Positions 1 through 64,000 of a stretch of DNA of 64,000 nucleotides are shown piece by piece. The translations under genes were made by a program, and so were the position numbers. The notes under the pieces are model-generated. The model was not told the DNA's origin and did not search any database. It worked only from the letters and a program-made list of their open reading frames with translations. How positions within the stretch are numbered: the stretch's first letter is position 1; each line of letters starts with the position of its first letter. This stretch comes from Escherichia coli (GTDB lineage Bacteria > Pseudomonadota > Gammaproteobacteria > Enterobacterales > Enterobacteriaceae). The stretch is taken from assembly GCF_046105845.1 (NCBI RefSeq), contig NZ_CP151004.1. One strand, 5' to 3'.

Positions 1-515
<515 letters not shown>

Positions 516-518
516 GAA

Positions 519-1667
519 ATGAGTCTGAAAGAAAAAACACAATCTCTGTTTGCCAACGCATTTGGCTACCCTGCCACTCACACCATTCAGGCGCCTGGCC
601 GCGTGAATTTGATTGGTGAACACACCGACTACAACGACGGTTTCGTTCTGCCCTGCGCGATTGATTATCAAACCGTGATCAGTTGTGCACCACGCGATGA
701 CCGTAAAGTTCGCGTGATGGCAGCCGATTATGAAAATCAGCTCGACGAGTTTTCCCTCGATGCGCCCATTGTCGCGCATGAAAGCTATCAATGGGCTAAC
801 TACGTTCGTGGCGTGGTGAAACATCTGCAACTGCGTAACAACAGCTTCGGCGGCGTGGACATGGTGATCAGCGGCAATGTGCCGCAGGGTGCCGGGTTAA
901 GTTCTTCCGCTTCACTGGAAGTCGCGGTCGGAACCGTATTGCAGCAGCTTTATCATTTGCCGCTGGACGGCGCACAAATCGCGCTTAACGGTCAGGAAGC
1001 AGAAAACCAGTTTGTTGGCTGTAACTGTGGGATCATGGATCAGCTAATTTCCGCACTCGGCAAGAAAGATCATGCCTTGCTGATTGACTGCCGCTCACTT
1101 GGGACCAAAGCAGTTTCCATGCCGAAAGGTGTGGCTGTCGTCATCATCAACAGTAACTTCAAACGTACCCTGGTTGGCAGCGAATACAACACCCGTCGTG
1201 AACAGTGCGAAACCGGTGCGCGTTTCTTCCAGCAGCCAGCCCTGCGCGATGTCACCATTGAAGAGTTCAACGCTGTTGCGCATGAACTGGACCCAATCGT
1301 GGCGAAACGCGTGCGTCATATCCTGACTGAAAACGCCCGCACCGTTGAAGCTGCCAGCGCGCTGGAGCAAGGCGACCTGAAACGTATGGGCGAGTTGATG
1401 GCGGAGTCTCATGCCTCTATGCGCGATGATTTCGAAATCACCGTGCCGCAAATTGACACTCTGGTAGAAATCGTCAAAGCTGTGATTGGCGACAAAGGTG
1501 GCGTACGCATGACCGGCGGCGGATTTGGCGGCTGTATCGTCGCGCTGATCCCGGAAGAGCTGGTGCCTGCCGTACAGCAAGCTGTCGCTGAACAATATGA
1601 AGCAAAAACAGGTATTAAAGAGACTTTTTACGTTTGTAAACCATCACAAGGAGCAGGACAGTGCTGA
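519..1667 (+). CDS. galK: galactokinase
   Basis: 382 aa, near-identical to E. coli GalK ([42 protein letters not shown]...); GHMP kinase motifs visible. Confidence 0.97.
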
Positions 1668-2701
1668 ACGAAACTCCCGCACTGGCACCCGATGGTCAGC
1701 CGTACCGACTGTTAACTTTGCGTAACAACGCAGGGATGGTAGTCACGCTGATGGACTGGGGTGCGACTTTACTTTCAGCCCGTATTCCGCTTTCCGATGG
1801 CAGCGTCCGCGAGGCGCTGCTCGGCTGTGCCAGCCCGGAATGCTATCAGGATCAGGCCGCGTTTCTGGGGGCCTCTATTGGTCGTTATGCCAACCGTATC
1901 GCCAATAGCCGTTATACCTTTGACGGTGAAACCGTGACGCTTTCGCCAAGTCAGGGCGTTAACCAGCTGCACGGCGGCCCGGAAGGGTTCGACAAACGTC
2001 GCTGGCAGATTGTGAACCAGAACGATCGTCAGGTGCTGTTTGCCCTGAGTTCAGATGATGGCGATCAGGGTTTCCCGGGTAATCTCGGCGCGACGGTGCA
2101 ATATCGTCTGACCGACGATAACCGTATCTCCATTACTTATCGCGCCACAGTTGATAAACCTTGCCCGGTGAATATGACTAATCACGTCTATTTCAATCTT
2201 GACGGCGAGCAGTCTGACGTGCGCAATCACAAGTTGCAGATTCTGGCGGACGAATATCTGCCGGTTGATGAAGGCGGCATTCCGCACGACGGCCTAAAAT
2301 CTGTCGCCGGAACGTCTTTTGATTTCCGCAGCGCCAAAATCATCGCCAGTGAGTTTCTTGCCGACGACGATCAGCGCAAAGTGAAAGGTTACGATCACGC
2401 GTTCTTGTTACAGGCCAAAGGCGATGGCAAGAAAGTGGCGGCGCATGTCTGGTCAGCAGATGAAAAATTGCAGCTGAAGGTCTACACCACCGCTCCGGCT
2501 CTGCAATTCTACTCCGGCAACTACCTCGGCGGCACACCGTCGCGGGGAACCGAACCTTACGCCGACTGGCAAGGGCTGGCGTTGGAAAGCGAGTTTCTGC
2601 CGGACAGCCCGAACCACCCTGAATGGCCGCAACCGGACTGCTTCCTGCGTCCTGGCGAAGAGTATTCCAGCCTGACGGAATATCAGTTTATTGCTGAGTA
2701 A
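1661..2701 (+). CDS. galM: aldose 1-epimerase (galactose mutarotase)
   Basis: 346 aa, GTG start overlapping the galK stop; matches E. coli GalM ([28 protein letters not shown]...). Confidence 0.96.
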
Positions 2702-2705
2702 TGTT

Positions 2706-2734
2706 AAGCCCTCGTCATGAGGGCTTTATCTTCA
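2706..2734 (+). terminator. candidate hairpin terminator after galM
   Basis: Inverted repeat aagccctc/gagggctt followed by a T-rich tract, directly after the galM stop. Confidence 0.35.
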
Positions 2735-2833
2735 TATTGTTCAAATCACCAGCAAACACCGACATATTTGCAACTCAATATTCACAACAACCTTACACTG
2801 CGACACTATTTTCGCTATGGTTATGCGTAAGCA

Positions 2834-2875
2834 TTGCTGTTGCTTCGTCACGGCAATATAATGAGAATTATTATC
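2834..2875 (+). promoter_or_regulatory. gpmA promoter with Fur-box-like operator overlapping the -10
   Basis: tataat at 2857-2862 with ttgctg 17 bp upstream; 2857-2875 tataatgagaattattatc matches 16 of 19 positions of the Fur box consensus GATAATGATAATCATTATC; gpmA is a reported Fur-regulated gene. Confidence 0.5.
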
Positions 2876-2903
2876 ATTAAAAGATGATTTGAGGAGTAAG
2901 TAT

Positions 2904-3656
2904 ATGGCTGTAACTAAGCTGGTTCTGGTTCGTCATGGCGAAAGTCAGTGGAACAAAGAAAACCGTTTCACCGGTTGGTACGACGTGGATCTGTCTGAGA
3001 AAGGCGTAAGCGAAGCAAAAGCAGCAGGTAAGCTGCTGAAAGAGGAAGGTTACAGCTTTGACTTTGCTTACACCTCTGTGCTGAAACGCGCTATCCATAC
3101 CCTGTGGAATGTGCTGGACGAACTGGATCAGGCATGGCTGCCCGTTGAGAAATCCTGGAAACTGAACGAACGTCACTACGGTGCGTTGCAGGGTCTGAAC
3201 AAAGCAGAAACCGCTGAAAAGTATGGCGACGAGCAGGTGAAACAATGGCGTCGTGGTTTTGCGGTGACTCCGCCGGAACTGACTAAAGATGATGAGCGTT
3301 ATCCGGGTCACGATCCCCGTTACGCGAAACTGAGCGAGAAAGAACTGCCGCTAACGGAAAGCCTGGCGCTGACCATTGACCGCGTGATCCCTTACTGGAA
3401 TGAAACTATTCTACCGCGTATGAAGAGCGGTGAGCGCGTAATCATCGCTGCACACGGTAACTCGTTACGTGCGCTGGTGAAATATCTTGATAACATGAGC
3501 GAAGAAGAGATTCTTGAGCTGAATATCCCGACTGGCGTGCCGCTGGTTTATGAGTTTGACGAGAACTTCAAACCGCTGAAACGCTATTATCTGGGTAATG
3601 CTGACGAGATCGCGGCGAAAGCAGCGGCCGTTGCAAACCAGGGTAAAGCGAAGTAA
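2904..3656 (+). CDS. gpmA: 2,3-bisphosphoglycerate-dependent phosphoglycerate mutase
   Basis: 250 aa from ATG 2904 ([17 protein letters not shown]...); the ORF-track TTG start at 2889 is rejected as an upstream extension; RHGE histidine phosphatase motif. Confidence 0.96.
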
Positions 3657-3681
3657 ACGTCATTCGTTTAAAAATGAGAAA

Positions 3682-3710
3682 GCCGACTGCAAGTGAGTCG
3701 GCTTTTTTGT
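3682..3710. terminator. rho-independent terminator between convergent gpmA and aroG
   Basis: Hairpin gccgact-gcaagtg-agtcggc followed by tttttt; A-rich on the other side so possibly bidirectional. Confidence 0.6.
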
Positions 3711-3737
3711 TTGTCGTTGCTAACAATGGAGCACATT

Positions 3738-3772
3738 GCCTGATGCGACGCTGCGCGTCTTATCAGGGCTGC
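3738..3772. repeat. REP (repetitive extragenic palindromic) element
   Basis: gcctgatgcgacgctgcgcgtcttatcagggc matches the E. coli REP consensus family. Confidence 0.7.
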
Positions 3773-3803
3773 AAACGTACAGTCATGGCGATTCGACTAT
3801 AAA

Positions 3804-4856
3804 TTACCCGCGACGCGCTTTTACTGCATTCGCCAGCTGACGTAACAGAGCATCGGTATCATCCCAGCCAATGCAGGCATCGGTGATGCTCTTGCCATAG
3901 GCCAGCGGTTCCCCACTCTCGAGGCTCTGATTGCCTTCCACCAGATGGCTTTCCACCATTACGCCAATAATAGCCTTTTCGCCACCGGCAATCTGCTGGC
4001 AAACGTCAGCACAAACATCCATCTGCTTTTTGAATTGTTTCGACGAGTTAGCATGGCTGAAATCGATCATCACCAGTGCTGGCAGGCCTGCTTTGTTCAG
4101 TCCTTCTTTCACTTCAGCAACGTGCTTCGCGCTGTAGTTAGGCTCTTTACCGCCGCGCAGAATGATATGGCAATCGCCGTTACCGCTGGTATTCACAATC
4201 GCCGAATGCCCCCATTTCGTTACGGACAGGAAGCAGTGCGGCGCACCAGCGGCATTAATGGCATCGATAGCCACTTTAATCGTACCATCAGTGCCATTTT
4301 TGAAGCCTACCGGGCAAGAAAGACCAGACGCCAGTTCGCGGTGCACCTGCGATTCCGTAGTACGTGCGCCAATTGCGCCCCAGCTCATCAGGTCAGCGAG
4401 ATATTGTGGGGTGATCATATCGAGGAATTCACCCGCCGCTGGCAGACCGCTGTCGTTAATATCGAGCAGCAATTTGCGGGCAATACGCAGACCGTCGTTG
4501 ATCTGGAAGCTGTTATCCATATGCGGATCGTTAATCAGCCCTTTCCAGCCCACCGTAGTACGCGGCTTTTCAAAATAGACGCGCATCACGATTTCCAGCT
4601 CATCTTGCAGCTCTTCACGCAGCGTCAGCAAGCGAGTGGCATACTCTTTAGCCGCGACAGGATCATGAATTGAGCACGGACCAATCACAACCAACAGGCG
4701 ATCATCATTACCTTTCAGGATCTTATGAATCGCTTTTCGGGCATGGGCGACCGTATTCGCGGCATTTTCAGTAGCGGGGAATTTTTCCAGCAATGCGACA
4801 GGAGGAAGTAACTCTTTGATTTCTTTGATGCGTAAATCGTCGTTCTGATAATTCAT
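3804..4856 (-). CDS. aroG: Phe-sensitive DAHP synthase (3-deoxy-7-phosphoheptulonate synthase)
   Basis: 350 aa, near-identical to E. coli AroG (MNYQNDDLRIKEIKELLPPVALLEKFPATE...). Confidence 0.97.
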   Translation of the reverse strand: MNYQNDDLRIKEIKELLPPVALLEKFPATENAANTVAHARKAIHKILKGNDDRLLVVIGPCSIHDPVAAKEYATRLLTLREELQDELEIVMRVYFEKPRTTVGWKGLINDPHMDNSFQINDGLRIARKLLLDINDSGLPAAGEFLDMITPQYLADLMSWGAIGARTTESQVHRELASGLSCPVGFKNGTDGTIKVAIDAINAAGAPHCFLSVTKWGHSAIVNTSGNGDCHIILRGGKEPNYSAKHVAEVKEGLNKAGLPALVMIDFSHANSSKQFKKQMDVCADVCQQIAGGEKAIIGVMVESHLVEGNQSLESGEPLAYGKSITDACIGWDDTDALLRQLANAVKARRG

Positions 4857-4926
4857 GTCTGTTCCAGTGTTGCCATACTTATCTTAGTGAATGCAATACT
4901 TCCAATCTATATCTTCCGTCAGAATG

Positions 4927-4944
4927 TGTAAACGGGGTTTTACA
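4927..4944. promoter_or_regulatory. TyrR box upstream of aroG
   Basis: Perfect TGTAAA-N6-TTTACA palindrome (tgtaaacggggttttaca) 71-88 bp upstream of the aroG ATG; aroG is an established TyrR-regulon member. Confidence 0.55.
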
Positions 4945-5171
4945 CTATGAACGGATTAATCCTGGAATTAGCAAGAAAAACGCCAGATTGTCGCGAAAAA
5001 CGAGATCTCTCCTACAATTTCTAACTGTAACTCCTTTGTTTGTTAATTATTTCAAGATTCTCTGCTGGGTATCTCTGCCTGGCTGAAATCTTAAACCATT
5101 GCCTTATATTCACCTGCAAATGCACTGTTGGAAGAGGTTATCCGACATAACGACCATAACAGGAGCATCCT

Positions 5172-5552
5172 ATGAAAATGACAAAACTGGCCACACTATT
5201 TTTGACTGCCACTCTAAGCCTTGCCAGCGGTGCCGCACTGGCTGCCGATAGCGGAGCGCAAAGCAATAACGGCCAGGCAAACGCCGCAGCTGATGCGGGC
5301 CAGGTAGCCCCTGATGCCCGTGAAAATGTCGCGCCAAATAACGTCGACAATAACGGGGTAAATACCGGTTCTGGCGGCACAATGCTGCATCCGGATGGTT
5401 CTTCAATGAACAATGACGGCATGACCAAAGATGAAGAGCACAAGAACACCATGTGCAAAGATGGTCGCTGTCCGGATATCAATAAAAAGGTACAAACTGG
5501 TGATGGCATCAACAATGATGTCGATACCAAAACCGACGGTACCACGCAGTAA
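5172..5552 (+). CDS. ybgS: secreted/periplasmic protein YbgS
   Basis: 126 aa with signal peptide, Asn/Gly/Asp-rich; matches E. coli YbgS. Confidence 0.9.
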
Positions 5553-5665
5553 CCCTGCGAAATAGCCAATAATTGGAGAGCGGAGTCTCTCCCTTTTAAT
5601 TTTTCCCTTCTAAAAGCAGTATGATGTCATAAAGTTAAGTGAGAATAATTAAGGGATGACTCGTC

Positions 5666-6607
5666 ATGGCGCACTCACACTCACACACTTCCTCACACCT
5701 GCCAGAAGATAATAATGCTCGTCGCTTGTTGTATGCTTTCGGCGTGACTGCCGGGTTTATGCTCGTAGAAGTCATTGGTGGTTTTCTTTCCGGTTCTCTG
5801 GCATTGCTGGCCGATGCGGGTCATATGTTGACCGATACTGCCGCCCTGCTTTTCGCCCTACTCGCAGTGCAATTTTCCCGTCGTCCTCCCACCATTCGCC
5901 ACACTTTCGGTTGGCTAAGATTGACCACGCTCGCGGCGTTTGTGAATGCCATCGCCCTGGTGGTGATTACTATTTTGATTGTCTGGGAGGCGATAGAACG
6001 CTTCCGCACTCCGCGTCCGGTCGAGGGCGGCATGATGATGGCAATTGCCGTGGCTGGGCTGCTGGCAAATGTACTTTCTTTCTGGTTACTTCATCACGGC
6101 AGCGAAGAGAAAAACCTCAACGTGCGAGCAGCGGCACTGCATGTGCTCGGGGACCTGCTGGGTTCGGTTGGAGCTATTATTGCCGCGTTGATTATTATCT
6201 GGACCGGCTGGACGCCTGCTGACCCCATTCTCTCAATACTGGTGTCGCTTCTGGTTCTGCGTAGCGCGTGGCGACTGTTGAAAGATAGCGTGAATGAATT
6301 ACTTGAAGGTGCACCGGTATCGCTGGATATCGCCGAACTGAAGCGTCGTATGTGCCGGGAAATCCCGGAAGTCCGCAATGTGCACCATGTACATGTATGG
6401 ATGGTAGGCGAGAAGCCGGTGATGACGCTGCATGTGCAGGTGATCCCGCCACACGATCACGATGCCTTGTTAGATCAGATCCAACACTACCTGATGGATC
6501 ACTATCAGATTGAGCACGCCACTATTCAGATGGAATATCAACCTTGTCATGGGCCAGACTGCCACCTGAATGAAGGGGTGTCTGGCCATTCACATCATCA
6601 CCATTAA
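5666..6607 (+). CDS. zitB: zinc efflux cation-diffusion-facilitator transporter
   Basis: 313 aa, His-rich N and C termini ([11 protein letters not shown]...GHSHHHH), CDF family; matches E. coli ZitB. Confidence 0.95.
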
Positions 6608-7323
6608 TGGGACAGCGCGCGTGAACCTCTTTCGCGTGCGCTGTTGATCCACATCCGGCTGCCGTTGAGGGCAATAAAGGTCAGGATGATGTACTCCAGA
6701 GACATGGCGTAAACGCCCTGAAGTGCAAAAATAACGACGCTAATCACGTTAATAATCACCCACAACAGCCAGTTTTCCACATACTTACGCGTCATCAGAA
6801 TCATTGCCACGATAGATAACACCATCATGCAGGAATCCCAGAACGGGAAAGCGTCCGGTTGCAGTTCAGGCATCGCAACCTCTAATCCTAATGCTTGCAT
6901 GATCATGACTGCCACGCGGGTCAAAAATGCAAATACCGGATTGATAAATACCGTCATCAGACCAATCGAGACAACGCAAACCGCTAACCAGCTTAGCGCC
7001 TTCGGCAATGGCAACCAGCGAATTTTCAACTCCGCCTCGTTCTGACTGGTTTGTCGCGACCACGCATACCAGCCGTAAATATTCGCGGCAAAGAAAAACA
7101 TCTGTAATAGCAGGCTGGCATACAGCTGAATCTGAAAGAAAATAATGCCAAACAAGGTGACGTTGATCAGGCCAAAGAAGTAGTTGCTGATCTTCTCCAG
7201 ACTGGCAAGGCCAATACACAGCAACCCAGCGATCGTGCCTACCGCTTCGATCCATGAGAGATCATAACCGCCTGCTCCTATTGGTATATGTACCAGAATA
7301 TTCTGCACACTAAAAAAATCCAT
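6604..7323 (-). CDS. pnuC: nicotinamide riboside transporter
   Basis: 239 aa, matches E. coli PnuC; 3' end overlaps the zitB 3' end by 4 bp (convergent). Confidence 0.95.
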
Positions 7324-7360
7324 CTTTCCCCCAAAGCGTAACGTTACGCCTTATTATTCG

Positions 7361-8404
7361 TTATCCACGTAGTGTAGCCGCAAAATCCAGCATACGATTG
7401 AGCGGCACCAGCGCCCTCTCTCGCAGCCTTTCATCAACATGAACCTCGTGATTGCTTCCTTCCTGTTCTAATGCCTCTGCGATGGCCTGAAGGCCATTCA
7501 TGGCCATCCACGGACAATGCGCGCAGCTGCGGCAGGTTGCACCCTCACCTGCGGTTGGTGCTTCCAGTAACTCTTTATCTGGCACCGCCTGCTGCATTTT
7601 GTAGAAAATACCCCGATCGGTTGCCACAATAAGCCTCTGATGTGGCAATGTTTTCGCAGCAGCGATCAGTTGACTGGTGGAACCGACCGCATCCGCCATC
7701 TCTACAATAGCTTGCGGTGATTCTGGATGCACCAGTATGGCAGCATCCGGGTATTCTTCTTGCAAGCGGGTTAACGCCTGAGTCTTAAATTCATCATGCA
7801 CAATGCAGGCACCCTGCCAGCATAAAATGTCTGCGCCCGTCTGTTTTTGCACGTAACGCCCCAGATGTTTGTCGGGTGCCCAGATGATTTTTTCACCCAA
7901 ACTATCCAGATGATCAATAAGTTCGACGGCAATGCTTGAAGTTACCACCCAATCTGCCCGCGCTTTTACCGCAGCAGAAGTGTTGGCGTAGACGACGACA
8001 GTATGATCGGGATGGGCATCGCAAAATGCGTTAAATTCTTCAACAGGGCAGCCGAGATCCAGTGAACATTCAGCCTGAAGTGTCGGCATCAGAATTGTTT
8101 TTTCCGAACTGAGAATTTTGGCGGTTTCTCCCATAAATCTCACCCCAGCGACTAACAACGTAGAAGCGGGATGCTTTGCACCGAAGCGCGCCATTTCCAG
8201 AGAATCAGAAATACAGCCACCGGTTTCTTCTGCCAGTTGTTGAATTTCGGGATCGGTATAGTAATGGGCAACCATCACCGCATTACGTTCTTTTAACAGA
8301 CGTTTTATCTTCTCGCGGTAATACGCTTTTTCATCAATGCTTAACGGCGTCGGCTTCGGGGGGAAAGGATAAATCGCCGTGTCTGGATCAAACATCACGC
8401 TCAT
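7361..8404 (-). CDS. nadA: quinolinate synthase A
   Basis: 347 aa, matches E. coli NadA ([22 protein letters not shown]...). Confidence 0.97.
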
Positions 8405-8477
8405 CTTACCATCTCGTTTTACAGGCTTAACGTTAAAACCGACATGAGCGTAATATTCGCTGTTATCGGTGAAATTT

Positions 8478-8495
8478 GTTTTATATGCTAAACAA
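8478..8495. promoter_or_regulatory. NadR-type operator (NAD box) upstream of nadA
   Basis: tgttttatatgctaaaca fits the TGTTTA-N6-TAAACA palindrome, 74-91 bp upstream of the nadA ATG; nadA-pnuC are known NadR targets. Confidence 0.5.
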
Positions 8496-8620
8496 GATAG
8501 TCGAATGGTGGGGAAAAGTCACTCGAATTACGCCTAATTCCACCGACGTAGAGTTGCTTGCAAAGTAAGCTCTGAAGATGTCATCAGGTTACAAAGTGAA
8601 ATTGAGGATGCCTGAATAGC

Positions 8621-8647
8621 AAAAAAGCGCCTTTAGGGCGCTTTTTT
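8621..8647 (-). terminator. rho-independent terminator, distal copy of a duplicated module
   Basis: Minus strand reads aaaaaagcgccctaaaggcgctttttt: GC hairpin plus T-run; identical copy at 8777-8803. Confidence 0.6.
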
Positions 8648-8776
8648 ACATTGGTGGGTCGTGCAGGATGACTCGCTTCGCTCGCCCTACGGGCCGTCGC
8701 CGCGAGCGGCTCCGTTATTTCGCTGCGCTCAACTCGAACCTGCTGCAGGTTCGAATCTTTGAGTATCGCAGATAGC

Positions 8777-8803
8777 AAAAAAGCGCCTTTAGGGCGCTTT
8801 TTT
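8777..8803 (-). terminator. rho-independent terminator immediately 3' of lysQ
   Basis: Same hairpin plus T-run as 8621-8647, directly downstream of the last tRNA-Lys. Confidence 0.65.
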
Positions 8804-8807
8804 ACAT

Positions 8808-8883
8808 TGGTGGGTCGTGCAGGATTCGAACCTGCGACCAATTGATTAAAAGTCAACTGCTCTACCAACTGAGCTAACGACCC
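8808..8883 (-). tRNA. lysQ: tRNA-Lys (anticodon UUU)
   Basis: Minus-strand sequence is the canonical E. coli tRNA-Lys GGGTCGTTAGCTCAGTTGGTAGAGCAGTTGACTTTTAATCAATTGGTCGCAGGTTCGAATCCTGCACGACCCACCA, including CCA. Confidence 0.97.
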
Positions 8884-8916
8884 CTTGCGGGATTATGCTG
8901 CTTTAATCATTCAGGA

Positions 8917-8992
8917 TGGTGGGTCGTGCAGGATTCGAACCTGCGACCAATTGATTAAAAGTCAACTGCTCTACCAACTGAGCTAACGACCC
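8917..8992 (-). tRNA. lysZ: tRNA-Lys (anticodon UUU)
   Basis: Identical 76-nt tRNA-Lys copy. Confidence 0.97.
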
Positions 8993-9040
8993 ATACGGGT
9001 GTTACCTGAAAGATTTCTACTCGGAACCAATCTTTAAAAT

Positions 9041-9110
9041 TGGTGGGTCGTGCAGGATGACTCGCTTCGCTCGCCCTACGAGCCGTTGCTGACGCAACGT
9101 TATCCTTCAC
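9041..9110 (-). repeat. spacer repeat containing an 18-nt tRNA-Lys 3'-end fragment
   Basis: tggtgggtcgtgcaggat (3' end of tRNA-Lys) followed by gactcgcttcgctcgccctacg...cgttgctgacgcaacgttatccttcacg; a near-identical unit recurs at 9534-9607 and a diverged one at 8652-8760. Confidence 0.6.
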
Positions 9111-9138
9111 GCTTAACATCTGAGTTTGATGTTAAAAT

Positions 9139-9214
9139 TGGTGGGTCGTGCAGGATTCGAACCTGCGACCAATTGATTAAAAGTCAACTGCTCTACCAAC
9201 TGAGCTAACGACCC
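9139..9214 (-). tRNA. lysY: tRNA-Lys (anticodon UUU)
   Basis: Identical 76-nt tRNA-Lys copy. Confidence 0.97.
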
Positions 9215-9217
9215 GAG

Positions 9218-9293
9218 TGGTGGGTGATGACGGGATCGAACCGCCGACCCCCTCCTTGTAAGGGAGGTGCTCTCCCAGCTGAGCTAATCACCC
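9218..9293 (-). tRNA. valZ: tRNA-Val (anticodon UAC)
   Basis: Minus-strand sequence GGGTGATTAGCTCAGCTGGGAGAGCACCTCCCTTACAAGGAGGGGGTCGGCGGTTCGATCCCGTCATCACCCACCA, canonical tRNA-Val(UAC). Confidence 0.97.
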
Positions 9294-9344
9294 GATACTG
9301 CGCTGGATACTACAAACTACTTCCACCGAACCCACCGTAATTAG

Positions 9345-9420
9345 TGGTGGGTCGTGCAGGATTCGAACCTGCGACCAATTGATTAAAAGTCAACTGCTCT
9401 ACCAACTGAGCTAACGACCC
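9345..9420 (-). tRNA. lysW: tRNA-Lys (anticodon UUU)
   Basis: Identical 76-nt tRNA-Lys copy. Confidence 0.97.
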
Positions 9421-9422
9421 GG

Positions 9423-9498
9423 TGGTGGGTGATGACGGGATCGAACCGCCGACCCCCTCCTTGTAAGGGAGGTGCTCTCCCAGCTGAGCTAATCACCC
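9423..9498 (-). tRNA. valT: tRNA-Val (anticodon UAC)
   Basis: Identical tRNA-Val(UAC) copy, 2 nt after lysW. Confidence 0.97.
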
Positions 9499-9533
9499 GA
9501 TACTACGCTGGATACTACAACTAACTAGGTTAG

Positions 9534-9607
9534 TGGTGGGTCGTGCAGGATGACTCGACTTCGTCTCGCCCTTCGGGCCGTTGCTGACGCAACGTTATCC
9601 TTCACGT
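9534..9607 (-). repeat. spacer repeat containing an 18-nt tRNA-Lys 3'-end fragment (second copy)
   Basis: Same truncated tRNA 3' end plus shared spacer sequence as 9041-9110. Confidence 0.6.
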
Positions 9608-9633
9608 TTTACTACCGCTTCCACCTTAGCGAT

Positions 9634-9709
9634 TGGTGGGTCGTGCAGGATTCGAACCTGCGACCAATTGATTAAAAGTCAACTGCTCTACCAACTGAGC
9701 TAACGACCC
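9634..9709 (-). tRNA. lysT: tRNA-Lys (anticodon UUU), first gene of the operon
   Basis: Identical 76-nt tRNA-Lys copy; promoter-proximal position in the minus-strand operon. Confidence 0.97.
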
Positions 9710-9873
9710 ACTTTTTCGTTGCTTTCGGTTTGTTTGATATCCCGTGGCAACGGCGGCATATATTACTGATTTCAGACTTGAGCGCAACAAAAATTTCGAT
9801 GTAGATCACTCAACTGCTTATGATTCGCACGACACGACCAGAAATAATGCGACTTCTGGTCGTGTGTTATGCA

Positions 9874-10665
9874 TTACATCGCGTTAAGACGTTTTTGTGC
9901 CTGTTTAGCGCCATCAGTACCAGGGTATTTACTGATAACCTGCTGGTATACGGCTTTCGCTTTTGCGGTGTCACCTTTGTCCTGCATGATGACACCGACT
10001 TTAAACATCGCATCTGCAGCCTTTGGCGACTTCGGATAGTTTTTTACTACCGAAGCAAAATAGTACGCCGCATCATCTTTTTTACCCTTGTTGTAGTTTA
10101 ACTGACCCAGCCAATAATTGGCGTTTGGCAGGTAAGTTGAATCAGGGTAATTTTTGATGAAATTCTGAAATGCCACCATTGCGTCATCCTGGCGGGATTT
10201 ATCCTGCACCAGCGCAATTGCTGCATTGTAATCCGTGTTTGCATCACCGCTTTTCACCGGCGCGCCAGCATTCGCAGTACCAGCATCAGCTGTCGGCGTC
10301 GTTGATGCCGCCGCACCGCTTTGATCGCCGCTGGTTGATTGCGCCGCTGCACCACCGCTGCTGAGGCTATCGATCTGCAACAGGATCTGCTTTTGCCGCT
10401 CCACGACCTGATTCAGTTGATACTGATTTTCCTGAATCTGACCACGCAGGGAATCAATATCGGATTGATTATCAGAGAGTTGTTGCTGGAGTTGGGTTAA
10501 AAGCTGGCTGTGAGCATTTGAAATACGCTCAAGTTGAGTGACGCGGTCTTCGACCGAGCCTGAGCCGACACTACTGATTGGTGCCTGAGCAAAAGCGGCC
10601 CAGGGGGCCGCTATACCAACCAGTAACGACAGACTCAATAGTTGATGTCTGAAGTTACTGCTCAT
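9874..10665 (-). CDS. cpoB: cell division coordinator CpoB (YbgF), TPR protein of the Tol-Pal cluster
   Basis: 263 aa, signal peptide, coiled-coil then TPR repeats; matches E. coli CpoB. Confidence 0.95.
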   Translation of the reverse strand: MSSNFRHQLLSLSLLVGIAAPWAAFAQAPISSVGSGSVEDRVTQLERISNAHSQLLTQLQQQLSDNQSDIDSLRGQIQENQYQLNQVVERQKQILLQIDSLSSGGAAAQSTSGDQSGAAASTTPTADAGTANAGAPVKSGDANTDYNAAIALVQDKSRQDDAMVAFQNFIKNYPDSTYLPNANYWLGQLNYNKGKKDDAAYYFASVVKNYPKSPKAADAMFKVGVIMQDKGDTAKAKAVYQQVISKYPGTDGAKQAQKRLNAM

Positions 10666-10674
10666 GCAATTCTC

Positions 10675-11220
<546 letters not shown>

Positions 11221-11230
11221 TTAATTATTA

Positions 11231-12523
11231 TCACAGATACGGCGACCAGGCAGGGAATTTGACCTGTCCATCAGTTGCCGGAAGACGCGCTTTGAAACGC
11301 CCATCTGTAGAAACCAAATTCAGCACGGATCCCATCCCCTGAGAAGAGCTGTAGATTACCATAGTGCCGTTAGGTGCCAGACTTGGCGTTTCATCCAGGA
11401 ACGTGGACGACAGAACTTGTACGCCTCCCGTTGCCAGATCTTGTTTGGCAATGTGCTGCTGCCCACCATTGGAGCTGACCATTACCATAAATTTACCGTC
11501 GCTGCTGACATCCGCATCCTGGTTCTGCGAACCTTCCCAGGTAATACGTTGTGGCGCACCGCCGTTGATATTCACTTTATAAACCTGTGGACGACCGGCC
11601 TGGTCAGAAGTAAATGCCAGGTTCTGGCTGTCCGGGAACCAGGTCGGTTCGGTATTGTTACTGCGACCATCCGTCACCTGGCGGATCTGACCAGAAGCCA
11701 AATCCATTACGTACAGGTTCAGACTACCGGTTTTCGACAAGGCGAATGCCAGTTTGCTGCCGTCTGGCGAGAATGCAGGTGCACCGTTGTGACGCGGGAA
11801 TGAAGCCACCTGACGTACAGCGCCATTTGCCAGCGTTTGGATGACCAGCGCGGAACGACCGCTTTCGAAGGTCACATAAGCCAGTTTAGAACCGTCTGGT
11901 GACCACGCCGGAGACATCAGCGGCTGCGGTGAACGGTGAACGACAAACTGGTTGTAACCGTCATAGTCAGATACGCGCAGTTCATACGGGAACTGACCGC
12001 CGTTGGTCTGAACAACGTAGGCAATACGGGTACGGAACGCACCTTTAATGCCGGTCAGTTTTTCAAACACTTCATCACTGGCGGTATGACCAGCATAACG
12101 CAGCCACTGCTTGTTCACTTTGTACGAGTTCTGAGCAAGTACAGTACCCGGTGCGCCGCCAGTGTCAACAAGTTGATAAGCAACATTGTAAGAACCATCC
12201 GGATTCGGAGTGACCTGACCGACAACTACAGCGTCAATACCCAGCGCGGACCATGCAGCTGGTTGTACTTCCTGCGCACTACCCGGCTGCTGTGGCAGAC
12301 GAGCGCGATCTAACGGATTAAATTTACCGCTGTTACGCAAGTCAGCAGCAACGATGCCGCCAATATCTTCAGGTGCCGCACCAGGACCCGCCCACTGGAA
12401 AGGAACAACACCAATAGGACGACCGGAATCTACACCGCTGTCGATCACAATGCGGACTTCAGCATGCAGAACTGATGCCCACAGTATGAGAAAACCAAAT
12501 GCTACTCGTAATGCCTGCTTCAT
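11231..12523 (-). CDS. tolB: Tol-Pal system periplasmic beta-propeller protein TolB
   Basis: 430 aa from [21 protein letters not shown]; matches E. coli TolB. Confidence 0.96.
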
Positions 12524-12655
12524 CATATCTCCCTTATCTGGACCGATGGCCCACGATAATTTAGCAGAATGTTAACAAACCAAAATACACAAAACTACCA
12601 GAACCCCGTGGCAACCGGTGCCTGATGTTGACCGTCGGAACAGTCAACATCGCGA

Positions 12656-13954
12656 TTACGGTTTGAAGTCCAATGGCGCGTTTTTGAACACTTCATATAC
12701 TGCCTGGCTTGGTGGTTTCGGGATCTTCGCAAGTTTAGCTGCTGCCAACGCAGCCTGACAAAGTGCGGGATCGCCACCTTCAGGTTTGATATCCAGTAAC
12801 ATACCATCGGGTGCCAGTTTTATGCGCAGCGTACAGGTTTTGCCTGCATAGGACGATGCGTCATAGAACTTACTTTCGATAGCAGATTTAATCTGCCCGG
12901 CATAGTTATTGATATCGGCCCCTGATGCGCCATTGTTTTTAGTATTACCACTCCCGGCTGGCGAAGCATTGTTCCCTTTCGCCCCTCCCCCCGTTTTCGG
13001 TGCATTCTTACCAGAGCTTAGCTCACCGAAAATATCATCTGCCTCTGCGGCAGCTTTTGCTGCAGCGGCTTTTTCAGCTGCTGCTTTTGCAGCTGCCGCT
13101 TTTTTGTCTGCGGCGGCTTTTTCTGCCGCTGCTTTCTTATCAGCTGCTGCCTTTTCAGCAGCCGCTTTTTCTGCTGCTTTTTTGTCGGCTGCAGCTTTCT
13201 CTGCTGCCGCTTTCTTATCAGCTGCAGCCTTTTCAGCAGCCGCTTTCTTCTCAGCTGCAGCCTTTTCAGCAGCCGCTTTCTTCTCAGCTTCTGCTTTGGC
13301 TTTTTCAGCAGCTTCAGTTGCCGCTTTCTTTCTTGCTTCAGCTGCAGCTGCTTCTGCCGCTTCCGCTTTCTTCTTCAGTGCCGCCGCGGCTGCCTCGGCT
13401 TTTTTCTGCGCTTCGGCTGCGGCTTTGGCGGCTTCTGCTTCTGCTTTTTTCTTCGCGTCTGCAGCCGCTTTCTTCGCAGCTTCTTCCGCAGCTTTAGCAT
13501 CCGCTTCGGCCTTCGCTTTAGCATCTGCCGCCGCTTTCGCTGCCGCTTCTTCCGCTTGCTTCTGCTTTAACTCGGCCTGTTTTGCGGCTTCTTCAGCCTG
13601 CTTTTTCTGTTCCTGAGCAGCTAACCGCTCTTTCTCAAGTTGCTTCAGGCGTTCCTGTTCAGCCGCTTGTTTCTCACGCAGTTCTTCAGCAGCCTGCTGT
13701 TCCTTCATCTTGCGCTGCTCATCAGAACGCTTCGCGCTTGATTCCTGGCTTTGCATGCGTTTGTACTGCTCAACTACCGCACCTGAATCAACCATGACAG
13801 CGTCGATGGATGAACCACCGCCGCCTCCGGCTGAAGCTTCTATATTCTCATCGAACGAACTCCAGATCAGCGCCGCAAATAAGATGACATGCAGCACTGC
13901 TGAAATAATTATCGCCCGCTTGAGCTTGTCGTTTTGTTCGGTTGCCTTTGACAC
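12656..13954 (-). CDS. tolA: Tol-Pal system protein TolA (432 aa; K-12 TolA is 421 aa as I recall)
   Basis: N-terminal anchor MSKATEQNDKLKRAIIISAVLHVILFAAL, long Ala/Lys/Glu-rich helical domain II, conserved C-terminal domain III. Confidence 0.95.
   Translation of the reverse strand: MSKATEQNDKLKRAIIISAVLHVILFAALIWSSFDENIEASAGGGGGSSIDAVMVDSGAVVEQYKRMQSQESSAKRSDEQRKMKEQQAAEELREKQAAEQERLKQLEKERLAAQEQKKQAEEAAKQAELKQKQAEEAAAKAAADAKAKAEADAKAAEEAAKKAAADAKKKAEAEAAKAAAEAQKKAEAAAAALKKKAEAAEAAAAEARKKAATEAAEKAKAEAEKKAAAEKAAAEKKAAAEKAAADKKAAAEKAAADKKAAEKAAAEKAAADKKAAAEKAAADKKAAAAKAAAEKAAAAKAAAEADDIFGELSSGKNAPKTGGGAKGNNASPAGSGNTKNNGASGADINNYAGQIKSAIESKFYDASSYAGKTCTLRIKLAPDGMLLDIKPEGGDPALCQAALAAAKLAKIPKPPSQAVYEVFKNAPLDFKP
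13030..13570. repeat. in-frame tandem repeats inside tolA domain II
   Basis: 30-33 bp units such as gctgcagccttttcagcagccgctttcttctca repeated back to back (e.g. 13222-13254 and 13252-13284), encoding KKAAAEKAAAD-type repeats. Confidence 0.8.
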
Positions 13955-14018
13955 TCTCGGTTCCCAAAAACTGTTCGCCTGTTACCCGCTCTCTTTCAAG
14001 CAAGGGAAACGCAGATGT

Positions 14019-14447
14019 TTAGATAGGCTGCGTCATTAAACCAACCGATTTCACACCCGCACTATGTAACAAGTTCAGTGCTTTAATTATTTCATCGTAA
14101 GGCACATCTTTTGCGCCACCGATCAGAAAGACCGTTTTCGGGTTGGCCTTGAAACGGCTGGACACTTCCGCCACCACCTGCTCTGGTGGCAAACGCTCCA
14201 GGCGATCTTTCTCAACCACCACGGTGTACTGACCAATACCAGACACTTCAACAATCACTGGCGGATTATCGTTACTGCTCACCGCCTGTGATTCAGTAGC
14301 GTCTGGCAGATCGACCTCCACGCTCTGGGTGATGATGGGCGCTGTCGCCATAAAGATCAGCAACAGCACCAGCAGTACGTCCAGCAACGGTACAATGTTG
14401 ATTTCGGACTTGAGATCGCGACGACCTCGTCCACGCGCTCTGGCCAT
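14019..14447 (-). CDS. tolR: Tol-Pal system protein TolR
   Basis: 142 aa, ExbD/TolR family; matches E. coli TolR. Confidence 0.96.
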   Translation of the reverse strand: MARARGRGRRDLKSEINIVPLLDVLLVLLLIFMATAPIITQSVEVDLPDATESQAVSSNDNPPVIVEVSGIGQYTVVVEKDRLERLPPEQVVAEVSSRFKANPKTVFLIGGAKDVPYDEIIKALNLLHSAGVKSVGLMTQPI

Positions 14448-14450
14448 GGC

Positions 14451-15544
<1,094 letters not shown>

Positions 15545-15650
15545 TTTACATCCCGGTAATGCAACAAAAGTTAGAGCTTTTAAACGCTGCTACTATACGC
15601 GCGCGATTGAGGTTTGGGAATGAGGGCAAGTTAAGGGAGCGTAAAAATTT

Positions 15651-15670
15651 ATGGGCCTGGAGCGGCCCAT
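15651..15670 (-). terminator. candidate terminator after ybgE (end of the cydABX-ybgE unit)
   Basis: Palindrome atgggcctggagcggcccat flanked by A/T runs, between ybgE and ybgC. Confidence 0.4.
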
Positions 15671-15693
15671 AATTTTTTAAAGAGAATTCTGAT

Positions 15694-15987
15694 TTAAAAG
15701 AAGAAGAAAATCAGCCCGACAATGAGAACAATATCGGCAAGCAATGGGCAAAAAATCCCTTGCCAAAGAACCTTCTGCGGACGAAAGCCCACGCCGTGAA
15801 TCACACCAGCACAGACGGCCCACATCAGCAATAAACCATGCCAGATTTCCAGTTCACTGGTCTTCGCGGCGAAACGTGATGGGTCCCAAAACATACATCC
15901 TGCTAACAGAAGCGCCATCACGAAGGAAAGCGCCCGCAGGGGGCGCTTGTCCATTACCGCATACAAGGTTGCGATAATCTTACTCAT
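15694..15987 (-). CDS. ybgE: cyd-operon inner membrane protein YbgE
   Basis: 97 aa hydrophobic protein; matches E. coli YbgE. Confidence 0.9.
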   Translation of the reverse strand: MSKIIATLYAVMDKRPLRALSFVMALLLAGCMFWDPSRFAAKTSELEIWHGLLLMWAVCAGVIHGVGFRPQKVLWQGIFCPLLADIVLIVGLIFFFF

Positions 15988-16100
15988 CAGATGTCTTCTT
16001 GACCGGCTTTGCCTGATTCGACGTGCTCAAGCGCCAGCGCGGTGATGACCCCAAACGAACAGGCAAGAAGCGTTCCCAGAATCCATGCGAAATACCACAT
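15987..16100 (-). CDS. cydX: cytochrome bd-I oxidase small subunit CydX (37 aa)
   Basis: Hand-translated from the minus strand: MWYFAWILGTLLACSFGVITALALEHVESGKAGQEDI*; lies between cydB and ybgE; too short for the ORF track. Confidence 0.85.
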   Translation of the reverse strand: MWYFAWILGTLLACSFGVITALALEHVESGKAGQEDI

Positions 16101-16114
16101 TTTTAGCTCCTTAC

Positions 16115-17254
16115 TTAGTACAGAGAGTGGGTGTTACGTTCAATATCTTCTTTGGTGATACGACCGAACATTTTCCAGTAACACCAGGCGGTGTAGAGCA
16201 GAATGATCGGTACCAGAACCACCGCAACCCAGGTCATGACGTTAAGTGTCAGCTGGCTGGAAGTTGCATCCCACATTGTCAGACTTGCGTTCATCATGGT
16301 GCTGGACGGCATCACAAACGGGAACATTGCGATACCGGCTGTCAGGATGATGCAGGCCAGCGTCAGGGAGGAGAACACAAACGCCCACGCGGCTTTATCC
16401 ATACGTGCAGTCAGGATGGTCAGCAGCGGCAGAACCACACCCAGTGCCGGAATAGCCCACAGAATTGGCGTGTTGTTGAAGTTAACCAGCCATGCGCCAG
16501 CTTCACGAACCACTTCTTTATTCAGTGGGTTAGAGGCTGCGTAATGGTCCATTGTCGATTTCACGACATAACCATCGATACCGTACATCACCCATACGCC
16601 AGCCAGTGCGAAACAGACCAGTGTCACCAGTGCCGCCACCTGAGCCGTTGCACGGGTACGCAGGTGCAGTTCGCCCACGGTACGCATTTGCAGATAGGTT
16701 GCGCCCTGAGTAATGATCATCCCTACGCTCACCACGCCTGCCAGCAGGCCGAACGGGTTAAGCAGCTGGAAGAAGTTACCGGTGTAGTACAGACGCAGAT
16801 ATTCATCAACGTTGAACGGTACGCCCTGCAACAGGTTACCGAACGCTACACCAATCACCAGCGGCGGAACGAAGCTACCAATGAAGATGCCCCAGTCCCA
16901 CATGTTACGCCAGCGGGTTTCTTCAATCTTGGAGCGGTAGTCAAAACCGACCGGACGGAAGAACAAAGACGCCAGCACGAGGATCATCGCCACATAGAAG
17001 CCGGAGAACGCAGCGGCATAGACCATCGGCCAGGCAGCAAAGAGTGCGCCGCCTGCGGTGATCAGCCAAACCTGGTTACCGTCCCAGTGTGGTGCAATGG
17101 AGTTAATCATAATTCGACGCTCGGTGTCGTTACGACCGAGGAAACGGGTGAGCATGCCCACCCCCATGTCGAAACCGTCAGTGACTGCAAAACCAATCAG
17201 CAGAACGCCAACCAGCAGCCACCAGATAAAACGCAATACTTCATAATCGATCAT
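16115..17254 (-). CDS. cydB: cytochrome bd-I ubiquinol oxidase subunit II
   Basis: 379 aa; matches E. coli CydB. Confidence 0.97.
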   Translation of the reverse strand: MIDYEVLRFIWWLLVGVLLIGFAVTDGFDMGVGMLTRFLGRNDTERRIMINSIAPHWDGNQVWLITAGGALFAAWPMVYAAAFSGFYVAMILVLASLFFRPVGFDYRSKIEETRWRNMWDWGIFIGSFVPPLVIGVAFGNLLQGVPFNVDEYLRLYYTGNFFQLLNPFGLLAGVVSVGMIITQGATYLQMRTVGELHLRTRATAQVAALVTLVCFALAGVWVMYGIDGYVVKSTMDHYAASNPLNKEVVREAGAWLVNFNNTPILWAIPALGVVLPLLTILTARMDKAAWAFVFSSLTLACIILTAGIAMFPFVMPSSTMMNASLTMWDATSSQLTLNVMTWVAVVLVPIILLYTAWCYWKMFGRITKEDIERNTHSLY

Positions 17255-17269
17255 TTGACGACTCCTGTC

Positions 17270-18838
17270 TTAGCGTGCCGGCTGAGTAGTCGTGGAAGAC
17301 TGCTCAAAGTGATAGCGACCGGTTTTCAGGCTGCTTGGGCCGAGGCGTGCAAATTTGAACATTAAGAACAATTCTGCCACCAGGAACAGGGTATACAGGC
17401 CGCAAATCAGCACCATTGAGAAGATGAGATCGCCTGCGGTCAGTGACGAGTTCGCCACAGCTGTCGGCAGCACTTCACCGATAGCCCACGGTTGGCGGCC
17501 ATATTCAGCCACGAACCAGCCCGCTTCTACAGCAATCCACGGCAGCGGAATACCGTACAGCGCGGCGCGCAGCAGCCATTTTTTCTCGCCAATACGGTTG
17601 CGGATGACACTCCAGAAAGAGAGCGCGATGATTGCCAGCAGCAGGAAGCCACACGCCACCATGATACGGAACGCGAAGTACAGCGGCGCTACACGCGGAA
17701 TGGAGTCTTTGGTTGCCTGTTGAATCTGCGCTTCAGTCGCATCAGCCACGTTTGGCGTATAGCGTTTCAGCAGCAGACCGTAACCGAGGTCTTTCTTCAT
17801 GCTATTGAACTGGTCACGAACCGCCTGGTCGGTAGAACCAGAACGCAGTTGCTCGAGCAGAGAGTACGCCTTCATCCCGTTACGAATGCGTTCTTCATGC
17901 TGCACCATCAGTTCTTTCAGGCCGATAACTGGAGTATCCACGGAACGCGTTGCAATGATGCCCAGCGCGTAAGGGATCTGGATCGCAAATTTGTTCGTCT
18001 CCTCTTCCTGATCAGGAATGCCGAACAGAGTAAAGGCAGCAGGCGCAGGTTGCGTTTCCCACTCGGCTTCAATAGCAGCCAGTTTGGTTTTCTGCACGTC
18101 GCCCATTTCGTAACCAGATTCATCACCCAGAACAATAACAGACAGAACGGCAGCCATACCGAAGCTGGCAGCGATAGCAAAGGAGCGTTTAGCGAAGGCG
18201 AAGTCACGACCTTTCAGCATATACCATGCGCTGATACCGAGGATGAACATCGCGCCAGTCACATAACCAGACGCTACAGTGTGAACGAATTTCACCTGAG
18301 CAACCGGGTTAAGCACCAGCTCGGAGAAGCTCACCATCTCCATACGCATAGTTTCAAAGTTGAAATCGGACGCGATTGGGTTTTGCATCCAGCCGTTCGC
18401 AACCAGAATCCACAGTGCGGACAGGTTTGAACCGAGCGCCACCAGCCAGGTGACACACATATGCTGAACTTTACCCAGACGATCCCAACCGAAGAAGAAC
18501 AGACCTACAAAGGTGGATTCGAGGAAGAAGGCCATCAGACCTTCGATTGCCAGCGGCGCACCGAAGATATCCCCTACATAGTGGGAATAGTAAGACCAGT
18601 TAGTCCCGAACTGGAACTCCATGGTCAGACCGGTTGCCACACCCAGAGCGAAGTTGATACCAAACAACTTGCCCCAGAACTTGGTCATATCTTTATAAAT
18701 CTGTTTGCCGGAAAGGACGTAGACCGTTTCCATAATGGCCAGCAGGAACGCCATACCGAGCGTCAGTGGCACAAAAAGGAAGTGGTACATCGCGGTCAAG
18801 GCAAACTGTAAGCGCGACAGTTCGACTATATCTAACAT
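17270..18838 (-). CDS. cydA: cytochrome bd-I ubiquinol oxidase subunit I
   Basis: 522 aa from [28 protein letters not shown]; the ORF-track start one codon upstream is rejected. Confidence 0.97.
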
Positions 18839-19175
18839 CATGACTCCTTGCTCATCGCATGAAGACTCCGAGAGTGAACCCCGTTAGAAAGGGTCACACG
18901 CATGCCCCAATACAAAATTATTTGCTCGCCTCTATCGTTGCCATTTCATCAAAAGAGGAAAAGACAATGATAAAAAAGTTACAAATATGTTAATGAATAA
19001 ACCAAATTGATCCCGTAATTATATTACGCCGCAAAATCCTTACAATAAACAGGTTTTTATTGAGCAAATTTGCATTTTTCGACAGTGATCAATTTATAGC
19101 GAAATTGTCACGATCTCACCAATTTGATCTACGACAATTTATCGTGTTTTGCAGATTTTTTTCAAGAATTAAAAA

Positions 19176-19189
19176 TTGATTTATATCAA
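19176..19189. promoter_or_regulatory. FNR-type palindrome in the cydA upstream regulatory region
   Basis: Perfect TTGAT-N4-ATCAA (ttgatttatatcaa) about 340 bp upstream of the cydA ATG; cydAB is FNR/ArcA-controlled in E. coli. Confidence 0.5.
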
Positions 19190-19643
19190 AACCAACCAAA
19201 TATGTTAATTATGTATAAACCATAGATCATTGGTGATTTTATTGTTAATTTATTGTGAAATATTTATGCAACACAATTATTACAATGAAAAGGTATAGAT
19301 AAAAAACCAGTGTTTTATTTAACAGAACCGCCTTATCCACTTTTTATAATACCAATTGATTAGATTAGCCAATTTGTTGCTATTTTACATAACATATTTT
19401 TATCAAAGTTAATTGATTGTTGCCTTTATGAGCACCGGCCGTAAGCCCGTTATGTTATTGTTTCATTAGTAATAATCACTTAAATGTATCGATGAAACAG
19501 GTATGACTTAGCGGGAGTGATTGTTTCTGAGTGAACAGAGACCACTTTCGCCTGATAAATGAAAAATGAGCGATTTTTGCAAGTTAGTTTTTCTATAGCC
19601 GAGTACGCTCAGCGCCTCGCTTGATTACAATGAGGTTGCTGCT

Positions 19644-20588
19644 ATGAGTCCTGATAATATCAGTTCTGCTGTCAATCGCTTCTCAGGTTGGCCATCTAAT
19701 AATCCTCTAAAAACAGATAACGAATCAATGACATCACCCATGACTGTGCAGGTAATAAAGATGATTGCCGCCATCCTTGACCCACATCGGATAGTCGTTG
19801 GAATCGATACACTTTATACAACGCAGCGCGAAACATTTACCTCAGAGAGTCAACAGCTCATTGAATCAGCATTGCAAACACTTCATGTGATGAATTTAAA
19901 TAACCTGGAAACAAATCTCGATGAGGAAGGTCACTATCTGGCTTTTGGATATAACGTTGACACTCCTGACAGAATAACCGTTTCTGCTTATAATGAAAAA
20001 AAGCCTGGCTGCTATGGCCAATGTCTTTTAATACAGGATGACGAAACAGACTTATTTAACCTGATAAAAGTTAAAATTTTTGAAGCCAGGCATAATTATG
20101 TCGCTCAATTGATGAGCGATCCGGAATTTATGTTCAAATTTAGTTATAGCGCTCAACAAAATAGATTAGAACCTCATCTTCTGGTTCCCACTTATTTCCC
20201 TCTAAAAACAAACGAACCGGTTACGCAAGAGGATGTACTGTTACTTTATCGTTTCTTTAAAATGGATGGTGATTTTAATATATTAACATCAGATGAATAC
20301 ATGAGTATCATGACACCTCTGATGAAGTGTGAGCGCAGCATCCACGACCACAACAGGTATGTGACGGGCAAAGATACCCTTCTTCTGGACTATCCTCCTT
20401 CTGGTAACCAGATATATTTCCATATTTTTCCTGACGAATCAGCAACACTAGTCCTTTATTTTTCAAACAATGACATTGAATGTTTCGTCTTTGAAAGAGA
20501 TATTCCGAGCCAGTATCGCTTTTTCAAAATGTTTACCAATCTGGCACTGGTTATTGATCAGTTAACCGATGCCAATCAAATACTTTAA
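19644..20588 (+). CDS. hypothetical protein, no recognisable family (orphan island gene A)
   Basis: 314-aa ORF with a GAGG RBS 7 nt upstream; markedly AT-rich (24 G+C in the first 60 nt); Ser/Asn/Pro-rich N-terminus. Confidence 0.7.
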   Translation: MSPDNISSAVNRFSGWPSNNPLKTDNESMTSPMTVQVIKMIAAILDPHRIVVGIDTLYTTQRETFTSESQQLIESALQTLHVMNLNNLETNLDEEGHYLAFGYNVDTPDRITVSAYNEKKPGCYGQCLLIQDDETDLFNLIKVKIFEARHNYVAQLMSDPEFMFKFSYSAQQNRLEPHLLVPTYFPLKTNEPVTQEDVLLLYRFFKMDGDFNILTSDEYMSIMTPLMKCERSIHDHNRYVTGKDTLLLDYPPSGNQIYFHIFPDESATLVLYFSNNDIECFVFERDIPSQYRFFKMFTNLALVIDQLTDANQIL

Positions 20589-20668
20589 TTTTTATATATT
20601 CTCTGTGGCAAATATTGCTAAACAATGCCCGGGGATTAATTTTTATTACTCACGGAAAGATTTAAATA

Positions 20669-21091
20669 ATGATCCCATCTCAAATCTCTTTCAACACCCT
20701 TCCTGTCAATGCAACATACGCTTCAGAGACAACAGTTGACACACAAAAATTCTCTGACATCCTCTACTCAGCGGGGTGTTCCCTAAAGGATCTGGCTTAT
20801 CTGAGCAGATGTCTGGCATCAATACATCCGACTATCGCCAAAAACATTTATGAAACAGAAAATCTCAGCGATCAAAAATTACTACATATTGATTGCCGTA
20901 GTACAAATGAAATCAAGATAAATATCTTTTTTGGTCAACAACGAGAAGGATTAATTGAAATTAGTTCTGACACAGTCATTTTTTCGATACTGTCTTCATT
21001 GATTGACTCCACCATTTCTAAATTTCAACACCAAAACCCCGTTAACGGTTCTGTAAATCCTGGCCTATTGTATGAGGATTATACTGATTAA
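20669..21091 (+). CDS. hypothetical small acidic protein (orphan island gene B)
   Basis: 140-aa ORF 80 bp downstream of gene A on the same strand; AT-rich; about 16 Asp/Glu versus 9 Lys/Arg by count. Confidence 0.65.
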   Translation: MIPSQISFNTLPVNATYASETTVDTQKFSDILYSAGCSLKDLAYLSRCLASIHPTIAKNIYETENLSDQKLLHIDCRSTNEIKINIFFGQQREGLIEISSDTVIFSILSSLIDSTISKFQHQNPVNGSVNPGLLYEDYTD

Positions 21092-21638
21092 ATCCCTCCT
21101 GTCGCGAAAAATGGCCTGCGTTATTGCCAGACGTAATAAAACTTTTGATTAACGTTTCTCGTACTGGTAGCACTTTCATGTACTTTTCTTTTTTACGAAA
21201 AATCAAAAGAGCTAACAAAGGTCATAATTCGCATGAATCATTAATTATTTGTTATTTTCAACATTATTTTTACATTAAGCAGAGATGAATTGCAGTGAAA
21301 TTCGACTTAACTTTTACGAAATGCATTTACTCATGGCTAAAGCCACGTCACAAAAATGCAAATTAGAAGTTGATCACAATTATCTCAATACATCAAATCA
21401 AGTTAATTTTAAAAATTTAACATTCATGACATTAGTTGACATAACACACTGAATTAAAATGAGAATTTGGAAACACACTTTAAACAATCATTTCCCGAAA
21501 GACATTTTGAAAATAGATCAATTGCAACATTACGGTCAGATAAAGACACTCCTGTGATATTAAACCTGTGCCGTTATGAACGGCCATAAATACGGCGTGT
21601 GTAACTTATTTTACTCTCTGTCTTACAAAGGATTACCC

Positions 21639-22088
21639 ATGAAGAAAGCAACACTTGTGATTGGCGTTATTGGCGCGGACTGCCATGCAGTAGGCAATAA
21701 AGTTCTGGACCGCGTTTTTAGCAACCATGGCTTCAGAGTCATTAATCTGGGCGTAATGGTCAGCCAGGACGAATATATTGATGCTGCCATTGAAACTGGC
21801 GCTGACGCGATTGTCGTCTCCTCTATCTATGGGCATGGCGATATCGACTGTCTGGGCATGCGCGAACGCTGCATCGAGCGTGGGCTGGGTAACATCCTGC
21901 TCTATGTGGGCGGTAACCTGGTGGTCGGAAAACATGACTTCGCTGACGTGGAAACCAAATTCAAAGAGATGGGATTTGATCGCGTCTTTTCCCCAAGTCA
22001 TGACTTAGAAGATGTTTGTCAGCTGATGGCCCACGATATCAACCAACGTCATGACGTTGATACTCGTATTCTTGAAGAGGCAATCTGA
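21639..22088 (+). CDS. glmS: glutamate mutase (methylaspartate mutase) small S subunit, cobalamin-binding; clostridial GlmS/MutS, not glucosamine-6-P synthase
   Basis: 149 aa from [24 protein letters not shown] with AAGGA RBS; DxHxxG B12-binding motif; strong similarity to Clostridium MutS/GlmS as I recall it; ORF-track start at 21576 rejected. Confidence 0.9.
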
Positions 22089-23476
22089 TGCAAATCGTCT
22101 CTGTCGATATTGGATCGACGTGGACCAAAGCAGCCCTCTTCGCCCGGGAGGGGGACGCGTTAACGTTGGTTAACCACGTACTGACCCCAACCACCACCCA
22201 TCATCTGGCGAAGGGGTTTTTCTCCAGCCTGAACCTGGTGTTAAACGTAGATAATGCCCTCCCCCTGTTTAACAGCGGTGAGGTTGCATTGAAGTATTCC
22301 TCCTCTGCCAAAGGTGGGCTGGCGGTTGCCGCAATGGGATTGGTGCCTTCTATCACCCTGGAAACCGCGAAAGTAACCGCTCACTCTGCGGGTGCTAAAA
22401 TTGCGCAATATTACGCCTACAAGCTGAACCGTCGTGATATCCAGGCACTGGAAGAAACGCAGCCCGATATTCTCTTGTTCACCGGCGGCACCGATGGCGG
22501 AGAAGAAAGCTACGGACTGAATAACGCCCGTGTGTTGGCAGAATCCAAACTCGACTGCGCCATTATTTATGCCGGAAACCGGGATATTCAGGACGAGGTG
22601 CAGGAGATCCTCGGGCATAAAGACCTGACCATCGTCGACAACGTTCTGCCCGATCTTGACCATCCGAACCCTTTAGCTGCACGCCAGGCTATCTGCGACA
22701 TATTCCTTAAACGCATCGTTAAAGGGAAAGGGCTGGATGTCGTTGTTGATAAAACAGGCGAAGAACCAATGCCGACACCGTGGACAGTCTTTGAACTGGT
22801 TAAGGCAATCAGTAATGTCGATCACAGCTGGAAAGAGTTCATGCTGATCGACATGGGTGGCGCAACCACCGATGTCTATTCCGCCTGTGCCAACACGCTC
22901 TCGCCCGACACCGTTTTACACGGCGTACCGGAACCCTTCGTGAAACGGACGGTGGAAGGCGATCTGGGAATGCGCGTCTCGGCAATGGTGGTTGGTGAAA
23001 GTGCGAAAGAGTTAGTCAATGTGAATTTTGCTCAGCAACCCGCACAGCTGGACGCTTTTTATCATTACCTCCGTCATCTAGTCGCTCATCCCGACTACTT
23101 ACCCGCGAATGCAGAAGAAAAATATTTCGATACCGTCCTGGCCGGACTGTGTGTGGGTTATGCCACCGAAAGACATGCGGGCACCAAAAAAGAGGTCTGC
23201 ACCTGCGTCGGCAATGTCGATTTACAGATGGGACGTGACCTGACAACCGTGCGTAAAGTCGTCGGATCCGGCGGATGGCTCTCGCGTGCCAGTCAGTTCG
23301 ATATGCATCACTGGTTGAAATACCGCGAGTTAAACGACGACGGTAAACGCATTCTCTTACCGACCGAATTTGAATATTACCGCGATTCCCGGGGGCTATT
23401 ACCACTGCTGGCAAACGTCGCCAGAGTCGATCCGCTGGCCGCCGCGCGCACCAGTATTCAATGCTTAACCCTATAA
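22088..23476 (+). CDS. glmL: glutamate mutase-associated protein GlmL/MutL (putative mutase reactivase/chaperone)
   Basis: 462 aa; start overlaps the glmS stop (TGATG); N-terminus IVSVDIGSTWTKAALF is an ASKHA-like ATPase fold motif; conserved position between the S and E subunit genes. Confidence 0.85.
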   Translation: MQIVSVDIGSTWTKAALFAREGDALTLVNHVLTPTTTHHLAKGFFSSLNLVLNVDNALPLFNSGEVALKYSSSAKGGLAVAAMGLVPSITLETAKVTAHSAGAKIAQYYAYKLNRRDIQALEETQPDILLFTGGTDGGEESYGLNNARVLAESKLDCAIIYAGNRDIQDEVQEILGHKDLTIVDNVLPDLDHPNPLAARQAICDIFLKRIVKGKGLDVVVDKTGEEPMPTPWTVFELVKAISNVDHSWKEFMLIDMGGATTDVYSACANTLSPDTVLHGVPEPFVKRTVEGDLGMRVSAMVVGESAKELVNVNFAQQPAQLDAFYHYLRHLVAHPDYLPANAEEKYFDTVLAGLCVGYATERHAGTKKEVCTCVGNVDLQMGRDLTTVRKVVGSGGWLSRASQFDMHHWLKYRELNDDGKRILLPTEFEYYRDSRGLLPLLANVARVDPLAAARTSIQCLTL

Positions 23477-23494
23477 CAATTAAGGCTGCAATCA

Positions 23495-24940
23495 ATGGAA
23501 CTTCGAAATAAGAAATTAACCCATGACGAATTCATGACCGAGCGGCAACAGGTACTGAAAACCTGGGAAACCGGCAAGGATGTTGAAAACTTTGAAGATA
23601 GCGTTAAATACCAACAAACCATTCCTGAGCATAAACGCTTCTCTCTTGCGCTGTTGAAAGCAGACAAGGAAGGTAAAACCCTTAGCCAACCGCGCGCAGG
23701 TGTGGCGCTGATGGACGAACACATCGAACTACTGAAAACACTACAAGAAGAGTGCGATCTGCTGCCGAGCACTATCGATGCATATACCCGTCTGAATCGG
23801 TACGAAGAAGCGGCTGTAGGGATTAAAAAATCCATCGAAGCCGGAACCTCTAAACTGAACGGTTTGCCGGTAGTTAACCATGGCGTCGCAGCTTGCCGTC
23901 GCCTCACCGAAGCCCTGCAAAAACCGCTACAGATCCGCCACGGCACGCCAGATGCGCGTCTGCTGGCTGAAATCTCGATGGCCAGCGGCTTTACCAGTTA
24001 TGAAGGCGGCGGCATTTCCTACAATATTCCGTATGCCAAGCGCGTAACGCTGGAAAAATCGATCCGCGACTGGCAGTACTGCGACCGTTTAATGGGGATG
24101 TATGAAGAACACGGGATCCGCATCAACCGCGAACCGTTTGGCCCACTAACGGGTACGCTGATCCCGCCGTTTATCTCGCACTCTATCGCGATAATCGAAG
24201 GATTGCTGGCACTGGAACAGGGTGTGAAATCTATCACCGTTGGTTATGGCCAAGTCGGCAGCCTGACGCAGGATGTTGCGGCGATCCAGTCTCTGCGTGA
24301 ACTTGCACACGAATATTTTCAGAGCTATGGCTATACCGACTATGAATTGAGTACCGTGTTTCACCAGTGGATGGGCGGCTTTCCGGAAGACGAATCGAAA
24401 GCGTTCGCTATTATCTCCTGGGGCGCAGCCGTCGCGGGGATGTCTGGTGCCACCAAAGTCATCACCAAAAGTCCGCACGAAGCCTGGGGAATCCCGACTG
24501 CCGCTGCCAACATTCAGGGGCTGAAAGCCTCCCGCCAGATGCTCAACATGGTCAATGAGCAGAAATTCCCGCCGTGCCCTGCGGTTGAACTGGAAATTGA
24601 ACTGATTAAGAGCGAGGTTCGCGCGGTACTGAATAAAGTGTTCGAACTGGGTAATGGTGATATTGCGCGCGGTACGGTGCTGGCATTTGAAGCGGGCGTA
24701 CTGGATGTGCCGTTTGCGCCAGCCGCCTGCAACGCGGGCAAAATTCTTCCGGTCCGTGACAACACCGGCGCGATACGCGTACTGGAAGCCGGAGCCGTTC
24801 CATTGCCAAAAGATATTCTCGACCTCCACCACGATTACGTTGCGGAACGCGCACGCTTTGAAGGACGCCAACCGACATTCCAGATGGTTGTAGATGACAT
24901 CAATGCTGTATCCCACAGTAAATTAATAGGAAGACCATAA
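23495..24940 (+). CDS. glmE: glutamate mutase (methylaspartate mutase) large E subunit
   Basis: 481 aa; long collinear similarity to Clostridium GlmE/MutE (MELRNKKLT...QPRAGVALMDEHIELL...HQWMGGFPEDESKAF...). Confidence 0.93.
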   Translation: MELRNKKLTHDEFMTERQQVLKTWETGKDVENFEDSVKYQQTIPEHKRFSLALLKADKEGKTLSQPRAGVALMDEHIELLKTLQEECDLLPSTIDAYTRLNRYEEAAVGIKKSIEAGTSKLNGLPVVNHGVAACRRLTEALQKPLQIRHGTPDARLLAEISMASGFTSYEGGGISYNIPYAKRVTLEKSIRDWQYCDRLMGMYEEHGIRINREPFGPLTGTLIPPFISHSIAIIEGLLALEQGVKSITVGYGQVGSLTQDVAAIQSLRELAHEYFQSYGYTDYELSTVFHQWMGGFPEDESKAFAIISWGAAVAGMSGATKVITKSPHEAWGIPTAAANIQGLKASRQMLNMVNEQKFPPCPAVELEIELIKSEVRAVLNKVFELGNGDIARGTVLAFEAGVLDVPFAPAACNAGKILPVRDNTGAIRVLEAGAVPLPKDILDLHHDYVAERARFEGRQPTFQMVVDDINAVSHSKLIGRP

Positions 24941-26181
24941 TGAAAATAAAACAGGCCCTGTTCACCGCTGGCTATTCCTCATTCTATTTCGATGACCAGC
25001 AGGCGATAAAAAACGGAGCGGGTCACGACGGCTTTTTTTATACCGGGGAGCCAGTAACACAGGGGTTTAACGCCGTACGTCAGGCCGGGGAGTGCGTATC
25101 GGTACAGTTGATTCTGGAAAACGGCGCGGTCGCCGTAGGTGACTGTGCTGCCGTACAGTATTCCGGGGCAGGTGGTCGCGATCCACTGTTCCTCGCGGAG
25201 CACTTTATTCCGTTCCTCAACGACCATATCAAGCCATTACTGGTAGGCCGCGATGTGGATGCTTTCCTGCCGAATGCCCGTTTCTTCGACAAATTGCGTA
25301 TTGACGGCAACTTGCTGCATACCGCCGTGCGCTACGGATTATCACAGGCGCTGCTTGATGCTACCGCGCTGGCAACCGGCCGTCTGAAAACTGAAGTGGT
25401 CTGTGATGAATGGCAGTTGCCACGCGTGGCGGAATCCATTCCATTATTTGGTCAGAGCGGCGACGATCGATATATCGCCGTCGATAAGATGATCCTTAAG
25501 GGCATCGACGTGCTGCCCCATGCGCTGATTAATAACGTCGAAGAGAAGCTGGGCTTTAAAGGTGAAAAACTGCGCGAATATGTCCGCTGGCTGTCGGATC
25601 GTATTCTGAGCAAGCGCACCAGCGCACGCTACCACCCTACCCTGCACATCGATGTATACGGCACTATCGGTCTGATCTTCGATATGGATCCGCTTCGCTG
25701 TGCGCAATACATCGCCAGCCTGGAAAAAGAAGCGCAAGGCCTGCCGCTCTACATTGAAGGGCCGGTCGATGCCGGTAACAAGCCCGATCAAATTCGCCTG
25801 CTGTCCGCGATTACCAAAGAGCTGACGCGCCTCGGTTCCGGCGTGAAAATTGTGGCCGATGAATGGTGTAACACCTACCAGGATATTGTTGATTTCACTG
25901 ATGCCGCCAGTTGCCACATGGTGCAAATCAAAACCCCGGATCTGGGCAGTATTCACAACATCGTCGATGCGGTTCTTTACTGCAACAGCCACAGCATGGA
26001 AGCGTACCAGGGCGGCACCTGCAATGAAACTGATGTCAGTGCCCGCACCTGTGTCCACGTCGCCCTTGCCGCTCGCCCTATGCGTATGCTGGTAAAGCCA
26101 GGGATGGGCTTTGACGAAGGCCTCGATATCGTCTTCAACGAAATGAATCGTACTATCGCGCTGTTGCAGGCTAAGGATTAA
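24940..26181 (+). CDS. mal: 3-methylaspartate ammonia-lyase (beta-methylaspartase)
   Basis: 413 aa; start overlaps the glmE stop; strong similarity to Clostridium MAL (AGHDGF.YTG, CAAVQYSGAGGRDPLFLA, ADEWCNT, HMVQIKTPDLG); enolase-superfamily fold. Confidence 0.93.
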   Translation: MKIKQALFTAGYSSFYFDDQQAIKNGAGHDGFFYTGEPVTQGFNAVRQAGECVSVQLILENGAVAVGDCAAVQYSGAGGRDPLFLAEHFIPFLNDHIKPLLVGRDVDAFLPNARFFDKLRIDGNLLHTAVRYGLSQALLDATALATGRLKTEVVCDEWQLPRVAESIPLFGQSGDDRYIAVDKMILKGIDVLPHALINNVEEKLGFKGEKLREYVRWLSDRILSKRTSARYHPTLHIDVYGTIGLIFDMDPLRCAQYIASLEKEAQGLPLYIEGPVDAGNKPDQIRLLSAITKELTRLGSGVKIVADEWCNTYQDIVDFTDAASCHMVQIKTPDLGSIHNIVDAVLYCNSHSMEAYQGGTCNETDVSARTCVHVALAARPMRMLVKPGMGFDEGLDIVFNEMNRTIALLQAKD

Positions 26182-26184
26182 CAA

Positions 26185-27555
26185 ATGGCTCGTTCTTTTA
26201 AAGTCTTATCGCCAACGGCAATCCTCGGGTATGGATTCCCGGAAGAGAGCTTCCGCAAAGCGATGGCAGAATCGCCCGATCTGATCGCCGTTGATGCAGG
26301 CTCTTCCGATCCTGGCCCCCACTACCTCGGAGCGGGCAAACCGTTTACCGATCGCGCAGGGGTCAAGCGCGATCTGCGCTATATGATCACCGCAGGCGTG
26401 CAAAATAATATACCGGTGGTGATCGGAACGGCCGGCGGTTCTGGTGCCGCTCCACACCTGGAGTGGTGCCGAGAAATAATTCATGAGATTGCCCGGGAAG
26501 AGCACCTCTCGTTCTCGATGGCGCTGATCCCGGCAGACGTTGACAAAGCCATCGTCCACCAGGCGCTGGATAACGGCAAAATCACGGCGCTGGATTTTGT
26601 CCCGCCGTTAACCCACGACGCGATTGACGAAAGTACGTATATCGTCGCGCAAATGGGCATCGAACCCTTCCAGCAGGCGCTGAAAGAAGGCGCGCAAGTG
26701 GTGCTGGGCGGGCGCGCTTACGACCCGGCCTGCTTTGCTGCGCTACCGATCATGCAAGGCTTTGATGAAGGTCTGGCGCTGCATTGTGGGAAAATCCTTG
26801 AATGCGCGGCAATCGCCGCAACGCCCGGCTCAGGCTCTGACTGTGCGATGGGCATCATTGATGACAACGGCTTTACGCTGAAGACATTTAATCCGAAGCG
26901 TAAATTTACCGAAACGTCAGCAGCTGCACACACACTGTATGAGAAATCCGATCCCTACTTCCTGCCTGGACCTGGCGGCGTGTTGAACCTGAAAGACTGC
27001 ACATTTAAAGCGGTCAATGACGGCGAAGTGTACGTCAGCGGTTCTAAGCATGAAGAAACGCCGTATGCCCTGAAACTGGAAGGTGCACGACGGGTGGGCT
27101 TCCGCTGTCTGACCATCGCAGGAACGCGCGACCCGATCATGATCGCCGGGATCGATAAAATCATCGATGAAGTCAAAACCAGCGTTTCGCGTAACCTGTC
27201 GCTCGACGATGACAGCATTCACATCAATTTCCACCTGTACGGCAAAAACGGGGTGATGGGCGACCATGAACCGATGCAAACTGCCGGGCATGAGCTGGGG
27301 ATTGTCCTAGATGTAGTTGCGCCGACCCAGGAAATTGCCAACAGCGTTTGCTCGCTGGTGCGCTCTACTATGCTGCACTACGGCTATGAAAACCGCATCG
27401 CTACCGCAGGCAACCTGGCGTTCCCGTTCTCCCCTTCTGATATCCAGGGCGGGCCGGTATACGAATTTTCCATATATCACCTGATTGAAGCCAACGACGC
27501 TCTGCGTTTTGATTTCCATATTGAACAGGTGACGCCAGAAGGAGTTCAGGCATGA
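26185..27555 (+). CDS. uncharacterised protein, possibly DUF1446/AtuA-like family (assignment from memory, unverified)
   Basis: 456-aa ORF 3 nt after the mal stop in the same operon; Gly-rich motif GTAGGSGAAP; no enzymatic family recognised with certainty. Confidence 0.75.
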   Translation: MARSFKVLSPTAILGYGFPEESFRKAMAESPDLIAVDAGSSDPGPHYLGAGKPFTDRAGVKRDLRYMITAGVQNNIPVVIGTAGGSGAAPHLEWCREIIHEIAREEHLSFSMALIPADVDKAIVHQALDNGKITALDFVPPLTHDAIDESTYIVAQMGIEPFQQALKEGAQVVLGGRAYDPACFAALPIMQGFDEGLALHCGKILECAAIAATPGSGSDCAMGIIDDNGFTLKTFNPKRKFTETSAAAHTLYEKSDPYFLPGPGGVLNLKDCTFKAVNDGEVYVSGSKHEETPYALKLEGARRVGFRCLTIAGTRDPIMIAGIDKIIDEVKTSVSRNLSLDDDSIHINFHLYGKNGVMGDHEPMQTAGHELGIVLDVVAPTQEIANSVCSLVRSTMLHYGYENRIATAGNLAFPFSPSDIQGGPVYEFSIYHLIEANDALRFDFHIEQVTPEGVQA

Positions 27556-27869
27556 AACAGTCAATTGTCTCACTGGCGCAAGTCATTCGTTCGAAAAATG
27601 CCGGACCTTACGAACTGGTTTTAGATATTTTATTTAAAACCAAAGAAAACTATGAGCGAGTTAAATCATCAGGGCAATTAACCCCAGAACTGATCGCGCG
27701 CTTATATCATGTTGAACCTGACTTTATTCATCGTATTGTCTGGTTTGATCCTTCTAACGCAGTAAAAATCGTCATGCCACGAGATATTATCTCCGGGAAT
27801 GTAGGTGACAATGATGTCTATGGTGCACAGCAACATGCACCTTTATTAAATATGAGTTTCGATTTGTAA
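27552..27869 (+). CDS. small uncharacterised protein, possibly DUF4387-like partner of the preceding gene
   Basis: 105-aa ORF whose ATG overlaps the upstream stop (ATGA), indicating translational coupling. Confidence 0.7.
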   Translation: MKQSIVSLAQVIRSKNAGPYELVLDILFKTKENYERVKSSGQLTPELIARLYHVEPDFIHRIVWFDPSNAVKIVMPRDIISGNVGDNDVYGAQQHAPLLNMSFDL

Positions 27870-28029
27870 AAATCCGAATACTTTTAGCCAACTGACATCC
27901 CGTCACTTATTGCAGTTCAACACTTCAGCTATTTGTAAGGTTGTAATAGCAGGTAGATGCCTGAATCTCTATTCAGGCATCTACTTCTCCTGATTCTGAT
28001 TTATCGCCGTGCACCTGATGGAGGAAAAA

Positions 28030-29310
28030 ATGAAGAAAATAAGTTTAACCACGATGATTCTTTTGGCGCTGGTACTTGGAATGATTATCGGCGTAGTGCT
28101 CAATAACACTGCTTCACCGGAAACCGCAAAACTCTATGCGCAAGAAATATCGATATTCACGACGATTTTCTTACGACTGATAAAAATGATTATCGCTCCG
28201 TTAGTGGTCTCTACCCTGGTGGTAGGTATAGCTAAAATGGGCGATGCCAAAGCCCTTGGTCGTATTTTTTCTAAAACACTCTTTTTATTTATTTGCGCCT
28301 CATTGCTGTCAATTGCCTTAGGCTTGATAACAGTAAATTTCTTCATGCCAGGCACAGGAATTAATTTTGTTGCACACGGAGTCGAAACCACCGGAGTGGT
28401 CGCGTCAGAACCCTTTACGCTAAAAGTATTTATTTCGCATGCTTTCCCCACCAGCATTGTCGATGCCATGGCGCACAATGAAATTTTGCAAATCGTGGTG
28501 TTCTCAATTTTCCTCGGCTGTAGCCTGACGGCGATTGGCGAGAAAGGCAGCGCCATCGTTCACGCCTTAGATTCGCTGGCACATGCCATGTTAAAGCTCA
28601 CTGGCTACGTCATGCTCTTCGCTCCCCTGACCGTATTCGCTGCTATTTCAGCATTGATTGCTGAACGAGGACTGGCAGTTATGGTGAGCGCCGGGATCTT
28701 TATGGGTGAATTTTATTTCACCATGTTATTACTTTGGGTGCTGCTTATCGGTCTGGCCATCGTTTATGTCGGCCCCTGCATCAGACGCCTGACCCGCGCC
28801 CTTTCGGAACCCGCCCTGCTGGCATTTACCACATCCAGTTCTGAAGCGGCTTTTCCGGGAACGCTTGAAAAACTGGAGCAATTTGGCGTTTCCCCCAAAA
28901 TTGCCAGCTTTGTCTTACCCATTGGCTACTCATTTAATCTCGTTGGATCAATGGCCTACTGCTCCTTCGCCACAGTTTTCATCGCCCAGGCCTGCAATAT
29001 CCATTTATCCATCGGTGAGCAAATCACCATGCTGTTGATCCTGATGTTGACCTCGAAAGGAATGGCTGGCGTACCACGCGCCTCAATGGTGGTTATCGCC
29101 GCCACGCTCAACCAGTTCAATATTCCGGAAGCGGGGCTGATCTTGCTGATGGGCGTTGATCCGTTCCTTGATATGGGGCGTTCCGCGACAAACGTCATGA
29201 GCAACGCAATGGGCGCTGCGATGGTGAGTCGGTGGGAAGGCGAACATTTCGGCGAGGGCTGTCGGGGTAAAGCATTAAAACCCAATGAATCGAACGTTGC
29301 TCTGCCCTGA
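28030..29310 (+). CDS. dicarboxylate/amino acid:cation symporter (GltP/DctA family), probable glutamate or C4/C5-dicarboxylate importer
   Basis: 426 aa from MKKISLTTMILLALVLGMIIG with GGAGG RBS 6 nt upstream; multi-TM profile typical of the DAACS family; ORF-track GTG start at 28009 rejected. Confidence 0.85.
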   Translation: MKKISLTTMILLALVLGMIIGVVLNNTASPETAKLYAQEISIFTTIFLRLIKMIIAPLVVSTLVVGIAKMGDAKALGRIFSKTLFLFICASLLSIALGLITVNFFMPGTGINFVAHGVETTGVVASEPFTLKVFISHAFPTSIVDAMAHNEILQIVVFSIFLGCSLTAIGEKGSAIVHALDSLAHAMLKLTGYVMLFAPLTVFAAISALIAERGLAVMVSAGIFMGEFYFTMLLLWVLLIGLAIVYVGPCIRRLTRALSEPALLAFTTSSSEAAFPGTLEKLEQFGVSPKIASFVLPIGYSFNLVGSMAYCSFATVFIAQACNIHLSIGEQITMLLILMLTSKGMAGVPRASMVVIAATLNQFNIPEAGLILLMGVDPFLDMGRSATNVMSNAMGAAMVSRWEGEHFGEGCRGKALKPNESNVALP

Positions 29311-29417
29311 GGGGGATCTTAAGCAATCAGAAGCCAATGACTACGCATTTTTATAAGCCGGATCATGAAGTTAGACGGCAATTAAGTAACACTAACGTTT
29401 AAGGTGAAAAGTGAAAT

Positions 29418-31070
29418 ATGTCAAAACCATTTATCTGGCAAGAACCGTTTCTACAAAATAAAGACGGTACAGAATATACATTAATTAGCGATCAGCATAT
29501 TACAGTAACGGAATTAGACGGCGAAGAAGTGATAAAAATCGCTCCTGAAGCATTAACGCTGCTTGCCCGGCAGGCATTTTATGAAGCCTCTTTTTTCTTA
29601 CGTTCCGCTCATTTGCAACAGGTCGCCAGCATTCTTAACGATCCGCAGGCCAGTAGTAATGATAAATACGTTGCGTTGCAGTTATTACGTAATGCTGAAG
29701 TCTCAGCAAAAGGGGTATTACCCAACTGTCAGGATACCGGCACCGCAACTATTGTTGCCAGTAAAGGGCAACAGATATGGACGGGAGGTAACGACGCTGA
29801 AGCCTTAAGCAAAGGCATTTACAGTACTTTCCAGGAAAATAATCTGCGCTTTTCACAAAATGCGCCGCTGGATATGTATACCGAAGTCAATACGCAAACC
29901 AATCTCCCGGCGCAGATTGATATCAGCGCTGTCGCTGGTAATGAGTACCATTTTCTCTGTGTTAATAAAGGGGGCGGCTCCGCCAATAAAGCCGCGCTTT
30001 ATCAGGAAACCAAATCCCTATTGCAACCAGAAAAACTGACCGCATTTTTAATCGAAAAAATGAAATCGCTGGGCACCGCTGCCTGCCCGCCTTACCACAT
30101 CGCCTTTGCCGTCGGAGGGCTTTCAGCCGATCAAACCTTAAAAGTTGCCAAGCTGGCCTCAACGAAATATTACGACAATTTGCCCACCAGCGGAAACGAG
30201 CAGGGACAAGCATTCCGTGATATTGAGCTGGAAAAAGTGTTGCTCGAGGCCAGTCAGCAATTTGGTATTGGTGCGCAATTTGGGGGTAAATATTTCGCTC
30301 ATGATATTCGCGTCATTCGTCTGCCGCGTCACGGTGGCTCTTGCCCGATAGCTATGGCGCTCTCCTGTTCTGCCGATCGCAATATCAAAGCAAAAATTAA
30401 CAAGCACGGTATCTGGCTGGAAAAACTCGAACACAATCCGGGGCAATATATTCCAGCCTCACTGCGGGAAGAAAACCACGCGCAACATGTACAACTGGAT
30501 CTAAACCGTCCGTTGCGTGACGTGATGCAGGATCTCGCCAGATTACCGGTAGGCACCCGCGTGTCGTTAAATGGTCCCATCGTAGTGGCGCGCGATATCG
30601 CCCACGCCAAAATAAAAGCGCGGCTGGATAGCGGCGAACCGATGCCGGATTACCTGAAGCATCATATTGTCTATTACGCTGGCCCGGCGAAAACACCTGA
30701 TAACATGGCCTGCGGTTCACTGGGTCCAACCACGGGCGGTCGAATGGACGGTTATGTCGATACCTTCCAGGCGGCTGGCGGCAGCCTGGTGATGTTATCG
30801 AAAGGTAACCGCAGCCAGCAGGTCACCGATGCCTGTCACAAACATGGCGGCTTCAATCTGGGAAGTATTGGCGGTGCAGCTGCGTTACTGGCGCAAGAAT
30901 ATGTCAAAAGTCTGCGTTGCCTGGAATACCCGGAGCTGGGTATGGAAGCGGTGTGGATGATGGAAGTGGAAAATCTGCCCGCATTCATTCTGGTAGATGA
31001 TAAAGGCAATAATTTCTTTAGTCAGTTTGAACAGCAACACCGCTGCGCCAGTTGCCCTGCGGGACATTAA
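29418..31070 (+). CDS. fumD: class I (Fe-S, FumA/FumB-type) fumarate hydratase paralog, probable mesaconase/fumarase
   Basis: 550 aa, collinear with E. coli FumA/FumB throughout (PFIWQEPF..., CQDTGTA, GGGSANK, CPPYHIA, HGGSCP) but clearly divergent; sits in the methylaspartate operon. Confidence 0.9.
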
Positions 31071-31079
31071 GGAAAATGA

Positions 31080-31682
31080 ATGGAAGCGCGAATTTCAACT
31101 GAACGGCATGTGCAGCGCCAGCAGAAATTGAAGGAACAGGTCGATACGCGCGTCGCGGCGGCGATAGAGAAAAAAGGGATCTTGATTGTTTTCACCGGCA
31201 ACGGCAAAGGGAAATCCACTGCCGCGTTTGGTACTGTAACGCGCGCGGTGGGTCATGGCAAAACGGTGGGGGTTGCGCAGTACATCAAGGGGCAATGGGA
31301 CAACGGCGAATACAACCTTCTCCAGCCGCTGGGGGTTGAGTTTCATATTATGGGAACCGGTTTTACCTGGGAGACACAGAACCGGCAAGCGGATATCGAC
31401 GCGGCGAAAGAGGTCTGGTCGGAAAGCAAACGGATGCTGGCTGACAAGCGTTACGACTTAGTGGTGCTTGATGAGCTGACCTATATGCTGGCTTACCATT
31501 ATCTGGATACCGAAGAAGTGATCGCTTCTCTGCAAAACCGCCCGGCACAACAAAGTGTCATTGTCACCGGACGCGGTTGCCACAGTCAGATATTAAAAAT
31601 GGCGGATACGGTCAGCGAAATCCGCCCCGTCAAACATGCTTTTGATAACGGCATTCAGGCCCAGCCGGGTATCGACTGGTAA
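31080..31682 (+). CDS. cob(I)yrinic acid a,c-diamide / cob(I)alamin adenosyltransferase (BtuR/CobA/CobO family)
   Basis: 200 aa; GNGKGKSTAAFG P-loop and collinear similarity to E. coli BtuR; AAGGAAA RBS. Confidence 0.9.
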   Translation: MEARISTERHVQRQQKLKEQVDTRVAAAIEKKGILIVFTGNGKGKSTAAFGTVTRAVGHGKTVGVAQYIKGQWDNGEYNLLQPLGVEFHIMGTGFTWETQNRQADIDAAKEVWSESKRMLADKRYDLVVLDELTYMLAYHYLDTEEVIASLQNRPAQQSVIVTGRGCHSQILKMADTVSEIRPVKHAFDNGIQAQPGIDW

Positions 31683-31685
31683 TAA

Positions 31686-31717
31686 CTGCGCCTGGCATCC
31701 CGCCAGGCGCAGGTTTT
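31686..31717. terminator. bidirectional hairpin terminator between the operon end and the convergent LysR gene
   Basis: ctgcgcctgg-catcccg-ccaggcgcag stem-loop followed by tttt; overlaps the LysR stop codon on the other strand. Confidence 0.55.
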
Positions 31718-32621
31718 ACATCTCCTGCGGTACAACCGATTTCGCCAGCAACCATTCACGAAATTGCTGCAAGTGCGGTGAGTCAGACTTCTCTTCCTGC
31801 CACGTCATAATAAAACGATTACCGGTACGAATAGGCACATCACAGGGGATCACCATATCGCCACTATCCAAATCATGTTGAATAGCGAAACGTGGTAACA
31901 GCGCCACGCCGAGATTCGAGCGCACGGCGGCAATCAGCATTGAAAGCAAATCGAAACGTGGTCCGTTGTTGACCAGCGGACTGCTAACGCCAGATAAGGC
32001 AAACCACTCTTCCCAGCCAGTAATACGGGTACTTTGATGCAGAAGTGGTAACTCTGTAAGCAGTTCTGCCACTGACAGTTTTTGATCGGACATTGTAAGC
32101 AAACTGCCGCTGCATACCGGCAAAATCTCCTCTTCAAAGAGATATTCTACTTCCGCCCAGGGCGCGCAAAAATTTTCGCGCATAATGACAGCATCGTACT
32201 CCCGATTAAGAAAATCGCCGTTATTAGCTAAAGAGTGAATATTAACAATAATATCGGAATGTAACTTTGTGAATTCATGTAAATTTGGGATTAACCAGTG
32301 GGTACTAAACGTAGGATTCACGGCAAGTTCAATAACCTTAACCGTAGGCTGCCAGGTCATAATGGTATTGGTATCGCGTTCCAGCTTATTTAATGTTTCT
32401 TTTACTATCCCCAGGTAATACTTCCCTGCATCATTAAGAAAAATACGTTTTTTAGAGTGTGAAAATAACGGAGTATGTAAAAATTCCTCCAGCGCACTCA
32501 CTTGTCTGAATACTGCACTTTGGGTCAACGCTAACTCCTCTGCCGCTCTGGTATAACTTTCATGACGTGCGACGACCTCAAAAGTCACCAGCAGCTCCGT
32601 TTTAGGTATTTTTCCTCGCAT
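31716..32621 (-). CDS. LysR-family transcriptional regulator
   Basis: 301 aa; N-terminal wHTH (ELLVTFEVVARHESYTRAAEELALTQSAVFRQVSALEEFL) plus substrate-binding domain; convergent with the operon. Confidence 0.9.
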   Translation of the reverse strand: MRGKIPKTELLVTFEVVARHESYTRAAEELALTQSAVFRQVSALEEFLHTPLFSHSKKRIFLNDAGKYYLGIVKETLNKLERDTNTIMTWQPTVKVIELAVNPTFSTHWLIPNLHEFTKLHSDIIVNIHSLANNGDFLNREYDAVIMRENFCAPWAEVEYLFEEEILPVCSGSLLTMSDQKLSVAELLTELPLLHQSTRITGWEEWFALSGVSSPLVNNGPRFDLLSMLIAAVRSNLGVALLPRFAIQHDLDSGDMVIPCDVPIRTGNRFIMTWQEEKSDSPHLQQFREWLLAKSVVPQEM

Positions 32622-33185
32622 AATGCCGTCCCTTAAAAATAGTTTAAACCATCAAAAATACATTACTTATTACGAAGTAATGGTAACCAAAGCAGCAATA
32701 AATAATTTATAAGAATCATGATTGACATTTATAACCCAGTAAGCCTGGCGTGACAAATATCTTAATCAGATAATAATAATCCGAAAAGCACAGCGCCTTT
32801 CGAATTATCCGGAATCACATTAAGTGAAAATTATTAAATTGATATCATTTATCATATCTGTGGATATTATGATAAACAATCAACAAAGATTTTATTTTTG
32901 ATTTATAGCATATCCCTCTAAGAATTTTTGCGATGCTGCAATATCCGGGGTAAAGACCCGATCCTGGCTGACAAATGGCACGACTTGACGATAAGCGGTG
33001 AACATCGCTTTTGTTGATTTACTTAACGCTACGGTCAAACGCTGGGAAGCCAGTGCATCAGGTAACGATTCGAAATTCGCCGTCGTTCTTATTCGTGGCT
33101 TGCGGTCGGTTGCGGCAATCCACAGTGGCTGTGGTCATGCAGTCAAGCCAGCGGTCAGATTTCGACCGTGGTTAACATTTAAGGC

Positions 33186-33286
33186 ATAAAAAAGGCCATC
33201 ATATGATGGCCAACCATGTCGAAACCGACAGCCCTTCGCCATTCCTGTAGAGGGAAGCGGCGAGGGCTATTTCTTATTACAGATAT
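33186..33286 (-). ncRNA. sdhX: probable SdhX (RybD) sRNA from the sucD 3' UTR with intrinsic terminator
   Basis: About 100 nt between the sucD stop and a ggccatcat/atgatggcc hairpin followed by a U-run on the minus strand; positional equivalence to the K-12 sucD 3'-UTR sRNA; sequence identity not verified. Confidence 0.45.
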
Positions 33287-34156
33287 TTATTTCAGAACAG
33301 TTTTCAGTGCTTCACCGATATCCGCCAGGCTGCGAACGGTTTTCACGCCTGCGGCTTCCAGAGCAGCGAATTTCTCATCCGCAGTCCCTTTCCCACCGGC
33401 AATGATCGCACCCGCGTGGCCCATACGTTTGCCTTTCGGCGCAGTCACACCAGCGATGTAACCCACAACAGGCTTGGTAACGTGCTCTTTGATGTACGCA
33501 GCCGCTTCTTCTTCAGCGCTACCGCCGATCTCACCGATCATCACGATCGCTTCGGTCTGCGGATCTTTTTCGAACATTTCGAGGATGTCGATAAAGTTAG
33601 AGCCAGGGATCGGGTCGCCGCCGATACCGACACAGGTCGACTGACCGAAACCGTAATCCGTGGTCTGTTTAACCGCTTCATAGGTCAGTGTACCGGAACG
33701 GGAAACGATACCCACTTTACCCGGTTTGTGAATGTGACCCGGCTGGATACCGATTTTGCATTCACCCGGAGTGATTACGCCCGGACAGTTCGGGCCGATC
33801 ATACGAACGCCTGCTTCATCCAGTTTCACTTTCACGGTCAGCATATCCAGCGTCGGGATGCCTTCAGTGATGGTGATAATCAGTTTGATGCCTGCATCGA
33901 TGGCTTCCAGAATGGAGTCTTTGCAGAACGGTGCTGGTACGTAGATAACAGAAGCGGTAGCGCCAGTAGCAGCAACAGCTTCACGAACGGTGTTGAACAC
34001 CGGCAGGCCGAGGTGGGTGGTGCCGCCTTTACCTGGGGTTACGCCGCCAACCATTTTAGTGCCGTATGCAATAGCCTGTTCTGAGTGGAAAGTCCCCTGG
34101 CTACCGGTAAAGCCCTGGCAGATAACCTTGGTGTTTTTATCAATTAAAATGGACAT
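33287..34156 (-). CDS. sucD: succinyl-CoA synthetase alpha subunit
   Basis: 289 aa; matches E. coli SucD. Confidence 0.97.
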
Positions 34157-35322
34157 TATTTCCCCTCCACTGCGGCAACAACCTGCTGAGCTGCATCCGT
34201 CAGACCTTTTGCTGCAATAATATTCAGGCCGCTGTCAGCCAGTTTCTTCGCGCCGAGTTCGGCGTTGTTACCTTCCAGACGTACCACGACCGGTACGTTA
34301 ACACCCACTTCCGCTACCGCGCCGATGATACCGTCAGCGATCAGGTCGCAACGAACGATACCGCCGAAGATGTTAACCAGAACGGCTTTCACTTTGTCGT
34401 CAGAGAGGATGATTTTGAACGCTTCGGTTACACGTTCTTTGGTTGCGCCGCCGCCAACGTCAAGGAAGTTAGCTGGTTCGCCGCCGTGCAGTTTAACGAT
34501 GTCCATCGTACCCATCGCCAGACCTGCGCCGTTAACCATACAACCGATGTTACCGTCCAGCGCAACGTAGTTCAGTTCCCACTGTGCAGCCTGTGCTTCA
34601 CGTGGATCTTCCTGCGACTGGTCACGCATTTCGCGCAGATCAGGCTGGCGGAACAGTGCGTTGCCATCAGCGCCCAGTTTGCCGTCGAGGCAAATCAGAT
34701 CGCCCTGTTTGGTGATGACCAGCGGGTTGATTTCGATCAGCGCCAGGTCGCGCTCCAGGAAAATGGTCGCCAGGCCCATGAAGATTTTGGTGAACTGCTG
34801 AACCAGTTTACCTTCCAGACCCAGTTTGAACGCCAGCTCGCGTCCCTGATACGGCATCGGGCCAGTCAGCGGATCAAGCGCAACTTTGTGGATCAGGTGC
34901 GGAGTTTCTTCCGCCACTTTTTCGATTTCCACGCCGCCTTCGGTGGAGGCCATAAAGACCACACGACGGGAACTACGGTCAACAACGGCACCGAGATACA
35001 GCTCTTTAGCGATATCGGTCGCTGCTTCAACCAGAATCTGGTTAACCGGTTGGCCATTGGCATCTGTTTGATACGTTACCAGACGCTTGCCCAGCCAGTT
35101 TTCTGCAAAAGCACGGATGTCTTCTTTGCTGTTTACAACTTTCACACCGCCCGCTTTACCGCGGCCACCAGCGTGAACCTGACATTTCACTACCCACGGA
35201 CCGGCACCGATTTTTGAAGCGGCTTCTTCTGCTTCGCGCGGAGTAGTACAGGCATAACCCACCGGTGCTGGTAAGCCATAGCGGGCAAAAAGTTGTTTTG
35301 CCTGATATTCATGTAAGTTCAT
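34156..35322 (-). CDS. sucC: succinyl-CoA synthetase beta subunit
   Basis: 388 aa; matches E. coli SucC. Confidence 0.97.
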
Positions 35323-35415
35323 GTGTTCTGTCCATCCTTCAGTAATCGTTATCTTTTAAACCGTAGACCGACACCCTATCCACGTCGGTCTACAGTGCAG
35401 GTGAAGCTTAAACTA

Positions 35416-36633
35416 CTACACGTCCAGCAGCAGACGCGTCGGATCTTCCAGCAACTCTTTGATCGTTACCAGGAAGCCCACGGATTCGCGACCATCGATC
35501 AGACGGTGATCGTAGGACAGCGCCAGGTACATCATCGGCAGGATCTCAACCTGACCATTCACCGCCATCGGACGATCTTTGATAGCGTGCATACCCAGAA
35601 TTGCGCTCTGCGGCGGGTTGATGATAGGCGTTGACATCAGGGAACCGAACACACCACCGTTGGTGATGGTGAAGTTACCACCGGTCAGATCTTCAACCGT
35701 CAGCTTGCCGTCACGGCCTTTAACTGCCAGCTCTTTGATTTTCTTCTCGATATCTGCCATGCCTAGGGTATCGACATCACGCAGTACCGGCGTCACCAGG
35801 CCGCGCGGCGTAGAAACCGCCATGCTGACGTCGAAATAGTTGTGGTAAACCACATCATCGCCGTCGATAGACGCGTTCACTTCCGGGTAACGTTTCAGGG
35901 CTTCAACCACCGCTTTCACGTAGAAGGACATAAAGCCCAGACGAATACCGTGACGTTTTTCAAACGCTTCACCGTACTGCTTACGCAGATCCATAATCGG
36001 CTTCATGTTGACTTCGTTGAACGTGGTCAGCATGGCGGTGGAGTTTTTCGCTTCCAGCAGACGCTCTGCCACACGCTTACGCAGGCGAGTCATCGGGACA
36101 CGTTTTTCGCTACGTGCAGCCAGAGCCGGTTGCGCCACCGGAGCAGCCGCTGCCGGAGCAGACTCTTTCGCCGGGGCTTTCGCCAGATGTTTTTCCACAT
36201 CTTCACGAGTCAGACGACCACCCACACCGGTGCCTTTAATGGCGCTGGCGTCGAGGTTGTGTTCAGCCAGCATGCGGCGGATCGCCGGGCTTAACGCATC
36301 GTTGTTTTGCTCTTCCAGAGACGCCTGCTGGCGTTGCGCCGGAGTGGACGCTTTCTCTTCAGATTTGGCGCTGGTTTCTTTACCCGCGCTGTTGCCTTCA
36401 CGCAGGCGACCAAGGATTTGACGAGACGTTACCGTTGTACCTTCATCTTCCAGAACCGCATCCAGAATGCCGTCTGCTGATGCCGGTACTTCCAGTACCA
36501 CTTTGTCAGTTTCGATTTCTACCAGCACTTCATCACGTACGACTGCGTCGCCGGGTTTTTTATGCCAGGTTGCGACGGTGGCATCGGCTACGGATTCAGG
36601 CAGGTCAGGGACCAGAATATCTACGCTACTCAT
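35416..36633 (-). CDS. sucB: 2-oxoglutarate dehydrogenase E2 (dihydrolipoyllysine succinyltransferase)
   Basis: 405 aa; lipoyl domain, Ala/Pro linker, catalytic domain; matches E. coli SucB. Confidence 0.97.
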
Positions 36634-36647
36634 TGTGTATCCTTTAT

Positions 36648-39449
36648 TTATTCGACGTTCAGCGCGTCATTAACCAGATCTTGTTGCTGTTTCTGGTGAA
36701 CGGACATATACCCTACCGCCGGAGAGGCGGAGGCCGGGCGGCCTGCATAACGCAGAGAAGCCCCAAACGGAATCACTTCACGGAAATGATGCTGGCTGCA
36801 GTACCATGCGCCCTGGTTGAGCGGCTCTTCCTGGCACCAGACAAAATCCTTGACGTGAGCAAACTGCTGCAACACTTCCTGCATCGCTTTATGCGGGAAC
36901 GGGTAGAGTTGCTCGATACGCACAATGGCGACATCGTGTTGATTGTTCTTACGACGTTGTTCCAGCAGGTCGTAATAAACCTTACCAGAACACATCACTA
37001 CACGCTTAACGCCCTTCGGATCAAGCTCGTCGATTTCACCGATGGCTGGCAGGAAGGTGCCGTTCGCCAGTTCTTCGAGGCTGGAAACCGCCAGCGGATG
37101 ACGCAGCAGGGATTTCGGCGACATCACGACCAGCGGACGACGCATCCCGCGCAGCGCCTGACGACGCAGCATGTGGTAAACCTGTGCCGGGGTAGACGGT
37201 ACGCACACCTGCATGTTTTGCTCAGCGCAAAGTTGCAGATAACGTTCCAGACGCGCGGAGGAGTGCTCCGGCCCCTGCCCTTCGTAACCGTGCGGCAGCA
37301 ACATCACCAGACCACACATCCGGCCCCATTTCTGTTCGCCAGAGGAGATGAACTGGTCGATAACCACCTGAGCACCGTTAGCGAAGTCACCGAACTGTGC
37401 TTCCCAGATAGTCAGAGTGCGTGGTTCTGCGGTGGCATAACCGTATTCAAACGCCAGCACGGCTTCTTCTGACAGTACGGAGTCCCAGACACGAAACGCG
37501 CCCTGACCGTTATGGATGTGTTGCAGCGGCGTGTAAGTGGAACCGTTAGACTGGTTGTGGATCACCGCGTGGCGGTGGAAGAAGGTACCGCGACCGGAGT
37601 CTTCACCCGACAGGCGAACCGGAATGCCTTCGTCAACCAGCGTGGCGTAAGCGAGGTTTTCCGCGCCGCCCCAGTCGAACAGTTTCTCACCAGCTGCCAT
37701 CGCCTGGCGATCGCCATAAATCTTGGCAACGCGAGACTGCATTTCAACTGCTTCCGGCACCGTGCTGATGCGTTTAGCCAGTTCCTGCAGGCGCTTCATC
37801 TCAACTTTGTTCGGGTACTCTTCGTCCCATTCGTGGTTGAGGTACGGCGACCAGGTGAAAGAGTGCATGTTCATCGGACGCCACTCTGCCACTACGCAAT
37901 CGCCAGCATCCAGCGCATCGCGGTACAGGTTAACCATCTCGGTGGCATCTTCGAGCGTCGCCACTTTTTCTTGCTCCAGCTTGTCAGCGTAGATTTTGCG
38001 CGGCGTCGGATGTTTTTTGATTTTCTGATACATCAGCGGCTGAGTTGCGCTCGGCTCGTCGGCTTCGTTATGGCCATGACGGCGGTAGCACACCAGGTCG
38101 ATGAAGACATCACGTTTAAAGGTGTTACGGAAATCGAGCGCCAGACGGGTCACAAAGGCAACGGCTTCCGGATCATCCGCGTTAACGTGGAAAATCGGTG
38201 CCTGAACCATCTTACCGATATCAGTACAGTACGGCGTCGAACGGGCATCCAGCGGGTTAGAGGTGGTGAAGCCAACCTGGTTGTTGATAACGATACGTAC
38301 CGTACCGCCAACTTCATAACCACGCGCTTTCGACATGTTCAGGGTTTCCTGAACCACGCCCTGCCCGGTCACTGCGGCGTCACCATGAATGGTGATTGGC
38401 AGCACTTTGTTGCTGCTCGGCTCATCAAGTCTGTCCAGACGGGCACGAACAGAACCGATAACGACCGGGCTTACAATCTCAAGGTGAGACGGGTTAAACG
38501 CCAGCGCCAGGTGCACCAGGCCGCCATCGGTCTGGAAGTCAGACGAGAAGCCCATGTGGTATTTCACGTCGCCCGTGCCGAGGTGTTCTTTATGTTTACC
38601 GGCAAACTCGTCGAACAAGTCTTGCGGTTTTTTACCCAGCACGTTCACCAGCACGTTCAGACGGCCACGGTGCGCCATCCCGAGAACCACTTCGCGGGTG
38701 CCGCTGTTGCCAGCGTGGCGGATCATCTCTTTAAGCATCGGGATTAACGCGTCACCGCCTTCCAGCGAGAAGCGTTTTGCGCCAGGGAATTTTGCGCCGA
38801 GGTAACGTTCAAGGCCTTCAGCGGCGGTCAGTTCGCTTAAGAAGCGTTTTTTCTCTTCGCTATTGAAAGTCGCGCGACCAGACTCGATACGCTGTTGGAT
38901 CCAGCGTTTTTCTTCGGTGCTGGTAATATGCATATACTCGGCACCAATCGGGCCGCAGTAGGTTTGCTTGAGGGCTTCCAGCAGCTCGCCGAGTTTCATG
39001 GTTTCTTTGCCGCTGGCAAATGAACCGACGTTGAAGGTCTCCTGGAAGTCTGCTTCGGTCAGATCGTGGAAAGACGGATCCAGATCGGCCACTTTATCTT
39101 GCTGCCACAGTCCCAGCGGATCGAGATTCGCATGCTGGTGACCACGGAAGCGGTATGCGTTAATGAGCTGCAGGACTTTAACCTGCTTCACATTGGTGTC
39201 AGGGTCGGAGATCGTTGAAGAGTAACGTGAAGCGTCTTTCGCCAGGCGGCGGAAATATTCACGCGTTTGAGAGTGGAATTGATCCGGTTTGACTCCCGTA
39301 CCAGGTAACTGCTGGAACGTCGAACGCCAGTTAGCGTCAACCGAGTCAGGATCGGTTAAGAAGTCTTCATAGAGCTGTTCTATCCAGCTCTGGTTTGCGC
39401 CAGAGAGGTAAGAAGAGTCCAACCAGGCTTTCAAAGCGCTGTTCTGCAT
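36648..39449 (-). CDS. sucA: 2-oxoglutarate dehydrogenase E1 component
   Basis: 933 aa; matches E. coli SucA. Confidence 0.97.
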
Positions 39450-39619
39450 CGTGATCCCTTAAGCATCTTTTTTATGCTTACTTCGCCGTGGATACTACCA
39501 CGCACAGTGATGTGCGTGCCGGGGTTCACTTGCGAGCTCTTGTCTACGTAGTGGCTCGCGAAGGAACCTTTAAAAACTGTCTTAGTGTCAGGGGCAGTTT
39601 TTAAAGATTTCCTGAATAG

Positions 39620-39636
39620 CCGGGGGATTTCCCCGG
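39620..39636 (-). other. GC hairpin in the sdhB-sucA intergenic region
   Basis: Palindrome ccggggaaatcccccgg (minus strand) 14 nt after the sdhB stop, lacking a U-run. Confidence 0.4.
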
Positions 39637-39649
39637 CATCAACATTTAA

Positions 39650-40366
39650 TTACGCATTACGTTGCAACAACATCGACTTGATATGGCCGATGGCGCGCGT
39701 CGGGTTCAGCCCCTTCGGACATACACTGACGCAGTTCATGATGCTGTGACAGCGGAATACACTGAATGCATCGCTCAAACCGTCGAGGCGGCTGTCAGTC
39801 TCGGTATCACGGCTATCGATCAGGAAACGATATGCCGCTAACAAGCCTGCCGGGCCGATAAACTTATCGGGATTCCACCAGAAAGACGGACAAGAGGTTG
39901 AACAACATGCGCAGAGAATACATTCATACAGCCCGTCGAGTTTTTCGCGCTGCTCTGGCATCTGTAAATGCTCGCGAGCTGGCGGATTTTGTCCATTATT
40001 CAACAGGTAAGGCTTAATTTTCTCATATTGCGCATAGAATTGTCCCATGTCTACCACCAAATCGCGGATCACCGGTAAACCTGGCAGCGGGCGAATCACA
40101 ATCTTCTTGCCCGGCTGGTTGAGTGCCGAAATCGGGGTAATACAGGCCAGACCATTCTTGCCGTTCATGTTCAGACCGTCGGAACCGCACACACCTTCAC
40201 GGCAGGAGCGACGGAACGACAGGCTGGGATCTTTCTCTTTCAGCTGGATAAGCGCATCCAGCAGCATCATGTCACGACCTTCTTCCGCTTCCAGGGTGTA
40301 ATCCTGCATACGCGGAGCATCATCAACATCCGGGTTATAGCGATAAATTGAAAACTCGAGTCTCAT
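39650..40366 (-). CDS. sdhB: succinate dehydrogenase iron-sulfur subunit
   Basis: 238 aa; Cys clusters; matches E. coli SdhB. Confidence 0.97.
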   Translation of the reverse strand: MRLEFSIYRYNPDVDDAPRMQDYTLEAEEGRDMMLLDALIQLKEKDPSLSFRRSCREGVCGSDGLNMNGKNGLACITPISALNQPGKKIVIRPLPGLPVIRDLVVDMGQFYAQYEKIKPYLLNNGQNPPAREHLQMPEQREKLDGLYECILCACCSTSCPSFWWNPDKFIGPAGLLAAYRFLIDSRDTETDSRLDGLSDAFSVFRCHSIMNCVSVCPKGLNPTRAIGHIKSMLLQRNA

Positions 40367-40381
40367 TTTCCTGTCTCCGCA

Positions 40382-42148
40382 TTAGTAAGTACGAATCTTC
40401 GGCGGGAATGCCGGGCGCAGTTTCGGTTCCATGTTGACGCTTCGGCGCGTCATGGATTCCGACTCTGGCAGATACAGGGAGTGGCACAGCCAGTTTTCAT
40501 CATCACGATCCGGGAAGTCGAAGCGGCTATGCGCGCCACGGCTTTCGGTACGGAAGTTGGCAGAAACAGCCGTTGCATACGCCGTTTCCATCAGGTTATC
40601 CAGTTCCAGGCACTCAACGCGCTGGGTGTTGAACTCGCTGGAAGTGTCATCCAGACGGGCATTTTTCAGACGCTCGCGGATCACTTTCAACTGCTCAAGC
40701 CCTTTCGCCATCGCATCACCTTCACGGAAGACCGAGAAGTTATGCTGCATACATTCTTGCAGCGCTTTACGAATCGCCACCGGATCTTCACCGTTACGAT
40801 TATTGTTCCAGCGGTTCAGACGATCCAGAGACGCTTCAACATCAGACTCGCTGGCATCGCGCAGTGCGCCCTGCTCGGCGATAGACTCTTGCAGATGCAG
40901 ACCTGCCGCACGACCAAAGACCACCAGGTCCAGCAGCGAGTTGCCGCCCAGACGGTTAGCGCCGTGTACCGATACACAAGCGATTTCACCAACGGCAAAC
41001 AGCCCCGGAACCACCACATCTTCGCCTTTCTCGTTCACAGTCAGCGCCTGACCGGTCACTTTGGTCGGAATACCGCCCATCATGTAGTGACAGGTTGGGA
41101 TAACCGGAATCGGCTCTTTCACCGGATCAACGTGAGCGAAGGTACGGGAGAGTTCCAGGATACCCGGCAGACGGGATTCGAGAACTTCTTTACCCAGGTG
41201 GTCAAGTTTCAGTTTTGCGTGTGGCCCCCACGGACCATCACAGCCGCGACCTTCACGGATTTCGATCATGATGGAACGCGCCACCACGTCACGGCCCGCC
41301 AGGTCTTTGGCGTTCGGCGCATAACGCTCCATAAAGCGTTCGCCATGTTTGTTCAGCAGATAACCGCCTTCACCACGGCAACCTTCGGTGACCAGTACGC
41401 CCGCTCCTGCAATGCCGGTCGGGTGGAACTGCCACATTTCCATATCCTGTACTGGTACGCCTGCACGGATAGCCATGCCGACGCCGTCGCCAGTGTTAAT
41501 GTGGGCGTTGGTGGTGGACTGATAAATACGCCCTGCCCCGCCAGTCGCCAGCACGGTAGCGCGGGCTTTGAAATAAACCACTTCACCAGTTTCGATGCAC
41601 AGTGCGGTACAACCGACCACCGCGCCATCGGCGTTTTTCACCAGATCCAGCGCATACCATTCGGAGAAAATAGTGGTGTGGTTTTTCAGGTTCTGCTGAT
41701 AAAGGGTGTGCAACAGTGCGTGACCGGTACGGTCAGCTGCCGCCGCAGTGCGTGCCGCCTGCTCGCCGCCGAAGTTTTTCGACTGGCCGCCAAACGGACG
41801 TTGATAGATACGACCATCATCAAGGCGCGAGAACGGCAGGCCCATGTGTTCGAGCTCCAGAATCGCTTCCGGCCCGGTTTTACACATATATTCAATCGCG
41901 TCCTGGTCACCGATATAGTCCGAACCTTTTACGGTGTCGTACATATGCCATTCCCAGTTATCTTCATGGGTATTACCCAGCGCAACGGTAATGCCGCCTT
42001 GCGCAGAAACGGTATGGGAACGGGTCGGGAAGACTTTAGAGAGCAGCGCACAGGTCTGACCGCTCTGGGAAATTTGCAGCGCCGCGCGCATACCTGCGCC
42101 ACCGGCACCAATCACAACTGCATCAAATTCTCTGACTGGCAATTTCAT
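40382..42148 (-). CDS. sdhA: succinate dehydrogenase flavoprotein subunit
   Basis: 588 aa from [24 protein letters not shown]; ORF-track start 4 codons upstream rejected. Confidence 0.97.
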
Positions 42149-42495
42149 CACACACCCCACACCACAACGAATCCATAAATCACGTAAACCACCAGTGCAA
42201 CGACAATCACCAGTTGCAGCATCAGGCGCAAAGCCAGCGGTTTAACGTAGTCGGTCAACACCTGCCACATGCCGATCCAGGCATGGATCAAGATAGAAAA
42301 CAGCGCCAGCAGGGTGAACACTTTGGTGAACGCAGAGGCGAAGAAACCGATCCAGACTTCATATGTCAGCTCGCCACTGGTAGCGAAAAAACCGACCATA
42401 TAAATGATGTAGAGCGTCAGGACGATAGCGGTAGCGCGAACGAGGATAAAATCATGTACGCCATTGCGTCCTAATGCGGAGGCGTTGCTTACCAT
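42148..42495 (-). CDS. sdhD: succinate dehydrogenase membrane anchor subunit
   Basis: 115 aa; matches E. coli SdhD. Confidence 0.96.
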
Positions 42496-42878
42496 ACGAG
42501 GACTCCTGCGAGAAGTGAAAGCACGACAGTAATAACAAAGGAGATTTTGGCGGAGCGTTTACCCGCTTCGAATGTTTCTTCCAGATAGCCAAAATCCATC
42601 ATCATGTGGCGAATACCTACGACGACGTGATACGCCAGAGCGGTAAGGATGCCCCACATGATAAATTTGACGAAGAAGCTGCCCATAATCGCGGAAGCTT
42701 GCTCGAAACCTTCAGGGGAAGAGAGGCTGGTACCCAGAAGCCACAGCAGGATGCCCACTGCAACAAAGGTGATCACACCGGAAACGCGATGGAGAATGGA
42801 CGCTATCGCCGTGATGGGGAACCGGATGGTCTGTAGGTCCAGATTAACAGGTCTTTGTTTTTTCACATTTCTTATCAT
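42489..42878 (-). CDS. sdhC: succinate dehydrogenase cytochrome b556 subunit
   Basis: 129 aa from [21 protein letters not shown]; ORF-track start 5 codons upstream rejected. Confidence 0.95.
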
Positions 42879-43586
42879 GAATAACGCCCACATGCTGTTC
42901 TTATTATTCCCTGGGGACTACGGGCACAGAGGTTAACTTTCTGTTACCTGGAGACGTCGGGATTTCCTTCCTCCGGTCTGCTTGCGGGTCAGACAGCGTC
43001 CTTTCTATAACTGCGCGTCATGCAAAACACTGCTTCCAGATGCGAAAACGACACGTTACAACGCTGGGTGGCTCGGGATTGCAGGGTGTTCCGGAGACCT
43101 GGCGGCAGTATAGGCTGTTCACAAAATCATTACAATTAACCTACATATAGTTTGTCGGGTTTTATCCTGAACAGTGATCCAGGTCACGATAACAACATTT
43201 ATTTAATTTTTAATCATCTAATTTGACAATCATTCAACAAAGTTGTTACAAACATTACCAGGAAAAGCATATAATGCGTAAAAGTTATGAAGTCGGTATT
43301 TCACCTAAGATTAACTTATGTAACAGTGTGGAAGTATTGACCAATTCATTCGGGACAGTTATTAGTGGTAAACAAGTTTAATAATTCGGATTGCTAAGTA
43401 CTTGATTCGCCATTTATTCGTCATCAATGGATCCTTTACCTGCAAGCGCCCAGAGCTCTGTACCCAGGTTTTCCCCTCTTTCACAGAGCGGCGAGCCAAA
43501 TAACAAACGGGTAAAGCCAGGTTGATGTGCGAAGGCAAATTTAAGTTCCGGCAGTCTTACGCAATAAGGCGCTAAGGAGACCTTAA

Positions 43587-44870
43587 ATGGCTGATACAAA
43601 AGCAAAACTCACCCTCAACGGGGACACAGCTGTTGAACTGGATGTGCTGAAAGGCACGCTGGGTCAAGATGTTATTGATATCCGTACTCTCGGTTCAAAA
43701 GGTGTGTTCACCTTTGACCCAGGCTTCACTTCAACCGCATCCTGCGAATCTAAAATTACTTTTATTGATGGTGATGAAGGTATTTTGCTGCACCGCGGTT
43801 TCCCGATCGATCAGCTGGCGACCGATTCTAACTACCTGGAAGTTTGTTACATCCTGCTGAATGGTGAAAAACCGACTCAGGAACAGTATGACGAATTTAA
43901 AACTACGGTGACCCGTCATACCATGATCCACGAGCAGATTACCCGTCTGTTCCATGCTTTCCGTCGCGACTCGCATCCAATGGCAGTCATGTGTGGTATT
44001 ACCGGCGCGCTGGCGGCGTTCTATCACGACTCGCTGGATGTTAACAATCCTCGTCATCGTGAAATTGCCGCGTTCCGCCTGCTGTCGAAAATGCCGACCA
44101 TGGCCGCGATGTGTTACAAGTATTCCATTGGTCAGCCATTTGTTTACCCGCGCAACGATCTCTCCTATGCCGGTAACTTCCTGAATATGATGTTCTCCAC
44201 GCCGTGCGAACCGTATGAAGTTAATCCGATTCTGGAACGTGCTATGGACCGTATTCTGATCCTGCACGCTGACCATGAACAGAACGCCTCTACCTCCACC
44301 GTGCGTACCGCTGGCTCTTCGGGGGCGAACCCGTTTGCCTGTATCGCAGCAGGTATTGCTTCACTGTGGGGACCTGCGCACGGTGGTGCTAACGAAGCGG
44401 CGCTGAAAATGCTGGAAGAAATCAGCTCCGTTAAACACATTCCGGAATTTGTTCGTCGTGCGAAAGATAAAAATGACTCTTTCCGCCTGATGGGCTTCGG
44501 TCACCGCGTATACAAAAATTACGACCCGCGCGCCACCGTAATGCGTGAAACCTGCCATGAAGTGCTGAAAGAGCTGGGCACCAAAGATGACCTGCTGGAA
44601 GTGGCTATGGAGCTGGAAAACATCGCGCTGAACGACCCGTACTTTATCGAGAAGAAACTCTATCCGAACGTCGATTTCTACTCTGGTATCATCCTGAAAG
44701 CGATGGGTATTCCGTCTTCTATGTTCACCGTGATCTTCGCTATGGCACGCACCGTTGGCTGGATCGCCCACTGGAGCGAAATGCACAGTGACGGTATGAA
44801 GATTGCCCGTCCGCGTCAACTGTATACAGGATATGAAAAACGCGACTTTAAAAGCGACATCAAGCGTTAA
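43587..44870 (+). CDS. gltA: citrate synthase (type II)
   Basis: 427 aa; matches E. coli GltA; divergent from sdhC across a roughly 700 bp regulatory region. Confidence 0.97.
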
Positions 44871-44898
44871 TGGTTGATTGCTAAGCCGTTTACTTTCC

Positions 44899-44931
44899 GG
44901 ACCCGCCTTTAATAGAGCGGGTTCTTTTTTA
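44899..44931 (+). terminator. rho-independent terminator after gltA
   Basis: Hairpin acccgc...gcgggt followed by ttttttat. Confidence 0.6.
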
Positions 44932-44998
44932 TATGGCTGAACATAATAAATTGTAAAAATTAAACCAGATGCAAATACCCATTAATAAGGTGAAAAAA

Positions 44999-45012
44999 TG
45001 TGACAAGTCACA
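44999..45012. promoter_or_regulatory. perfect palindrome TGTGAC-AA-GTCACA upstream of the fimbrial operon (candidate operator)
   Basis: 14-bp perfect inverted repeat about 250 bp upstream of ybgD in an AT-rich region; the 2-bp spacer does not fit CRP (N6) geometry. Confidence 0.3.
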
Positions 45013-45259
45013 TACTGAGCAGAATGATAAGTTTATTTTTATACTTTCATGCCGGTAGCATTGTTAACCCAATGAAAATCATGCATATCCATCCCACCCC
45101 ATCCTTCATCTCATTAAACAATAAATTTATGCACTCAATTATTCCATTCTTTATATAACAAGCTTTTTAATATTGTTAAATAAAACCAAATACATTCAAC
45201 TGTCAGTTAATATATTCTTGCCTCGCAACACTCTATCTCATTATTTAAAGGACTCAGCT

Positions 45260-45826
45260 ATGTTTAAAGGACAAAAAACATTGGCCGCACTGGCCGTATC
45301 TCTGCTGTTCACTGCACCTGTTTATGCGGCTGATGAAGGATCCGGTGAAATTCACTTTAAAGGTGAAGTTATTGAAGCACCGTGTGAAATACATCAGGAT
45401 GATATTGATAAAGAAGTTGAACTCGGTCAGGTGACCACCAGCCACATTAATCAGTCGCATCACAGCGATGCCGTTGCTGTCGACCTGCGCTTAGTCAACT
45501 GCGATCTGGAAAACTCCAACAACGGTTCCGGCGGCAAGATTTCTAAAGTTGCAGTCACCTTTGACAGCTCAGCGAAAACCACCGGCGCAGATCCGATTCT
45601 CAACAACACCAGCACGGGTGAAGCGACCGGTGTCGGCGTGCGTTTAATGAATAAAGATCAAAGCAATATCGTTTTAGGCACCGCTACTCCAGATATCGAC
45701 CTGGCACCAACCTCCAGCGAACAAACGTTAAATTTCTTTGCGTGGATGGAACAAATTGATCAGGCTACGCCCGTAACACCAGGCGCAGTTACGGCGAATG
45801 CGACCTACGTACTGGATTATAAATAA
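45260..45826 (+). CDS. ybgD: fimbrial major subunit-like protein
   Basis: 188 aa from MFKGQKTLAALAVSLLFTAPVYA (signal peptide) with AAGGA RBS; fimbrial-subunit size; first gene of a chaperone-usher operon. Confidence 0.9.
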   Translation: MFKGQKTLAALAVSLLFTAPVYAADEGSGEIHFKGEVIEAPCEIHQDDIDKEVELGQVTTSHINQSHHSDAVAVDLRLVNCDLENSNNGSGGKISKVAVTFDSSAKTTGADPILNNTSTGEATGVGVRLMNKDQSNIVLGTATPDIDLAPTSSEQTLNFFAWMEQIDQATPVTPGAVTANATYVLDYK

Positions 45827-45876
45827 GTATCACTTTGGCGGCGTCATCGCCGCCTTTCTTCAAATATTTATCAGGT

Positions 45877-48336
45877 ATGGACACCGTGAATATTTATCGA
45901 CTCTCTTTTATATCCTGCCTGGTCATGGCGATACCTTCCGCATTGGCGGTCGAATTCAACCTGAATGTCCTCGATAAATCGATGCGAGATCGCATTGATA
46001 TTTCATTATTAAAGGAAAAAGGGGGCATTGCTCCCGGTGAATATTTTGTTAGCGTTGCAGTAAATAACAACCAAATCAGTAACGGACAAAAAATTGACTG
46101 GAAAAAGAACGGTGACCAAACCATTCCGTGTATTAATGATTTACTGGTAGATAAATTTGGTTTAAAACCTGAAGTTCGTCAGTCGTTACCACGGTTAAAC
46201 CAGTGCGTCGATTTTAGCTCCCGGCCTGAAATTCTCTTCATTTTTGATCAGGCTAGCCAGCAACTGAATATCACTATTCCACAAGCCTGGCTGGCGTGGC
46301 ACTCAGATAACTGGACTCCCCCCTCAACATGGAAAGAAGGTGTCGCCGGCGTCCTGATGGATTACAACCTGTTTGCAAGCAGCTACCGCCCACAGGATGG
46401 TAGCAACAGCACTAACCTGAACGCCTATGGAACAGCCGGAATTAACGCCGGGGCATGGCGCTTACGCAGTGATTACCAGCTTAATAAGACCGATAGCGAA
46501 GATAACCATGACCAGTCAGGCGGAATATCGCGCACCTATCTTTTTCGTCCATTACCGCAATTAGGCTCTAAGTTAACCCTCGGCGAAACCGATTTCAGTT
46601 CCAATATTTTCGACGGCTTTTCTTATACCGGCGCGGCACTGGCAAGTGACGATCGGATGTTACCGTGGGAGCTACGCGGCTACGCCCCACAAATCAGCGG
46701 CATTGCACAAACCAACGCCACCGTCACCGTGAGTCACTCAGGGCGAGTTATTTACCAGAAAAAAGTCCCACCAGGTCCGTTTATCATTGATGACCTTAAT
46801 CAGTCCGTCCAGGGTACGTTGGATGTCAAAGTGACGGAAGAAGATGGTCGGGTGAACAATTTCCAGGTTTCGGCAGCATCGACGCCCTTCCTGACTCGCC
46901 AGGGACAGGTTCGCTATAAATTGGCCGCGGGTCAGCCACGGCCCTCCATGTCACATCAAACTGAAAATGAAACCTTTTTTAGCAATGAAGTTTCCTGGGG
47001 GATGCTGTCAAATACCTCGCTGTACGGCGGCCTGCTGATTTCGGGTGACGACTACCATTCTGCCGCAATGGGTATCGGGCAAAATATGCTCTGGCTTGGT
47101 GCATTGTCGTTTGATGTCACCTGGGCCAGTAGTCAGTTTGATACTCAGCAGGACGAGCGGGGCTTAAGTTACCGCTTTAATTACAGCAAACAAGTGGATG
47201 CCACTAACAGCACGATTTCGCTCGCCGCTTATCGCTTTTCAGATCGTCATTTTCACAGCTACGCCAACTATCTGGATCACAAATACAACGACAACGATGC
47301 GCAGGACGAAAAACAGACGATCAGCTTATCCGTGGGGCAACCGATTACCCCACTGAACCTCAATCTGTACGCCAACCTGCTGCATCAAACCTGGTGGAAT
47401 GCAGACGCCTCCACGACCGCCAACATCACGGCGGGTTTTAATGTTGATATTGGTAACTGGAGAGATATCTCGATCTCGACGTCATTCAATACAACCCATT
47501 ACGAAGATAAAGATCGCGACAATCAGATTTACCTGTCGATTTCGCTTCCCTTCGGTAACGGGGGGCGGGTCGGTTATGACATGCAAAACAGTAGTCAAAG
47601 CACCACGCACCGCATGTCGTGGAATGATACGTTGGATGAACGTAATAGCTGGGGCATGTCTACCGGACTGCAATCCGACCGTCCGGATAATGGAGCCCAG
47701 GTGAGCGGTAACTATCAGCACCTGAGTTCAGCGGGTGAGTGGGATATTTCTGGTACCTATGCCGCCAATGATTACAGTTCCGTCAGCAGCAGCTGGAGCG
47801 GTTCTTTCACGGCAACTCAATATGGTGCGGCGTTCCATCGTCGCAGCTCCACCAATGAACCACGTCTGATGGTCAGTACCGATGGCGTGGCAGATATTCC
47901 GGTTCAGGGCCATCTCGACTACACCAACCATTTTGGCATTGCGGTGGTGCCGTTGATTTCCAGTTATCAGCCTTCCACCGTGGCGGTGAACATGAATGAC
48001 TTACCCAACGGCGTAACAGTGGCAGAAAACGTTATCAAAGAAACGTGGATTGAAGGCGCGATAGGTTACAAATCACTGGCTTCCCGTTCCGGTAAAGACG
48101 TTAACGTCATCATTCGCAACGCCAGCGGTCAGTTCCCTCCCCTCGGTGCGGATATCCGCCAGGATGATAGCAGCATTAGCGTGGGGATGGTTGGCGAGGA
48201 AGGACACGCCTGGTTAAGTGGAGTCTCTGAAAATCAACAATTTACCGTGGTCTGGGGTGATAGCCAGCGTTGCTCGATCCATCTTCCTGAACATATGGAA
48301 GACACCGCAAATCGCCTGATTTTACCTTGTCATTAA
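45877..48336 (+). CDS. ybgQ: fimbrial outer-membrane usher protein
   Basis: About 819 aa from MDTVNIYRLSFISCLVMAIPSALA; start is ambiguous (TTG 45835, ATG 45877, GTG 45886); usher-family length. Confidence 0.88.
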   Translation: MDTVNIYRLSFISCLVMAIPSALAVEFNLNVLDKSMRDRIDISLLKEKGGIAPGEYFVSVAVNNNQISNGQKIDWKKNGDQTIPCINDLLVDKFGLKPEVRQSLPRLNQCVDFSSRPEILFIFDQASQQLNITIPQAWLAWHSDNWTPPSTWKEGVAGVLMDYNLFASSYRPQDGSNSTNLNAYGTAGINAGAWRLRSDYQLNKTDSEDNHDQSGGISRTYLFRPLPQLGSKLTLGETDFSSNIFDGFSYTGAALASDDRMLPWELRGYAPQISGIAQTNATVTVSHSGRVIYQKKVPPGPFIIDDLNQSVQGTLDVKVTEEDGRVNNFQVSAASTPFLTRQGQVRYKLAAGQPRPSMSHQTENETFFSNEVSWGMLSNTSLYGGLLISGDDYHSAAMGIGQNMLWLGALSFDVTWASSQFDTQQDERGLSYRFNYSKQVDATNSTISLAAYRFSDRHFHSYANYLDHKYNDNDAQDEKQTISLSVGQPITPLNLNLYANLLHQTWWNADASTTANITAGFNVDIGNWRDISISTSFNTTHYEDKDRDNQIYLSISLPFGNGGRVGYDMQNSSQSTTHRMSWNDTLDERNSWGMSTGLQSDRPDNGAQVSGNYQHLSSAGEWDISGTYAANDYSSVSSSWSGSFTATQYGAAFHRRSSTNEPRLMVSTDGVADIPVQGHLDYTNHFGIAVVPLISSYQPSTVAVNMNDLPNGVTVAENVIKETWIEGAIGYKSLASRSGKDVNVIIRNASGQFPPLGADIRQDDSSISVGMVGEEGHAWLSGVSENQQFTVVWGDSQRCSIHLPEHMEDTANRLILPCH

Positions 48337-48351
48337 TTAAGGAAATGAAAA

Positions 48352-49083
48352 ATGACATTTATGAAAGGACTTCCCCTTTTGTTGTTGATTGCCAGTCTCT
48401 GCAGCTACGCTGCGCTACAACCCGATCGCACTCGCATTGTGTTTAACGCTAATGATAAAGCCACCAGCCTGCGAGTGGATAATCGTAGCGATAAACTCCC
48501 CTACCTCGCTTATTCCTGGCTCGAAAATGAAAAAGGGGAGAAAAGCGATGATCTTCTGGTTGCCCTGCCACCGATACAACGTCTGGAACCGAAAGCAACA
48601 ACGCAGGTACGGATAGTAAAGCAAGTCTCGACCACAAAATTACCGGGCGATCGCGAAACGCTATTTTTCTACAATATGCGTGAAATTCCTCCCGCCCCGG
48701 AAAAAAATAGCGACCATGCCGTTCTGCAAGTCGCCATTCAGAGTCGTATCAAGGTATTCTGGCGACCGGCTGCATTACGCAAGAAAGCAGGAGAAAAGGT
48801 CGAACTGCAGTTACAGGTCAGCCAGCAGGGCAACCAACTGACACTGAAAAATCCTACCGCGTATTATCTGACCATTGCCTATCTGGGGAGAAATGAAAAA
48901 GGCGTTCTCCCGGGCTTCAAAACCGTGATGGTTGCGCCTTTTAGTACAGTAATTACAAACACCGGAAGTTATAGCGGCAGTCAGTTTTATCTCGGTTATA
49001 TGGATGATTACGGCGCGTTACGCATGACGACGCTCAATTGCAACGGACATTGCCGTTTACAAGCAGTGGAGGCGAAGAAATGA
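48352..49083 (+). CDS. ybgP: fimbrial periplasmic chaperone (PapD-like)
   Basis: 243 aa with signal peptide; chaperone-sized protein between usher and adhesin genes. Confidence 0.9.
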
Positions 49084-50141
49084 GTACTGGCAAAGGATTG
49101 TTGCTCGTCATCTGTCTGTTATTTCTGCCATTGAAGTCTGCGCTAGCGCTGAACTGCTATTTTGGTACTTCCGGTGGAACGGTAGAAAAATCGGAAGCGA
49201 TTCAACCCTTTGCTGTGCCAGGTAATGCCAAACCCGGCGATAAGATTTGGGAATCTGACGATATTAAAATTCCCGTCTATTGTGACAACAATACCAACGG
49301 CAACTTTGAAAGTGAGCATGTCTACGCCTGGGTAAACCCCTACCCGGGGGTGCAGGATCGCTATTATCAACTCGGCGTAACTTACAATGGCGTTGATTAT
49401 GACGCCAACCAGGGAAAAAGCCGCATCGACACTAACCAGTGTATCGACAGTAAGAACATTGACATTTATACCCCTGAGCAGATTATCGCGATGGGATGGC
49501 AGAACAAAATTTGCTCGGGCGATCCCGCTAATATTCATATGTCGCGTACCTTTCTCGCTCGCATGCGGTTATACGTCAAAATACGAGAAATGCCTCCGCA
49601 TGATTATCAAAGTACGCTTAGCGACTATATCGTCGTGCAATTTGACGGTGCCGGTAGCGTTAACGAAGACCCTACCGCCCAAAACCTGAAATATCATATT
49701 ACTGGTCTGGAAAACATTCGCGTGCTGGATTGCAGCGTCAATTTTTCTATTTCACCAGAAACACAGGTGATTGATTTTGGTAAATTTAATTTGCTGGATA
49801 TTCGTCGCCACACAATGTCGAAAACATTCAGTATTAAGACGACAAAATCACAAAATGACCAATGCACCGACGGATTTAAAGTCAGTTCCTCCTTTTATAC
49901 CGAAGAAACGTTGGTTGAAGAAGATAAAGCATTGTTGATTGGTAATGGTCTGAAGCTACGTTTGCTGGATGAAAACGCCTCGCCTTATACCTTCAATAAA
50001 TATGCTGAATACGCCGATTTCACCAGCGATATGCTGATCTACGAAAAAACCTATACGGCTGAACTTTCGTCCATTCCAGGTACCCCCATCGAGGCTGGCC
50101 CCTTCGATACAGTGGTGCTTTTTAAGATTAACTATAACTGA
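49080..50141 (+). CDS. ybgO: fimbrial adhesin-like (tip) protein
   Basis: 353 aa from [23 protein letters not shown]; ATGA overlap with ybgP; GGAGG RBS. Confidence 0.85.
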
Positions 50142-50292
50142 TTTGCCATGGTGTCCTTTGCAGCCGGAAAGGGCATCTCTTTCAGAAAATTGCTGATTTT
50201 CCCCTTTTCCTTGATTGCTGTTATTTTTTCCTGGCCCGGCTTTCTTTATGCTGTATCGATACACCAAAGAGAAAATAATGAGGGAGCGAAGG

Positions 50293-51339
50293 ATGCCAGT
50301 TTTGCAGTGGGGAATGTTATGTGTGCTATCACTTCTCCTTTCTATTGGTTTCCTCGCGGTACATCTCCCGGCGGCACTATTACTTGGGCCGATGATCGCC
50401 GGGATCATCTTTAGTATGCGCGGAATTACTCTGCAACTTCCCCGCTCCGCTTTTCTCGCCGCCCAGGCCATTCTTGGCTGCATGATTGCGCAAAACCTCA
50501 CTGGTTCGATTCTCACCACCCTGGCCGTCAACTGGCCGATCGTGCTTGCAATTTTACTGGTGACGCTGCTTTCCAGCGCCATCGTGGGTTGGTTATTGGT
50601 GCGCTATAGCTCACTGCCTGGAAATACCGGTGCCTGGGGTTCTTCTCCTGGCGGCGCGGCGGCAATGGTCGCTATGGCGCAAGATTACGGCGCAGATATT
50701 CGCCTGGTGGCGTTTATGCAATATCTGCGAGTGCTGTTCGTCGCAGGGGCCGCTGTTCTGGTCACCCGCATGATGCTGGGCGATAACGCTGAAGCGGTTA
50801 ACCAGCAGATCGTCTGGTTCCCGCCAGTGAGCATTAATCTCCTGCTTACGATTTTGCTCGCGGTCGTTGCCGGTACGGCGGGATGCTTGCTACGTCTTCC
50901 TTCCGGCACGATGCTCATCCCGATGCTGGCGGGCGCAGTGCTCCAGTCTGGTCAGCTCATCACGATTGAACTCCCGGAATGGCTGCTGGCGATGGCGTAT
51001 ATGGCAATTGGCTGGAGGATTGGTCTTGGTTTCGATAAGCAAATCTTACTGCGAGCATTGCGCCCACTGCCACAAATCTTGCTGTCGATTTTTGCTCTGC
51101 TGGCTATTTGTGCAGGTATGGCGTGGGGGCTGACCCGGTTTATGCATATTGATTTTATGACCGCCTACCTCGCCACCAGTCCCGGCGGGCTTGATACCGT
51201 GGCGGTCATCGCCGCAGGGAGCAATGCCGATATGGCGCTTATTATGGCGATGCAAACCCTGCGCCTGTTCAGTATTTTGCTGACGGGGCCAGCCATTGCG
51301 CGGTTTATTTCAACCTATGCGCCGAAGCGGTCGGCCTAG
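50293..51339 (+). CDS. abrB: AbrB-family membrane transporter (putative regulator of aidB expression)
   Basis: 348 aa from [20 protein letters not shown] with AGGGAG RBS; polytopic membrane protein; ORF-track start 26 codons upstream rejected. Confidence 0.9.
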
Positions 51340-52127
51340 TGCTGGCAGCCTGGACACCAGTAAAACGGGCGCGAGGACAACGTGGTTTTCTCAATGATGC
51401 TGCCACAGCGTTCACACGGTTCGCCATCACGATGAAAAACCTTAAAGCGAAACAACGCCCCATGATGTTTATTCTCATCCACCTGCCCCCGCGTAGCGTA
51501 AGAAAGTCGAGGAATATCCAGTAACGCGTGTGCGAGTGCATCCAGTTGCGCCGCACTGAGATCTTTCGCTTTATGATTGCCGGTTAACCCCACCTGCCAG
51601 AGGATCTCCACCCGCAAATAATTGCCAAGTCCTGCCAGAAACGCCTGATCGAGCAGTAATCCAGCAAACTGACGGTTACGAAAGCGCGGCGACAATAATC
51701 GTTCCTTTACCACCTCCGGCGTCAGATTCGGATCCAGCACATCGGGGCCAACGCGTTGTAAAAACGGATGCGTGGTCAGTTGTTCCGGGGTCAACATCTC
51801 AATATCCGAGGCGCTATAAAGCAGAATGGTTTTGTCAGCCGTTTGCAGTTTTACCCGCAATACTCGCGTGGTCTGCGGCTCTTCGCCGGTATCAACCACG
51901 CGCCAGACGCCGTAAAGCTGATTATGGCTGTAGAGCGTTAAACCGTTGGAAAAATGAGTTAACAACGCCTTACCTCGCGTTTCCACATGGGTAACGTGTT
52001 GACCGATAAGTTGTGATTGATAAGGTTCTAACTGCGGGAAGGCAAACCAGACATCAGTTAGTGGTTTGCCTTTGATCGCCGCCTCCAGGTTATCCGCTGC
52101 ACGGCGGATCTCCGGGCCTTCAGGCAT
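51336..52127 (-). CDS. nei: endonuclease VIII (DNA glycosylase/AP lyase)
   Basis: 263 aa; N-terminal MPEGPEI catalytic motif, C-terminal zinc finger CxxC...CxxC; 4-bp convergent overlap with abrB. Confidence 0.96.
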
Positions 52128-52162
52128 GGTGATATCCTTTTTTCATTCTTTATTAAGCGGGG

Positions 52163-52897
52163 TTATGCTGCGACAACAATCCCCTTTTCGGCAAATGTAG
52201 AGCGTAGTCGGCGGGCGAATGCCAGTGCGTGTTCTCCATCGCCATGCAGGCAGACCGTTTGCGCCGTGACCGTTGCCCATTCGCCGTTGATACTTTTGAC
52301 TCTGCCGTGTTGCACCATCTCCAACGTTTGCGCCAGCGCCTGTTCTTCGTTTTCAATCAACGCGCCTGGCTGGCTTCGCGGCACCAGCGAGCCGTCAGCC
52401 TGATAACCGCGATCGGCAAACACTTCCTCGCGCGTTATCAGACCATATCGCTTGCCTGCACGAATCAGCTCGCTTCCCGCCAGCCCGACGAGAATCAATG
52501 ACGGATCGCAAGCGTATACCGCTCTGGCGATGGCGTCTGCCAGTTGTGCCTCTTTCGCCGCCTGGTTGTATAACATGCCGTGCGGTTTGACATGACGCAT
52601 TACGCCCCCTTGTGCACGGGTAATCGCTGCCAGCGCGCCAATTTGATACAGCGTCTGGGCGTAAACGGTTTCTGGCGGCAGCTGCATGGCACTGCGACCA
52701 AAATTTTCCCGGTCGGGAAAACTCGGGTGAGCGCCAATCGCGACACCATTTTTTATTGCTTCACGCACGCAAGCCTGCATGATTTGCGCATCGCCTGCAT
52801 GAAATCCACAAGCAATATTGGCAGAGGAAACCAGCGTTAATAGCTCTGCGTCGCTGGCGCAGCCTTCGCCCAGATCGGCGTTCAGGTCAATTTTCAT
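52163..52897 (-). CDS. pxpA: 5-oxoprolinase subunit A (LamB/YcsF family)
   Basis: 244 aa; matches E. coli YbgL/PxpA. Confidence 0.93.
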
Positions 52898-53819
52898 TGT
52901 GCAGCCGCCACGCTAATTGTTCGAAATAACGTTGTTGATCTTGCCGCGCTTTCAGTGCCTCTTCCAGTGAACACTGGACAAAATGAATCGGCTGACCGAG
53001 CGGAATTTGCGCCAGATGGTACATATCAGCCTCAATGATACAGGCAATACGCGGATAACCACCGGTGGTCTGTGCGTCGTTCATCAATACAATCGGCTGG
53101 CCGTTATGCGGCACTTGCACCACACCCGGCAACAAACCGTGAGATAACAGTTCGCGATCGGTGGTGCGTTTTAAAATTTGCCCCTGTAAGCGATAGCCCA
53201 TGCGGTTACTTTGCGGACTAAGCTGCCAGGGCGAACGCCAGAATGCATCCTGCGAGGCGCGATCGAACTCATGATATTCCGGCCCCGGCAAGGCGCGAAT
53301 GCGGTTGCCCCACAGCAGCTGTTTAACGCCCTGCGCTTCCATAAAATCACGCTTCGATTTACCCATCGGGAGTCGGTCACCATCCTTCAGTAAACGGCCT
53401 TCCAGCCCGCCAATCCCCACTTTGAGATCGGTACTGCATGACCCCATTACCGGCGGAACATCAATACCACCCGCGACCGCCAGATAACTGCGCATCCCGT
53501 GCAGCGGGCGTTTAAGCGTTAAACGCTGGCCTGCTTTCATCGGCAATCGCCAGCCAGTCCAGACGGCATTATCATCCAGCCGCGCTTCGCAACCTGCCCC
53601 CGTCAGGGCAAACCACCCATCAGTTTCGAACTCTACCGTTAACTGACCGAGCGTTATCTCCAGCGCGGGGGCATTGGCGTCATTACCCACCAGCAGGTTA
53701 GCAATGCGTAACGCAGGCATATCCAGTGCGCCGCAGTGGCTGATACCCGACTGGCGAAAACCGTGACGACCGCCATCCTGCACAGTGGTATACATGCCCG
53801 CACGAATAATCTTCAGCAT
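52887..53819 (-). CDS. pxpC: 5-oxoprolinase subunit C
   Basis: 310 aa; matches E. coli YbgK/PxpC. Confidence 0.93.
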
Positions 53820-54469
53820 ACTCCCTCCTTCTGCGGTACAAAGCGCACGCTGTCTCCCGGACGTAATAAGATGGGTTCGTCACGCGCCGGATCAAACAGG
53901 CTGAGTGAGGTATGACCAATCAACTGCCAGCCACCCGGCGTTGCCAGCGGATAAACACCAGTCTGTGGCCCGCCGATCCCGACAGAACCTGCCGGAACGA
54001 GCAAGCGCGGTTCAGCGCGCCGTGGCGTGTGTATTTGTTCCGGCAAACTCCCGAGATACGGGAAGCCCGGTTGAAAACCTAAAAACCAGACCACGTATTC
54101 CACGGAGGAGTGTAATTCAACAACCTGTTTCTCACTCAACCCACAATGCGCCGCGACCACCGCTAAATCCGGTCCGCCTGCACCACCGTAAACCACCGGA
54201 ATTTCAATAAAGCGAGACTCCGGCTCCAGCGCCTCACTCTCCTCCCACCAGCGTTGCAAACGCTCTATGGCATCCAGCGCCAGCGACTCAGGATTACGCA
54301 AAATCACCGTGATATTGTTCATGCCGGGAATGGCTTCAACCACATTCGGCATATCCACCAGACGCTGTGCCAGTCGCCAGATCCGTTTCTGGCTAGCCAG
54401 CGTCACCGGCGGTTCCAGTTCCAGCACTACCGCCGTTTCACCTATCAGATAACAACGCGCTCGTTGCAC
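53813..54469 (-). CDS. pxpB: 5-oxoprolinase subunit B
   Basis: 218 aa; matches E. coli YbgJ/PxpB. Confidence 0.93.
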
Positions 54470-54491
54470 TTTCGATCCCTCTGATTATTCG

Positions 54492-55235
54492 TTATGCAGG
54501 ATTAGGAATATCAATAAAGGTCACATCAAGATCGGTATTTTCATTCAGCCACTCGCTCAACGCGCGAATACCACCACGTTCAGTGGCATGGTGACCCGCA
54601 GCATAAAAATGCAATCCCTGCTCGCGGGCTGAATGAATGGTCTGTTCAGAAACTTCGCCAGTAATAAAAGCATCCACGCCAAAACGCGCGGCGCTATCGA
54701 TAAAACTTTGCCCGCCGCCCGTGCACCAGGCAACGCGCTGGACCACCTCAGGTCCGGTATCGCCACACCATAACGGCTTACGTCCCAGACGCGCTTCAAT
54801 CCAGGAGGCTAGTTCCAGTCCCGGCACAGGCATGGTCAGTTCGCCCCACGGCACCAACGGCTCAATTTCGCCCATGACCGTGATCCCCAGTAACGCCGCC
54901 AGCTGTGCGTTATTGCCCAGCTCAGGATGTGCGTCAAGCGGCAAATGCCAGCCATACAGGTTGATATCATTTGCCAGCAACGTTTTTAAACGGTTACGCT
55001 TCATGCCGCGAATGACCGGAGATTCGCCTTTCCAGAAGTAGCCATGATGCACAATGACCGCATCCGCGCCCAGACGCACTGCCTCATCGAGCAAAGCCTG
55101 GCTGGCAGTGACACCGGTAACAATTTTTTGCACCGTCTCTTTGCCTTCCACCTGCAAACCATTCGGCGCGTAATCACTAATCGCCGCGCTGTTCAGTTTT
55201 TCGTTAATCAGTTGTTCCAGTTCGGTGTTTTTCAT
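54492..55235 (-). CDS. ybgI: NIF3-family metal-binding protein YbgI (GTP cyclohydrolase 1 type 2 homolog)
   Basis: 247 aa; matches E. coli YbgI. Confidence 0.93.
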   Translation of the reverse strand: MKNTELEQLINEKLNSAAISDYAPNGLQVEGKETVQKIVTGVTASQALLDEAVRLGADAVIVHHGYFWKGESPVIRGMKRNRLKTLLANDINLYGWHLPLDAHPELGNNAQLAALLGITVMGEIEPLVPWGELTMPVPGLELASWIEARLGRKPLWCGDTGPEVVQRVAWCTGGGQSFIDSAARFGVDAFITGEVSEQTIHSAREQGLHFYAAGHHATERGGIRALSEWLNENTDLDVTFIDIPNPA

Positions 55236-55322
55236 CTTCGCGCCTTCCGTATTCTGATAGCTACACCGTTAACATAGCGTTACCTCGCCTGTTCGTCGAT
55301 AGCCAATCTTTTGACATATTAA

Positions 55323-56987
<1,665 letters not shown>

Positions 56988-57001
56988 CAGGCCAGCACCG
57001 A

Positions 57002-57135
57002 TGCCTGATGCGACGCTTAATGCGTCTTATCAGGCCTGGATTTCCCTGCAATATATTGAATTTGCACTATTTGCCAGGCCGGAGAAGGCGTTCACGCAGT
57101 ATCCGGCATCCGGGCAAGATTGCCTGACGCGTCTG
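57002..57135. repeat. BIME/REP cluster between convergent dtpD and phr
   Basis: gcctgatgcgacgcttaatgcgtcttatcaggcc followed by further REP-like palindromes (gccggagaaggcg...ccggcatccggg, ttgcctgacgcgtctg). Confidence 0.7.
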
Positions 57136-58554
57136 TTATTTCCCCTTCCTCGCCGCCTCATACGCTGCCAACGTTCGTACTCTCGCTTCTTTGTGATCGA
57201 CAATCGGTTGCGGATAATCCAGCGTCACACCTGATTTATCTGCCCACTTCCACGGCTCATGCACCGCTTTCCCTGGTACATCGCGCAACTCTGGTAGCCA
57301 CCGGCGGATAAACTCGCCTTCGCGGTCAAATTTCTCGCCCTGGGTTGTCGGGTTAAAAATACGAAAATACGGCGCTGCATCGGTTCCGGTTGAAGCGGCC
57401 CACTGCCAGCCACCGTTATTGGCTGCCAAATCACCATCAATCAGCTGCGACACGAAATATCGCTCGCCTTCGCGCCAGTCGATCAATAAATCTTTCACCA
57501 AAAAACTGGCTGTAATCATCCGTAGCCGGTTATGCATCCAGCCAGTGCTGTTAAGCTGACGCATGGCAGCATCAACAATCGGGTATCCCGTTTTACCTTC
57601 TTGCCAGGCTTTAAAATGGGCGGGATTGCGCTGCCACTGCACACGATCCGTCCAGACAATAAACGGACGATGTTTACACAGCGAAGGATAATACGTCATC
57701 AAATGGCGGTAGAACTCGCGCCAGATCAACTCATTAAGCCAGACACTACCGGCCCCATCTTCCAGCGCCTGCGGCTGTTCCGCCAACAGGCGATGTAGAC
57801 ACTGGCGAGGCGATAACCCGCCCGTTGCCAGGCTGGCGGACAAACGGCTGGTACCTTCAACTGCCGGAAAATCTCGTTGTTGCTCATACTCTCCGGCACC
57901 GTTCTGGCAAAACTGGCGTAATTGCGCAATCGCCGCTTTTTCTTCCACCGGGAAATGCGCAGTATCGAAAGGCTGACGAGGATAACTCAGCGTAATGGAT
58001 GGCGCGGGAGCTATCGATCCGCTACTACGTACTTTTGGCGCAGCGACGCACTCCGGCATCCCTTCCCGCAACCGTTTCAGCCAGGCGTTTTTAAATGGCG
58101 TAAAGACTTTGTACATCTCATGATTGCCAGTCATCACCGTCCCCGGCGGCAGGATCACGCTGTCGTCAAATCCTTCACACACCACGTTACGCAGCGTTCT
58201 CTCAACCTGCACATCCCGCGCCCGCTCATTCACCTCATACTGATAGTTATAAAAAAGATGAGTAACGCTGTTTTCCGCGCACACCTGTTTAACTATTTCG
58301 ACGCTGGCGGCAAAGTCATCCACTTCACGGAACAATAAAGGAATGCCTTTTTCCGCCAGCGCGATTTGTAGCCCATTCAGTTGAGCATTGATAAGTTCAG
58401 CCTGACGCGGCGACACATTATGCGCCGCCCACTGGCGTGGGGTAGCGATATACAACGCCAGCACGCGCGCAGACGAATTGCGGCAGGCGGCAGCCAGCGC
58501 GAGATTATCGTGCTGACGTAAATCCTGGCGAAACCAGACCAGATGGGTAGTCAT
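57136..58554 (-). CDS. phr: deoxyribodipyrimidine photolyase
   Basis: 472 aa; matches E. coli Phr. Confidence 0.97.
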   Translation of the reverse strand: MTTHLVWFRQDLRQHDNLALAAACRNSSARVLALYIATPRQWAAHNVSPRQAELINAQLNGLQIALAEKGIPLLFREVDDFAASVEIVKQVCAENSVTHLFYNYQYEVNERARDVQVERTLRNVVCEGFDDSVILPPGTVMTGNHEMYKVFTPFKNAWLKRLREGMPECVAAPKVRSSGSIAPAPSITLSYPRQPFDTAHFPVEEKAAIAQLRQFCQNGAGEYEQQRDFPAVEGTSRLSASLATGGLSPRQCLHRLLAEQPQALEDGAGSVWLNELIWREFYRHLMTYYPSLCKHRPFIVWTDRVQWQRNPAHFKAWQEGKTGYPIVDAAMRQLNSTGWMHNRLRMITASFLVKDLLIDWREGERYFVSQLIDGDLAANNGGWQWAASTGTDAAPYFRIFNPTTQGEKFDREGEFIRRWLPELRDVPGKAVHEPWKWADKSGVTLDYPQPIVDHKEARVRTLAAYEAARKGK

Positions 58555-59060
58555 AAAACTCCTGCATGGCGCAAGTTAATCACACGCGGCCAAAGTTCGA
58601 AATAACGCTGCCCTGAAAGCCAGGCGTCAGGATAAAGCGCCATATAGTGTTTGATACGCATCAGCGGCGCAAGAAGCGGTTGCTCGCCACGGCGATAACT
58701 GTCGATAAGCGCCGCCAGCTGCTGGCGTTCTGTGGAATCAATATGCGGGCGAAAATACCCCTGAACGTGCATCAAAACGTTGGTGTGATCGCGCGGGTTG
58801 GCGGGATGAGAAAGCAAAACAATTACGCGTTGGCGGTACTGGCTGTAAAAATCATCCAGATTTTGCCACTGATGAATATCAGCCACAAACGGGCCAAGTT
58901 TGCGGTATTCCGGCTGAGAATGAGCCAGAAAGACGAGTTTATAGCGGCTGTGATAATCGAGAAGCGCCCCGCGCGTTAAGCCTCGCTCTTTAAGACGGTA
59001 TAACTCCTGCAAAGCAAAAATGCGAATAAGGGTGCTGTCATCAAATCGTTGTAGATTCAT
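58551..59060 (-). CDS. ybgA: DUF1722-family protein YbgA
   Basis: 169 aa from MNLQRFDDSTLIRIFALQELYRL with AGGAG RBS; 4-bp overlap with phr; ORF-track start 23 codons upstream rejected. Confidence 0.9.
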   Translation of the reverse strand: MNLQRFDDSTLIRIFALQELYRLKERGLTRGALLDYHSRYKLVFLAHSQPEYRKLGPFVADIHQWQNLDDFYSQYRQRVIVLLSHPANPRDHTNVLMHVQGYFRPHIDSTERQQLAALIDSYRRGEQPLLAPLMRIKHYMALYPDAWLSGQRYFELWPRVINLRHAGVL

Positions 59061-59680
59061 TACTGCTCCTGAACGGTTTACAGGAGTAAGTGTAGACGGC
59101 GAAAAGAAAAAAACCGCCAGCGTTTCCACTAGCGGTTTTCAATGTATTCAAAACTCAGCAATCAGTAAAAATCACCAGTTGCCTTTTCGGCCTGATCCAT
59201 CCACACCGGTTTATCGCTGGTTTTCGACCAGACGCGGTGCAGGTAGCTGTAAAAGCGGGCGCGGTCTTTCCAGAAAAGCATGAAAGGCAGCGCCAGAACG
59301 CCCGCTGCAACCGCATAAGTACGGCGTAAAAAGATAAGCCATGCAGGATATTCTCTGTAGAGTTCCATACTTTTCTCCCCCTTTTGTATCTACCCGGTGA
59401 ATGGCACCGGAAAAATGAATTTGTTTATCTGATGAAAATAGTACCGCCTTTTGTGTAATTTTACTACTCATCCGACCACTTATTTTTGCTTATTGATGGT
59501 TTATTTACATTCACCGTGTAATTAAGTTACATGAAAGTTAAATTAATACTAATCATTAGTTAAATCATGGCTTTTGCCATTTTTATACTTTTTTTACACC
59601 CCGCCCGCAGATTTTTGCGAAATCTTTGCAGCCAGAATTCTACCCTTCCGGTATCACTTTTAGGCCACTGGAGGTGCACT

Positions 59681-59770
59681 GTGAGTGCAGGCGTGATAGC
59701 CGGCGTGTTGCTGGTGTTTTTATTACTGGGTTATCTGGTTTATGCCCTGATCAATGCGGAGGCGTTCTGA
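59681..59770 (+). CDS. kdpF: Kdp ATPase small hydrophobic subunit KdpF (29 aa)
   Basis: GTG start 6 nt after GGAGG; [29 protein letters not shown]; stop overlaps the kdpA ATG. Confidence 0.85.
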
Positions 59771-61443
59771 TGACTGCGCAAGGGTTCTTACTGATCGCCA
59801 CGTTTTTACTGGTGTTAATGGTGCTGGCACGTCCTTTAGGCAGCGGGCTGGCGCGGCTGATTAATGACATACCTCTTCCCGGTACAGCGGGTGTTGAACG
59901 CGTACTCTTTCGTTTACCTGGCGTCTCTGACAGTGAGATGAACTGGAAGCAGTATCTCTGTGCCATTCTCGGCCTGAACATGCTGGGGCTGGCGGTGCTG
60001 TTTTTTATGTTGCTCGGTCAGCACTATCTGCCGCTTAATCCACAGCAGTTGCCAGGGCTGTCATGGGATCTGGCGCTGAATACCGCCGTCAGCTTTGTCA
60101 CTAATACCAACTGGCAATCTTACAGCGGTGAAACCACGTTGAGCTATTTCAGCCAGATGGCTGGCTTAACGGTGCAAAACTTTCTTTCTGCCGCCAGCGG
60201 GATTGCGGTGATTTTTGCCCTCATCCGTGCATTTACCCGCCAGGGCATGAGCACACTCGGGAATGCCTGGGTCGATCTGCTACGCATCACGTTATGGGTG
60301 CTAGTCCCTGTGGCGTTGTTGATCGCACTGTTTTTTATTCAACAAGGTGCATTGCAAAACTTTCTGCCCTATCAGGCGGTGAATACCGTTGAAGGAGCGC
60401 AACAGCTGTTACCCATGGGGCCAGTAGCTTCTCAGGAAGCGATCAAAATGCTCGGTACTAACGGCGGTGGCTTCTTTAATGCCAACTCCTCGCATCCGTT
60501 TGAAAACCCAACCGCACTGACCAACTTCGTGCAAATGCTGGCGATCTTCTTGATCCCAACGGCACTGTGCTTTGCCTTTGGCGAAGTGGCGGGCGATCGC
60601 CGTCAGGGGCGCATGTTGCTGTGGGCGATGTCGGTGATTTTTGTCATCTGCGTAGGCGTGGTGATGTGGGCAGAAGTTCAGGGTAATCCTCATCTGCTGG
60701 CACTGGGCGCGGACAGCAGCATCAATATGGAAGGTAAAGAGAGCCGTTTCGGCGTGCTGGTCAGTAGCCTGTTTGCGGTCGTGACTACGGCGGCTTCCTG
60801 CGGCGCGGTGATTGCGATGCATGATTCGTTTACCGCCCCCGGTGGCATGGTGCCGATGTGGCTGATGCAAATTGGTGAAGTGGTATTCGGCGGTGTCGGT
60901 TCTGGTCTTTACGGCATGATGCTGTTTGTCCTGCTGGCGGTGTTTATTGCCGGGCTGATGATTGGTCGTACACCGGAATATCTGGGTAAAAAAATCGACG
61001 TACGCGAGATGAAACTGACCGCACTGGCGATTCTGGTCACCCCGACGCTGGTGCTGATGGGCGCGGCGCTGGCAATGATGACCGACGCCGGACGTAGCGC
61101 CATGCTCAACCCTGGCCCGCATGGTTTTAGCGAAGTGCTGTACGCCGTGTCATCCGCCGCTAACAACAACGGAAGCGCCTTTGCCGGATTAAGCGCCAAC
61201 TCTCCATTCTGGAACTGTTTACTGGCGTTCTGCATGTTTGTCGGTCGCTTCGGGGTGATTATCCCGGTGATGGCAATTGCCGGTTCGCTGGTGAGTAAAA
61301 AGAGCCAACCCGCCAGCTCCGGCACGCTGCCAACGCACGGCCCGCTGTTTGTTGGCCTGTTAATCGGCACCGTATTGCTGGTTGGCGCACTGACCTTTAT
61401 CCCTGCCCTGGCGCTTGGTCCGGTGGCGGAATATCTCTCCTGA
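59770..61443 (+). CDS. kdpA: potassium-transporting ATPase subunit A
   Basis: 557 aa from [24 protein letters not shown]; ORF-track upstream start rejected. Confidence 0.96.
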
Positions 61444-61465
61444 TGATATTGAGTGAGCACTGAAT

Positions 61466-63514
61466 ATGAGTCGTAAACAACTGGCGCTATTCGAACCAAC
61501 ACTTGTCGTTCAGGCGCTGAAAGAAGCGGTGAAAAAATTAAACCCGCAGGCGCAATGGCGCAATCCGGTGATGTTTATCGTCTGGATCGGCAGTCTGCTG
61601 ACCACCTTTATTAGCATCGCAATGGCAAGCGGTGCGATGCCTGGCAATGTGCTGTTTAGCGCGGCAATTAGCGGCTGGCTGTGGGTCACCGTACTGTTCG
61701 CTAATTTCGCCGAGGCGCTGGCAGAAGGCCGCAGTAAAGCGCAGGCCAACAGTCTGAAAGGGGTGAAAAAAACTGCCTTTGCCCGCAAGCTTCGTGAGCC
61801 GAAATATGGCGCTGCGGCGGACAAAGTTCCTGCCGATCAACTGCGTAAAGGCGATATCGTACTGGTAGAAGCTGGCGATATTATCCCCTGCGATGGTGAA
61901 GTCATTGAAGGCGGCGCATCGGTCGATGAAAGCGCCATCACCGGGGAATCGGCTCCGGTGATCCGTGAATCCGGCGGCGATTTTGCCTCCGTCACCGGCG
62001 GCACGCGTATTCTTTCTGACTGGCTGGTAATTGAGTGCAGCGTTAACCCCGGCGAGACATTTCTGGATAGGATGATCGCGATGGTGGAAGGCGCACAGCG
62101 ACGCAAAACGCCGAACGAGATTGCCCTGACCATTCTCCTGATTGCCCTGACTATCGTCTTTTTACTGGCAACCGCCACGCTGTGGCCGTTTTCCGCGTGG
62201 GGCGGTAATGCAGTCAGCGTAACGGTACTGGTGGCGCTGCTGGTCTGTCTGATCCCAACGACCATTGGCGGTCTGTTGTCAGCGATCGGCGTCGCCGGGA
62301 TGAGTCGGATGCTGGGCGCGAATGTGATTGCCACCAGCGGACGTGCAGTTGAAGCGGCGGGTGACGTTGACGTCCTGCTGCTGGATAAAACCGGCACCAT
62401 CACACTCGGTAACCGTCAGGCGTCGGAGTTTATCCCCGCGCAGGGCGTGGATGAAAAAACGCTGGCTGACGCCGCACAACTGGCTTCGCTGGCTGATGAA
62501 ACGCCGGAAGGCCGCAGTATTGTGATCCTCGCCAAGCAACGTTTTAACCTGCGCGAGCGCGATGTGCAGTCGCTCCATGCCACCTTTGTACCGTTTACTG
62601 CGCAAAGCCGGATGAGCGGGATCAACATCGACAACCGCATGATCCGTAAAGGTTCTGTCGATGCCATTCGCCGCCATGTTGAGGCTAACGGTGGTCACTT
62701 CCCTGCCGATGTCGATCAAAAAGTCGATCAGGTTGCGCGTCAGGGGGCCACGCCGCTGGTGGTGGTGGAAGGTTCCCGTGTGCTGGGCGTTATTGCGCTG
62801 AAAGATATCGTCAAAGGCGGTATTAAAGAGCGCTTCGCCCAGCTGCGCAAAATGGGCATTAAAACGGTGATGATTACCGGCGATAACCGTCTGACTGCCG
62901 CCGCGATTGCTGCGGAAGCGGGCGTCGATGATTTCCTCGCCGAAGCGACACCGGAGGCCAAGCTGGCATTGATTCGTCAGTATCAGGCAGAAGGCCGTTT
63001 AGTGGCGATGACCGGCGACGGCACCAACGATGCTCCGGCGCTGGCGCAGGCAGATGTCGCGGTGGCGATGAACTCCGGTACTCAGGCGGCGAAAGAAGCG
63101 GGCAATATGGTGGATCTCGACTCTAACCCGACCAAGTTGATCGAGGTGGTGCATATTGGCAAACAGATGCTGATGACCCGTGGCTCGCTCACTACCTTCA
63201 GCATTGCCAACGATGTAGCGAAATACTTCGCCATTATTCCGGCGGCGTTCGCGGCAACATATCCGCAGTTAAATGCGCTGAACATCATGCGCCTGCATTC
63301 GCCCGACTCCGCAATCCTCAGTGCGGTCATTTTCAACGCCTTGATTATCGTCTTTTTGATTCCCCTAGCGTTAAAAGGCGTGAGTTATAAACCGCTTACC
63401 GCTTCTGCCATGTTGCGCCGTAACTTATGGATTTACGGTCTGGGTGGGCTGCTGGTGCCATTTATTGGTATCAAAGTCATTGATTTACTGCTGACCGTTT
63501 GCGGTCTGGTGTGA
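61466..63514 (+). CDS. kdpB: potassium-transporting P-type ATPase subunit B
   Basis: 682 aa; DKTGT phosphorylation motif and TGDN/GDGxND motifs; matches E. coli KdpB. Confidence 0.97.
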
Positions 63515-63522
63515 GGTTTACC

Positions 63523-64000
63523 ATGCGTGGATTACGTCCGGCATTATCGACATTTATCTTTCTGTTATTGATTACTGGCGGCGTTTACCCGCTGCTAACC
63601 ACCGCGCTGGGGCAATGGTGGTTTCCCTGGCAGGCCAACGGTTCGTTGATTCGTGAAGGTGATACGGTGCGCGGTTCGGCATTAATCGGGCAGAATTTTA
63701 CCGGCAACGGCTATTTTCATGGTCGCCCGTCGGCAACGGCAGAAATGCCCTATAATCCACAGGCTTCTGGCGGGAGCAATCTGGCGGTCAGTAATCCTGA
63801 GCTGGATAAACTAATAGCCGCACGCGTTGCTGCATTACGGGCCGCTAACCCGGATGCCAGCGCGAGCGTTCCGGTTGAACTGGTGACGGCATCGGCAAGC
63901 GGGCTGGACAATAACATCACCCCGCAAGCGGCAGCCTGGCAGATCCCACGCGTGGCGAAAGCGCGTAATCTCAGCGTTGAACAGCTCACGCAACTGATCG
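63523..64000 (+). CDS. kdpC: potassium-transporting ATPase subunit C, 5' portion (continues beyond the window)
   Basis: ATG at 63523 with GAGG RBS; [40 protein letters not shown]... matches E. coli KdpC; no stop before the window end. Confidence 0.92.

Follow-up and report, generated by a model that had tools for sequence, protein, structure and literature searches.

A Fur operator overlaps the −10 element and start site of the gpmA promoter gpmAP1 in Escherichia coli

Introduction

At the classical Fur-repressed promoters, among them those of aerobactin iucA, fepA-fes, fhuA and ryhB, a 19-bp Fur box built as an array of hexamers lies over the core promoter, and Fe2+-Fur represses transcription. 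Occlusion is the standard mechanism for an operator placed over a core promoter in this way. The gpmA gene of E. coli, formerly called pgm, carries a textbook-type Fur operator with the same layout. This operator has been on record since 2000; an information score and a gel shift came in 2007, a mapped transcription start in 2009 and ChIP-seq confirmation in 2020 and 2023. It differs from the classical cases in three respects. First, the target is a glycolytic isozyme and not an iron-uptake gene. Second, another promoter lies upstream, outside the operator. Third, the evidence consists of gel-shift and ChIP data; no DNase I footprint for gpmA was found in the literature searched, and the evidence code given for the site is "G" (PMC2189734, Table 4). 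Overlap with a promoter is a frequent feature of such sites, with 303 of 363 predicted Fur clusters overlapping a σ70 promoter (Chen et al., PMC2189734).

A second described system bears on what this control might be for. Staphylococcus aureus has a metal-free phosphoglycerate mutase (dPGM, GpmA) and a Mn-dependent one (iPGM, GpmI), and the metal-free form is favored under metal limitation: Mn-independent GpmA sustains glycolysis, backing up GpmI under the metal starvation imposed by calprotectin. E. coli likewise has two unrelated phosphoglycerate mutase isozymes, the cofactor-dependent, metal-free GpmA and the Mn-dependent GpmM. The S. aureus case concerns another organism, and the stress there is sequestration of Mn or Zn by calprotectin.

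We analyzed a 64-kb stretch of E. coli DNA (hereafter the window, meaning the whole stretch at its full length) in which a preliminary description, made from the sequence, had placed the −10 hexamer of a gpmA promoter inside a strong Fur box and proposed simple occlusion by Fur. That observation is real and was correctly interpreted, yet it had already been published. Since gpmA has been recognized as a direct Fur target since 2000, the observation has little value as a discovery, and it illustrates that a tool-free reading of sequence can recover a real operator/promoter overlap. Here, we determine the significance of the Fur-box match and its geometry relative to the mapped start site, and we find that the operator is strongly conserved. 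What is modestly new is limited to comparative, sequence-based support for an upstream promoter that appears σS-like and for a dual constraint on the hexamer that the operator and gpmAP1 share.

Results and Discussion

The gpmA Locus

The gene order in the window is galK, galM, a 202-bp intergenic region and gpmA, followed by a convergent aroG (Table 1). galM, the last gene of the gal operon, is the upstream neighbor of gpmA here. Gene names were also taken from RefSeq, which annotates identical DNA in E. coli chromosomes. The gpmA product is a 2,3-bisphosphoglycerate-dependent, metal-independent phosphoglycerate mutase of 250 aa with its ATG at 2904, and the intergenic DNA (2702-2903) is 63% A+T.

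A 311-bp query spanning window positions 2650-2960 was found in 5,425 of 5,426 complete E. coli genomes. In the same set, records labeled as plasmids account for two of the copies of this galM-gpmA region, each with the Fur-box core, and at least one complete genome carries the region in duplicate. The locus is the same as the K-12 gpmA (pgm) Fur site. The K-12 start-site sequences given by Olvera et al. match the window except for A for C at 2803 and A for G at 2850, both of which fall outside the Fur box and the promoter hexamers; there is no other difference of substance. Because of these two SNPs, we take the window strain to be a non-K-12 E. coli. The K-12 derivatives J53 and JM109 are 98.4% identical to the window over 126 bp.

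A hairpin followed by a U-rich tail begins directly 3′ of the galM stop codon. Its fold energy is −15.4 kcal/mol (z = −3.65), and none of 200 shuffles was equally stable. A terminator scanner made no call at 2706-2732, and the hairpin sequence is poorly conserved, with a mean identity of 33% between genera. The hairpin is likely an intrinsic terminator that would set gal operon transcription apart from gpmA, and as such it would plausibly insulate gpmA from read-through out of the gal operon.

Table 1. Positions of the features discussed in the text. Coordinates are those of the window unless a locus of another species is given.
Feature	Position	Strand	Evidence or remark
galM	1661-2701	+	NCBIfam galactose-1-epimerase, 631 bits; RefSeq annotation
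Hairpin AAGCCCUC-GUCAU-GAGGGCUU (2706-2726) with U-rich tail	2706-2732	+	Directly 3′ of the galM stop codon
gpmAP3-P4: −35 TTACAC (2793-2798), 17-bp spacer, C-TATGGT −10 (2815-2821), start A at 2829	2793-2829	+	5′RACE
−35 TTGCTG of gpmAP1	2834-2839	+	Sequence; 3/6 vs TTGACA
−10 TATAAT of gpmAP1, the first Fur-box hexamer	2857-2862	+	Sequence, 6/6; start 5 nt downstream
Fur box TATAATGAGAATTATTATC	2857-2875	+	16/19; from −10 to +9 relative to the gpmAP1 start and from +29 to +47 relative to the start of the upstream promoter
Four in-register NATWAT hexamers TATAAT, GAGAAT, TATTAT, CATTAA	2857-2880	+	0, 1, 0 and 1 mismatches
Best 7-1-7 inverted repeat TGAGAAT-T-ATTATCA	2862-2876	+	13/14 vs TGATAATnATTATCA; dyad center 2869
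gpmAP1 transcription start, A 37 nt before ATG	2867	+	5′RACE and genome-wide pyrosequencing (PMC2759082)
Shine-Dalgarno GAGGAG of gpmA	2891-2896	+	Sequence; conserved in alignment
gpmA CDS	2904-3656	+	NCBIfam equivalog NF010713, 467.8 bits (cut-off 305); RefSeq annotation
aroG	3804-4856	−	NCBIfam equivalog, 736 bits
Long-leader locus, Intestinirhabdus alba	L031:1345-1500		
Long-leader locus, Enterobacteriaceae RIT714	L044:1332-1500		
Long-leader locus, Klebsiella michiganensis	L063:1403-1500		
Long-leader locus, Raoultella terrigena	L074:1329-1500		
Long-leader locus, Klebsiella indica	L076:1331-1500		
Long-leader locus, Enterobacter sp. BIGb0383	L079:1414-1500		

The Fur Box Begins with the −10 Element of gpmAP1

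We compared the 19-mer TATAATGAGAATTATTATC directly with the Fur consensus GATAATGATAATCATTATC. It agrees at 16 of 19 positions, as had been described, and the mismatches fall at positions 1, 9 and 13. The TTGCTG −35, the 17-bp spacer (2840-2856) and the perfect TATAAT are likewise all where the preliminary description had placed them. Its statement that TATAAT lies inside the Fur box holds for the overlap as such; the hexamer is the first of the 19-mer and does not sit in its middle. A −10 look-alike within a Fur box is no independent coincidence, because the Fur hexamer GATAAT is one base away from TATAAT.

The sequence features of a Fur operator are all present at this site beyond chance expectation: the 19-bp consensus, a 7-1-7 inverted repeat and at least three NATWAT hexamers. 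The hexamer array reaches downstream of the 19-mer, and its limits (2857-2880) are likely the extent of multi-dimer Fur binding.

The position of the start site comes from Olvera et al. (PLoS One 2009, PMC2759082), who reported, in all strains tested, a main gpmA start preceded by the sequence ...GCAATATAATGAGAA. Their 5′RACE and pyrosequencing results agree on this start, which lies 37 nt before the ATG and 2 nt from the start inferred by Vassinova and Kozyrev (PMC2759082). On the window, the start falls at 2867, so that the 19-mer runs from −10 to +9 and the hexamer array extends to +14. With +1 at this position, bound Fur would cover both the −10 element and the start point. The promoter shows two hexamers at a spacing of 17 bp, within the 16-18 bp of a σ70 promoter, with a mapped start downstream. 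Its −35 is weak, and the distance from the −10 hexamer to the start is shorter than the usual 7 nt. 5′RACE ends can be trimmed.

A promoter scanner that requires at least 4/6 matches in each hexamer omitted gpmAP1, since TTGCTG matches at only three positions. The candidate that it offered instead, TCGTCA-18-TATTAT (2845-2874), was rejected: its −10 would lie downstream of the start mapped at 2867, and conservation points to TATAAT and TTGC instead.

The Operator and gpmAP1 Are Conserved across Enterobacteriaceae

To assess conservation, we used a scan of one genome per species, which yielded 80 gpmA loci from ~25 genera of Enterobacteriaceae plus Samsonia, or 81 sequences counting the window. 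The alignment holds 74 distinct sequences, and identity was taken relative to the window. A Fur-box match of 14-18 out of 19 was the best one upstream of gpmA in 80 of the 81 sequences, starting 40-52 bp before the ATG in most of them. In the alignment, mean identity reached 99.8% at the −10, 93% over the 19-mer and 87% at the −35, compared with 56-67% in the flanking spacer and 94% over the first 30 coding bases. Hence, the operator is conserved at orthologous promoters. Among 5,426 complete E. coli genomes, 5,415 carry the 32-bp core (2851-2882) without a single change.

The pattern of variation is informative at the level of single bases. Counted without an alignment, the −10 is TATAAT at 79 of the 81 loci and TACAAT at the other two, and TTGC stands upstream of it at every locus, with a spacing of 17 bp at 25 loci and of 18 bp at 56. 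Together, the mapped start and this conservation identify TATAAT as a real −10 element. Positions 1-8 and 15-19 of the box are invariant or nearly so, as is the flanking position 20 (invariant), and variation clusters at the central positions 9, 13 and 14. Position 1 is a T in 81/81 sequences. This base is a mismatch to the Fur consensus, in which G is preferred, whereas σ70 relies on it in the −10 hexamer. Because the T is invariant, the comparison argues for a shared hexamer that would be constrained by both proteins, Fur and σ70; this is a modestly new item.

The locus from Samsonia erythrinae (L037:1450-1468) is the only one from outside Enterobacteriaceae. It keeps TATAAT and a TTGCCG −35, its Fur box has decayed to 12/19, and the TTACAC promoter found upstream in other species (see below) is missing. 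As far as can be judged from these sequences, control of gpmA by Fur may be limited to Enterobacteriaceae.

Six species have the promoter and Fur box 87-172 bp before the gpmA ATG, farther than the usual 40-52 bp (Table 1). The difference is due to an additional GC-rich leader segment of 40-125 nt that separates the box from the ribosome-binding site. An Rfam search of the extra leaders in the six species matched no family. The leader of Raoultella terrigena, the sole one folded, showed no excess stability over its shuffles (z = −1.1). Alignment of the inserts from different genera was poor.

A Second, Conserved Promoter Lies Outside the Fur Box

A second gpmA start, an A 75 nt before the ATG preceded by CCTTACACTGCGCCACTATTTTCGCTATGGTTATGCGTA, was reported by Olvera et al., who named its promoter gpmAP3-P4 and scored it at 7.48 for σ38 against 5.80 for σ70 (PMC2759082). 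The start was obtained by 5′RACE alone, and the authors state that no second method confirmed it; its band was weaker in one rpoS− strain (PMC2759082). In the 74-sequence alignment, we found a second block, at ~2793-2818, in which conservation is 95% or higher and on a par with that of the operator; it coincides with the promoter of this start. The pattern TTACAC-17-C-TATKKT, with C at −13, is present in 77 of 81 sequences, and its −10 ends at a fixed 35-36 bp before the −10 of gpmAP1. This conservation supports the upstream promoter as real, and by its sequence it appears σS-like. A CRP, FNR or ArcA site at 2793-2818 was considered and rejected: inspection by eye gave no convincing palindrome or direct repeat, and the block is accounted for by the promoter of the −75 start.

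The Fur box lies outside the elements of gpmAP3-P4. It falls at +29 to +47 of the transcript from that promoter, and Fur could act on it at most as a roadblock. The proposal of simple occlusion is supported: geometry, Fur binding and Fur-dependent repression all fit it. As an account of gpmA control, occlusion of P1 is probably incomplete, since a second promoter, with its start at 2829, is not overlapped by the box. We tentatively suggest, with somewhat less than even confidence, a conserved two-promoter unit in which Fur would shut P1 fully, and the σS-like promoter upstream would read through or be partly blocked, giving an iron-independent input in stationary phase or under stress. Only two parts of this proposal go beyond the literature searched: the cross-species evidence in favor of the upstream promoter, and a possible Fur roadblock to its transcripts. 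The conserved upstream promoter thus offers a small, testable refinement.

A roadblock could also be taken as the main event. On that reading, Fur chiefly stops transcripts arriving from the promoter that starts at 2829, and TATAAT is a hexamer for Fur alone, which looks like a −10 element without being used as one. Roadblocks, however, seldom give 16-fold repression, the level known for gpmA in one E. coli strain (see below). Fur hexamers (GATAAT) do by nature resemble TATAAT, but this likeness would not account for position 1 of the box, where T is kept throughout although Fur prefers G, nor for a TTGC −35 kept at 17-18 bp from it at every locus. The −75 start exists by 5′RACE, its promoter elements are conserved in nearly all the sequences and the box does lie within its transcript; the −37 start, in turn, was found by two independent methods in all strains tested, and the −75 start stands without a second confirmation (PMC2759082). 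A σ70 promoter overlapping the site was also scored by Chen et al. (PMC2189734). We consider it improbable that a roadblock is the main effect of Fur here, and we favor action at gpmAP1 itself.

Fur Acts Directly at gpmA

Published experiments have established that Fur binds this site in vitro and in vivo, that it represses gpmA independently of RyhB and where the transcript starts. The first evidence was the in vivo selection of a Fur-binding fragment by Vassinova and Kozyrev (Microbiology 2000), under the name pgm, and gpmA then appeared in the microarray of Fur-regulated genes by McHugh et al. (JBC 2003), both as reported in PMC2189734. Chen, Lewis, Shultzaberger et al. (NAR 2007, PMC2189734, Table 4) assigned gpmA a Fur cluster of 27.4 bits, with five overlapping sites over 31 bp, a score shared with yoeA as the highest in their table of strong predicted clusters. 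They centered the site 35 nt upstream of the start codon (PMC2189734). In the window, 35 nt before the ATG is position 2869, which is the dyad center that we computed, so that the published site and ours are in the same place. A gpmA oligonucleotide was shifted by 150 nM Fur in vitro (PMC2189734).

Genome-scale data agree. In the uropathogenic strain CFT073, Fur ChIP-seq gave a summit of 677 at gpmA, and RNA-seq gave ratios to wild type of 16 in the fur mutant, 1.0 in the ryhB mutant and 17 in the double mutant; gpmA was scored as analogously regulated in MG1655, with a conserved 5′ sequence (PMC7157518, Table S1). A study from 2023 that combined ChIP-seq and RNA-seq again identified gpmA as a direct Fur target (PMC10219339), and in Salmonella Typhimurium gpmA rose 5.6-fold in a fur deletion (PMC3212961). 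The iron-dependent control that had been proposed is thus borne out by fur-mutant data from both E. coli CFT073 and Salmonella, and the proposed binding by the gel shift, the in vivo selection and ChIP-seq. Neither an absence of Fur binding nor an absence of an expression change, the two outcomes that would speak against the proposal, is what these studies found.

These data leave very little room for indirect control, with RyhB or some other regulator relaying the iron signal to gpmA and the match to the Fur box being incidental. Many metabolic genes do respond to Fur indirectly (PMC2189734; PMC10219339), but loss of ryhB left gpmA unchanged, the double mutant equaled the fur mutant (PMC7157518), and Fur bound directly in gel shift (PMC2189734) and ChIP-seq (PMC7157518, PMC10219339). 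We regard this reading as very unlikely and retain direct repression by Fur.

The match itself is far from what chance would supply. TATAATGAGAATTATTATC at 2857-2875 is the sole site with three or fewer mismatches to the Fur consensus on either strand of the window, and 100 dinucleotide-preserving shuffles of the window contained zero Fur-box matches at this threshold. An exact Poisson-binomial calculation at window composition gave P = 8.7e-8 per position, or 0.011 sites expected per 64 kb. That an AT-rich intergenic sequence without a regulatory role should have produced the match is a negligible prospect: the 63% A+T of the intergenic DNA does raise the expectation ~7-fold, but still only to 0.08 sites per 64 kb, and the box is conserved far above the neighboring spacer, its core is the same in nearly all E. 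coli genomes and Fur binding has been shown experimentally (PMC2189734, PMC7157518).

A Model for Iron Control of gpmA

We are highly confident that this site is the Fur operator of E. coli gpmA P1, at which Fe2+-Fur bound over the −10 and start would repress transcription. In this model, Fe2+-Fur dimers bind the hexamer array at 2857-2880 as long as iron is sufficient, and the strongest element of the array is the 7-1-7 repeat centered at 2869. The array covers the −10 (2857-2862) and the start (2867) of the σ70 promoter, so that bound Fur would prevent open-complex formation by RNA polymerase, and gpmA is repressed. Once iron runs short or Fur loses its activity, the operator is vacated and gpmA rises ~5- to 16-fold. 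The second, σS-like promoter, starting at 2829 outside the box, may provide expression that is independent of Fur or only partly blocked by it.

We infer steric exclusion of RNA polymerase by Fur at P1 from the geometry. Occlusion is also implicit in the choice of oligonucleotide by Chen et al., who picked gpmA since their σ70 promoter model overlapped the Fur site, making it a predicted Fur-controlled σ70 promoter (PMC2189734). No in vitro transcription, order-of-addition or RNA polymerase competition assay at the gpmA promoter was found in the literature searched.

Placing a metal-independent phosphoglycerate mutase under an iron sensor may serve to raise its level at times of limited metal supply or limited Fe-dependent respiration. 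This metal-sparing reading is plausible for E. coli because of the S. aureus GpmA precedent and because Fur also represses mntH, sodA and nrdHIEF in the same regulon (PMC7157518, Table S1). The S. aureus parallel is an analogy only; an experiment in which gpmA derepression bypasses GpmM in E. coli was not found in the literature searched.

Other Features of the Window

One further Fur-box-like sequence is present in the window, at 29937-29955. It matches at 15/19 positions on the − strand and at 14/19 on the + strand, and it sits within an ORF of 550 aa at 29418-31070. The wider region also contains ordinary catalogued features: seven tRNA genes interleaved with three repeats of the RtT family at 8652-9709 on the − strand, and a CpoB/ybgF thermometer element at 10636-10774 (142 bits).

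Follow-up and report, generated by a model that had tools for sequence, protein, structure and literature searches.

That compact bacterial genomes give rise to four-base stop/stop overlaps between convergent genes is textbook knowledge. In the survey of Lillo and Krakauer 2007 (PMC2174442), the four-base motifs CTAA, TTAA, CTAG, and TTAG cause a sharp rise in the number of convergent overlaps of length 4; 1,890 convergent overlaps were found in 58 genomes, of which 1,218 were at least 5 nt long, so that 36% were 4 nt or shorter. For E. coli, 58 convergent overlaps were counted in that study, and 75 convergent overlapping pairs were reported by Huvet and Stumpf (PMC4161906). The terminators of convergently overlapping genes must sit in the coding sequence of the partner, and a terminator was predicted inside the partner CDS for 23 of 116 such E. 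coli genes (PMC2174442). The four tetramers, written together as YTAR, are the sole way for two stop codons to interlock in this register.

Bidirectional terminators and collision-driven termination have reportedly been described at convergent gene pairs, in work from 2019 attributed to Ju et al. According to Wang et al. 2022 (bioRxiv 10.1101/2022.10.23.513370), head-on polymerase collisions at convergent pairs require a stem-loop in the nascent RNA for their positioning. Dar and Sorek 2018 (PMC6061677) describe Rho-terminated E. coli mRNAs that end at stable stem-loops without U-tracts; these stem-loops guard against 3' exonucleases, and rut sites lie just downstream. Convergent excludons (concept of Sesto et al. 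2013; PMC12288877) are neighboring convergent genes with overlapping transcripts, and their defining outcome is mutually exclusive expression, with RNase III processing.

The window analyzed here, a stretch of 64,000 nt of E. coli DNA taken at its full length, contains two convergent junctions of the 4-bp type, zitB/pnuC and abrB/nei. At the level of the overlap, neither differs from the YTAR class (PMC2174442): both pairs have the same geometry, with only the stops interlocked, and are part of the length-4 spike, while pnuC/zitB is unusually stable across the whole family. Like bidirectional-terminator and collision systems, pnuC/zitB is convergent and has boundary stem-loops, which could position head-on collisions; unlike bidirectional terminators, it has two separate hairpins (here A and B), both in coding sequence and without U-tracts. 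CDS-embedded Rho-independent terminators (the 23 of 116 E. coli genes in PMC2174442) likewise place a hairpin in the coding region of the partner, but hairpins A and B have no U-tract. As with the Rho-dependent protective stem-loops of PMC6061677, hairpins A and B are stable, are not followed by U-rich sequence, and, as far as a composition heuristic can indicate, have C-rich sequence downstream; they differ in lying inside the CDS of the convergent partner. Both pairs share with convergent excludons the arrangement of neighboring genes with overlapping transcripts and are listed as such (PMC12288877); mutually exclusive expression would be a putative outcome for either pair, and the overlap here is perhaps only tens to hundreds of nucleotides.

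RESULTS

Only the stop codons of the convergent genes interlock

The window is a segment of the E. coli chromosome with the gene order gal–zitB–pnuC–nadA–tol/pal–cyd–suc/sdh–gltA–ybgOPQ–abrB–nei–pxp. With strain KE55 it shares 99.5% identity; relative to MG1655 it is collinear but inverted. The features of both junctions are collected in Table 1.

Table 1. Genes, interlocked stops, stem-loops, and C-rich tracts at the two convergent junctions (positions in the window)
Feature	Position	Strand	Description
zitB CDS	5666..6607	+	CDF-family zinc exporter, 313 aa; stop TAA 6605-6607; ORF and RefSeq annotation
Hairpin B	6552..6587	-	8-bp stem; + strand arms GGCCAGAC 6552-6559 and GTCTGGCC 6580-6587
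TTAA	6604..6607	none	Interlocked zitB/pnuC stops; read from sequence
pnuC CDS	6604..7323	-	Nicotinamide riboside transporter, 239 aa; stop TAA, reverse complement of 6604-6606; ORF and annotation; PDB 4QTN homologue
Hairpin A	6611..6645	+	15-bp stem 6611-6625 / 6631-6645, loop CCUCU
C-rich, G-poor tract	6708..6827	+	C/G 2.3-2.7 in 80-nt windows, zitB sense, 3' of hairpin A; candidate rut
abrB CDS	50293..51339	+	PF05145 membrane protein, 348 aa (RefSeq start); stop TAG 51337-51339
C-rich, G-poor window	50976..51055	-	C/G 2.33, 280-360 nt past nei stop, strongest in nei sense
CTAG	51336..51339	none	Interlocked abrB/nei stops; read from sequence
nei CDS	51336..52127	-	Endonuclease VIII, 263 aa; stop TAG, reverse complement of 51336-51338

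A preliminary description of the window had noted 4-bp convergent overlaps at zitB/pnuC and abrB/nei, and these are borne out by the sequence and by two annotations. The RefSeq annotation of KE55 has identical 4-bp overlaps at both junctions, and in MG1655 the overlaps are again 4 bp for pnuC (783166-783885) with zitB (783882-784823) and for nei (745935-746726) with abrB (746723-747769). The same description held that the genes share their last codons, which requires correction: the interlock is confined to the stop triplets, and the genes have no sense codon in common. The interlocked triplets overlap by 2 nt, and the outer nucleotide of each stop (1 nt) also serves as the wobble position in the last sense codon of the partner. 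At pnuC/zitB, the last sense codon is His CAT on both sides; with His CAY on either side, the proteins are the same whichever of the four YTAR variants is present. Both overlaps are without effect on either protein.

The TTAA and CTAG tetramers place both junctions in the YTAR class, formed by real genes with conserved C-termini. That the overlaps are annotation artefacts, with one gene of each pair truly ending earlier or later, is extremely improbable. The start of abrB is uncertain (the mechanical ORF opens at 50215 and the RefSeq start is at 50293), though its 3' end is untouched by this; the sequence leaves no ambiguity about the stop codons, clear homologues exist for each of the four proteins, and all four C-termini are kept in length and sequence across genera. 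The alignment of ZitB with human ZnT8 reaches through the C-terminal PDC motif, and phmmer leaves the last 38 residues of PnuC unaligned to 4QTN. The idea that the PnuC tail is a captured intergenic terminator, present as an enteric-only extension, was unsupported: a tail about as long is present in the Neisseria PnuC (4QTN, 244 aa).

An E. coli genome would carry approximately 21 to 27 such junctions of 4 nt or fewer, and approximately 0.3 to 0.4 would be expected per 64-kb window. At this inferred rate, the Poisson probability of two or more in a 64-kb window is approximately 4 to 6%. Two of the five convergent junctions in the window are of the 4-bp type (gaps of 165, -4, 33, -4, and 148). 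Two per window is unremarkable when many windows are scanned and is not more than chance. Both sites are ordinary, annotated members of a well-described class, and the pairs are already catalogued as transcript overlaps.

The two junctions differ in conservation

Conservation within E. coli was probed with the 201-nt sequence centered on each junction against 5,426 complete E. coli genomes, and both 201-mers gave one contiguous alignment in 5,423 to 5,424 of them. The pnuC/zitB junction was then compared in 80 species-level loci with close PnuC relatives from the Enterobacteriaceae and Erwiniaceae, including Escherichia, Citrobacter, Salmonella, Klebsiella, Enterobacter, Kosakonia, Kluyvera, Buttiauxella, Pantoea, and Erwinia. 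The convergent neighbor of pnuC was zitB in all 80. The junction was -4 in 67 species, 0 in 9, -7 (TCAGTGA) in 3, and +3 in 1, and the 67 species with -4 had the tetramers TTAA (42), TTAG (10), CTAG (8), and CTAA (7).

The nei/abrB junction was compared in eight nei locus look-ups outside E. coli, among which a 4-bp overlap (CTAA) was found in one Citrobacter locus only. The gap between nei and abrB is +54 in Salmonella enterica, whose spacer is a palindromic, REP-like insert; in C. amalonaticus it is +75, and in Intestinirhabdus it is +16. At the nei loci of K. pneumoniae, Kluyvera ascorbata, E. hormaechei, and Silvania, abrB is absent, and nei faces gltA or an MFS gene across a spacer of 84 to 116 bp; the nei/gltA spacer of Klebsiella and Kluyvera holds a textbook bidirectional terminator (AAAAAAACGCGCC…GGCGCGTTTTT). 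The length and tail register of AbrB are identical in E. coli and Salmonella, so the two differ in whether a spacer is there, and the stop has not shifted. The junctions differ in history: in the loci compared, pnuC/zitB is frozen family-wide, and nei/abrB is a labile version of the same geometry.

Two stem-loops flank the pnuC/zitB junction

Minimum free energies (MFE) were profiled in 50-nt windows across ±400 nt of the pnuC/zitB junction and averaged over the window and the 80 species (81 sequences). The two deepest minima of the mean MFE within ±400 nt are hairpins A and B, one on either side of the junction. Hairpin A begins 4 nt past the zitB stop (span of 4 to 38 nt), inside pnuC codons N227-S238. 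In zitB-sense RNA it has three G-U pairs and is more stable than in the pnuC sense, and the 81-nt stretch that contains it (6590-6670) folds at -31.3 kcal/mol (z of -3.27 against shuffles). Hairpin B lies 17 to 52 nt past the pnuC stop, within zitB codons G296-H308. Read in the pnuC sense it is GGCCAGAC…GUCUGGCC, and its stability is greater there than in the zitB sense. One arm of hairpin B encodes G296-P297-D298 and shares residues with the PDC motif (P297-D298-C299), which is alignable with the C-terminal end of human ZnT8. The second arm falls in the variable His-rich tail of ZitB.

The mean MFE of hairpin A was -22.0 kcal/mol in the zitB sense versus -19.2 kcal/mol in the pnuC sense, and that of hairpin B was -23.5 kcal/mol in the pnuC sense versus -20.4 kcal/mol in the zitB sense, over a background of -5 to -14 kcal/mol in the profile. 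Thus, each hairpin is stronger in the transcript whose stop codon it follows. Cells of the alignment that are not Watson-Crick pairs are distributed in the same direction: for hairpin A, 165 are G-U in the zitB sense versus 43 A-C (90 versus 43 when one invariant pair is left out), and for hairpin B, 60 are G-U in the pnuC sense versus 17 A-C. The Buttiauxella-like loci and Pantoea have other hairpins in the same place, AUGAGCAUGGNC…GNCCAUGCUCAU and GCGCAGCAYG…CGUGCUGCGC.

No Rfam family matched the pnuC/zitB hairpins at an E value of 1 or below. The stem of hairpin B was considered as a REP element, since some species have GCCGGAT...ATCCGGCC; this was rejected because the 3' arm encodes part of the ancient PDC motif of ZitB and because the E. 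coli version (GGCCAGAC) is not REP-like.

Covariation and synonymous recoding point to selection on the stem-loops

For hairpin B, pairing was found in 85.5% of cells versus 75.5% in column shuffles, and double-change cells numbered 62 versus 25.5 ± 3.8 in shuffles. The covariation score was 0.304 versus 0.147 in shuffles (0 of 500 as high), and slid partners scored at most 0.08. The covarying pairs join third codon positions of zitB (Gly3–Gly3, Pro3–Ser3, and Asp3–Val3), and parsimony on a neighbor-joining tree built from the rest of pnuC gave approximately 21 independent canonical-to-canonical double changes. Compensatory substitutions beyond sequence conservation, the mark of a conserved structured RNA, are therefore present in hairpin B. 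For hairpin A, 85.8% of cells paired (79 distinct sequences) versus 84.6% in shuffles, and covariation was near-absent because the sequence is too conserved. Protein constraint on the PnuC tail could account for much of the conservation of hairpin A.

A codon-aware test was also applied, in which the protein sequence was kept and synonymous codons were resampled (100 recodings for each of the 81 sequences). Relative to these recodings, the mean z was -1.68 for hairpin A and -1.78 for hairpin B, and 5 or fewer of 100 recodings were as stable as the observed sequence in 39 of 81 species for hairpin A and in 41 of 81 for hairpin B. Control regions 150 nt deeper in each gene gave z values of +0.28 and -0.03, with 3 to 4 of 81 species at that level. 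For the window itself, recodings as stable were 0 of 100 for hairpin A (significant) and 15 of 100 for hairpin B (not significant).

It is unlikely that the hairpins are by-products without RNA function, arising from amino-acid constraint and G+C-rich codon usage through the codon-palindromic PnuC tail SARERGSRA and the ZitB GPD...SG. Synonymously recoded tails do also fold well (means of -15.8 and -21.5 kcal/mol), hairpin A pairs almost as often in shuffles, and the GPD arm of hairpin B overlaps the PDC motif conserved to human ZnT8. A by-product would not, however, be expected to accumulate the compensatory changes of hairpin B, which fall mostly at synonymous third/third positions, or to beat recodings in 39 to 41 of 81 species when the controls do so in 3 to 4. 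Unrelated hairpins occupy the same position in clades with a different ZitB tail, and the G-U versus A-C asymmetry favors the downstream-of-own-stop sense for both hairpins. Taken across the family, these comparisons indicate that nucleic-acid structure is under selection, clearly for hairpin B and with weaker support for hairpin A.

Terminators, C-rich tracts, and published 3' ends

A scan of the window found no canonical intrinsic terminator at either junction, and none was found at pnuC/zitB in the Buttiauxella-type loci. The gpmA/aroG spacer of the same window contains a canonical A-tract/hairpin/U-tract element, and here, as at nei-gltA of Klebsiella and Kluyvera, the bidirectional terminator is one intergenic hairpin between A- and U-tracts. 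Hairpins A and B are followed by no U-tract (tails UGAUCC and CAUGAC) and hence lack the defining feature of intrinsic and bidirectional terminators. The preliminary description had stated that there is no room for terminators. This holds in that intergenic DNA is absent, but at pnuC/zitB two conserved stem-loops lie in the partner CDS. A stable stem-loop past the stop with no U-tract is present at pnuC/zitB and not at nei/abrB, where no conserved hairpin was found: the shuffle z was about 0, with nothing prominent at the junction. A single-species recoding test at nei/abrB was mildly positive (z of -2.75), a result that belongs to one species and is not generalizable.

Downstream of the pnuC/zitB stem-loops, the C/G ratio, used as a composition heuristic, is 2.3 to 2.7 at +100 to +220 in the zitB sense and 1.3 to 1.7 at +140 to +340 in the pnuC sense. 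On this compositional basis, the tract past hairpin A is a candidate Rho-loading (rut) region. Past nei, a bicyclomycin-sensitive Rho termination region was reported by Adams et al. (PMC7815308, supplementary file 2) at MG1655 747036(+), antisense to abrB, with a Rho score of 2.87 and a p value of 7.6e-5. The nei gene ends at MG1655 746726, which places this region approximately 310 nt past the nei stop, inside abrB, where it coincides with the C-rich window of C/G 2.33 (Table 1). At nei/abrB, Rho apparently does the clean-up of read-through.

The Term-seq tables of PMC7815308 list no 3' ends for zitB, pnuC, nei, or abrB, and the tables of that study report no Rho region at pnuC/zitB. None of these four genes is mentioned in the SMRT-Cappable-seq and TERMITe supplements.

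The transcripts overlap, and a regulatory role does not follow

Because there is no intergenic DNA, each transcript must end inside the partner gene and the two mRNAs must be partly complementary. Both nei-abrB and pnuC-zitB are entries in the ExcludonFinder catalogue (PMC12288877, NAR 2025) of 165 convergent excludons of MG1655, which were detected in 50% or more of 58 RNA-seq samples from that strain. The overlapping 3' UTRs proposed in the preliminary description are thus physically real, given the zero spacer, the excludon listing of both pairs, and the Rho region past nei (PMC7815308). The transcriptional interference that it further suggested may occur, but neither this nor antisense regulation is implied by the overlap. 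An excludon call is close to automatic for overlapping CDSs once both genes are expressed, and the published datasets reached contained no report of reciprocal regulation or mutually exclusive expression for either pair.

In Table S1 of Huang et al. (PMC7373196), as we understand its columns, the antisense/sense ratio of total RNA is approximately 0.3 to 0.5 for zitB and approximately 0.05 for pnuC, which fits greater read-through out of nadA-pnuC into zitB than the other way round. The same source gives moderate numbers of p19-captured dsRNA reads for pnuC and zitB (11 to 88 units, on the same understanding of the columns), and the only RNase III duplex that it lists for zitB is at the 5' end of the gene, not at the junction. 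Expression of all four genes in these tables (PMC7373196) is weak.

These data bear on a regulatory excludon, in which strong transcription of one gene would repress its partner by polymerase collision or by RNase III cleavage of the duplex, so that NAD salvage (nadA-pnuC) would be coupled to zinc efflux (zitB), and nei to abrB. The scoring of both pairs in at least half of the RNA-seq samples, the retention of the pnuC/zitB junction within -7 to +3 in 80 species, the relatively high zitB antisense RNA, and the dsRNA reads would all fit such a role. We nevertheless regard it as distinctly unlikely. Overlapping CDSs score as an excludon by construction upon any coexpression, the partners have no known functional link, and expression of the four genes is weak. 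The listed zitB duplex is at the wrong end of the gene, and hairpins right past each stop would limit, not promote, read-through. At the second junction, Salmonella, C. amalonaticus, and Intestinirhabdus lack the overlap, and Klebsiella, Kluyvera, and Enterobacter have no abrB at all; this lability, seen in the compared loci, argues against a selected regulatory role for nei/abrB.

A narrower proposal is that pnuC/zitB is a selected two-hairpin coding 3'-end module whose approximately 100-nt duplex couples the expression of NAD-precursor uptake and zinc efflux; we find this doubtful and give it little weight. In such a module, the C-terminal codons of each transporter would be shaped to encode the 3' stem-loop of the other gene, in the Enterobacteriaceae and Erwiniaceae alike.

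DISCUSSION

The explanation that we favor, with a probability of roughly three in four, is that both sites are ordinary YTAR overlaps whose transcripts end within the partner gene, served by coding hairpins at pnuC/zitB and by Rho at nei/abrB. RNA made past each stop is untranslated antisense of the partner gene and is a natural substrate for Rho. The intergenic spacer is zero, and the first antisense stop open to each reading frame is the one formed by the stop of the partner. In the absence of a spacer, RNA synthesis from each gene comes to an end within its partner.

At pnuC/zitB, the 3'-end signals would be written into the C-terminal codons of the partner, with hairpin A serving the zitB mRNA and hairpin B the nadA-pnuC mRNA, each followed by untranslated C-rich antisense RNA. 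Rho, head-on polymerase collision, or both would terminate transcription shortly downstream, and 3'-exonucleases would trim the transcripts back to the hairpins. The outcome would be two mRNAs with complementary 3' ends of approximately 100 nt, roughly 6550-6648. Hairpins A and B are likely to set and shield the 3' ends of the two mRNAs, and we infer that Rho acts at this junction. The positioning of collisions could be an alternative or additional role for the pnuC/zitB hairpins. At nei/abrB, which has no dedicated hairpin, Rho would end the read-through RNA a few hundred nucleotides into the partner. The consequences of the two overlaps for expression are likely to be small.

The overlaps themselves offer little that is new, as both pairs are already annotated and catalogued. 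The added value is modest and lies in the comparison of the junctions, with pnuC/zitB frozen family-wide together with two coding-embedded stem-loops. This junction is a clean natural example of 3'-end signals fitted into coding sequence when intergenic DNA is absent. It also carries a caution: "silent" sites in the C-terminal codons beside convergent junctions may be constrained.

Features at the zitB 5' end and at a third convergent junction

Published Term-seq data (PMC7815308, supplementary file 3) place the 3' end of ybgS at MG1655 784890(-), which is 67 nt upstream of zitB, and the terminator-like hairpin 3' of ybgS agrees with that end. A p19-captured RNase III duplex has been reported at the 5' end of zitB (MG1655 U00096.2 784002-784026; Huang et al. 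2020, Table S3, PMC7373196); in the window, this duplex would lie at about 5690-5710, near the zitB start. Its capture points to an antisense RNA across the zitB start, and that RNA would have no relation to the overlap at the 3' end.

A third tight convergent junction in the window is formed by cobO (ending at 31748) and a LysR-family gene (ending at 31782), with a gap of 33 bp. The stem-loop found here is located within the cobO coding tail and not in the spacer, and it may be another 3'-end hairpin embedded in a CDS. Both genes belong to a methylaspartate/mesaconate-pathway cluster that this strain carries in the cydA-sucD interval (about 19700-32700), together with a glmS/glmL/mutE-type methylaspartate mutase, methylaspartate ammonia-lyase, a class I fumarase, an AtuA-family protein, and a dicarboxylate symporter. 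The cluster is not known to occur in K-12 between cydA and sucD.

Features of the window and of the nei loci of relatives (window coordinates unless a locus is named)
Feature	Position	Strand	Remarks
Terminator-like hairpin and T-tract, 3' of ybgS	5575-5592	+	~67-75 nt upstream of zitB start
lysT-valT-type tRNA array	8653-9809		five tRNA-Lys, two tRNA-Val; downstream of nadA
RtT sRNA annotation	8653-9809		with the tRNA array
Stem-loop CTGCGCCTGGC…GCCAGGCGCAG	31686-31712	+	11-bp stem, 9 GC
Stem-loop AUGACCGCC…GGCGGUCAU	51156-51209	-	-27 kcal/mol; z -1.8 (marginal significance)
ISAs1 and IS630 transposase pseudogenes, degraded	~59200-64000		window end; transferred from annotation of E. coli KE55, offset ~215 bp
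Sel1-repeat gene and RHS core protein gene	~59200-64000		as preceding row
REP-like palindromic insert, …CTGATGGCGCGACGCTTATCAG…	L083 3293-3346		Salmonella enterica nei/abrB spacer; 54 bp
Canonical bidirectional terminator, nei/gltA spacer	L085 ~3340-3370		Klebsiella pneumoniae; A-tract, GC hairpin, T-tract
Canonical bidirectional terminator, nei/gltA spacer	L086 ~3355-3385		Kluyvera ascorbata; A-tract, GC hairpin, T-tract

The nei/abrB junction in E. coli and its relatives

Within E. coli, the nei/abrB junction region (51240-51440) was far more divergent than the pnuC/zitB junction region (6505-6705): of the 5,424 genomes compared, 3,301 showed 90-95% identity at the former, whereas all showed at least 95% identity at the latter. 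The stem-loop at nei/abrB lies inside abrB, 130-185 nt past the nei stop in the nei sense, between that stop and the published Rho region.

In K. pneumoniae and K. ascorbata, which lack abrB, nei is convergent with gltA across a spacer of 90-101 bp that holds the terminator; Kluyvera also carries a hok/gef-family gene upstream of nei. In S. enterica, the insert occupies the exact site of the E. coli CTAG overlap, and the AbrB tail has the same length despite it. With the tail unchanged, the junction states of Salmonella and E. coli therefore differ by gain or loss of this REP-like element.

Follow-up and report, generated by a model that had tools for sequence, protein, structure and literature searches.

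The window, a stretch of 64,000 nucleotides of Escherichia coli DNA, carries the lysT operon on its minus strand. Seven tRNA genes were called there in agreement by ARAGORN and the Rfam tRNA model, and within this operon the tRNA-Lys genes (5/5) and the tRNA-Val genes (2/2) were identical to one another. The coordinates of these genes and of the other features discussed below are collected in Table 1.

Table 1. Features of the lysT operon region in the order of transcription; positions are those of the window.
Feature	Position	Strand	Evidence
lysT, tRNA-Lys(UUU), first gene of the operon	9634-9709	-	ARAGORN; Rfam tRNA 79.2 bits
TLR 1, short form, between lysT and valT	9534-9633	-	Rfam RtT 60.6 bits; exact 18-mer
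Spacer of 35 nt from TLR 1 to valT; directly 3' of lysT in strains without TLR 1	9499-9533	-	
valT, tRNA-Val(UAC)	9423-9498	-	ARAGORN and Rfam tRNA model
lysW, tRNA-Lys(UUU)	9345-9420	-	ARAGORN and Rfam tRNA model
Empty TLR site, the 51-nt lysW-valZ spacer	9294-9344	-	Comparison with K-12
valZ, tRNA-Val(UAC)	9218-9293	-	ARAGORN and Rfam tRNA model
lysY, tRNA-Lys(UUU)	9139-9214	-	ARAGORN and Rfam tRNA model
TLR 2, short form, between lysY and lysZ	9041-9138	-	Rfam RtT 51.4 bits; exact 18-mer
lysZ, tRNA-Lys(UUU)	8917-8992	-	ARAGORN and Rfam tRNA model
Empty TLR site, the 33-nt lysZ-lysQ spacer; a 99-nt TLR there in K-12	8884-8916	-	
lysQ, tRNA-Lys(UUU), last gene of the operon	8808-8883	-	ARAGORN and Rfam tRNA model
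94-aa open reading frame, TTG start	8584-8868	-	Open reading frame list
T1, intrinsic terminator hairpin, 4 nt 3' of lysQ	8777-8803	-	Identical to T2; -19.1 kcal/mol
TLR 3, long form, between T1 and T2	8652-8776	-	Rfam RtT 47.8 bits
T2, intrinsic terminator hairpin, 4 nt 3' of TLR 3	8621-8647	-	Identical to T1; -19.1 kcal/mol

Three repeat modules, designated TLR 1 to TLR 3, were found 0-4 nt downstream of a tRNA-Lys gene, with T1 also intervening in the case of TLR 3. At the end of each module, the terminal 18 nt of the tRNA (T-loop through CCA) are repeated without a mismatch. This 18-mer, ATCCTGCACGACCCACCA on the minus strand, occurred eight times in the 64-kb window, all of them exact, and no occurrence was expected by chance (100 dinucleotide-preserving shuffles). 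Five of the eight copies were the 3' ends of the tRNA-Lys genes, and the other three were orphans located at 9551-9534, 9058-9041 and 8669-8652. In TLR 1, a 26-nt linker is followed by a structured core (9606-9534) that ends in the orphan tRNA-Lys end; the core of TLR 2 (9111-9041) ends in the same manner, and the spacer sequence beside these two orphans (9070-9117 and 9565-9612) was 92% identical. TLR 3 aligned with both of them over the core, and it contains a palindrome that is followed by a 66-nt core and then by the orphan end. The palindrome, TCGAACCTGC-T-GCAGGTTCGA at 8734-8754, has the 5' half of the tRNA-Lys T-arm as its second arm (GCAGGTTCGA). The long form corresponds to the 3' portion of tRNA-Lys, from the 5' strand of the T-stem through CCA, with the core interrupting it in the T-loop; only this form retains a further 10 nt of the T-arm.

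The terminal part of the operon is arranged as T1 (8803-8777), TLR (8776-8652) and T2 (8647-8621). The 27-nt hairpin AAAAAAGCGCCCTAAAGGCGCTTTTTT is identical in T1 and T2, and each copy is part of a perfect direct repeat of 54 nt (8616-8669 = 8772-8825) whose period is 156 bp. A pattern-based terminator scan listed neither T1 nor T2, possibly because the flanking A/T runs extend the stem and leave no T-tail; the hairpins were therefore folded directly. It had been proposed in an earlier note, made from the sequence alone, that the seven-tRNA array is intact, that three spacers carry orphan tRNA-Lys ends followed by common spacer sequence, that the diverged copy contains a palindrome and that the terminator is duplicated, and all of these observations were reproduced. 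The further statement that each terminator adjoins the same tRNA-end fragment held in part, since the fragment at 8652-8669 is indeed an orphan, whereas that at 8808-8825 belongs to lysQ itself as its genuine 3' end.

The core of the modules comprises approximately 55 nt: a hairpin ACGUUGC-loop-GCAACG, then GCCCGAAGGGC, and finally a short variable hairpin within GAG...CGAGU. The predicted fold of TLR 1 has an outer stem CGUG.AGGAU/AUCCU.CACG around three hairpins (-28.5 kcal/mol, z = -3.6), and that of TLR 2 reached -27.0 kcal/mol (z = -2.5). In both of these internal copies, CGUGAAGGAU just 5' of the core can pair, according to the predicted fold, with the copied tRNA end, which closes a compact multi-branch structure and leaves ACCCACCA single-stranded. 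This outer stem, CGUGAAGGAU/AUCCUGCACG, has one mismatch and lies beside the core, off the register of the Rfam RtT model. When 78 TLRs were aligned with MAFFT, RNAalifold recovered only invariant pairs; because the alignment misplaced the variable hairpin, it was examined sequence by sequence. It was present in 42 distinct versions, most of them self-complementary with differing stems, including GCC/GGC, CAU/AUG, UCAC/GUGA, GCGC/GCGC and CCAC/GUGG.

All three modules scored above the gathering threshold of 45 bits for RtT (RF00391). The match of TLR 1 (9534-9702) takes in the lysT body via a 44-nt insertion, and the match of TLR 2 (9041-9207) takes in a tRNA-Lys body in the same way. The match of TLR 3 covers the full 130-position model, with most of the outer-stem pairs flagged as non-canonical. 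The Rfam fit is therefore imperfect, with tRNA-body borrowing in two of the three matches and a broken outer stem in TLR 3, although the core homology is clear. A lack of core similarity to the tyrT and other TLRs was looked for as evidence against this identity, and similarity was present: the core aligned with the four modules of the K-12 tyrT locus, and the last 18-19 nt followed the cognate tRNA (Lys or Tyr). [quoted passage not shown] This family has been documented from 1978 onwards (Egan & Landy 1978; Rudd 1999; both as cited in PMC8144298), with 22 members at ten loci in K-12 and one to five members per locus (PMC8144298). In addition, PGAP labels the orthologous terminal copy 'RtT sRNA' in the RefSeq strains N3, ECO_1_S, S10 and others. 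It may be concluded, with a probability of roughly 95%, that the three modules are tRNA-linked repeats, equivalent to Rfam RtT. That the window represents one allele of a locus with zero to at least six such repeats across E. coli is also very probable. The repeats at the lysT operon are thus already known; the family is of textbook age, its presence at this locus has been described, and annotation pipelines label it.

The closest known counterpart is the set of lysT TLRs in K-12 (Rudd 1999, per PMC8144298), which share with the window the locus, the positions after tRNA-Lys genes, the core, the 18-nt end and the terminator-TLR-terminator ending, apart from isolated point differences such as GGCUCGUAGGGC in copy 2. 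K-12 has five TLRs in this operon, one after every tRNA-Lys gene, whereas the window has three, after lysT, lysY and lysQ only (occupancy 1,0,1,0,1). At the empty site after lysW, K-12 carries a 98-nt TLR inserted exactly between the 3' end of lysW and the lysW-valZ spacer. The duplicated terminator with one TLR between its copies is also present in K-12 MG1655, and the same cassette lies 3' of lysV, another K-12 locus; the K-12 terminator 3' of lysQ was reported to be identical to that 3' of lysV (PMC4176162).

E. coli strains differed from one another in the number of TLR copies. In the decoded operons, each of the five TLR sites was independently full or empty, with junctions exact at the 18-nt repeat, and 16 architectures were distinguished among 18 operons. 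A flank-anchored query was used for the frequencies, as whole-operon BLAST coverage was confused by the internal repeats; 59 genomes were usable, and they fell into at least 16 length classes. When genomes of equal span were taken as sharing the architecture of the decoded representative, 11 of the 59 (approximately one fifth) belonged to classes whose representative had no TLR. TLR-free operons are common, so the lysT-operon copies are, on this genomic evidence, dispensable. A junction probe for lysQ, the terminator and the nadA flank, which detects operons without a terminal TLR, matched in 2910 of 5426 genomes; about half of E. coli genomes therefore have no terminal copy. E. coli carried zero, one or two tandem 156-bp units at this locus, and the other genera sampled had up to three. 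Two terminal units were certain only in single examples (ECO_1_S and H53); the count obtained with a two-unit probe (2463) was unusable, since one-unit K-12-like genomes gave 99% coverage when pieces of internal TLRs were joined to the lysQ-T1-TLR piece.

The distribution of the core in other species was studied in a sample of at least 120 loci. Across many genera, the same core was found 3' of tRNA-Tyr, Lys, Arg(ACG), Pro and Ser, in each case ending in the last 18-19 nt of the local tRNA, and a further class of modules ended in the 3' end of 5S rRNA. The terminator-TLR-terminator cassette 3' of tRNA-Lys was detected in Citrobacter, Pseudocitrobacter, Leclercia, Klebsiella and Pantoea. Orthologous TLRs occur in lysT-type operons of Citrobacter, Pseudocitrobacter and Enterobacter, and therefore their presence predates E. 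coli. Separately, matches in GC-rich metagenome-assembled genomes of Myxococcales, Chloroflexi and Acidobacteria lay inside coding DNA and looked like chance.

The 178-bp repeats of tyrT/tyrV and the rtT RNA (rttR, RF00391) were reportedly described by Egan and Landy in 1978 and by Bosl and Kersten in 1991. Like the lysT TLRs, these repeats have the homologous core, tandem units and, at the end, the last 18-19 nt of the cognate tRNA, which is tRNA-Tyr there and tRNA-Lys here. Their long form resembles TLR 3 in having an inverted T-arm half and then a T-arm half before the core. However, they possess a well-formed outer stem, GGGGAAGGAU/AUCCUUCCCC, that is absent in the lysQ-distal copy, and no intrinsic terminator separates their units, unlike the lysQ-distal units. 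Among the differences is also the processed RNA of 171 nt that has been shown for tyrT.

The probable fate of the TLR transcripts can be deduced from experiments in K-12, where the primary lysT transcript is approximately 1100 nt long and probes for the spacers gave few species in the wild type and revealed them almost exclusively when RNase P or RNase E was mutated (PMC4176162). By extension, TLR 1 and TLR 2 would be transcribed within a precursor of about 1.1 kb; RNase P would cut at the 5' end of each tRNA, so that the TLR would stay attached to tRNA-Lys as a 3' trailer, and RNase E together with 3' exonucleases would strip this trailer without its accumulation. T1 probably ends most transcripts, and TLR 3, by analogy with the rrnB T1-rrB-T2 arrangement, would be transcribed only upon polymerase read-through of T1; its copied 3' end may guide RNase E to cut just downstream. 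We lean towards regarding the TLRs of this operon as largely neutral passengers that are processed and degraded.

Conservation of the core across genera, together with compensatory changes in the variable hairpin, is at odds with a neutral passenger and argues for selection, as far as sequence comparison can indicate. The repeats may instead be functional small RNAs or processing elements, which we consider possible, though the less likely of the two. Two versions can be envisaged: a decoy or guide 3' end recruiting RNase E or RNase P, or a regulator freed from the precursor, as is the case for RrA/B/F of the rrn operons or the 3'ETS-leuZ sponge. In addition to the conserved core, the stable predicted folds favor a function, as does the agreement of the layout at the lysQ end with that of RrA, RrB and RrF. 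The latter, encoded in rrnA, rrnB and rrnD, are TLR members located, as TLR 3, between T1 and T2. They likewise finish with 18 nt copied from the 3' end of the stable RNA upstream, which is 5S rRNA for them and tRNA-Lys for TLR 3 (PMC8144298). They are expressed via T1 read-through and bind Hfq and CsrA in vitro, and for RrB a role of the repeated 3' end in directing cleavage by RNase E was proposed (PMC8144298). However, RrA/B/F contain several GGA motifs, whereas the lysQ-distal TLR has a single one and so differs from the multiple-GGA type, and the predicted CsrA-binding score was below 0.01 for the 19 TLRs of tRNA operons (PMC8144298). Functional RNAs from tRNA spacers such as 3'ETS-leuZ resemble the TLRs in being excised from a tRNA operon precursor, but 3'ETS-leuZ, for which the sponge function was demonstrated, has neither a TLR core nor a copied tRNA end. 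The frequency of TLR-free operons (11/59 by length class), the absence of the terminal copy from about half of the genomes and the scarcity of spacer species in wild-type K-12 also speak against a function, and the phenotype originally claimed for rtT has since been retracted (PMC8144298).

With regard to origin, the TLR core may be, or may once have been, an element actively installing itself in the T-loops of stable-RNA genes, or template switching or gene conversion may have carried it there. This proposal, which we regard as improbable, arises from two observations: the Lys and Tyr long forms both represent the 3' portion of the cognate tRNA split between GGTTCGA and ATCC, and the core, which lies 3' of 5S rRNA and of at least five tRNA species, invariably ends in the local 3' end. 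In a functional variant of it, the copied end may form part of an acceptor-like stem from which the ACCA tail protrudes unpaired, and may thereby serve as a decoy for RNase E, RNase P or an exonuclease acting on tRNA-Lys precursors. If this variant were true, the full/empty polymorphism would tune tRNA-Lys supply between E. coli lineages.

The earlier note had interpreted the modules as strain-specific footprints of recombination or slippage, consisting of truncated tRNA-Lys remnants and a local duplication of the terminator. The direct repeats are indeed exact, the copy number changes in steps of whole units whose junctions fall at the 18-nt repeat, and the number of 156-bp tandem units varies as well. 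Such a full/empty pattern with exact junctions is what recombination or slippage between repeats would produce: the 18-nt direct repeats, the identical tRNA-Lys genes and the 156-bp unit would allow whole units to be precisely gained or lost, generating many lysT-operon alleles. Nevertheless, a conserved non-tRNA core that spans about 55 nt, has homologs in the tyrT repeats, is common to the modules of other tRNAs and 5S rRNA and scores above the RtT threshold is not truncated-tRNA debris. Nor is the architecture specific to this strain, as K-12 MG1655 shows this arrangement with a higher copy number, the terminal cassette recurs at lysV and in other genera, and orthologous TLRs are found in lysT-type operons outside E. 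coli. Cross-locus and cross-genus conservation thus refutes this explanation for the origin, for which we hold it to be quite improbable on the sequence comparisons made, and it survives as a mechanism of copy-number change. No module was called as a tRNA or pseudo-tRNA by either program: ARAGORN found the seven tRNAs only, and there was no extra Rfam tRNA match at E <= 1.

It is very improbable that the TLRs are relics of integrated mobile elements with the tRNA-end pairs as former attL and attR sites. [quoted passage not shown] The duplicated segment here starts in the T-loop, between GGTTCGA and ATCC, and runs to CCA; the long form also resembles a tRNA 3' portion split in the T-loop by an insert. 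However, the insert is only 66-107 nt long and encodes nothing, the same structured core occurs 3' of five different tRNAs and 5S rRNA, and a single operon may hold up to five modules. The intervals between the duplicated tRNA ends measure 80-107 nt and have no credible open reading frame, and the whole region between cpoB and nadA was found to carry neither an integrase nor any other mobile-element open reading frame.

Finally, there is practically no chance that the region 8584-8868 encodes a 94-aa protein: although the frame is open, it begins with TTG, overlaps the 3' part of lysQ and both terminators as well as TLR 3, contains the peptide HPARPTNVKKRPKGAFLL twice because it spans both terminators and the repeat, so that the repetition merely mirrors that of the DNA, matches no Pfam family above threshold and lacks an annotation in all 16 RefSeq operons compared, in agreement with the view of the earlier note that it is spurious.

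The locus can serve as a calibration point: where orphan tRNA 3' ends lie near tRNA genes of enterobacteria, a comparison with TLR/RtT should come first, ahead of any reading as recombination scars or phage att sites. In E. coli, the five TLR sites of the lysT operon behave as independent presence/absence markers, and the occurrence of a TLR-free operon in approximately one fifth of genomes bounds any essential role of these repeats.

[quoted passage not shown] The final 18 nt of tRNA-Lys, ATCCTGCACGACCCACCA, occurred in eight exact copies in the 64-kb window, where none was expected by chance; five of these were genuine tRNA 3' ends and three were orphans, every one of which closed the 3' end of a module beginning directly after a tRNA-Lys gene. 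The hairpin reported as a duplicated terminator was indeed present in two identical copies, T1 and T2 (fold energy, -19.1 kcal/mol), within a perfect 54-nt repeat with a period of 156 bp. The 94-aa open frame, which had been considered spurious, was also recovered, and a Pfam search of it gave no family above threshold. Therefore, the observation was right in nearly every detail. Its interpretation as the footprint of recombination or slippage was partly supported.

Features of the lysT operon region in the window
Feature	Coordinates	Strand	Remark
cpoB	9874-10665		neighbour of the tRNA operon, which lies between cpoB and nadA
nadA	7361-8404		neighbour of the tRNA operon
Orphan tRNA-Lys 18-mers	9551-9534, 9058-9041, 8669-8652		exact matches
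27-nt hairpins T1 and T2	8803-8777, 8647-8621		identical copies, A and T runs alongside
94-aa open frame	8584-8868	minus	spans lysQ, both hairpins and the repeat
Rfam RtT matches, internal modules	9534-9702, 9041-9207		take in most of the preceding tRNA-Lys gene
Palindrome of the module after lysQ	8734-8754		T-arm 5' half copied twice, once inverted and once direct
28 nt missing relative to K-12 and strain A3	~8528-8539		between T2 and nadA
CpoB/ybgF intercistronic thermometer (Rfam RF02782)	10636-10774	minus	142 bits; pal-cpoB junction, upstream of the operon

The three modules scored 60.6, 51.4 and 47.8 bits with the Rfam RtT model (RF00391; curated threshold, 45), and the copy after lysQ is labelled "RtT sRNA" by NCBI PGAP in RefSeq E. 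coli genomes. When K-12 modules, five from the lysT operon and four from tyrT-tyrV, were aligned with those of the window, the common core was ...AACGUUGC-loop-GCAACG-GCCCGAAGGGC-GAG-(short hairpin)-CGAGU(C/A). Because the final 18-19 nt follow the upstream tRNA (Lys at the lysT locus, Tyr at the tyrT-tyrV locus), the modules match the definition of tRNA-linked repeats (TLRs). TLRs were first described in 1978 by Egan and Landy, and the catalogue of Rudd (1999) contained 22 copies at ten K-12 loci, one to five at each; a phenotype earlier claimed for the tyrT product rtT has since been retracted (PMC8144298). The feature is one of many natural copy-number alleles of a known family at a known locus.

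The homologous element in the internal copies is only ~73 nt long, and the Rfam coordinates overstate it because, by way of a 44-nt insertion, the model draws in the body of the real tRNA-Lys. The PGAP labels are restricted to long terminal copies; therefore, short-form TLRs are unannotated in RefSeq. The K-12 CDS annotations ychS and tpr are still found within the tyrT TLRs or antisense to them (710-985 and 1088-1177 of the K-12 tyrT locus, L005) and resemble the 94-aa frame as the same kind of repeat-driven ORF.

The internal copies (copy 1 after lysT and copy 2 after lysY) have a short form, in which CGUGAAGGAU, immediately 5' of the core, can pair with the copied end AUCCUGCACG apart from a single mismatch. 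In the RNAfold predictions (-28.5 and -27.0 kcal/mol; z = -3.6 and -2.5), this outer stem encloses the core hairpins, and ACCCACCA stays single-stranded. This stem changes with tRNA identity, since Arg(ACG)- and Tyr-linked relatives carry their own matching upstream segments (CCAGGGAGGAU facing AUCCUCCCGG and GGGGAAGGAU facing AUCCUUCCCC, respectively). Copy 3, after lysQ, has a long form consisting of GCAGGUUCGA, a 66-nt core and AUCCUGCACGACCCACCA, that is, tRNA-Lys positions 49-76 with the core interrupting the T-loop. This layout recurs in the tyrT repeats with tRNA-Tyr sequence. When aligned to the Rfam model, the long form had most of its outer-stem pairs flagged as non-canonical. The third core hairpin varies in a compensatory manner. 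A terminal TLR variant shorter by 8 nt (T-99-e vs T-107-e) was found in strain 124, with a matching span in 3 of 59 sampled genomes.

The arrangement is not strain-specific: in the K-12 MG1655 lysT operon, a TLR lies behind every tRNA-Lys, five in total, and the terminator-TLR-terminator ending is the same. This cassette, nearly identical in sequence, also ends the K-12 valU-valX-valY-lysV operon, 1.7 Mb away (734-916 of K-12 segment 2520600-2522000, L006), and the identity of the lysV and lysQ terminators was already noted by Agrawal et al. (PMC4176162). TLRs were found after some tRNA-Lys genes in lysT-type operons of Citrobacter werkmanii, Pseudocitrobacter, Enterobacter cloacae, Phytobacter and Pluralibacter, and the cassette ends valU-type operons of Citrobacter, Pseudocitrobacter, Leclercia and Klebsiella; therefore, the elements predate E. 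coli. Tandem units reached three in Klebsiella and Pantoea.

A scan with a degenerate core in one genome per species gave at least 120 loci (L021-L140). Among the matches listed, cores were located behind tRNA-Tyr, Lys, Arg(ACG), Pro(UGG/CGG) and Ser(UGA) in Enterobacterales and some other Gammaproteobacteria, each ending, past ...GAGU(A/C), with the last 18-19 nt of the cognate tRNA. A further class among them, lying behind 5S rRNA, had the 5S rRNA 3' end, AACUGCCAGGCAU, as its terminus (AACTGCCAGGCAT at L029, L063, L065, L066, L102, L111 and L121), and corresponds to the RrA/B/F-type elements of PMC8144298. The listed matches also included a core just upstream of the 5S 5' end in Brenneria (L107) and extended past Enterobacterales, for example to Thioalkalivibrio.

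With the unique flanks alone as query, both were detected in 5407 of the 5426 complete E. coli genomes. Across 59 evenly sampled genomes, at least 16 length classes of the inter-flank interval were distinguished; when one representative of most classes was decoded together with the window and other references, 16 distinct architectures were found among 18 operons. With TLR presence coded in the order lysT, lysW, lysY, lysZ, lysQ, the window, strain N3 and, by span, SCU-102 were 1,0,1,0,1; K-12 was 1,1,1,1,1 (10/59 by span), strain S10 was 1,1,1,0,1 (11/59), strain BY63 was 1,0,1,1,0 (8/59), and strains A3, 8178 and SE15-type were 0,0,0,0,0 (11/59). ECO_1_S carried two terminal units, and O157-type and some other strains additionally lacked one tRNA-Lys gene or a Val-Lys pair. 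Approximately 277 genomes were collinear with the window across at least 80% of the operon. Of 5426 genomes, 2910 were matched by a lysQ-T-nadA junction probe lacking the terminal TLR, consistent with 30/59 in the sample.

At all empty sites, the tRNA-Lys end ran directly into the exact sequence that occupied alleles have behind their TLR: a spacer of 35, 51, 48 or 33 nt, or the terminator. Recombination or slippage among the 18-nt repeats, identical tRNA genes and 156-bp units would be expected to give this pattern; thus, the mechanism proposed earlier is right for copy-number change. Since outgroups carry TLRs at orthologous sites, the empty E. coli sites would most simply be losses.

Between T2 and nadA, the K-12 counterpart of the missing 28 nt has an 11-nt direct repeat, ATTAGGCGTAA, at its borders, and the window retains one copy of this repeat; the absent segment includes GCATCCTGCAC, similar to the beginning of the tRNA-Lys end. 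In strain N3 (L002), the RefSeq genome with the operon closest to that of the window, nadA is annotated as frameshifted; in the window, it is an intact 347-aa ORF.

The K-12 operon yields a single transcript of ~1100 nt (PMC4176162), a length consistent with transcripts ending at the first hairpin. RNase P takes off the terminator and then cleaves at every tRNA 5' end, leaving tRNA-Lys trailers of up to 150 nt that are removed by RNase E, RNase II, PNPase and RNase T, and spacer probes gave almost no signal in the wild type (PMC4176162). By extension from K-12, copies 1 and 2 would be transcribed and then discarded, and copy 3 would be produced only when T1 is read through. Copy 3 would thereby resemble rrB, another TLR-family element between a T1 and a T2, which is made by read-through of rrnB T1 (87% efficient) and whose copied 3' end was proposed to guide RNase E cleavage (PMC8144298). 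Because TLR-free operons are common, no TLR of the lysT operon is essential. Nevertheless, that the core is conserved and its third hairpin varies in a compensatory manner suggests some selection at the RNA or DNA level.

Follow-up and report, generated by a model that had tools for sequence, protein, structure and literature searches.

The window analysed here, a stretch of 64,000 nucleotides of Escherichia coli DNA (contig NZ_CP151004.1 of assembly GCF_046105845.1), contained the tolA coding sequence at 12656..13954 on the minus strand. The gene begins with a GTG start, comprises 1299 bp including the stop codon and encodes a protein of 432 aa, and its translation showed that the reading frame was intact and the protein complete. 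The full-length product scored 555.8 bits against the TolA equivalog NCBIfam NF007065 (cut-off 213) and 311.3 bits against TIGR02794 (cut-off 59.45). The TolA C-terminal domain (domain III) was assigned to residues 336-430, encoded at 12665..12949 on the minus strand, with Pfam PF06519 (E = 2.1e-38, 130.9 bits against a cut-off of 25). The transmembrane helix of domain I, encoded at 13856..13903 on the same strand, carried the SHLS motif as defined previously (PMC10666116), with S18, H22, L29 and S33 lying in the stretch AIIISAVLHVILFAALIWSS, and a helix at residues 3-34 was predicted in the low-confidence AF2 model. The neighbouring genes were all encoded on the minus strand, with tolR (142 aa, 14019..14447) directly 5' of tolA in the operon, followed by tolQ (230 aa, 14451..15143), and with tolB (11231..12523) 3' of tolA, followed by pal (10675..11196) and cpoB (ybgF; 9874..10665). 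These genes were identified from their open reading frames and, for tolQ, tolB, pal and cpoB, from the annotation of K-12 and JNEC-KY178 as well, and the order of the reading frames agreed with the ybgC-tolQ-tolR-tolA-tolB-pal-cpoB cluster of both strains. The 432-aa product is TolA by the Pfam, NCBIfam and SHLS motif tests, and the identity given to the gene in an earlier note on this DNA, made from the sequence alone, was borne out by the PF06519 and NF007065 scores together with the operon order.

Several other features were observed around the tol genes. The CpoB/ybgF intercistronic RNA thermometer (Rfam RF02782), a known element, was found between pal and cpoB at 10636-10774 on the minus strand, with 142 bits against a gathering score of 51. 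The tRNA cluster at 8652-9709 (minus strand) consisted of five tRNA-Lys (UUU) and two tRNA-Val (UAC) genes with three interleaved RtT elements; its gene order matched lysT-valT-lysW-valZ-lysY-lysZ-lysQ of K-12, and a 205-bp tandem duplication was detected within it at 9139-9520 by Tandem Repeats Finder. An accessory island at about 19600-32650 on the plus strand separated cydAB from the core genes that come next, with a LysR regulator on the minus strand at 31716-32621. By homology to JNEC-KY178, the island encoded the glmS/glmL/glmE methylaspartate mutase, a methylaspartate ammonia-lyase, an AtuA-family protein, a DUF4387 protein, a dicarboxylate symporter, a class I fumarase, cobO and the LysR regulator, which we take to be a glutamate-fermentation (mesaconate-pathway) set. 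In MG1655, the stretch that was covered, on the tol side of cydA, carried no annotation of the island genes. At least 80% of a 24-kb query was covered in one place in only 893 of 5,425 complete E. coli genomes.

The tandem-repeat tract of tolA was located at 13043..13282 on the minus strand and encoded residues 225-304, which were parsed into 15 imperfect units of 15 or 18 bp following the rule K(1-2)A(3-4)(E/D/A). Significant periodicity was limited to approximately 13043-13297, where the identity at lag 33 was 0.73 against a maximum of 0.58 in codon shuffles, and the identities at lags 15, 33, 48 and 78 in the tract all exceeded those of every shuffle. The longest perfect period-33 run was 39 nt; codon-shuffled versions of the Ala/Lys/Glu-rich region (n = 500) gave 13.2 nt on average and 22 nt at most. 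The run reached 39 nt because AGCTGA flanks both of the 33-bp copies described below. The rows reported by Tandem Repeats Finder over the tract spanned 13044-13297 and included a period of 33 (3.5 copies, 90% matches, 13176-13289) and a period of 78 (2 copies, 88% matches, 13093-13251). The Ala/Lys/Glu-rich part of domain II that lies 5' of the tract (13298..13567, minus strand) was alike in composition; significant tandem periodicity was absent from it, its lag identities being within the shuffle range except for a marginal value at lag 24 (0.56 against a maximum of 0.55), and Tandem Repeats Finder reported only weak 12-, 15- and 24-bp rows there with 65-82% matches. With about 80 encoded residues, the array thus makes up the C-terminal third of domain II, and the remainder of the central helical domain lies outside it. 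The earlier note had described a single near-perfect array over 13030-13570 that encoded the central helical domain; this held for the C-terminal third (13043-13297), while the single continuous array was rejected, since 13298-13567 was not measurably periodic.

The tolA gene of MG1655 (NC_000913 776342-777607) is 1266 bp long and encodes 421 aa, in agreement with the K-12 length given in the earlier note. In the protein alignment, all 421 of the 421 shared residues were identical, and the window TolA contained one 11-aa insertion. The DNA alignment showed a single 33-bp gap together with 14 substitutions, every one of which (14/14) was at a third codon position and synonymous, with none non-synonymous. 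The extra 33 bp, AGCTGAGAAGAAAGCGGCTGCTGAAAAGGCTGC, was an exact copy of the adjoining next 33 bp. The first copy, the segment missing in K-12, corresponded to gene nucleotides 666-698 (13257..13289, minus strand) and the second, the counterpart of the single K-12 copy, to gene nucleotides 699-731 (13224..13256, minus strand), although the placement of the inserted 33 bp was ambiguous by 6 nt owing to the AGCTGA flanking both copies. The alignment to K-12 gave different lengths and a repeat indel, and the claim that TolA of the window is one repeat of 11 residues longer could be specified as a single tandem duplication of 33 bp with identical copies.

At the level of DNA units, the order was ABACDEFGHIJKLMN (15 units) in the window and ACDEFGHIJOPMQ (13 units) in K-12, where the same parsing rule returned the published 13 units. 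The added “AB” was one double unit of 18 + 15 bp (KKAAAE-KAAAE) at the 5' end of the tract, and unit B was a chimera of its neighbours, which is what out-of-register pairing between imperfect repeats spaced by 33 bp would produce. The two 33-bp copies were 100% identical, whereas all the other units differed from one another, and among 14 alleles from diverse backgrounds the AB-A-C start was found in the window-type allele only. Long open frames also cross the tract on the plus strand (12909-13616, 235 aa; 13000-13497, 165 aa), and the repeats might be assigned to a gene or element of that strand, but the products were low-complexity strings of Ala, Phe, Ser and Leu arising from the antisense reading of GCN/AAR-rich codons, every substitution relative to K-12 was synonymous in the tolA frame, and all the RefSeq records sampled annotated tolA alone here. 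An opposite-strand origin of the repeats was accordingly given next to no weight, and both antisense frames were rejected as genes and regarded as artefacts of codon composition.

Polymorphism of the tolA tandem repeats was reportedly surveyed by Zhou, Vanoirbeek, Aertsen and Michiels in 2012 (Res Microbiol 163:316). The tolA gene of MG1655 has been described as containing 13 imperfect 15/18-bp repeats (Zhou, Michiels & Aertsen 2012, PLoS One 7:e47766, PMC3477136), and among 234 natural isolates, as cited in that paper, the number ranged from 8 to 16 units, with 13 units in 66% of them. The repeat polymorphism and the K-12 reference state were thus already published in 2012, and the allele of the window is within the known range. 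We consider it very probable that the window carries a naturally occurring allele, with 15 units, of this intragenic variable-number tandem repeat, which is known from E. coli tolA.

To place this allele in the species, tolA was surveyed in 5,426 complete E. coli genomes and was present in 5,425 of them. The window allele was matched at 99% identity or more, a threshold that alleles differing in length by at least 15 bp would fail, in 215 of the 5,425 genomes (4%), many of which came from human clinical sources. The best 60 of the 5,425 matches were all 1299 bp long with 99.9% identity. One of the matches with the 1299-bp allele was an O102:H6 genome, presumably of ST405 judging from that serotype. 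The frequencies of the different lengths were estimated by sampling the ranked matches systematically twice (39 and 59 full-length genes) and from the identity-band count. The 1266-bp form was observed 24 times in the first sample and 39 times in the second, followed by 1311 bp (4 and 6), 1299 bp (2 and 3), 1215 bp (0 and 3) and 1281 bp (0 and 2); the forms of 1233 and 1251 bp each occurred once per sample, and lengths of 1185, 1188, 1242, 1263, 1264, 1272, 1275, 1290, 1296, 1314 and 1344 bp were single observations. Over both samples, the number of distinct lengths was at least 17, the shortest being 1185 bp and the longest 1344 bp. The 1266-bp form made up approximately 65% of the sampled genomes, in agreement with the proportion of 13-unit isolates from 2012, and the 13-unit form was found on several SNP backgrounds. 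An exact look-up of the TolA proteins of the window, K-12 and strain 7/2 in a collection of 15 billion proteins returned none of them, K-12 included, and was uninformative on frequency.

The extra repeat might also be an artefact of assembly or sequencing, since tandem repeats can be mis-assembled, and one of the matches, in FORC_082 (NZ_CP026641.1, 3207384-3208647), was 1264 bp long and out of frame, its length not being a multiple of three. Such an origin is extremely improbable for the window, because the 1299-bp allele was present at 99.8-99.9% identity in 215 independently assembled complete genomes, the array of only about 250 bp can be covered by ordinary reads, and the tolA reading frame was intact. 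The match in FORC_082 itself may represent a frameshifted tolA or an assembly error.

Comparison of the natural alleles showed where the variation lies within TolA. KFu024, from river water, had 18 units and a 447-aa TolA in which the 78-bp five-unit block EFGHI was duplicated, and 8_140198 had 17 units in a TolA of 424 aa with a 16-aa deletion just 5' of the tract; these two alleles are slightly outside the natural range of 8-16 units of 2012. An ST131 genome and SCAID WND1 had 16 units, APEC O1 had 12, and an O157:H7 genome and 2014C-3599 had 11. Some alleles contained an additional deletion of 16 or 8 aa, or an insertion of 2 aa, directly upstream of the tract. In the protein alignment of 14 alleles, every indel preserved the frame and fell within alignment columns 143-265; no variation was seen in residues 1-142, in the final ~45 tract residues or anywhere in domain III. 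The one best-match allele examined, that of strain 7/2, differed from the window by one base, which was non-synonymous (A186V). JNEC-KY178 was the closest to the window over 24 kb among the matches listed (99.1%), and in its tolA (L013:12687-13982) the first 420 nt were those of the window and the last 384 nt contained one differing site, while the repeat tract between them was arranged otherwise, giving a protein of 431 aa that included a KKVAAE unit. The near-identical flanks combined with a different tract suggest that change within the tract, by rapid turnover or by recombination, outpaces the accumulation of point substitutions in the remainder of tolA.

Two things were observed directly, the exact in-frame duplication of 33 bp and its inheritance within a lineage that makes up about 4% of the complete genomes. 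To account for the 15-unit tract, we propose that a 33-bp double unit (18 + 15 bp) at its 5' end was duplicated in tandem and in frame, most likely through out-of-register pairing of neighbouring imperfect units at junctions that share AGCTGA, either by unequal RecA-dependent recombination or by slipped misalignment. In a K-12 reporter allele, contractions of the tolA repeats occurred at 6.9e-5, were RecA-dependent, were raised in a uvrD mutant and were chiefly five-unit deletions, and contractions alone were recovered in the laboratory, with no expansion in 150 colonies (PMC3477136). The repeat number had been called slippage-prone in the earlier note; instability as such is established by these published results, but they attribute it mainly to RecA-dependent recombination suppressed by UvrD and not to simple replication slippage. 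As expansions were not recovered, we infer the mechanism and the rate of the gain.

The direction of the change, a gain in the window rather than a loss elsewhere, is suggested by parsimony and by the identity of both copies. The recovery of contractions alone in the experiment would favour the reversed polarity, with the 15-unit state being older and the K-12-like 13-unit alleles derived by deletion of one 33-bp double unit. We regard this polarity as very unlikely in view of the complete identity of the two 33-bp copies against the differences among all the other units, the restriction of the AB-A-C start to the window-type allele among the 14, and the dominance of the 13-unit form on several SNP backgrounds.

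With this duplication, domain II of TolA is 11 residues longer, which from helical geometry would correspond to about 3 turns, or about 16.5 Å if the residues are helical, and to a few percent of its length. The AF2 model of the window TolA, which was of low confidence (pTM 0.28) with a very shallow alignment of 14 alleles and was used for helix boundaries only, contained helices at residues 61-218 and 232-311 separated by a low-confidence break at residues 219-231. The break coincides with the 5' boundary of the tract, around which the natural indels are concentrated, and it overlapped the first inserted residues (223-231), so the helicity there was assumed and not predicted. No change affects the membrane anchor, domain III, which binds TolB, colicins and g3p, or the final part of the tract, to which CpoB binding has been assigned (PMC3477136, PMC8928145).

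Published variants indicate what a change in the number of units can do. In the isogenic series with 2, 6, 8, 26 and 39 units, all the variants complemented a tolA deletion to varying degrees, tolerance to deoxycholate increased monotonically with the number of units, fd was plated with an efficiency of 28-43% in every variant other than that with 13 units, and the variants with 26 and 39 units fared worse under high salt combined with low pH (PMC3477136). The suggestion of the earlier note that the repeat number could change the span of TolA and the uptake of phage accords with the shifts in fd plating across these 2- to 39-unit variants. By analogy with this series, which steps directly from 13 to 26 units, the 15-unit allele would produce a small envelope shift at most, with somewhat more tolerance to deoxycholate, and perhaps a lower plating of filamentous phage.

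A near-neutral allele was weighed against an adaptive one, in which the 15 units would be a lineage-specific tuning of the envelope that raises bile-salt tolerance or reduces the entry of filamentous phage and colicins. In addition to the monotonic deoxycholate response and the reduced fd plating of every non-13 variant (PMC3477136), the fixation of the allele in about 215 genomes, many of them human clinical, and the strong purifying selection on the rest of TolA (14 synonymous and 0 non-synonymous substitutions against K-12) are in favour of such tuning. Against it, the published phenotypes cover 2, 6, 8, 13, 26 and 39 units, 13 units was argued by the authors to be the general optimum (PMC3477136), clonal descent explains the sharing by 215 genomes equally well, and the different 431-aa tract of JNEC-KY178 between near-identical flanks suggests frequent turnover. 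Adaptive tuning is thus rather unlikely in our view. Domain II has been modelled as a helical hairpin of ~220 Å in a periplasm of 250-300 Å and regarded as a tunable force transducer (PMC10666116, PMC8928145). If domain II rests as such a hairpin, the number of units might set the returning arm only and so tune the resting height of domain III and its maximal reach, and the 15-unit allele might be a selected setting of this “ruler” in one clinical lineage, balancing bile tolerance against phage or colicin entry; this idea, which starts from the clustering of natural indels at the break in the low-confidence AF2 model, is in our view quite unlikely. The reading of a 15-unit allele with a small effect at most is the one that we prefer.

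Our results showed that the published repeat polymorphism of tolA holds in about 5,400 complete genomes, with the 13-unit form at about 65%, the present 15-unit form at about 4% and alleles of up to at least 18 units. The survey of length polymorphism that the earlier note had proposed yielded a varied set of lengths among which the window allele is one minor form. The allele has little significance beyond annotation. If differences of one or two units shift bile-salt tolerance, phage entry or colicin import, the number of tolA units would serve as an inexpensive marker for envelope phenotype, and the natural alleles would provide a series of unit numbers for testing the length of the periplasm-spanning helix against force transduction.

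Variable repeats within tolA are also used in other species as markers for strain typing. The SENTR1/SE-10 locus of Salmonella Enteritidis (PMC2430564) is likewise a variable tandem repeat inside tolA that serves in MLVA, with a unit of 45 bp, and locus 53 of Klebsiella pneumoniae (PMC3948817) is a tolA VNTR for MLVA with a unit of 11 bp; compared with the window, these loci concern other species and other unit definitions, and functional work was not reported there. Functional work has been done on domain II of TolA and TonB (Williams-Jones et al. 2023 PNAS; Webby et al. 2022 Front Microbiol), where length and structure were found to tune outer-membrane stabilisation and colicin import, and the kinetics of ColE9 import were altered by swaps and deletions of domain II (PMC10666116). 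The element swapped in those studies consists of K(1-2)A(3-4)(E/D) repeats, as in the tract of the window, but they used wholesale swaps, deletions and disordered linkers, whereas the window contains a natural change of 11 residues, about 4% of the ~260-residue domain II. Classical contingency loci resemble tolA in that a hypermutable intragenic repeat gives heterogeneity in the population, and the term “contingency loci” was used by Zhou et al. (PMC3477136). They differ in switching a gene on and off, which takes a unit that is not a multiple of three or a location in the promoter, while the 15/18-bp units of tolA are multiples of 3 and change length only, all 14 of the 14 alleles being in frame. 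The closest known system is the tandem-repeat polymorphism of E. coli tolA itself (Zhou et al. 2012), with which the window shares the Lys-Ala-rich 15/18-bp units and the in-frame change in copy number; its 15 units fall inside the natural 8-16 range as quoted there, and the in-frame copy differences between strains, confined to the tract, were also found in the alleles examined here. The constructs of Zhou et al. (2, 6, 8, 13, 26 and 39 units) did not include an allele with the first double unit duplicated, and nothing in the window allele differs from that system in kind.

Follow-up and report, generated by a model that had tools for sequence, protein, structure and literature searches.

The methylaspartate pathway of Clostridium tetanomorphum and C. 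tetani is encoded by glmSLE, mal, mesAB and a citDEF-type lyase. A cluster with the gene order glmS-mutL-glmE-mal-DUF1446-gltP-fumD-cobA-LTTR has been described in E. coli O157:H7 and reported in 26.5% of E. coli genomes; its FumD was characterised as a mesaconase/fumarase, whereas the fate of citramalate was left open (Kronen & Berg 2015, PMC4682846). For the DUF1446/DUF4387 pair, the depositors of PDB 9ERQ/9EVF use the name citramalate lyase CmlAB, and the Cml enzyme of Raoultella planticola has been used in a recent preprint (bioRxiv 10.64898/2026.01.16.699985). In gut anaerobes, Hut and the methylaspartate pathway together form a recognised oxidative histidine route (bioRxiv 10.64898/2026.06.22.733842).

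Here we analyse the segment between cydA and sucD in a 64,000-nucleotide stretch of E. coli DNA (the window). We consider it likely that this segment is an enterobacterial methylaspartate-pathway cluster that has long resided in the cydA-sucD gap, not a mobile island. Given the 2015 description (PMC4682846), cluster and pathway are already known; with that publication and the CmlAB entries at hand, the operon, its regulation and physiological role apart, is no longer poorly characterised, as the first-pass annotation had held it to be.

Results and Discussion

Boundaries and gene content

In blastn comparisons with a K-12-type locus, homology breaks off sharply at window position 19214 and resumes at 33184, which is the first base past the K-12 mngR stop codon and the end of the sucD terminator T-tail; with other Escherichia alleles, it ends at 19479. 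The variable segment is therefore 19215/19480-33183, so that the limits first proposed (18839-33000) were roughly right but not exact. Upstream of cydA, conservation reaches to about 19189-19217 in other genera and K-12, and to 19479 among Escherichia alleles. The ORF listing and the RefSeq annotation of the best-matching genome (99.1% identical) yield 12 CDS rather than ten, in the order two AT-rich genes, glmS-glmL-glmE-mal-cmlA-cmlB-(gltP-like)-fumD-cobO and a convergent lysR (Table 1). Otherwise the first reading was accurate as to core flanks on the cydA and sucD sides, departure from K-12 and content (glutamate mutase, methylaspartate ammonia-lyase, FumD, LysR and two AT-rich orphans). 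SdhX, which we take from the literature to lie in the sucD 3' UTR region, gave no match in an Rfam search of 33184..33286.

Table 1. Features of the cydA-sucD interval in window coordinates
Feature	Position	Strand	Basis or remark
cydA, core left flank	17270..18841	-	ORF listing and annotation; 100% amino-acid identity to E. coli cydA
cydA upstream region, left boundary of variable segment	18842..19479	.	blastn junctions
AT-rich module	19480..21232	+	GC about 28-38%; between cydA and glmS upstream regions
orf314, 314 aa, no known relatives	19644..20588	+	
orf140, 140 aa, no known relatives	20669..21091	+	
Conserved 22-nt element ATTTTGAAAATAGATCAATTGC	21504..21525	+	114-135 nt upstream of glmS
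glmS, B12-binding small subunit of glutamate mutase	21639..22088	+	NF002612, 252 bits vs cut-off 110
glmL (mutL), glutamate mutase accessory/reactivating protein	22088..23476	+	NF040745, 508 vs cut-off 475
glmE, glutamate mutase catalytic subunit	23495..24940	+	TIGR01503, 864 vs cut-off 390
mal, methylaspartate ammonia-lyase	24940..26181	+	TIGR01502, 544 vs cut-off 286
cmlA (annotated AtuA family/DUF1446), putative citramalate lyase large subunit	26185..27555	+	PF07287; PDB 9ERQ_A
cmlB (DUF4387), putative citramalate lyase small subunit	27552..27869	+	PDB 9ERQ_B; 4-nt overlap with cmlA
Perfect hairpin, 14-bp stem, cmlB-transporter gap	27953..27984	+	
Dicarboxylate/amino acid:cation symporter, GltP/DctA-like	28030..29310	+	annotation and model scores
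fumD, class I fumarase paralogue, mesaconase	29418..31070	+	NF011921, 1282 vs cut-off 1060
cobO, ATP:cob(I)alamin adenosyltransferase	31080..31682	+	TIGR00708, 247 vs cut-off 168
Strong hairpin terminator between convergent cobO and lysR	31686..31712	+	11 bp, 9 G-C
lysR, LysR-family regulator, GcvA-like	31716..32621	-	annotation; score under family cut-off
hutH-like ammonia-lyase gene remnants	32895..33083	-	tblastn with ST648 protein
rtcB remnants	33087..33186	+	adjoin sucD terminator
sucD 3' UTR and terminator, right boundary of variable segment	33184..33286	-	98.3% identical to K-12
sucD terminator	33194-33211		
sucD, core right flank	33287..34156	-	ORF listing and annotation

Enzyme assignments and proposed pathway

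GlmS, GlmL, GlmE, Mal, FumD and CobO each exceed the cut-off of an NCBIfam equivalog model, GlmS carries the DxHxxG motif (as DCHAVG), and all ten metabolic genes are intact. Along its full length of 456 residues, CmlA shares ~91% identity with PDB 9ERQ_A ('Citramalate lyase, subunit A (cmlA)'), and CmlB matches 9ERQ_B ('Citramalate lyase, subunit B (cmlB)') with E = 5e-57; the PDB pair is the same two-gene unit that lies directly downstream of mal. Going by the depositors' names and by the use of the enzyme in one preprint, we assign the pair as a putative citramalate lyase, unrelated to the classical acyl-carrier-protein-containing CitDEF-type enzyme. With this match, each of the four steps that lead from glutamate to pyruvate and acetate now has an assigned enzyme.

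We infer that in vivo the pathway would run in the following direction. Glutamate, the presumed substrate of the GltP/DctA-like symporter, would be imported and converted into (2S,3S)-3-methylaspartate by the adenosylcobalamin-dependent mutase GlmS-GlmE, which GlmL would keep active and CobO would supply with adenosylcobalamin. Mal would then remove ammonia to give mesaconate, FumD would hydrate mesaconate to (S)-citramalate, and CmlAB would cleave citramalate into pyruvate and acetate, the activities of FumD and Cml being known from the work of others.

The cluster of O157:H7, which the first-pass annotation had believed equivalent, has the same genes in the same order and is 98.7% identical in nucleotide sequence (98.5% in amino acids for FumD); there is no essential difference, the window strain belonging to another lineage. 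The clostridial pathway comprises the same four chemical steps, and its GlmS, GlmL, GlmE and Mal are homologous to those studied here (56-62% identity to Firmicutes loci). However, the mesaconase is a single FumA-like chain in the E. coli cluster and the two-subunit MesAB in clostridia, and the lyase is CmlAB in the former and CitDEF with CitCXG in the latter. The E. coli cluster also differs in having its own CobO and LysR regulator, and its host is, unlike the clostridial ones, a facultative anaerobe. E. coli is not known to make B12 de novo.

Does the operon serve energy-yielding glutamate fermentation at all? The O157:H7 strain showed neither growth on glutamate nor Mal activity (PMC4682846), so that an active pathway in E. 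coli is for now a prediction. Conceivably, the genes might instead mediate uptake and degradation of C5-dicarboxylates (mesaconate, methylaspartate, citramalate) or secretion of mesaconate or citramalate as an effector, secretion of citramalate having been proposed by Kronen & Berg (PMC4682846), or they might be largely silent and decaying. The symporter, which scores under both the GltP and the DctA model cut-offs, and the repeated loss of the cluster would be in keeping with such roles. We nevertheless judge them improbable, because the genes, all of them intact, specify a full route to pyruvate and acetate, because dN/dS is low (dN 0.000-0.009 against dS 0.02-0.07 relative to O157:H7), and because in 144 genomes the cluster is joined, between lysR and sucD, by rtcB and a hut module, the end product of which is glutamate. 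In ST648-type E. coli, hut genes directly adjoin the glutamate cluster, an arrangement that resembles the Hut-methylaspartate route of gut anaerobes; the window differs in that its hut module is deleted, and the hutH-like gene, with a predicted function, scores 277 with the HutH model, under the cut-off of 539.

Regulatory elements

The conserved element upstream of glmS, ATTTTGAAAATAGATCAATTGC, has a 21-nt core that does not vary among 31 loci assigned to Escherichia, Citrobacter, Salmonella, Klebsiella and Raoultella. Its form in most genera, TATTTTGAAAATA, is a T-N11-A dyad, which makes the 22-nt element a candidate LysR-type operator. The operon spans 21639-31682 and ends at the strong terminator; the convergent LysR-type regulator probably controls it via this T-N11-A-like box.

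The AT-rich module

GC content ranges from 28 to 38% across 19000-21500 and from 49 to 55% in most metabolic genes, the mean for the whole window being 50.8%. The sole clearly foreign-looking part of the segment is the AT-rich module of 1.75 kb with its two Escherichia-only orphan genes. It is confined to Escherichia, being absent in E. whittamii, the E1V33 clade and all other genera; in E. coli, module and cluster constantly co-occur (1138 genomes each), and the module is 96.0% identical to its O157:H7 version. Searches of Pfam, NCBIfam, PADLOC and PHROG gave no match to orf314, and when 1.84 billion representatives were searched with a profile, nothing except its own fragments was returned. 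Its relatives are confined to Escherichia (at least 65% identity), its dN/dS is about 0.5, one strain carries it as a pseudogene, and its AlphaFold2 model has a pLDDT of 46. The gene orf140, unrelated to orf314 and without match in family searches, occurs in E. coli and Shigella only, with dN/dS of about 0.2 and an AlphaFold2 pLDDT of 39.

Distribution and history of the cluster

How did the cluster come to lie in this gap? The first-pass annotation envisioned a 14 kb metabolic island that had arrived in an unclear manner in place of mngR-mngAB. A horizontally acquired island that entered an E. coli lineage and displaced mng by some unknown mechanism could account for the AT-rich left end, the sharp boundaries against K-12, and the fact that 79% of complete E. 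coli genomes, K-12 included, lack the cluster (it is present in 1138 of 5426, or 21%). Several findings, however, make this scenario very improbable. In other Escherichia species and in 20 or more loci from at least five other genera (among them Citrobacter, the Klebsiella oxytoca group, Salmonella arizonae/diarizonae and Pseudescherichia), the cluster again lies between cydA and sucD, and most of it has host-like GC. Its identity drops with phylogenetic distance, from 98-100% within E. coli to mostly 86-98% in other Escherichia, 80-94% in Citrobacter/Salmonella/Klebsiella and 64-83% in Yersinia/Morganella. Within E. coli, dS is 0.01-0.09 for the cluster and 0.01-0.08 for the flanks. As first noted, mobility signatures are absent: the ORF listing and annotation contain no integrase, transposase or IS element in the segment, no direct repeats flank it, no tRNA lies within 9 kb, and an Rfam search of the segment gave no match.

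The K-12 gap does hold mngB-mngA-mngR (2-O-alpha-mannosyl-D-glycerate PTS and hydrolase), functionally unrelated to the glutamate cluster and with an identical right boundary. Yet the two are no strict alternatives, which leaves the notion of replacement unsupported: in about 145 of the 5426 complete genomes, the glutamate cluster, rtcB and mngBAR stand in tandem, and mng adjoins the cluster, in the order opposite to that tandem, in Citrobacter amalonaticus and C. sedlakii.

The lysR-sucD spacer retains remnants of a hutH-like gene (C-terminal 46 aa at 89% identity; residues 378-397 at 90%) and of rtcB (residues 375-398 at 75%; final 15 aa at 87%), the last 39 nt of rtcB also being present in window-type genomes. 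Colinearity between the window and ST648 extends to 33029, after which 9.1 kb are missing from the window. These remnants mark the window allele as a probable deletion derivative of a longer arrangement. Because of the cross-genus synteny, the flank-equal dS and these hutH-like and rtcB scars, K-12 is better described as an allele without the cluster. We envision a history whereby, in Escherichia, rtcB and a hut module (histidine to glutamate) formerly stood beside lysR in the gap as well; both would have been deleted in the window allele, leaving small remnants. Other E. coli lineages would have lost the glutamate cluster, and their gap would have retained or acquired mngBAR, a tetratricopeptide-repeat (TPR) gene or nothing. 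The alleles probably spread by homologous recombination via the conserved cyd/suc flanks, for which an integrase would be unnecessary.

Alternatively, the cluster may be old in the family, with the E. coli copy a comparatively recent import from an Escherichia or other enterobacterial donor by recombination through the same flanks, followed by shuffling among phylogroups; presence and absence would then reflect allele exchange, not ancestral presence and repeated loss. Relative to E. whittamii, dS is 0.42-0.93 in the cluster, 3-4x the 0.10-0.18 of the flanks (2-4x when Salmonella is included). The modular make-up of the alleles (on the left either the glutamate cluster or a TPR gene, on the right mng or no mng) and the mng order, which varies between genera, would also suit an import. 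We consider it unlikely all the same: the nearest copies outside E. coli are those of Escherichia species, orf314 and the hut/rtcB remnants are common to Escherichia only, and diversity of the cluster within the species is as deep as that of core genes. The higher cluster dS fits weak codon bias relative to the highly expressed cyd/suc genes, but it also leaves room for old interspecies recombination. Nor need the mng-only allele be the product of simple loss; it may be old itself, given the difference in mng order and the similarity of the K-12 cydA-mngB spacer to that of Citrobacter. IS-mediated deletion derivatives of the cluster occur in E. coli, and E. whittamii carries its own independent remnants.

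The cydA-sucD gap as a modular locus

The segment between cydA and sucD, read in the first-pass annotation as a 14 kb metabolic island sitting in place of the K-12 mngR-mngAB locus, is a feature already known. We consider the locus to be best treated as an old, modular and multi-allelic region rather than an acquired island, its modules being the glutamate cluster (glmS-glmL-glmE-mal-cmlA-cmlB, a gltP-like gene, fumD, cobO and a convergent lysR), a histidine-to-glutamate module (hut), rtcB, mng (mngBAR), a tetratricopeptide-repeat (TPR) gene and two AT-rich genes, orf314 and orf140, left of glmS. The flanks and gene content had been described correctly, as judged from the ORF listing, the RefSeq annotation and model scores, save that 12 CDS, not ten, lie between the flanks in the RefSeq annotation of strain AST215 (L001, 99.1% identical to the window). 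In a K-12-type genome (L004), mngB, mngA and mngR fill the equivalent gap, and blastn junctions against it confirm that the segment is absent there. On the left, the match to K-12 stops at window 19214 and that to other Escherichia alleles at 19479; on the right, it restarts at 33184, the first base past the K-12 mngR stop codon, where the T-tail of the sucD terminator also ends.

Signatures of mobility are lacking, as had been noted: none of the 12 CDS is an integrase, transposase or other mobility gene, no direct repeats were found at the segment boundaries, and the closest tRNA, at window 9709, is about 9.5 kb away. An Rfam scan of 18000-34500 returned no B12 riboswitch, SdhX or other family. 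Windowed GC is 28-38% over 19000-21500 and mostly near the window mean of 50.8% in the metabolic genes (49-55% in eight of the ten). Low-GC genes are limited to orf314 and orf140 (37-38%), cmlB (39%) and lysR (45%), and a host-unlike composition, as is expected of a genomic island, does not extend across the whole segment.

Coordinates of features in and around the cydA-sucD locus, in the window and in comparison loci
Feature	Sequence	Position	Strand	Source
lysT-valT tRNA array	window	8808-9709		
cydB and cydA, left flank	window	16115-18841	minus	ORF listing
orf314	window	19644-20588	plus	
orf140	window	20669-21091	plus	
22-nt conserved element	window	21504-21525		
Perfect 14-bp inverted repeat, 4-nt loop	window	27953-27984		
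Strong terminator	window	31686-31712		
hutH-like fragments	window	32895-33083		
RtcB fragments	window	33087-33186		
sucD terminator	window	33194-33211		
sucD and sucC, right flank	window	33287-35322	minus	ORF listing
Counterpart of K-12 sucC-sucB extra sequence	window	35372-35385		
Repeats matching parts of that extra sequence	window	3738-3770, 56999-57037		
sucC-sucB extra sequence	K-12 type (L004)	11333-11527		
TPR cassette	L002	4169-5284		
TPR cassette	L003	4382-5575		
hut module	ST648 (L094)	3288-11028		
RtcB-family gene	ST648 (L094)	1121-2518		
tRNA-Lys genes	ST648 (L094)	34177-34361		
RtcB-family gene	E21 (L090)	25191-26588		
ISEc13 allele	E2348/69 derivative (L088)	5046-10322		
IS903B and IS1A allele	23CRST031 (L089)	5161-7985		
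cydA-to-sucD allele with orf314 homologue	Logan SRR11658232 (L091)	9001-11683		
PocR-like regulator gene	Salmonella arizonae (L041)	18090-18992		
PocR-like regulator gene	Klebsiella grimontii (L015)	19231-19935		
Glutaminase-like gene	L011	14554-15690		

Alleles within E. coli

When presence and absence were surveyed across 5426 complete E. coli genomes, the metabolic part (21600-33183) was found in 1138 (21%) and the AT-rich left part (19480-21600) likewise in 1138, both being single-copy and chromosomal in almost all carriers; mngR occurs in about 71% of genomes and neither cluster in about 10%. The gap is occupied by mngBAR alone (the K-12 type, L004), by the TPR gene with mngBAR (L003), by the TPR gene alone (L002), by the glutamate cluster with rtcB and mngBAR in tandem (strain E21, L090), by the glutamate cluster with a six-gene hut module and rtcB (strain ST648, L094, NZ_CP008697.1; 144 genomes), or by IS-generated deletion forms, e.g., in EPEC E2348/69. 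The lysR-rtcB-mngB junction of the tandem allele, present in 145 genomes, argues against the earlier view that the cluster replaces mng. Two independent two-part queries each returned 130 genomes with both halves.

The allele of an EPEC O127:H6 E2348/69 derivative reads cydA-orf314-orf140-glmS-ISEc13-mngA'-mngR-sucD, where mngA' is a fragment, and looks like an IS-mediated deletion from glmL through mngA out of the tandem allele. In strain 23CRST031, IS903B and IS1A stand in place of nearly the entire cluster and a fragment of lysR remains. The TPR cassette encodes a 'tetratricopeptide repeat protein' of 371-397 aa, and its left breakpoint, window 19479, is exactly that of the AT-rich module. 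A few matches were tallied as plasmid-borne; NZ_CP195869.1, a 76 kb record that carries the right 64% of the region with sucD and sucC, may be one of these and looks like a chromosomal fragment.

History of the locus

One genome per species was scanned with Mal, and a tblastn synteny table was then compiled. The cluster proved to be flanked by cydA and sucD in Citrobacter amalonaticus, werkmanii, youngae, braakii, portucalensis and gillenii, in Klebsiella oxytoca, grimontii, michiganensis and spallanzanii, in Salmonella enterica subsp. arizonae (sucD adjoins it also in subsp. diarizonae), and in Pseudescherichia vulneris, Escherichia whittamii and more Escherichia clades. The cluster is thus found at the equivalent site in relatives, from which a genomic island would be missing, and the more distant the relative, the lower the protein identity. 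Among E. coli genomes, the cluster shows a synonymous divergence (dS) of 0.01-0.09, equal to the 0.01-0.08 of cydAB and sucCD. This shared site and equal divergence, together with remnants of hutH-like and rtcB genes in the window, speak against the proposed arrival as an island. Relative to E. whittamii and Salmonella, the dS of the cluster is two to four times that of the flanks, which fits weak expression next to highly expressed flanks and would also allow for old interspecies exchange.

Two Citrobacter species, C. amalonaticus and C. sedlakii, have mngBAR in the gap as well, there to the left of glmS. It might be supposed that K-12 is a plain deletion derivative of the tandem arrangement; we rejected this, as the 470-bp K-12 cydA-mngB spacer is missing from that arrangement. 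The spacer has a weak match to the Citrobacter spacer and, given the Citrobacter mng genes in the gap, the mng-only allele may also be old. We envision that the alleles have been exchanged by homologous recombination through the conserved flanks, a process for which no integrase would be needed, consistent with none being present.

Several loci of other taxa differ in content from that of E. coli. A gene for a PocR-like AraC-family regulator, not present in E. coli, lies between lysR and sucD in Salmonella arizonae and Klebsiella grimontii. A glutaminase-like gene, likewise not in E. coli, occupies the transporter-fumD gap in other genera, Citrobacter among them, as was noted previously (Kronen & Berg 2015, PMC4682846); L011 is one such locus, and a similar gap is seen in most Citrobacter, Klebsiella and Enterobacter loci. 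E. whittamii and the E1V33 clade also do without the transporter and cobO. Contigs from two metagenome-assembled genomes, labelled Collinsella sp. (L005) and Citrobacter sp. (L006), contain a cluster whose proteins are 96-100% identical to those of E. coli; these contigs are most likely E. coli sequence mis-binned into those assemblies.

The hut and rtcB modules and their remnants

The hut module of ST648 is located between lysR and rtcB and comprises hutU (frameshifted in ST648), a permease gene, hutD, hutI, hutG and a gene for a hutH-like ammonia-lyase, whose product scores 277 bits against a HutH model cut-off of 539. Colinearity of the window with ST648 runs from 16000 to 33029, at 98.5%, beyond which the window lacks 9.1 kb. 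What is left in the lysR-sucD spacer of the window is the C-terminal 46 residues (89%) and residues 378-397 (90%) of the hutH-like protein, followed by residues 375-398 (75%) and the final 15 residues (87%) of RtcB. The window allele thus derives from a longer arrangement by deletion; E. whittamii retains other remnants of the hut and rtcB modules. In the tandem and hut alleles, the RtcB-family (RNA ligase-like) gene adjoins the sucD terminator.

Glutamate is the end product of hut and the substrate of the adjoining pathway. Tentatively, and with rather less than even confidence, we consider that the gap might be the eroding remnant of a single amino-acid catabolic supercluster, in which hut was combined with the B12-dependent methylaspartate pathway and its own adenosyltransferase. 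About 2.7% of E. coli genomes (ST648-like) still have the whole combination. If the supercluster reading were true, ST648-like strains could, given B12, ferment histidine and glutamate anaerobically, a capacity that, to our knowledge, is generally said to be absent from E. coli. Strains of this type, with hut beside the glutamate cluster, are a natural place to seek conditions that induce the operon.

A predicted glutamate degradation route completed by CmlAB

Enzymes were called with NCBIfam equivalog models against their curated cut-offs. GlmS lies above cut-off on NF002612 and TIGR01501, its cobalamin-binding DxHxxG motif being present as DCHAVG, and GlmE lies above that of TIGR01503, the two together marking an adenosylcobalamin-dependent glutamate mutase; GlmL and the CobA/CobO adenosyltransferase also exceed their equivalog cut-offs. 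Methylaspartate ammonia-lyase scores 544 bits on TIGR01502 (cut-off 286). The FumD-type class I fumarase scores 1282 on NF011921 (cut-off 1060) and is 98.5% identical to the O157:H7 protein, on which grounds we assign it as a mesaconase converting mesaconate to (S)-citramalate. The transporter is a DAACS-family symporter that scores under the GltP and DctA cut-offs alike, and the LysR-family regulator is GcvA-like. None of the ten metabolic genes is disrupted, and their products share 98-100% identity with the O157:H7 proteins.

How might citramalate be cleaved? No citDEF-like ORF for a classical CitDEF-type citramalate lyase lies within 18842-33286. RefSeq labels cmlA 'AtuA family' (DUF1446) and cmlB 'DUF4387'; the genes overlap by 4 nt, and the pair is tightly linked to mal even in loci without fumD. 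In a PDB sequence search, CmlA matched 9ERQ_A with E = 2e-290 (about 91% identity over residues 1-456) and CmlB matched 9ERQ_B with E = 5e-57, chains A and B of 9ERQ/9EVF being deposited as 'Citramalate lyase, subunit A (cmlA)' and 'subunit B (cmlB)'. The two subunits are thus encoded by adjacent genes and are close to a solved enzyme. The linkage to mal had led us to consider DUF1446/DUF4387 as the missing citramalate-cleaving enzyme; we dropped the claim of novelty, because the PDB deposit already names CmlAB. Conversion of (S)-citramalate to pyruvate and acetate has been reported for CmlAB of Raoultella planticola in a 2026 preprint, which used cmlAB as a gift of I. Berg (bioRxiv 10.64898/2026.01.16.699985); no primary publication on CmlAB was found in the literature searched. 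Judged from sequence, the citramalate step is probably covered by CmlAB, which is unrelated to CitDEF, and the encoded route is predicted to be complete, leading from glutamate via 3-methylaspartate, mesaconate and (S)-citramalate to pyruvate and acetate. The RefSeq 'AtuA family/DUF4387' labels should accordingly become citramalate lyase CmlAB.

The gut is rich in glutamate. About a fifth of E. coli, including nearly all O157:H7, appear to encode a full, B12-dependent means of turning glutamate into pyruvate, acetate and ammonia, which bears on gut colonisation and competition. The cluster had been described before, with a frequency of 26.5% among E. coli genomes and of 90.6% among those of O157:H7, in a study that established O157:H7 FumD as a mesaconase/fumarase, left open the fate of citramalate, and found expression of the pathway undetectable in one O157:H7 strain (Kronen & Berg 2015, PMC4682846). 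The remark in the first-pass annotation that the operon is poorly characterised consequently holds for regulation and physiology, and is otherwise outdated by that paper and by the CmlAB deposit. Our own additions are modest. They consist of the allele series, the traces of hut and rtcB, the observation that ST648-type strains carry hut linked to the glutamate cluster, and the case for changing the DUF1446/DUF4387 label to CmlAB.

Regulation of the operon

A 22-nt element lies 114-135 nt upstream of glmS. Its 21-nt core is invariant across 31 loci, assigned to Escherichia, Citrobacter, Salmonella, Klebsiella and Raoultella. The element reads CATTTTGAAAATA in the window and TATTTTGAAAATA in most genera. 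The latter form is a T-N11-A dyad of the kind bound by LysR-type regulators, making the element a candidate operator. The lysR gene is convergent rather than divergent with the operon, which is atypical for a LysR-regulated operon. An FNR or CRP site upstream of glmS was rejected, because by eye the element has TGA-N7-TCA spacing and not the N6 of FNR and CRP. A sigma-70 promoter scan was uninformative, since its 19 sites do not exceed the 23 expected from shuffled sequence. A strong terminator between the convergent cobO and lysR ends the operon. The inverted repeat in the 160-nt cmlB-transporter gap may serve as an internal attenuator or as a site of RNA processing.

The AT-rich genes

The segment 19480-21232 was found in no other genus surveyed, nor in E. 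whittamii or the E1V33 clade; a diverged copy of the module occurs in another Escherichia clade (L008). Neither orf314 nor orf140 matches a family in Pfam, NCBIfam, PADLOC or PHROGs; homology searches recovered nothing beyond Escherichia copies or fragments, and a profile search against 1.84 billion representative proteins likewise failed to find a relative outside the genus. Profile-profile comparison revealed no relationship between the two. AlphaFold2 models reached a pLDDT of 46 for orf314 and 39 for orf140, too poor for a fold search to be practicable. With dN/dS of about 0.5 (orf314) and 0.2 (orf140), and an internal stop in orf314 of one strain, we regard the two as probably genuine and weakly constrained genes, apparently subject to purifying selection. 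Both adjoin the cydA control region.

One Escherichia-like locus (L091), with about 89% nucleotide identity over the left (tol-cyd) flank, represents an allele without the glutamate cluster, in which cydA is followed by a homologue of orf314 (65% identity), an ORF of 258 aa that has no Pfam match, and sucD.

Variation beyond the gap

The sucC-sucB spacer of K-12 is longer than that of the window by about 195 bp. Stretches of this extra sequence match two repeats elsewhere in the window, and it looks like a REP-type element. The lysT-valT array of the window comprises five Lys and two Val tRNA genes, seven in all, and that of ST648 only two tRNA-Lys genes, the array being strain-variable in copy number.

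Follow-up and report, generated by a model that had tools for sequence, protein, structure and literature searches.

A divergent allele of the cydAB control region in Escherichia coli beside the glutamate-mutase island

Known systems and the spacer upstream of cydA

Cytochrome bd-I is central to the growth of Escherichia coli at low oxygen, and the cydAB promoter is a textbook example of control by FNR, ArcA and H-NS, worked out entirely in K-12. The K-12 spacer upstream of cydA has been given as 847 bp, with five promoters and H-NS binding (PMC3946193). As cited in PMC3688515 and PMC3798270, promoter P1 with its Fnr-1, Fnr-2 and ArcA-P sites and its silencing by H-NS goes back to Cotter et al. 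1997 and Govantes et al. 2000. A single FNR site at -53.5 with direct repression was assigned to cydAB by Myers et al. 2013 (PMC3688515), and three ArcA ChIP-seq sites upstream of cydA, designated cydA1-3, are found in the supplementary tables of Park et al. 2013 (PMC3798270). Switched intergenic regions, or horizontal regulatory transfer, were reported in E. coli by Oren et al. 2014, as described by Thorpe et al. 2018 (PMC5890482), while the glutamate fermentation (methylaspartate pathway) cluster of E. coli O157:H7 was described by Kronen & Berg 2015 (PMC4682846).

The window analysed here is a stretch of 64,000 nucleotides of E. coli DNA, in which a spacer of 805 bp (18839-19643) is bounded by cydA at 18838 and by an ORF starting at 19644. 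The two neighbouring genes are as follows.

17270-18838, minus strand: coding sequence of cydA, cytochrome bd-I subunit I (Pfam Cyt_bd_oxida_I, E = 1.9e-171).
19644-20588, plus strand: 314-aa orphan gene, divergent from cydA, restricted to Escherichia and outside the glm island proper.

The cydA start at 18838 was taken from the equivalent position in a RefSeq-annotated genome (99.7% identical) and was preferred to the end at 18841 in the ORF list, which results from an ATGATG start. The G+C content of the spacer was 33.2% compared to 50.8% in the whole window, with a minimum of 23.5% at 19200-19399; thus, the long AT-rich control region described in an earlier sequence-only reading could be confirmed. 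An Rfam scan of 18700-21700 produced a chance miRNA as its sole match (E = 0.97). The K-12 equivalent, between mngB and cydA, consisted of 846 bp; both spacers lie directly upstream of cydA, are of similar length and are AT-rich, and the cydA genes share 98.9% nucleotide identity. The upstream neighbours differ, being a convergent mngB with a REP element in K-12 and the divergent 314-aa gene in the window.

With a probability of roughly 0.78, this interval is native cydAB control region carrying an allele, here termed B, and not the scar of an island junction, the K-12 allele A most likely having been imported. The finding is mostly ordinary, as it consists of a known operator, a known control region and an island boundary that had been misplaced by the earlier reading.

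Predicted regulator sites and modular layout

The regulator sites and promoters of allele B given below were all predicted from homology and matrix score. FNR-type boxes and promoters could be placed as follows.

19176-19189, no strand: predicted Fnr-2 operator, perfect palindrome TTGATTTATATCAA (motif search, alignment and spacing).
19124-19137, no strand: predicted Fnr-1 box TTGATCTACGACAA, spanning the P1 start as predicted and centred at -1.5.
19079-19092, no strand: FNR-like box TCGACAGTGATCAA with 2 mismatches, kept in K-12 and across genera.
19136-19165, minus strand: predicted P1 promoter, -35 TTGAAA at 19165-19160, 18-bp spacer, -10 TAAATT at 19141-19136.
19018-19045, minus strand: promoter-like site TTGTAA-16-TATAAT, 10/12 matches to the consensus, candidate downstream cydA promoter.

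The palindrome had been noticed from the letters alone. A search of both strands of the 64-kb window for TTGAT-N4-ATCAA revealed this single match, against a mean chance expectation of 0.10 (at least one match in 9/100 dinucleotide-preserving shuffles). Alignment demonstrated that its K-12 homologue is TTGATAAATATCAA, the N4 being AAAT there and TTAT in the window. Of 14 aligned sequences, representing approximately 12 genera, nearly all carried TTGAT-N4-ATCAA at the corresponding place, most commonly as TTGATTTAAATCAA, which marks a genuine conserved element. The Fnr-1 counterpart in K-12 is TTGATCGAGAACAA; the motif TTGATC....CAATTTA was kept here in 14/14 aligned sequences, and in the window as in K-12 the Fnr-1 and Fnr-2 centres are separated by 52 bp. 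From hexamer geometry the P1 start is predicted near 19129, which would place the Fnr-2 centre at -53.5 and the Fnr-1 centre at -1.5. The Fnr-1 site of cydAB P1 is said to have been placed at -1.5 by Govantes and colleagues in 2000. Since the predicted P1 geometry reproduces the published K-12 value of -53.5, the palindrome is identified as the known Fnr-2 operator of P1, with FNR binding predicted by homology.

Promoter-like matches in the region numbered 4 compared to 4.4 in shuffles, i.e., no excess over chance, so the support for individual promoters comes from their geometry and conservation. The candidate downstream promoter falls within a cross-genus conserved block, TTACAATAAACAGGTTTTT. 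The promoter scan of the region revealed no plus-strand promoter for the 314-aa gene, and the palindrome lies 455 bp from its ATG; control of this orphan gene by FNR, which had been suggested earlier, is therefore unlikely.

ArcA boxes were scored using a weight matrix built from 112 published boxes (PMC3798270), from which the three K-12 cydA boxes had been left out. In the spacer, 7 boxes scored 13 bits or more compared to 0.29 expected, and 0/200 shuffles reached 7.

18976-18993, plus strand: predicted ArcA box AAGTTACAAATATGTTAA, counterpart of K-12 cydA3, 20.5 bits.
19202-19285, plus strand (last box minus): predicted ArcA direct-repeat cluster, counterpart of K-12 cydA2, with four matrix matches.
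19202-19219, plus strand: predicted ArcA box, 16.5 bits.
19231-19248, plus strand: predicted ArcA box, 14.9 bits.
19242-19259, plus strand: predicted ArcA box, 20.9 bits.
19268-19285, minus strand: predicted ArcA box, 14.3 bits.
19389-19406, minus strand: predicted distal ArcA box, 17.6 bits, 18/18 positions invariant in 6 sequences.
19406-19423, plus strand: predicted distal ArcA box, 14.2 bits, 15/18 positions invariant in 6 sequences.

The GTTAC...GTTAA core of the box at 18976-18993 was kept across 14 sequences, and the repeats TGTTAAT-ATGT and GTGAA..TGTTAA..ATGT of the cluster at 19202-19285 were kept across genera. The window boxes mostly scored higher than those of K-12: the K-12 box at the distance of the 18976-18993 box reached 14.9 bits compared to 20.5 in the window, and elsewhere 20.9 stood against 12.5 bits. 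The positions of the sites were close in the two strains, at approximately 140, 365-445 and 550-585 bp upstream of the cydA ATG in the window and at 135-152, 370-418 and 570-635 bp in K-12. As a separate observation, allele B has consistently stronger ArcA boxes by matrix score together with a different distal module, the basis for a reading of functional difference that is taken up below.

The strongest K-12 ArcA ChIP-seq site, cydA1 (570-600 bp upstream), sits in DNA that has no sequence counterpart in the window. The distal pair at 19389-19423, 551-585 bp upstream of the cydA ATG and the best-conserved stretch of the distal module, is its positional counterpart as a pair of predicted sites. 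The full K-12 region is thus not intact here with a breakpoint beyond all known sites, as the DNA around K-12 ArcA site 1 is not homologous to the window, but the window has its own conserved ArcA pair at the same distance.

Under anoxia, FNR dimers on Fnr-2 and Fnr-1 would repress P1, judging from the correspondence of these sites with K-12. Phosphorylated ArcA on the three direct-repeat clusters, in AT-rich DNA silenced by H-NS, would raise microaerobic expression, again as in K-12. The composition over 18900-19500 (23-31% GC) is compatible with H-NS, whose role here is proposed by analogy with K-12. We infer both the occupancy by these regulators and the direction of regulation.

An alignment of six sequences divided the spacer into four modules.

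18839-18912, minus strand: cydA mRNA leader (M0), 74 bp, 100% identity.
18913-19215, minus strand: proximal core (M1) of allele B, 72.8-73.9% identical to K-12 and approximately 94% to Escherichia albertii.
19216-19479, minus strand: distal module (M2), 74-80% identical to TPR-type E. coli (a TPR gene upstream of cydA) and to E. albertii.
19480-19643, plus strand: upstream region of the 314-aa gene (M3), 74.1% identical to E. albertii, absent from the TPR and K-12 haplotypes.

The leader was identical in all E. coli haplotypes examined, E. albertii, and Citrobacter. A covarying hairpin lies within the leader at 18874-18897, where 6/8 pairs were changed on both sides and the observed covariation score was reached in 0/500 shuffles; this was assessed by explicit pair counting, as the RNAalifold consensus of 34 Enterobacterales was out of register in the hairpin segment. 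The single-sequence fold of the leader was not unusual (z = 0.19). The blocks conserved among A, B, and other genera comprised the ArcA boxes, the three FNR-type boxes, the P1 -10 region, and TTACAATAAACAGGTTTTT. Since the binding sites alone survive between the alleles, the A/B pair works as a natural footprinting experiment that can pinpoint functional elements, including conserved blocks without an assigned function.

M2 was approximately 80% identical to genomes in which a TPR gene adjoins cydA. Comparison of M2 with K-12 revealed no significant similarity in a shuffle test (z = 1.5), by which a continuation of K-12 homology to 19479 was rejected; the exception beyond 19215 is a weak ArcA-repeat similarity up to approximately 19268. 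An alignment to the K-12 mngB-cydA region, proposed earlier as a way to locate the breakpoint, does show homology ending inside the stretch, sharply at 19214/19215, but this end is not an insertion breakpoint. M3 contained a strongly conserved block at approximately 19548-19643 (window compared to E. albertii), and in the six-sequence alignment M3 was found solely where the 314-aa gene comes next. The region would thus be modular, with a 74-bp leader, a core of approximately 350-430 bp in which just the protein-binding blocks are conserved, a distal module, and the upstream region of the 314-aa gene.

Alleles, haplotypes and allele polarity

At 18912/18913 the identity between the window and K-12 drops abruptly from 100% to approximately 73%. 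The earlier description of the region as K-12-like holds insofar as it is cydAB control region with predicted FNR and ArcA boxes; from 18913 onwards it is an allele of approximately 73% identity and not interrupted K-12 sequence. The usual within-species identity to the K-12 control region (approximately 98-99%) was not reached, in keeping with an orthologous region in a different allele. Allele B was found in the window, N96, FDAARGOS_1261, and AVS0787 (93-98% identical to one another in M1), and allele A in K-12 and HH97 (99.7% identical in M1), with about 70-73.9% identity between A and B. In HH97, allele A gives way abruptly, at 19214/19215, to a distal module of the TPR type.

Among 5426 complete E. 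coli genomes, 2245 were at least 95% identical to B and 3180 at least 95% identical to A, and none of 5425 was intermediate (0 genomes at 90-95% to either allele). Within A, 3179 genomes were at least 99% identical, while B was spread over 1109 genomes at least 99% identical and 1136 at 95-99%. M1 (18913-19215) of O157:H7 was 100% identical to the window and that of Nissle 1917 was 98.7% identical. Among the few named strains, A was found in K-12, O111:H8, and O103:H2, and B in O157:H7 and Nissle 1917; together with general phylogroup knowledge, these suggest a distribution that is largely clade-linked.

The M1 distance between the alleles was of the order seen against other genera. Identity to two Citrobacter species was 77-78% for B and 70-71% for A, and identity to E. 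cloacae was 75% for B and 73% for A; cydA of the window was 88.6% identical to that of C. werkmanii. As the A/B distances match those to Citrobacter and E. cloacae despite 98.9% cydA identity within E. coli, the difference between A and B is of inter-genus level. Thus, a promoter version as far from that of K-12 as the version of another genus is present in 41% of sequenced E. coli, O157:H7 and Nissle 1917 among them.

Genome counts for the K-12 distal segment (3178), the TPR junction (1107), and the island-side sequence (1138) indicate that three haplotypes cover essentially all genomes: allele A with mngAB (approximately 59%), allele B with the TPR gene (approximately 20%), and allele B with the 314-aa gene and the glm island (approximately 21%, the window type). 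The presence of allele B in all island genomes was deduced arithmetically from these counts and not from a per-genome table. Two genomes were left out of the comparison, one with a cat cassette and hence engineered (L005), the other an error-ridden assembly (L095).

In most Enterobacterales, including Salmonella with a 765-bp spacer, sucD lies directly upstream of cydA. mngB occupies this position in Kluyvera, E. cloacae, and two others, and a TPR gene in an Enterobacter species and Pectobacterium. Since different genes (sucD, mngB, TPR gene) stand upstream of cydA across Enterobacterales, the sucD-cydA interval is a recurrent exchange site between conserved genes; it would act as a recombination slot for alternative cassettes, represented by the three haplotypes in E. 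coli. K-12 mngB was 69-95% identical per 100 bp to its counterpart in a B-haplotype strain; in the K-12 haplotype, the divergent block therefore spans 18913 through mngB, which fits an import of A with mngB-side DNA.

The direction of the exchange could be approached through a contig (L089) that was assigned to E. albertii by exact protein-sequence look-ups, the matching proteins being so named in many genomes. Its gene order was tolB...cydA, an 805-bp spacer, the 314-aa gene, a 258-aa gene, and sucD. Compared to the window, cydA was 94.7%, M1 93.7-94%, M2 77.7%, and M3 74.1% identical, and M1 was 72.8% identical to K-12; E. albertii thus carries allele B. Collinearity with the window extended over 11553-20694 and then jumped to sucD at 33186, with no glm island. 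As E. albertii has the spacer and the 314-aa gene in the absence of the island, both belong to the old DNA of Escherichia, and the ancestral-type allele is B, a polarity for which E. albertii serves as the one outgroup species. A scan of the genome collection with the CydA N-terminus returned no Escherichia or Salmonella among the matches listed (Salmonella was obtained separately), and a look-up of the YbgE cluster returned members that were almost all E. coli or Shigella, with no other Escherichia species among the matches listed.

Allele B would accordingly represent the ancestral Escherichia form, the version in K-12 being probably derived. Allele A most likely arrived by homologous recombination with mngB-side DNA from an unsampled enterobacterial donor; a donor was not found in the sampled genera, from all of which A is roughly equidistant. 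The direction of this replacement we infer from E. albertii, and a promoter replacement in the K-12 lineage is probable. In principle, B may also have passed between E. coli and E. albertii long ago.

The differences between the alleles are concentrated between the protein-binding blocks, as would be expected if purifying selection covered the sites only, and the site geometry is identical in both. These features could also arise with no transfer at all, if A and B were an ancient balanced polymorphism or if a weakly constrained AT-rich spacer had diverged locally at a faster rate. Such an origin appears unlikely in view of the abrupt boundaries at 18913 and at the HH97 switch, the lack of intermediate genomes, and the continuation of the divergent K-12 block through mngB coding DNA. 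Moreover, E. coli B and E. albertii differ by just 6% in this region, so that divergence here has not been exceptionally fast.

The opposite direction of import was also considered, in which A would be the original E. coli form and B would have entered together with the glm island via recombination in cydA and sucD, the donor being Citrobacter-like. It draws on the closer identity of B to Citrobacter given above and on C. werkmanii, Citrobacter sp. FP75, and P. vulneris, in which glmS is likewise divergent from cydA. This is decidedly unlikely, as B is present in approximately 1107 island-free E. coli genomes of the TPR haplotype and in the island-free E. albertii, its 94% identity to the latter tracks that of cydA (94.7%) as under vertical descent, and 77% identity to Citrobacter is far too low for a recent import. 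The greater diversity of B within E. coli also suggests that B is the older allele.

Island edge and comparison with known systems

The gene at 19644 had been taken as the first gene of the island, which placed the insertion point within 18839-19643. Neither view withstood comparison with E. albertii, where the 314-aa gene stands beside cydA with no glm island. In C. werkmanii, Citrobacter sp. FP75, and P. vulneris, both orphan genes were missing. The Citrobacter and Pseudescherichia glm loci were homologous to the window over 18700-19189, and homology resumed at 21483-21525 and then from 21604; the glm clusters of Citrobacter stand beside cydA and lack 19190-21480 entirely. Because E. albertii is collinear to 20694 and glm homology starts from 21483, the left edge of the island lies within this interval, 1-1.8 kb further to the right than supposed.

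20694-21483, no strand: interval holding the true left edge of the glutamate-mutase island, from the end of E. albertii collinearity to the start of glm homology.

The sole junction within 18839-19643 was at 19479-19485, against the TPR-gene E. coli haplotype. At the other end, the island of the window extends to approximately 33020-33148, adjoining sucD, and lacks hut and RtcB genes that are present in the otherwise near-identical FDAARGOS_497. No tRNA genes were detected in 15000-36000, no direct repeats were found bracketing the island, and the annotation of the near-identical genome shows no integrase or transposase within its island; the hallmarks of a classical integrative island (attachment site, flanking repeats, integrase) were thus lacking at this locus.

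It is very improbable that a K-12-like cydA region was cut by an island insertion that altered how cydAB or the orphan genes are regulated: significant K-12 homology does stop at approximately 19215 and the DNA around cydA1 has no sequence match in the window, but E. albertii has the entire spacer, TPR-type E. coli share 19216-19479, Citrobacter glm clusters do without 19190-21480, the sequence to the left of the supposed breakpoint is likewise unlike K-12 (73%), and insertion signatures such as tRNA genes and direct repeats are missing.

The 314-aa ORF represents a real gene, as its E. albertii orthologue (65% identical) has the same length and no internal stops, and dN/dS was 0.32-0.44. Its relatives formed 5 clusters among 5.8 billion proteins. 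Pfam, NCBIfam, and PADLOC searches produced no match for either of the two orphan proteins, and the AlphaFold model of the 314-aa protein had a mean pLDDT of 43.9.

It is possible, if doubtful, that the A and B promoters are functionally different and that B gives a microaerobic induction profile of cytochrome bd-I other than that of K-12. If true, the promoter replacement in K-12-type lineages would be an adaptive regulatory change and not a neutral swap. The two alleles call for caution in carrying quantitative regulation models of K-12 over to pathogenic lineages.

Compared to the glutamate fermentation cluster of O157:H7, the window likewise has glmS, glmL, glmE, and methylaspartate ammonia-lyase. 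Collinearity with an annotated genome (window 9132-33020, 98.6%) adds AtuA, DUF4387, a dicarboxylate symporter, a class I fumarase of the mesaconase type, cobO, and a LysR regulator. The present finding differs in that it concerns the neighbour of this cluster, and the text of PMC4682846 contains neither cydA nor the two orphan genes.

The closest known kind of event is the switched upstream region, as far as it is described by Thorpe et al. 2018. Within the literature searched, no paper linking cydA to such variation was found. The likeness lies in a core gene that, within one species, has upstream regions which are less than 90% identical or non-homologous (here A and B at approximately 73%), in sharp boundaries, in conserved flanking genes able to mediate recombination, and in one mosaic strain (HH97). 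Upstream regions below 90% identity within the species and abrupt boundaries with mosaics were thus both found here. The cydA alleles differ from the described cases in being homologous and in keeping all regulator sites, by which the switch looks conservative rather than rewiring. The operator, the control region, and the glm island were already known, and the A/B dimorphism of cydA is an added instance of switched upstream regions.

The cydA leader and a third FNR-like box

The 74-nt leader of cydA (18839-18912) was found to be 100% identical in both E. coli promoter alleles, E. albertii, two Citrobacter species and Superficieibacter. The cydA coding DNA shared just 88.6% identity with Citrobacter, despite the fully identical leader. 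The following two elements could be located in the cydAB control region:

18874-18897, minus strand: leader hairpin, GUGACCCU...GGGG.UCAC
19079-19092: third FNR-like box, TCGACAGTGATCAA, with the K-12 counterpart TCGACGGTGATCAA

Comparison of 14 Enterobacteriaceae revealed compensatory changes in the leader hairpin, both sides being altered in six of its eight pairs. The covariation score was 0.416 compared to 0.242 in shuffles, and the observed value was reached by none of 500 shuffles. A hairpin of another kind occupies the same leader position in more distant genera, and no Rfam family could be found for the cydA leader hairpin. The third FNR-like box is situated 45 bp downstream of Fnr-1, the FNR box at the predicted P1 start, and is enclosed by a block conserved across genera, TTTTTCGAC.G.GATCAATTTATAGC. 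To our knowledge, no function has been assigned to this box.

Orphan genes and a candidate operator

The stretch between cydA and glmS contained the following features:

19644-21091: two orphan genes, with products of 314 and 140 aa
21505-21525: candidate operator, TTTTGAAAATAGATCAATTGC, approximately 115 bp upstream of glmS

The orphan genes had a GC content of 33-41%, and neither product could be matched in Pfam, NCBIfam or PADLOC. The 314-aa protein occurred in E. coli and E. albertii only, with 65% protein identity between the two species, and its AlphaFold model (pLDDT 43.9) was too poor for use. E. albertii carries, in place of the 140-aa gene, an unrelated 258-aa protein, which is named "Transporter" in one source. 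Between E. coli and E. albertii, the approximately 100 bp directly 5' of the 314-aa gene (19548-19643) were more conserved than the gene. This region yielded no sigma-70-like promoter and may represent either an unusual promoter or a 5' UTR.

The 21505-21525 sequence showed no variation across two E. coli island variants, two Citrobacter species and P. vulneris, whereas the DNA around it could not be aligned. It resembles an operator of the CRP/FNR-family type, which would serve the glutamate-mutase operon.

Variability of the island and of mngB

In the near-identical genome FDAARGOS_497, which shared 98.6% identity with 9132-33020 of the window, the interval from the LysR gene to sucD additionally holds a hut cluster for histidine utilisation and an RtcB gene. 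Both are absent from the window at approximately 33020-33148, as seen by comparison with L002/L008. The glutamate-mutase island itself is variable.

Two mngB alleles were also present in E. coli, namely the K-12 type and a second type that goes together with promoter allele B and the TPR gene. Since these were only 69-95% identical per 100 bp (L001, 4986-6700, against L007, 7073-8780), the comparison suggests a separate origin of the entire mngAB cassette of the K-12 haplotype.
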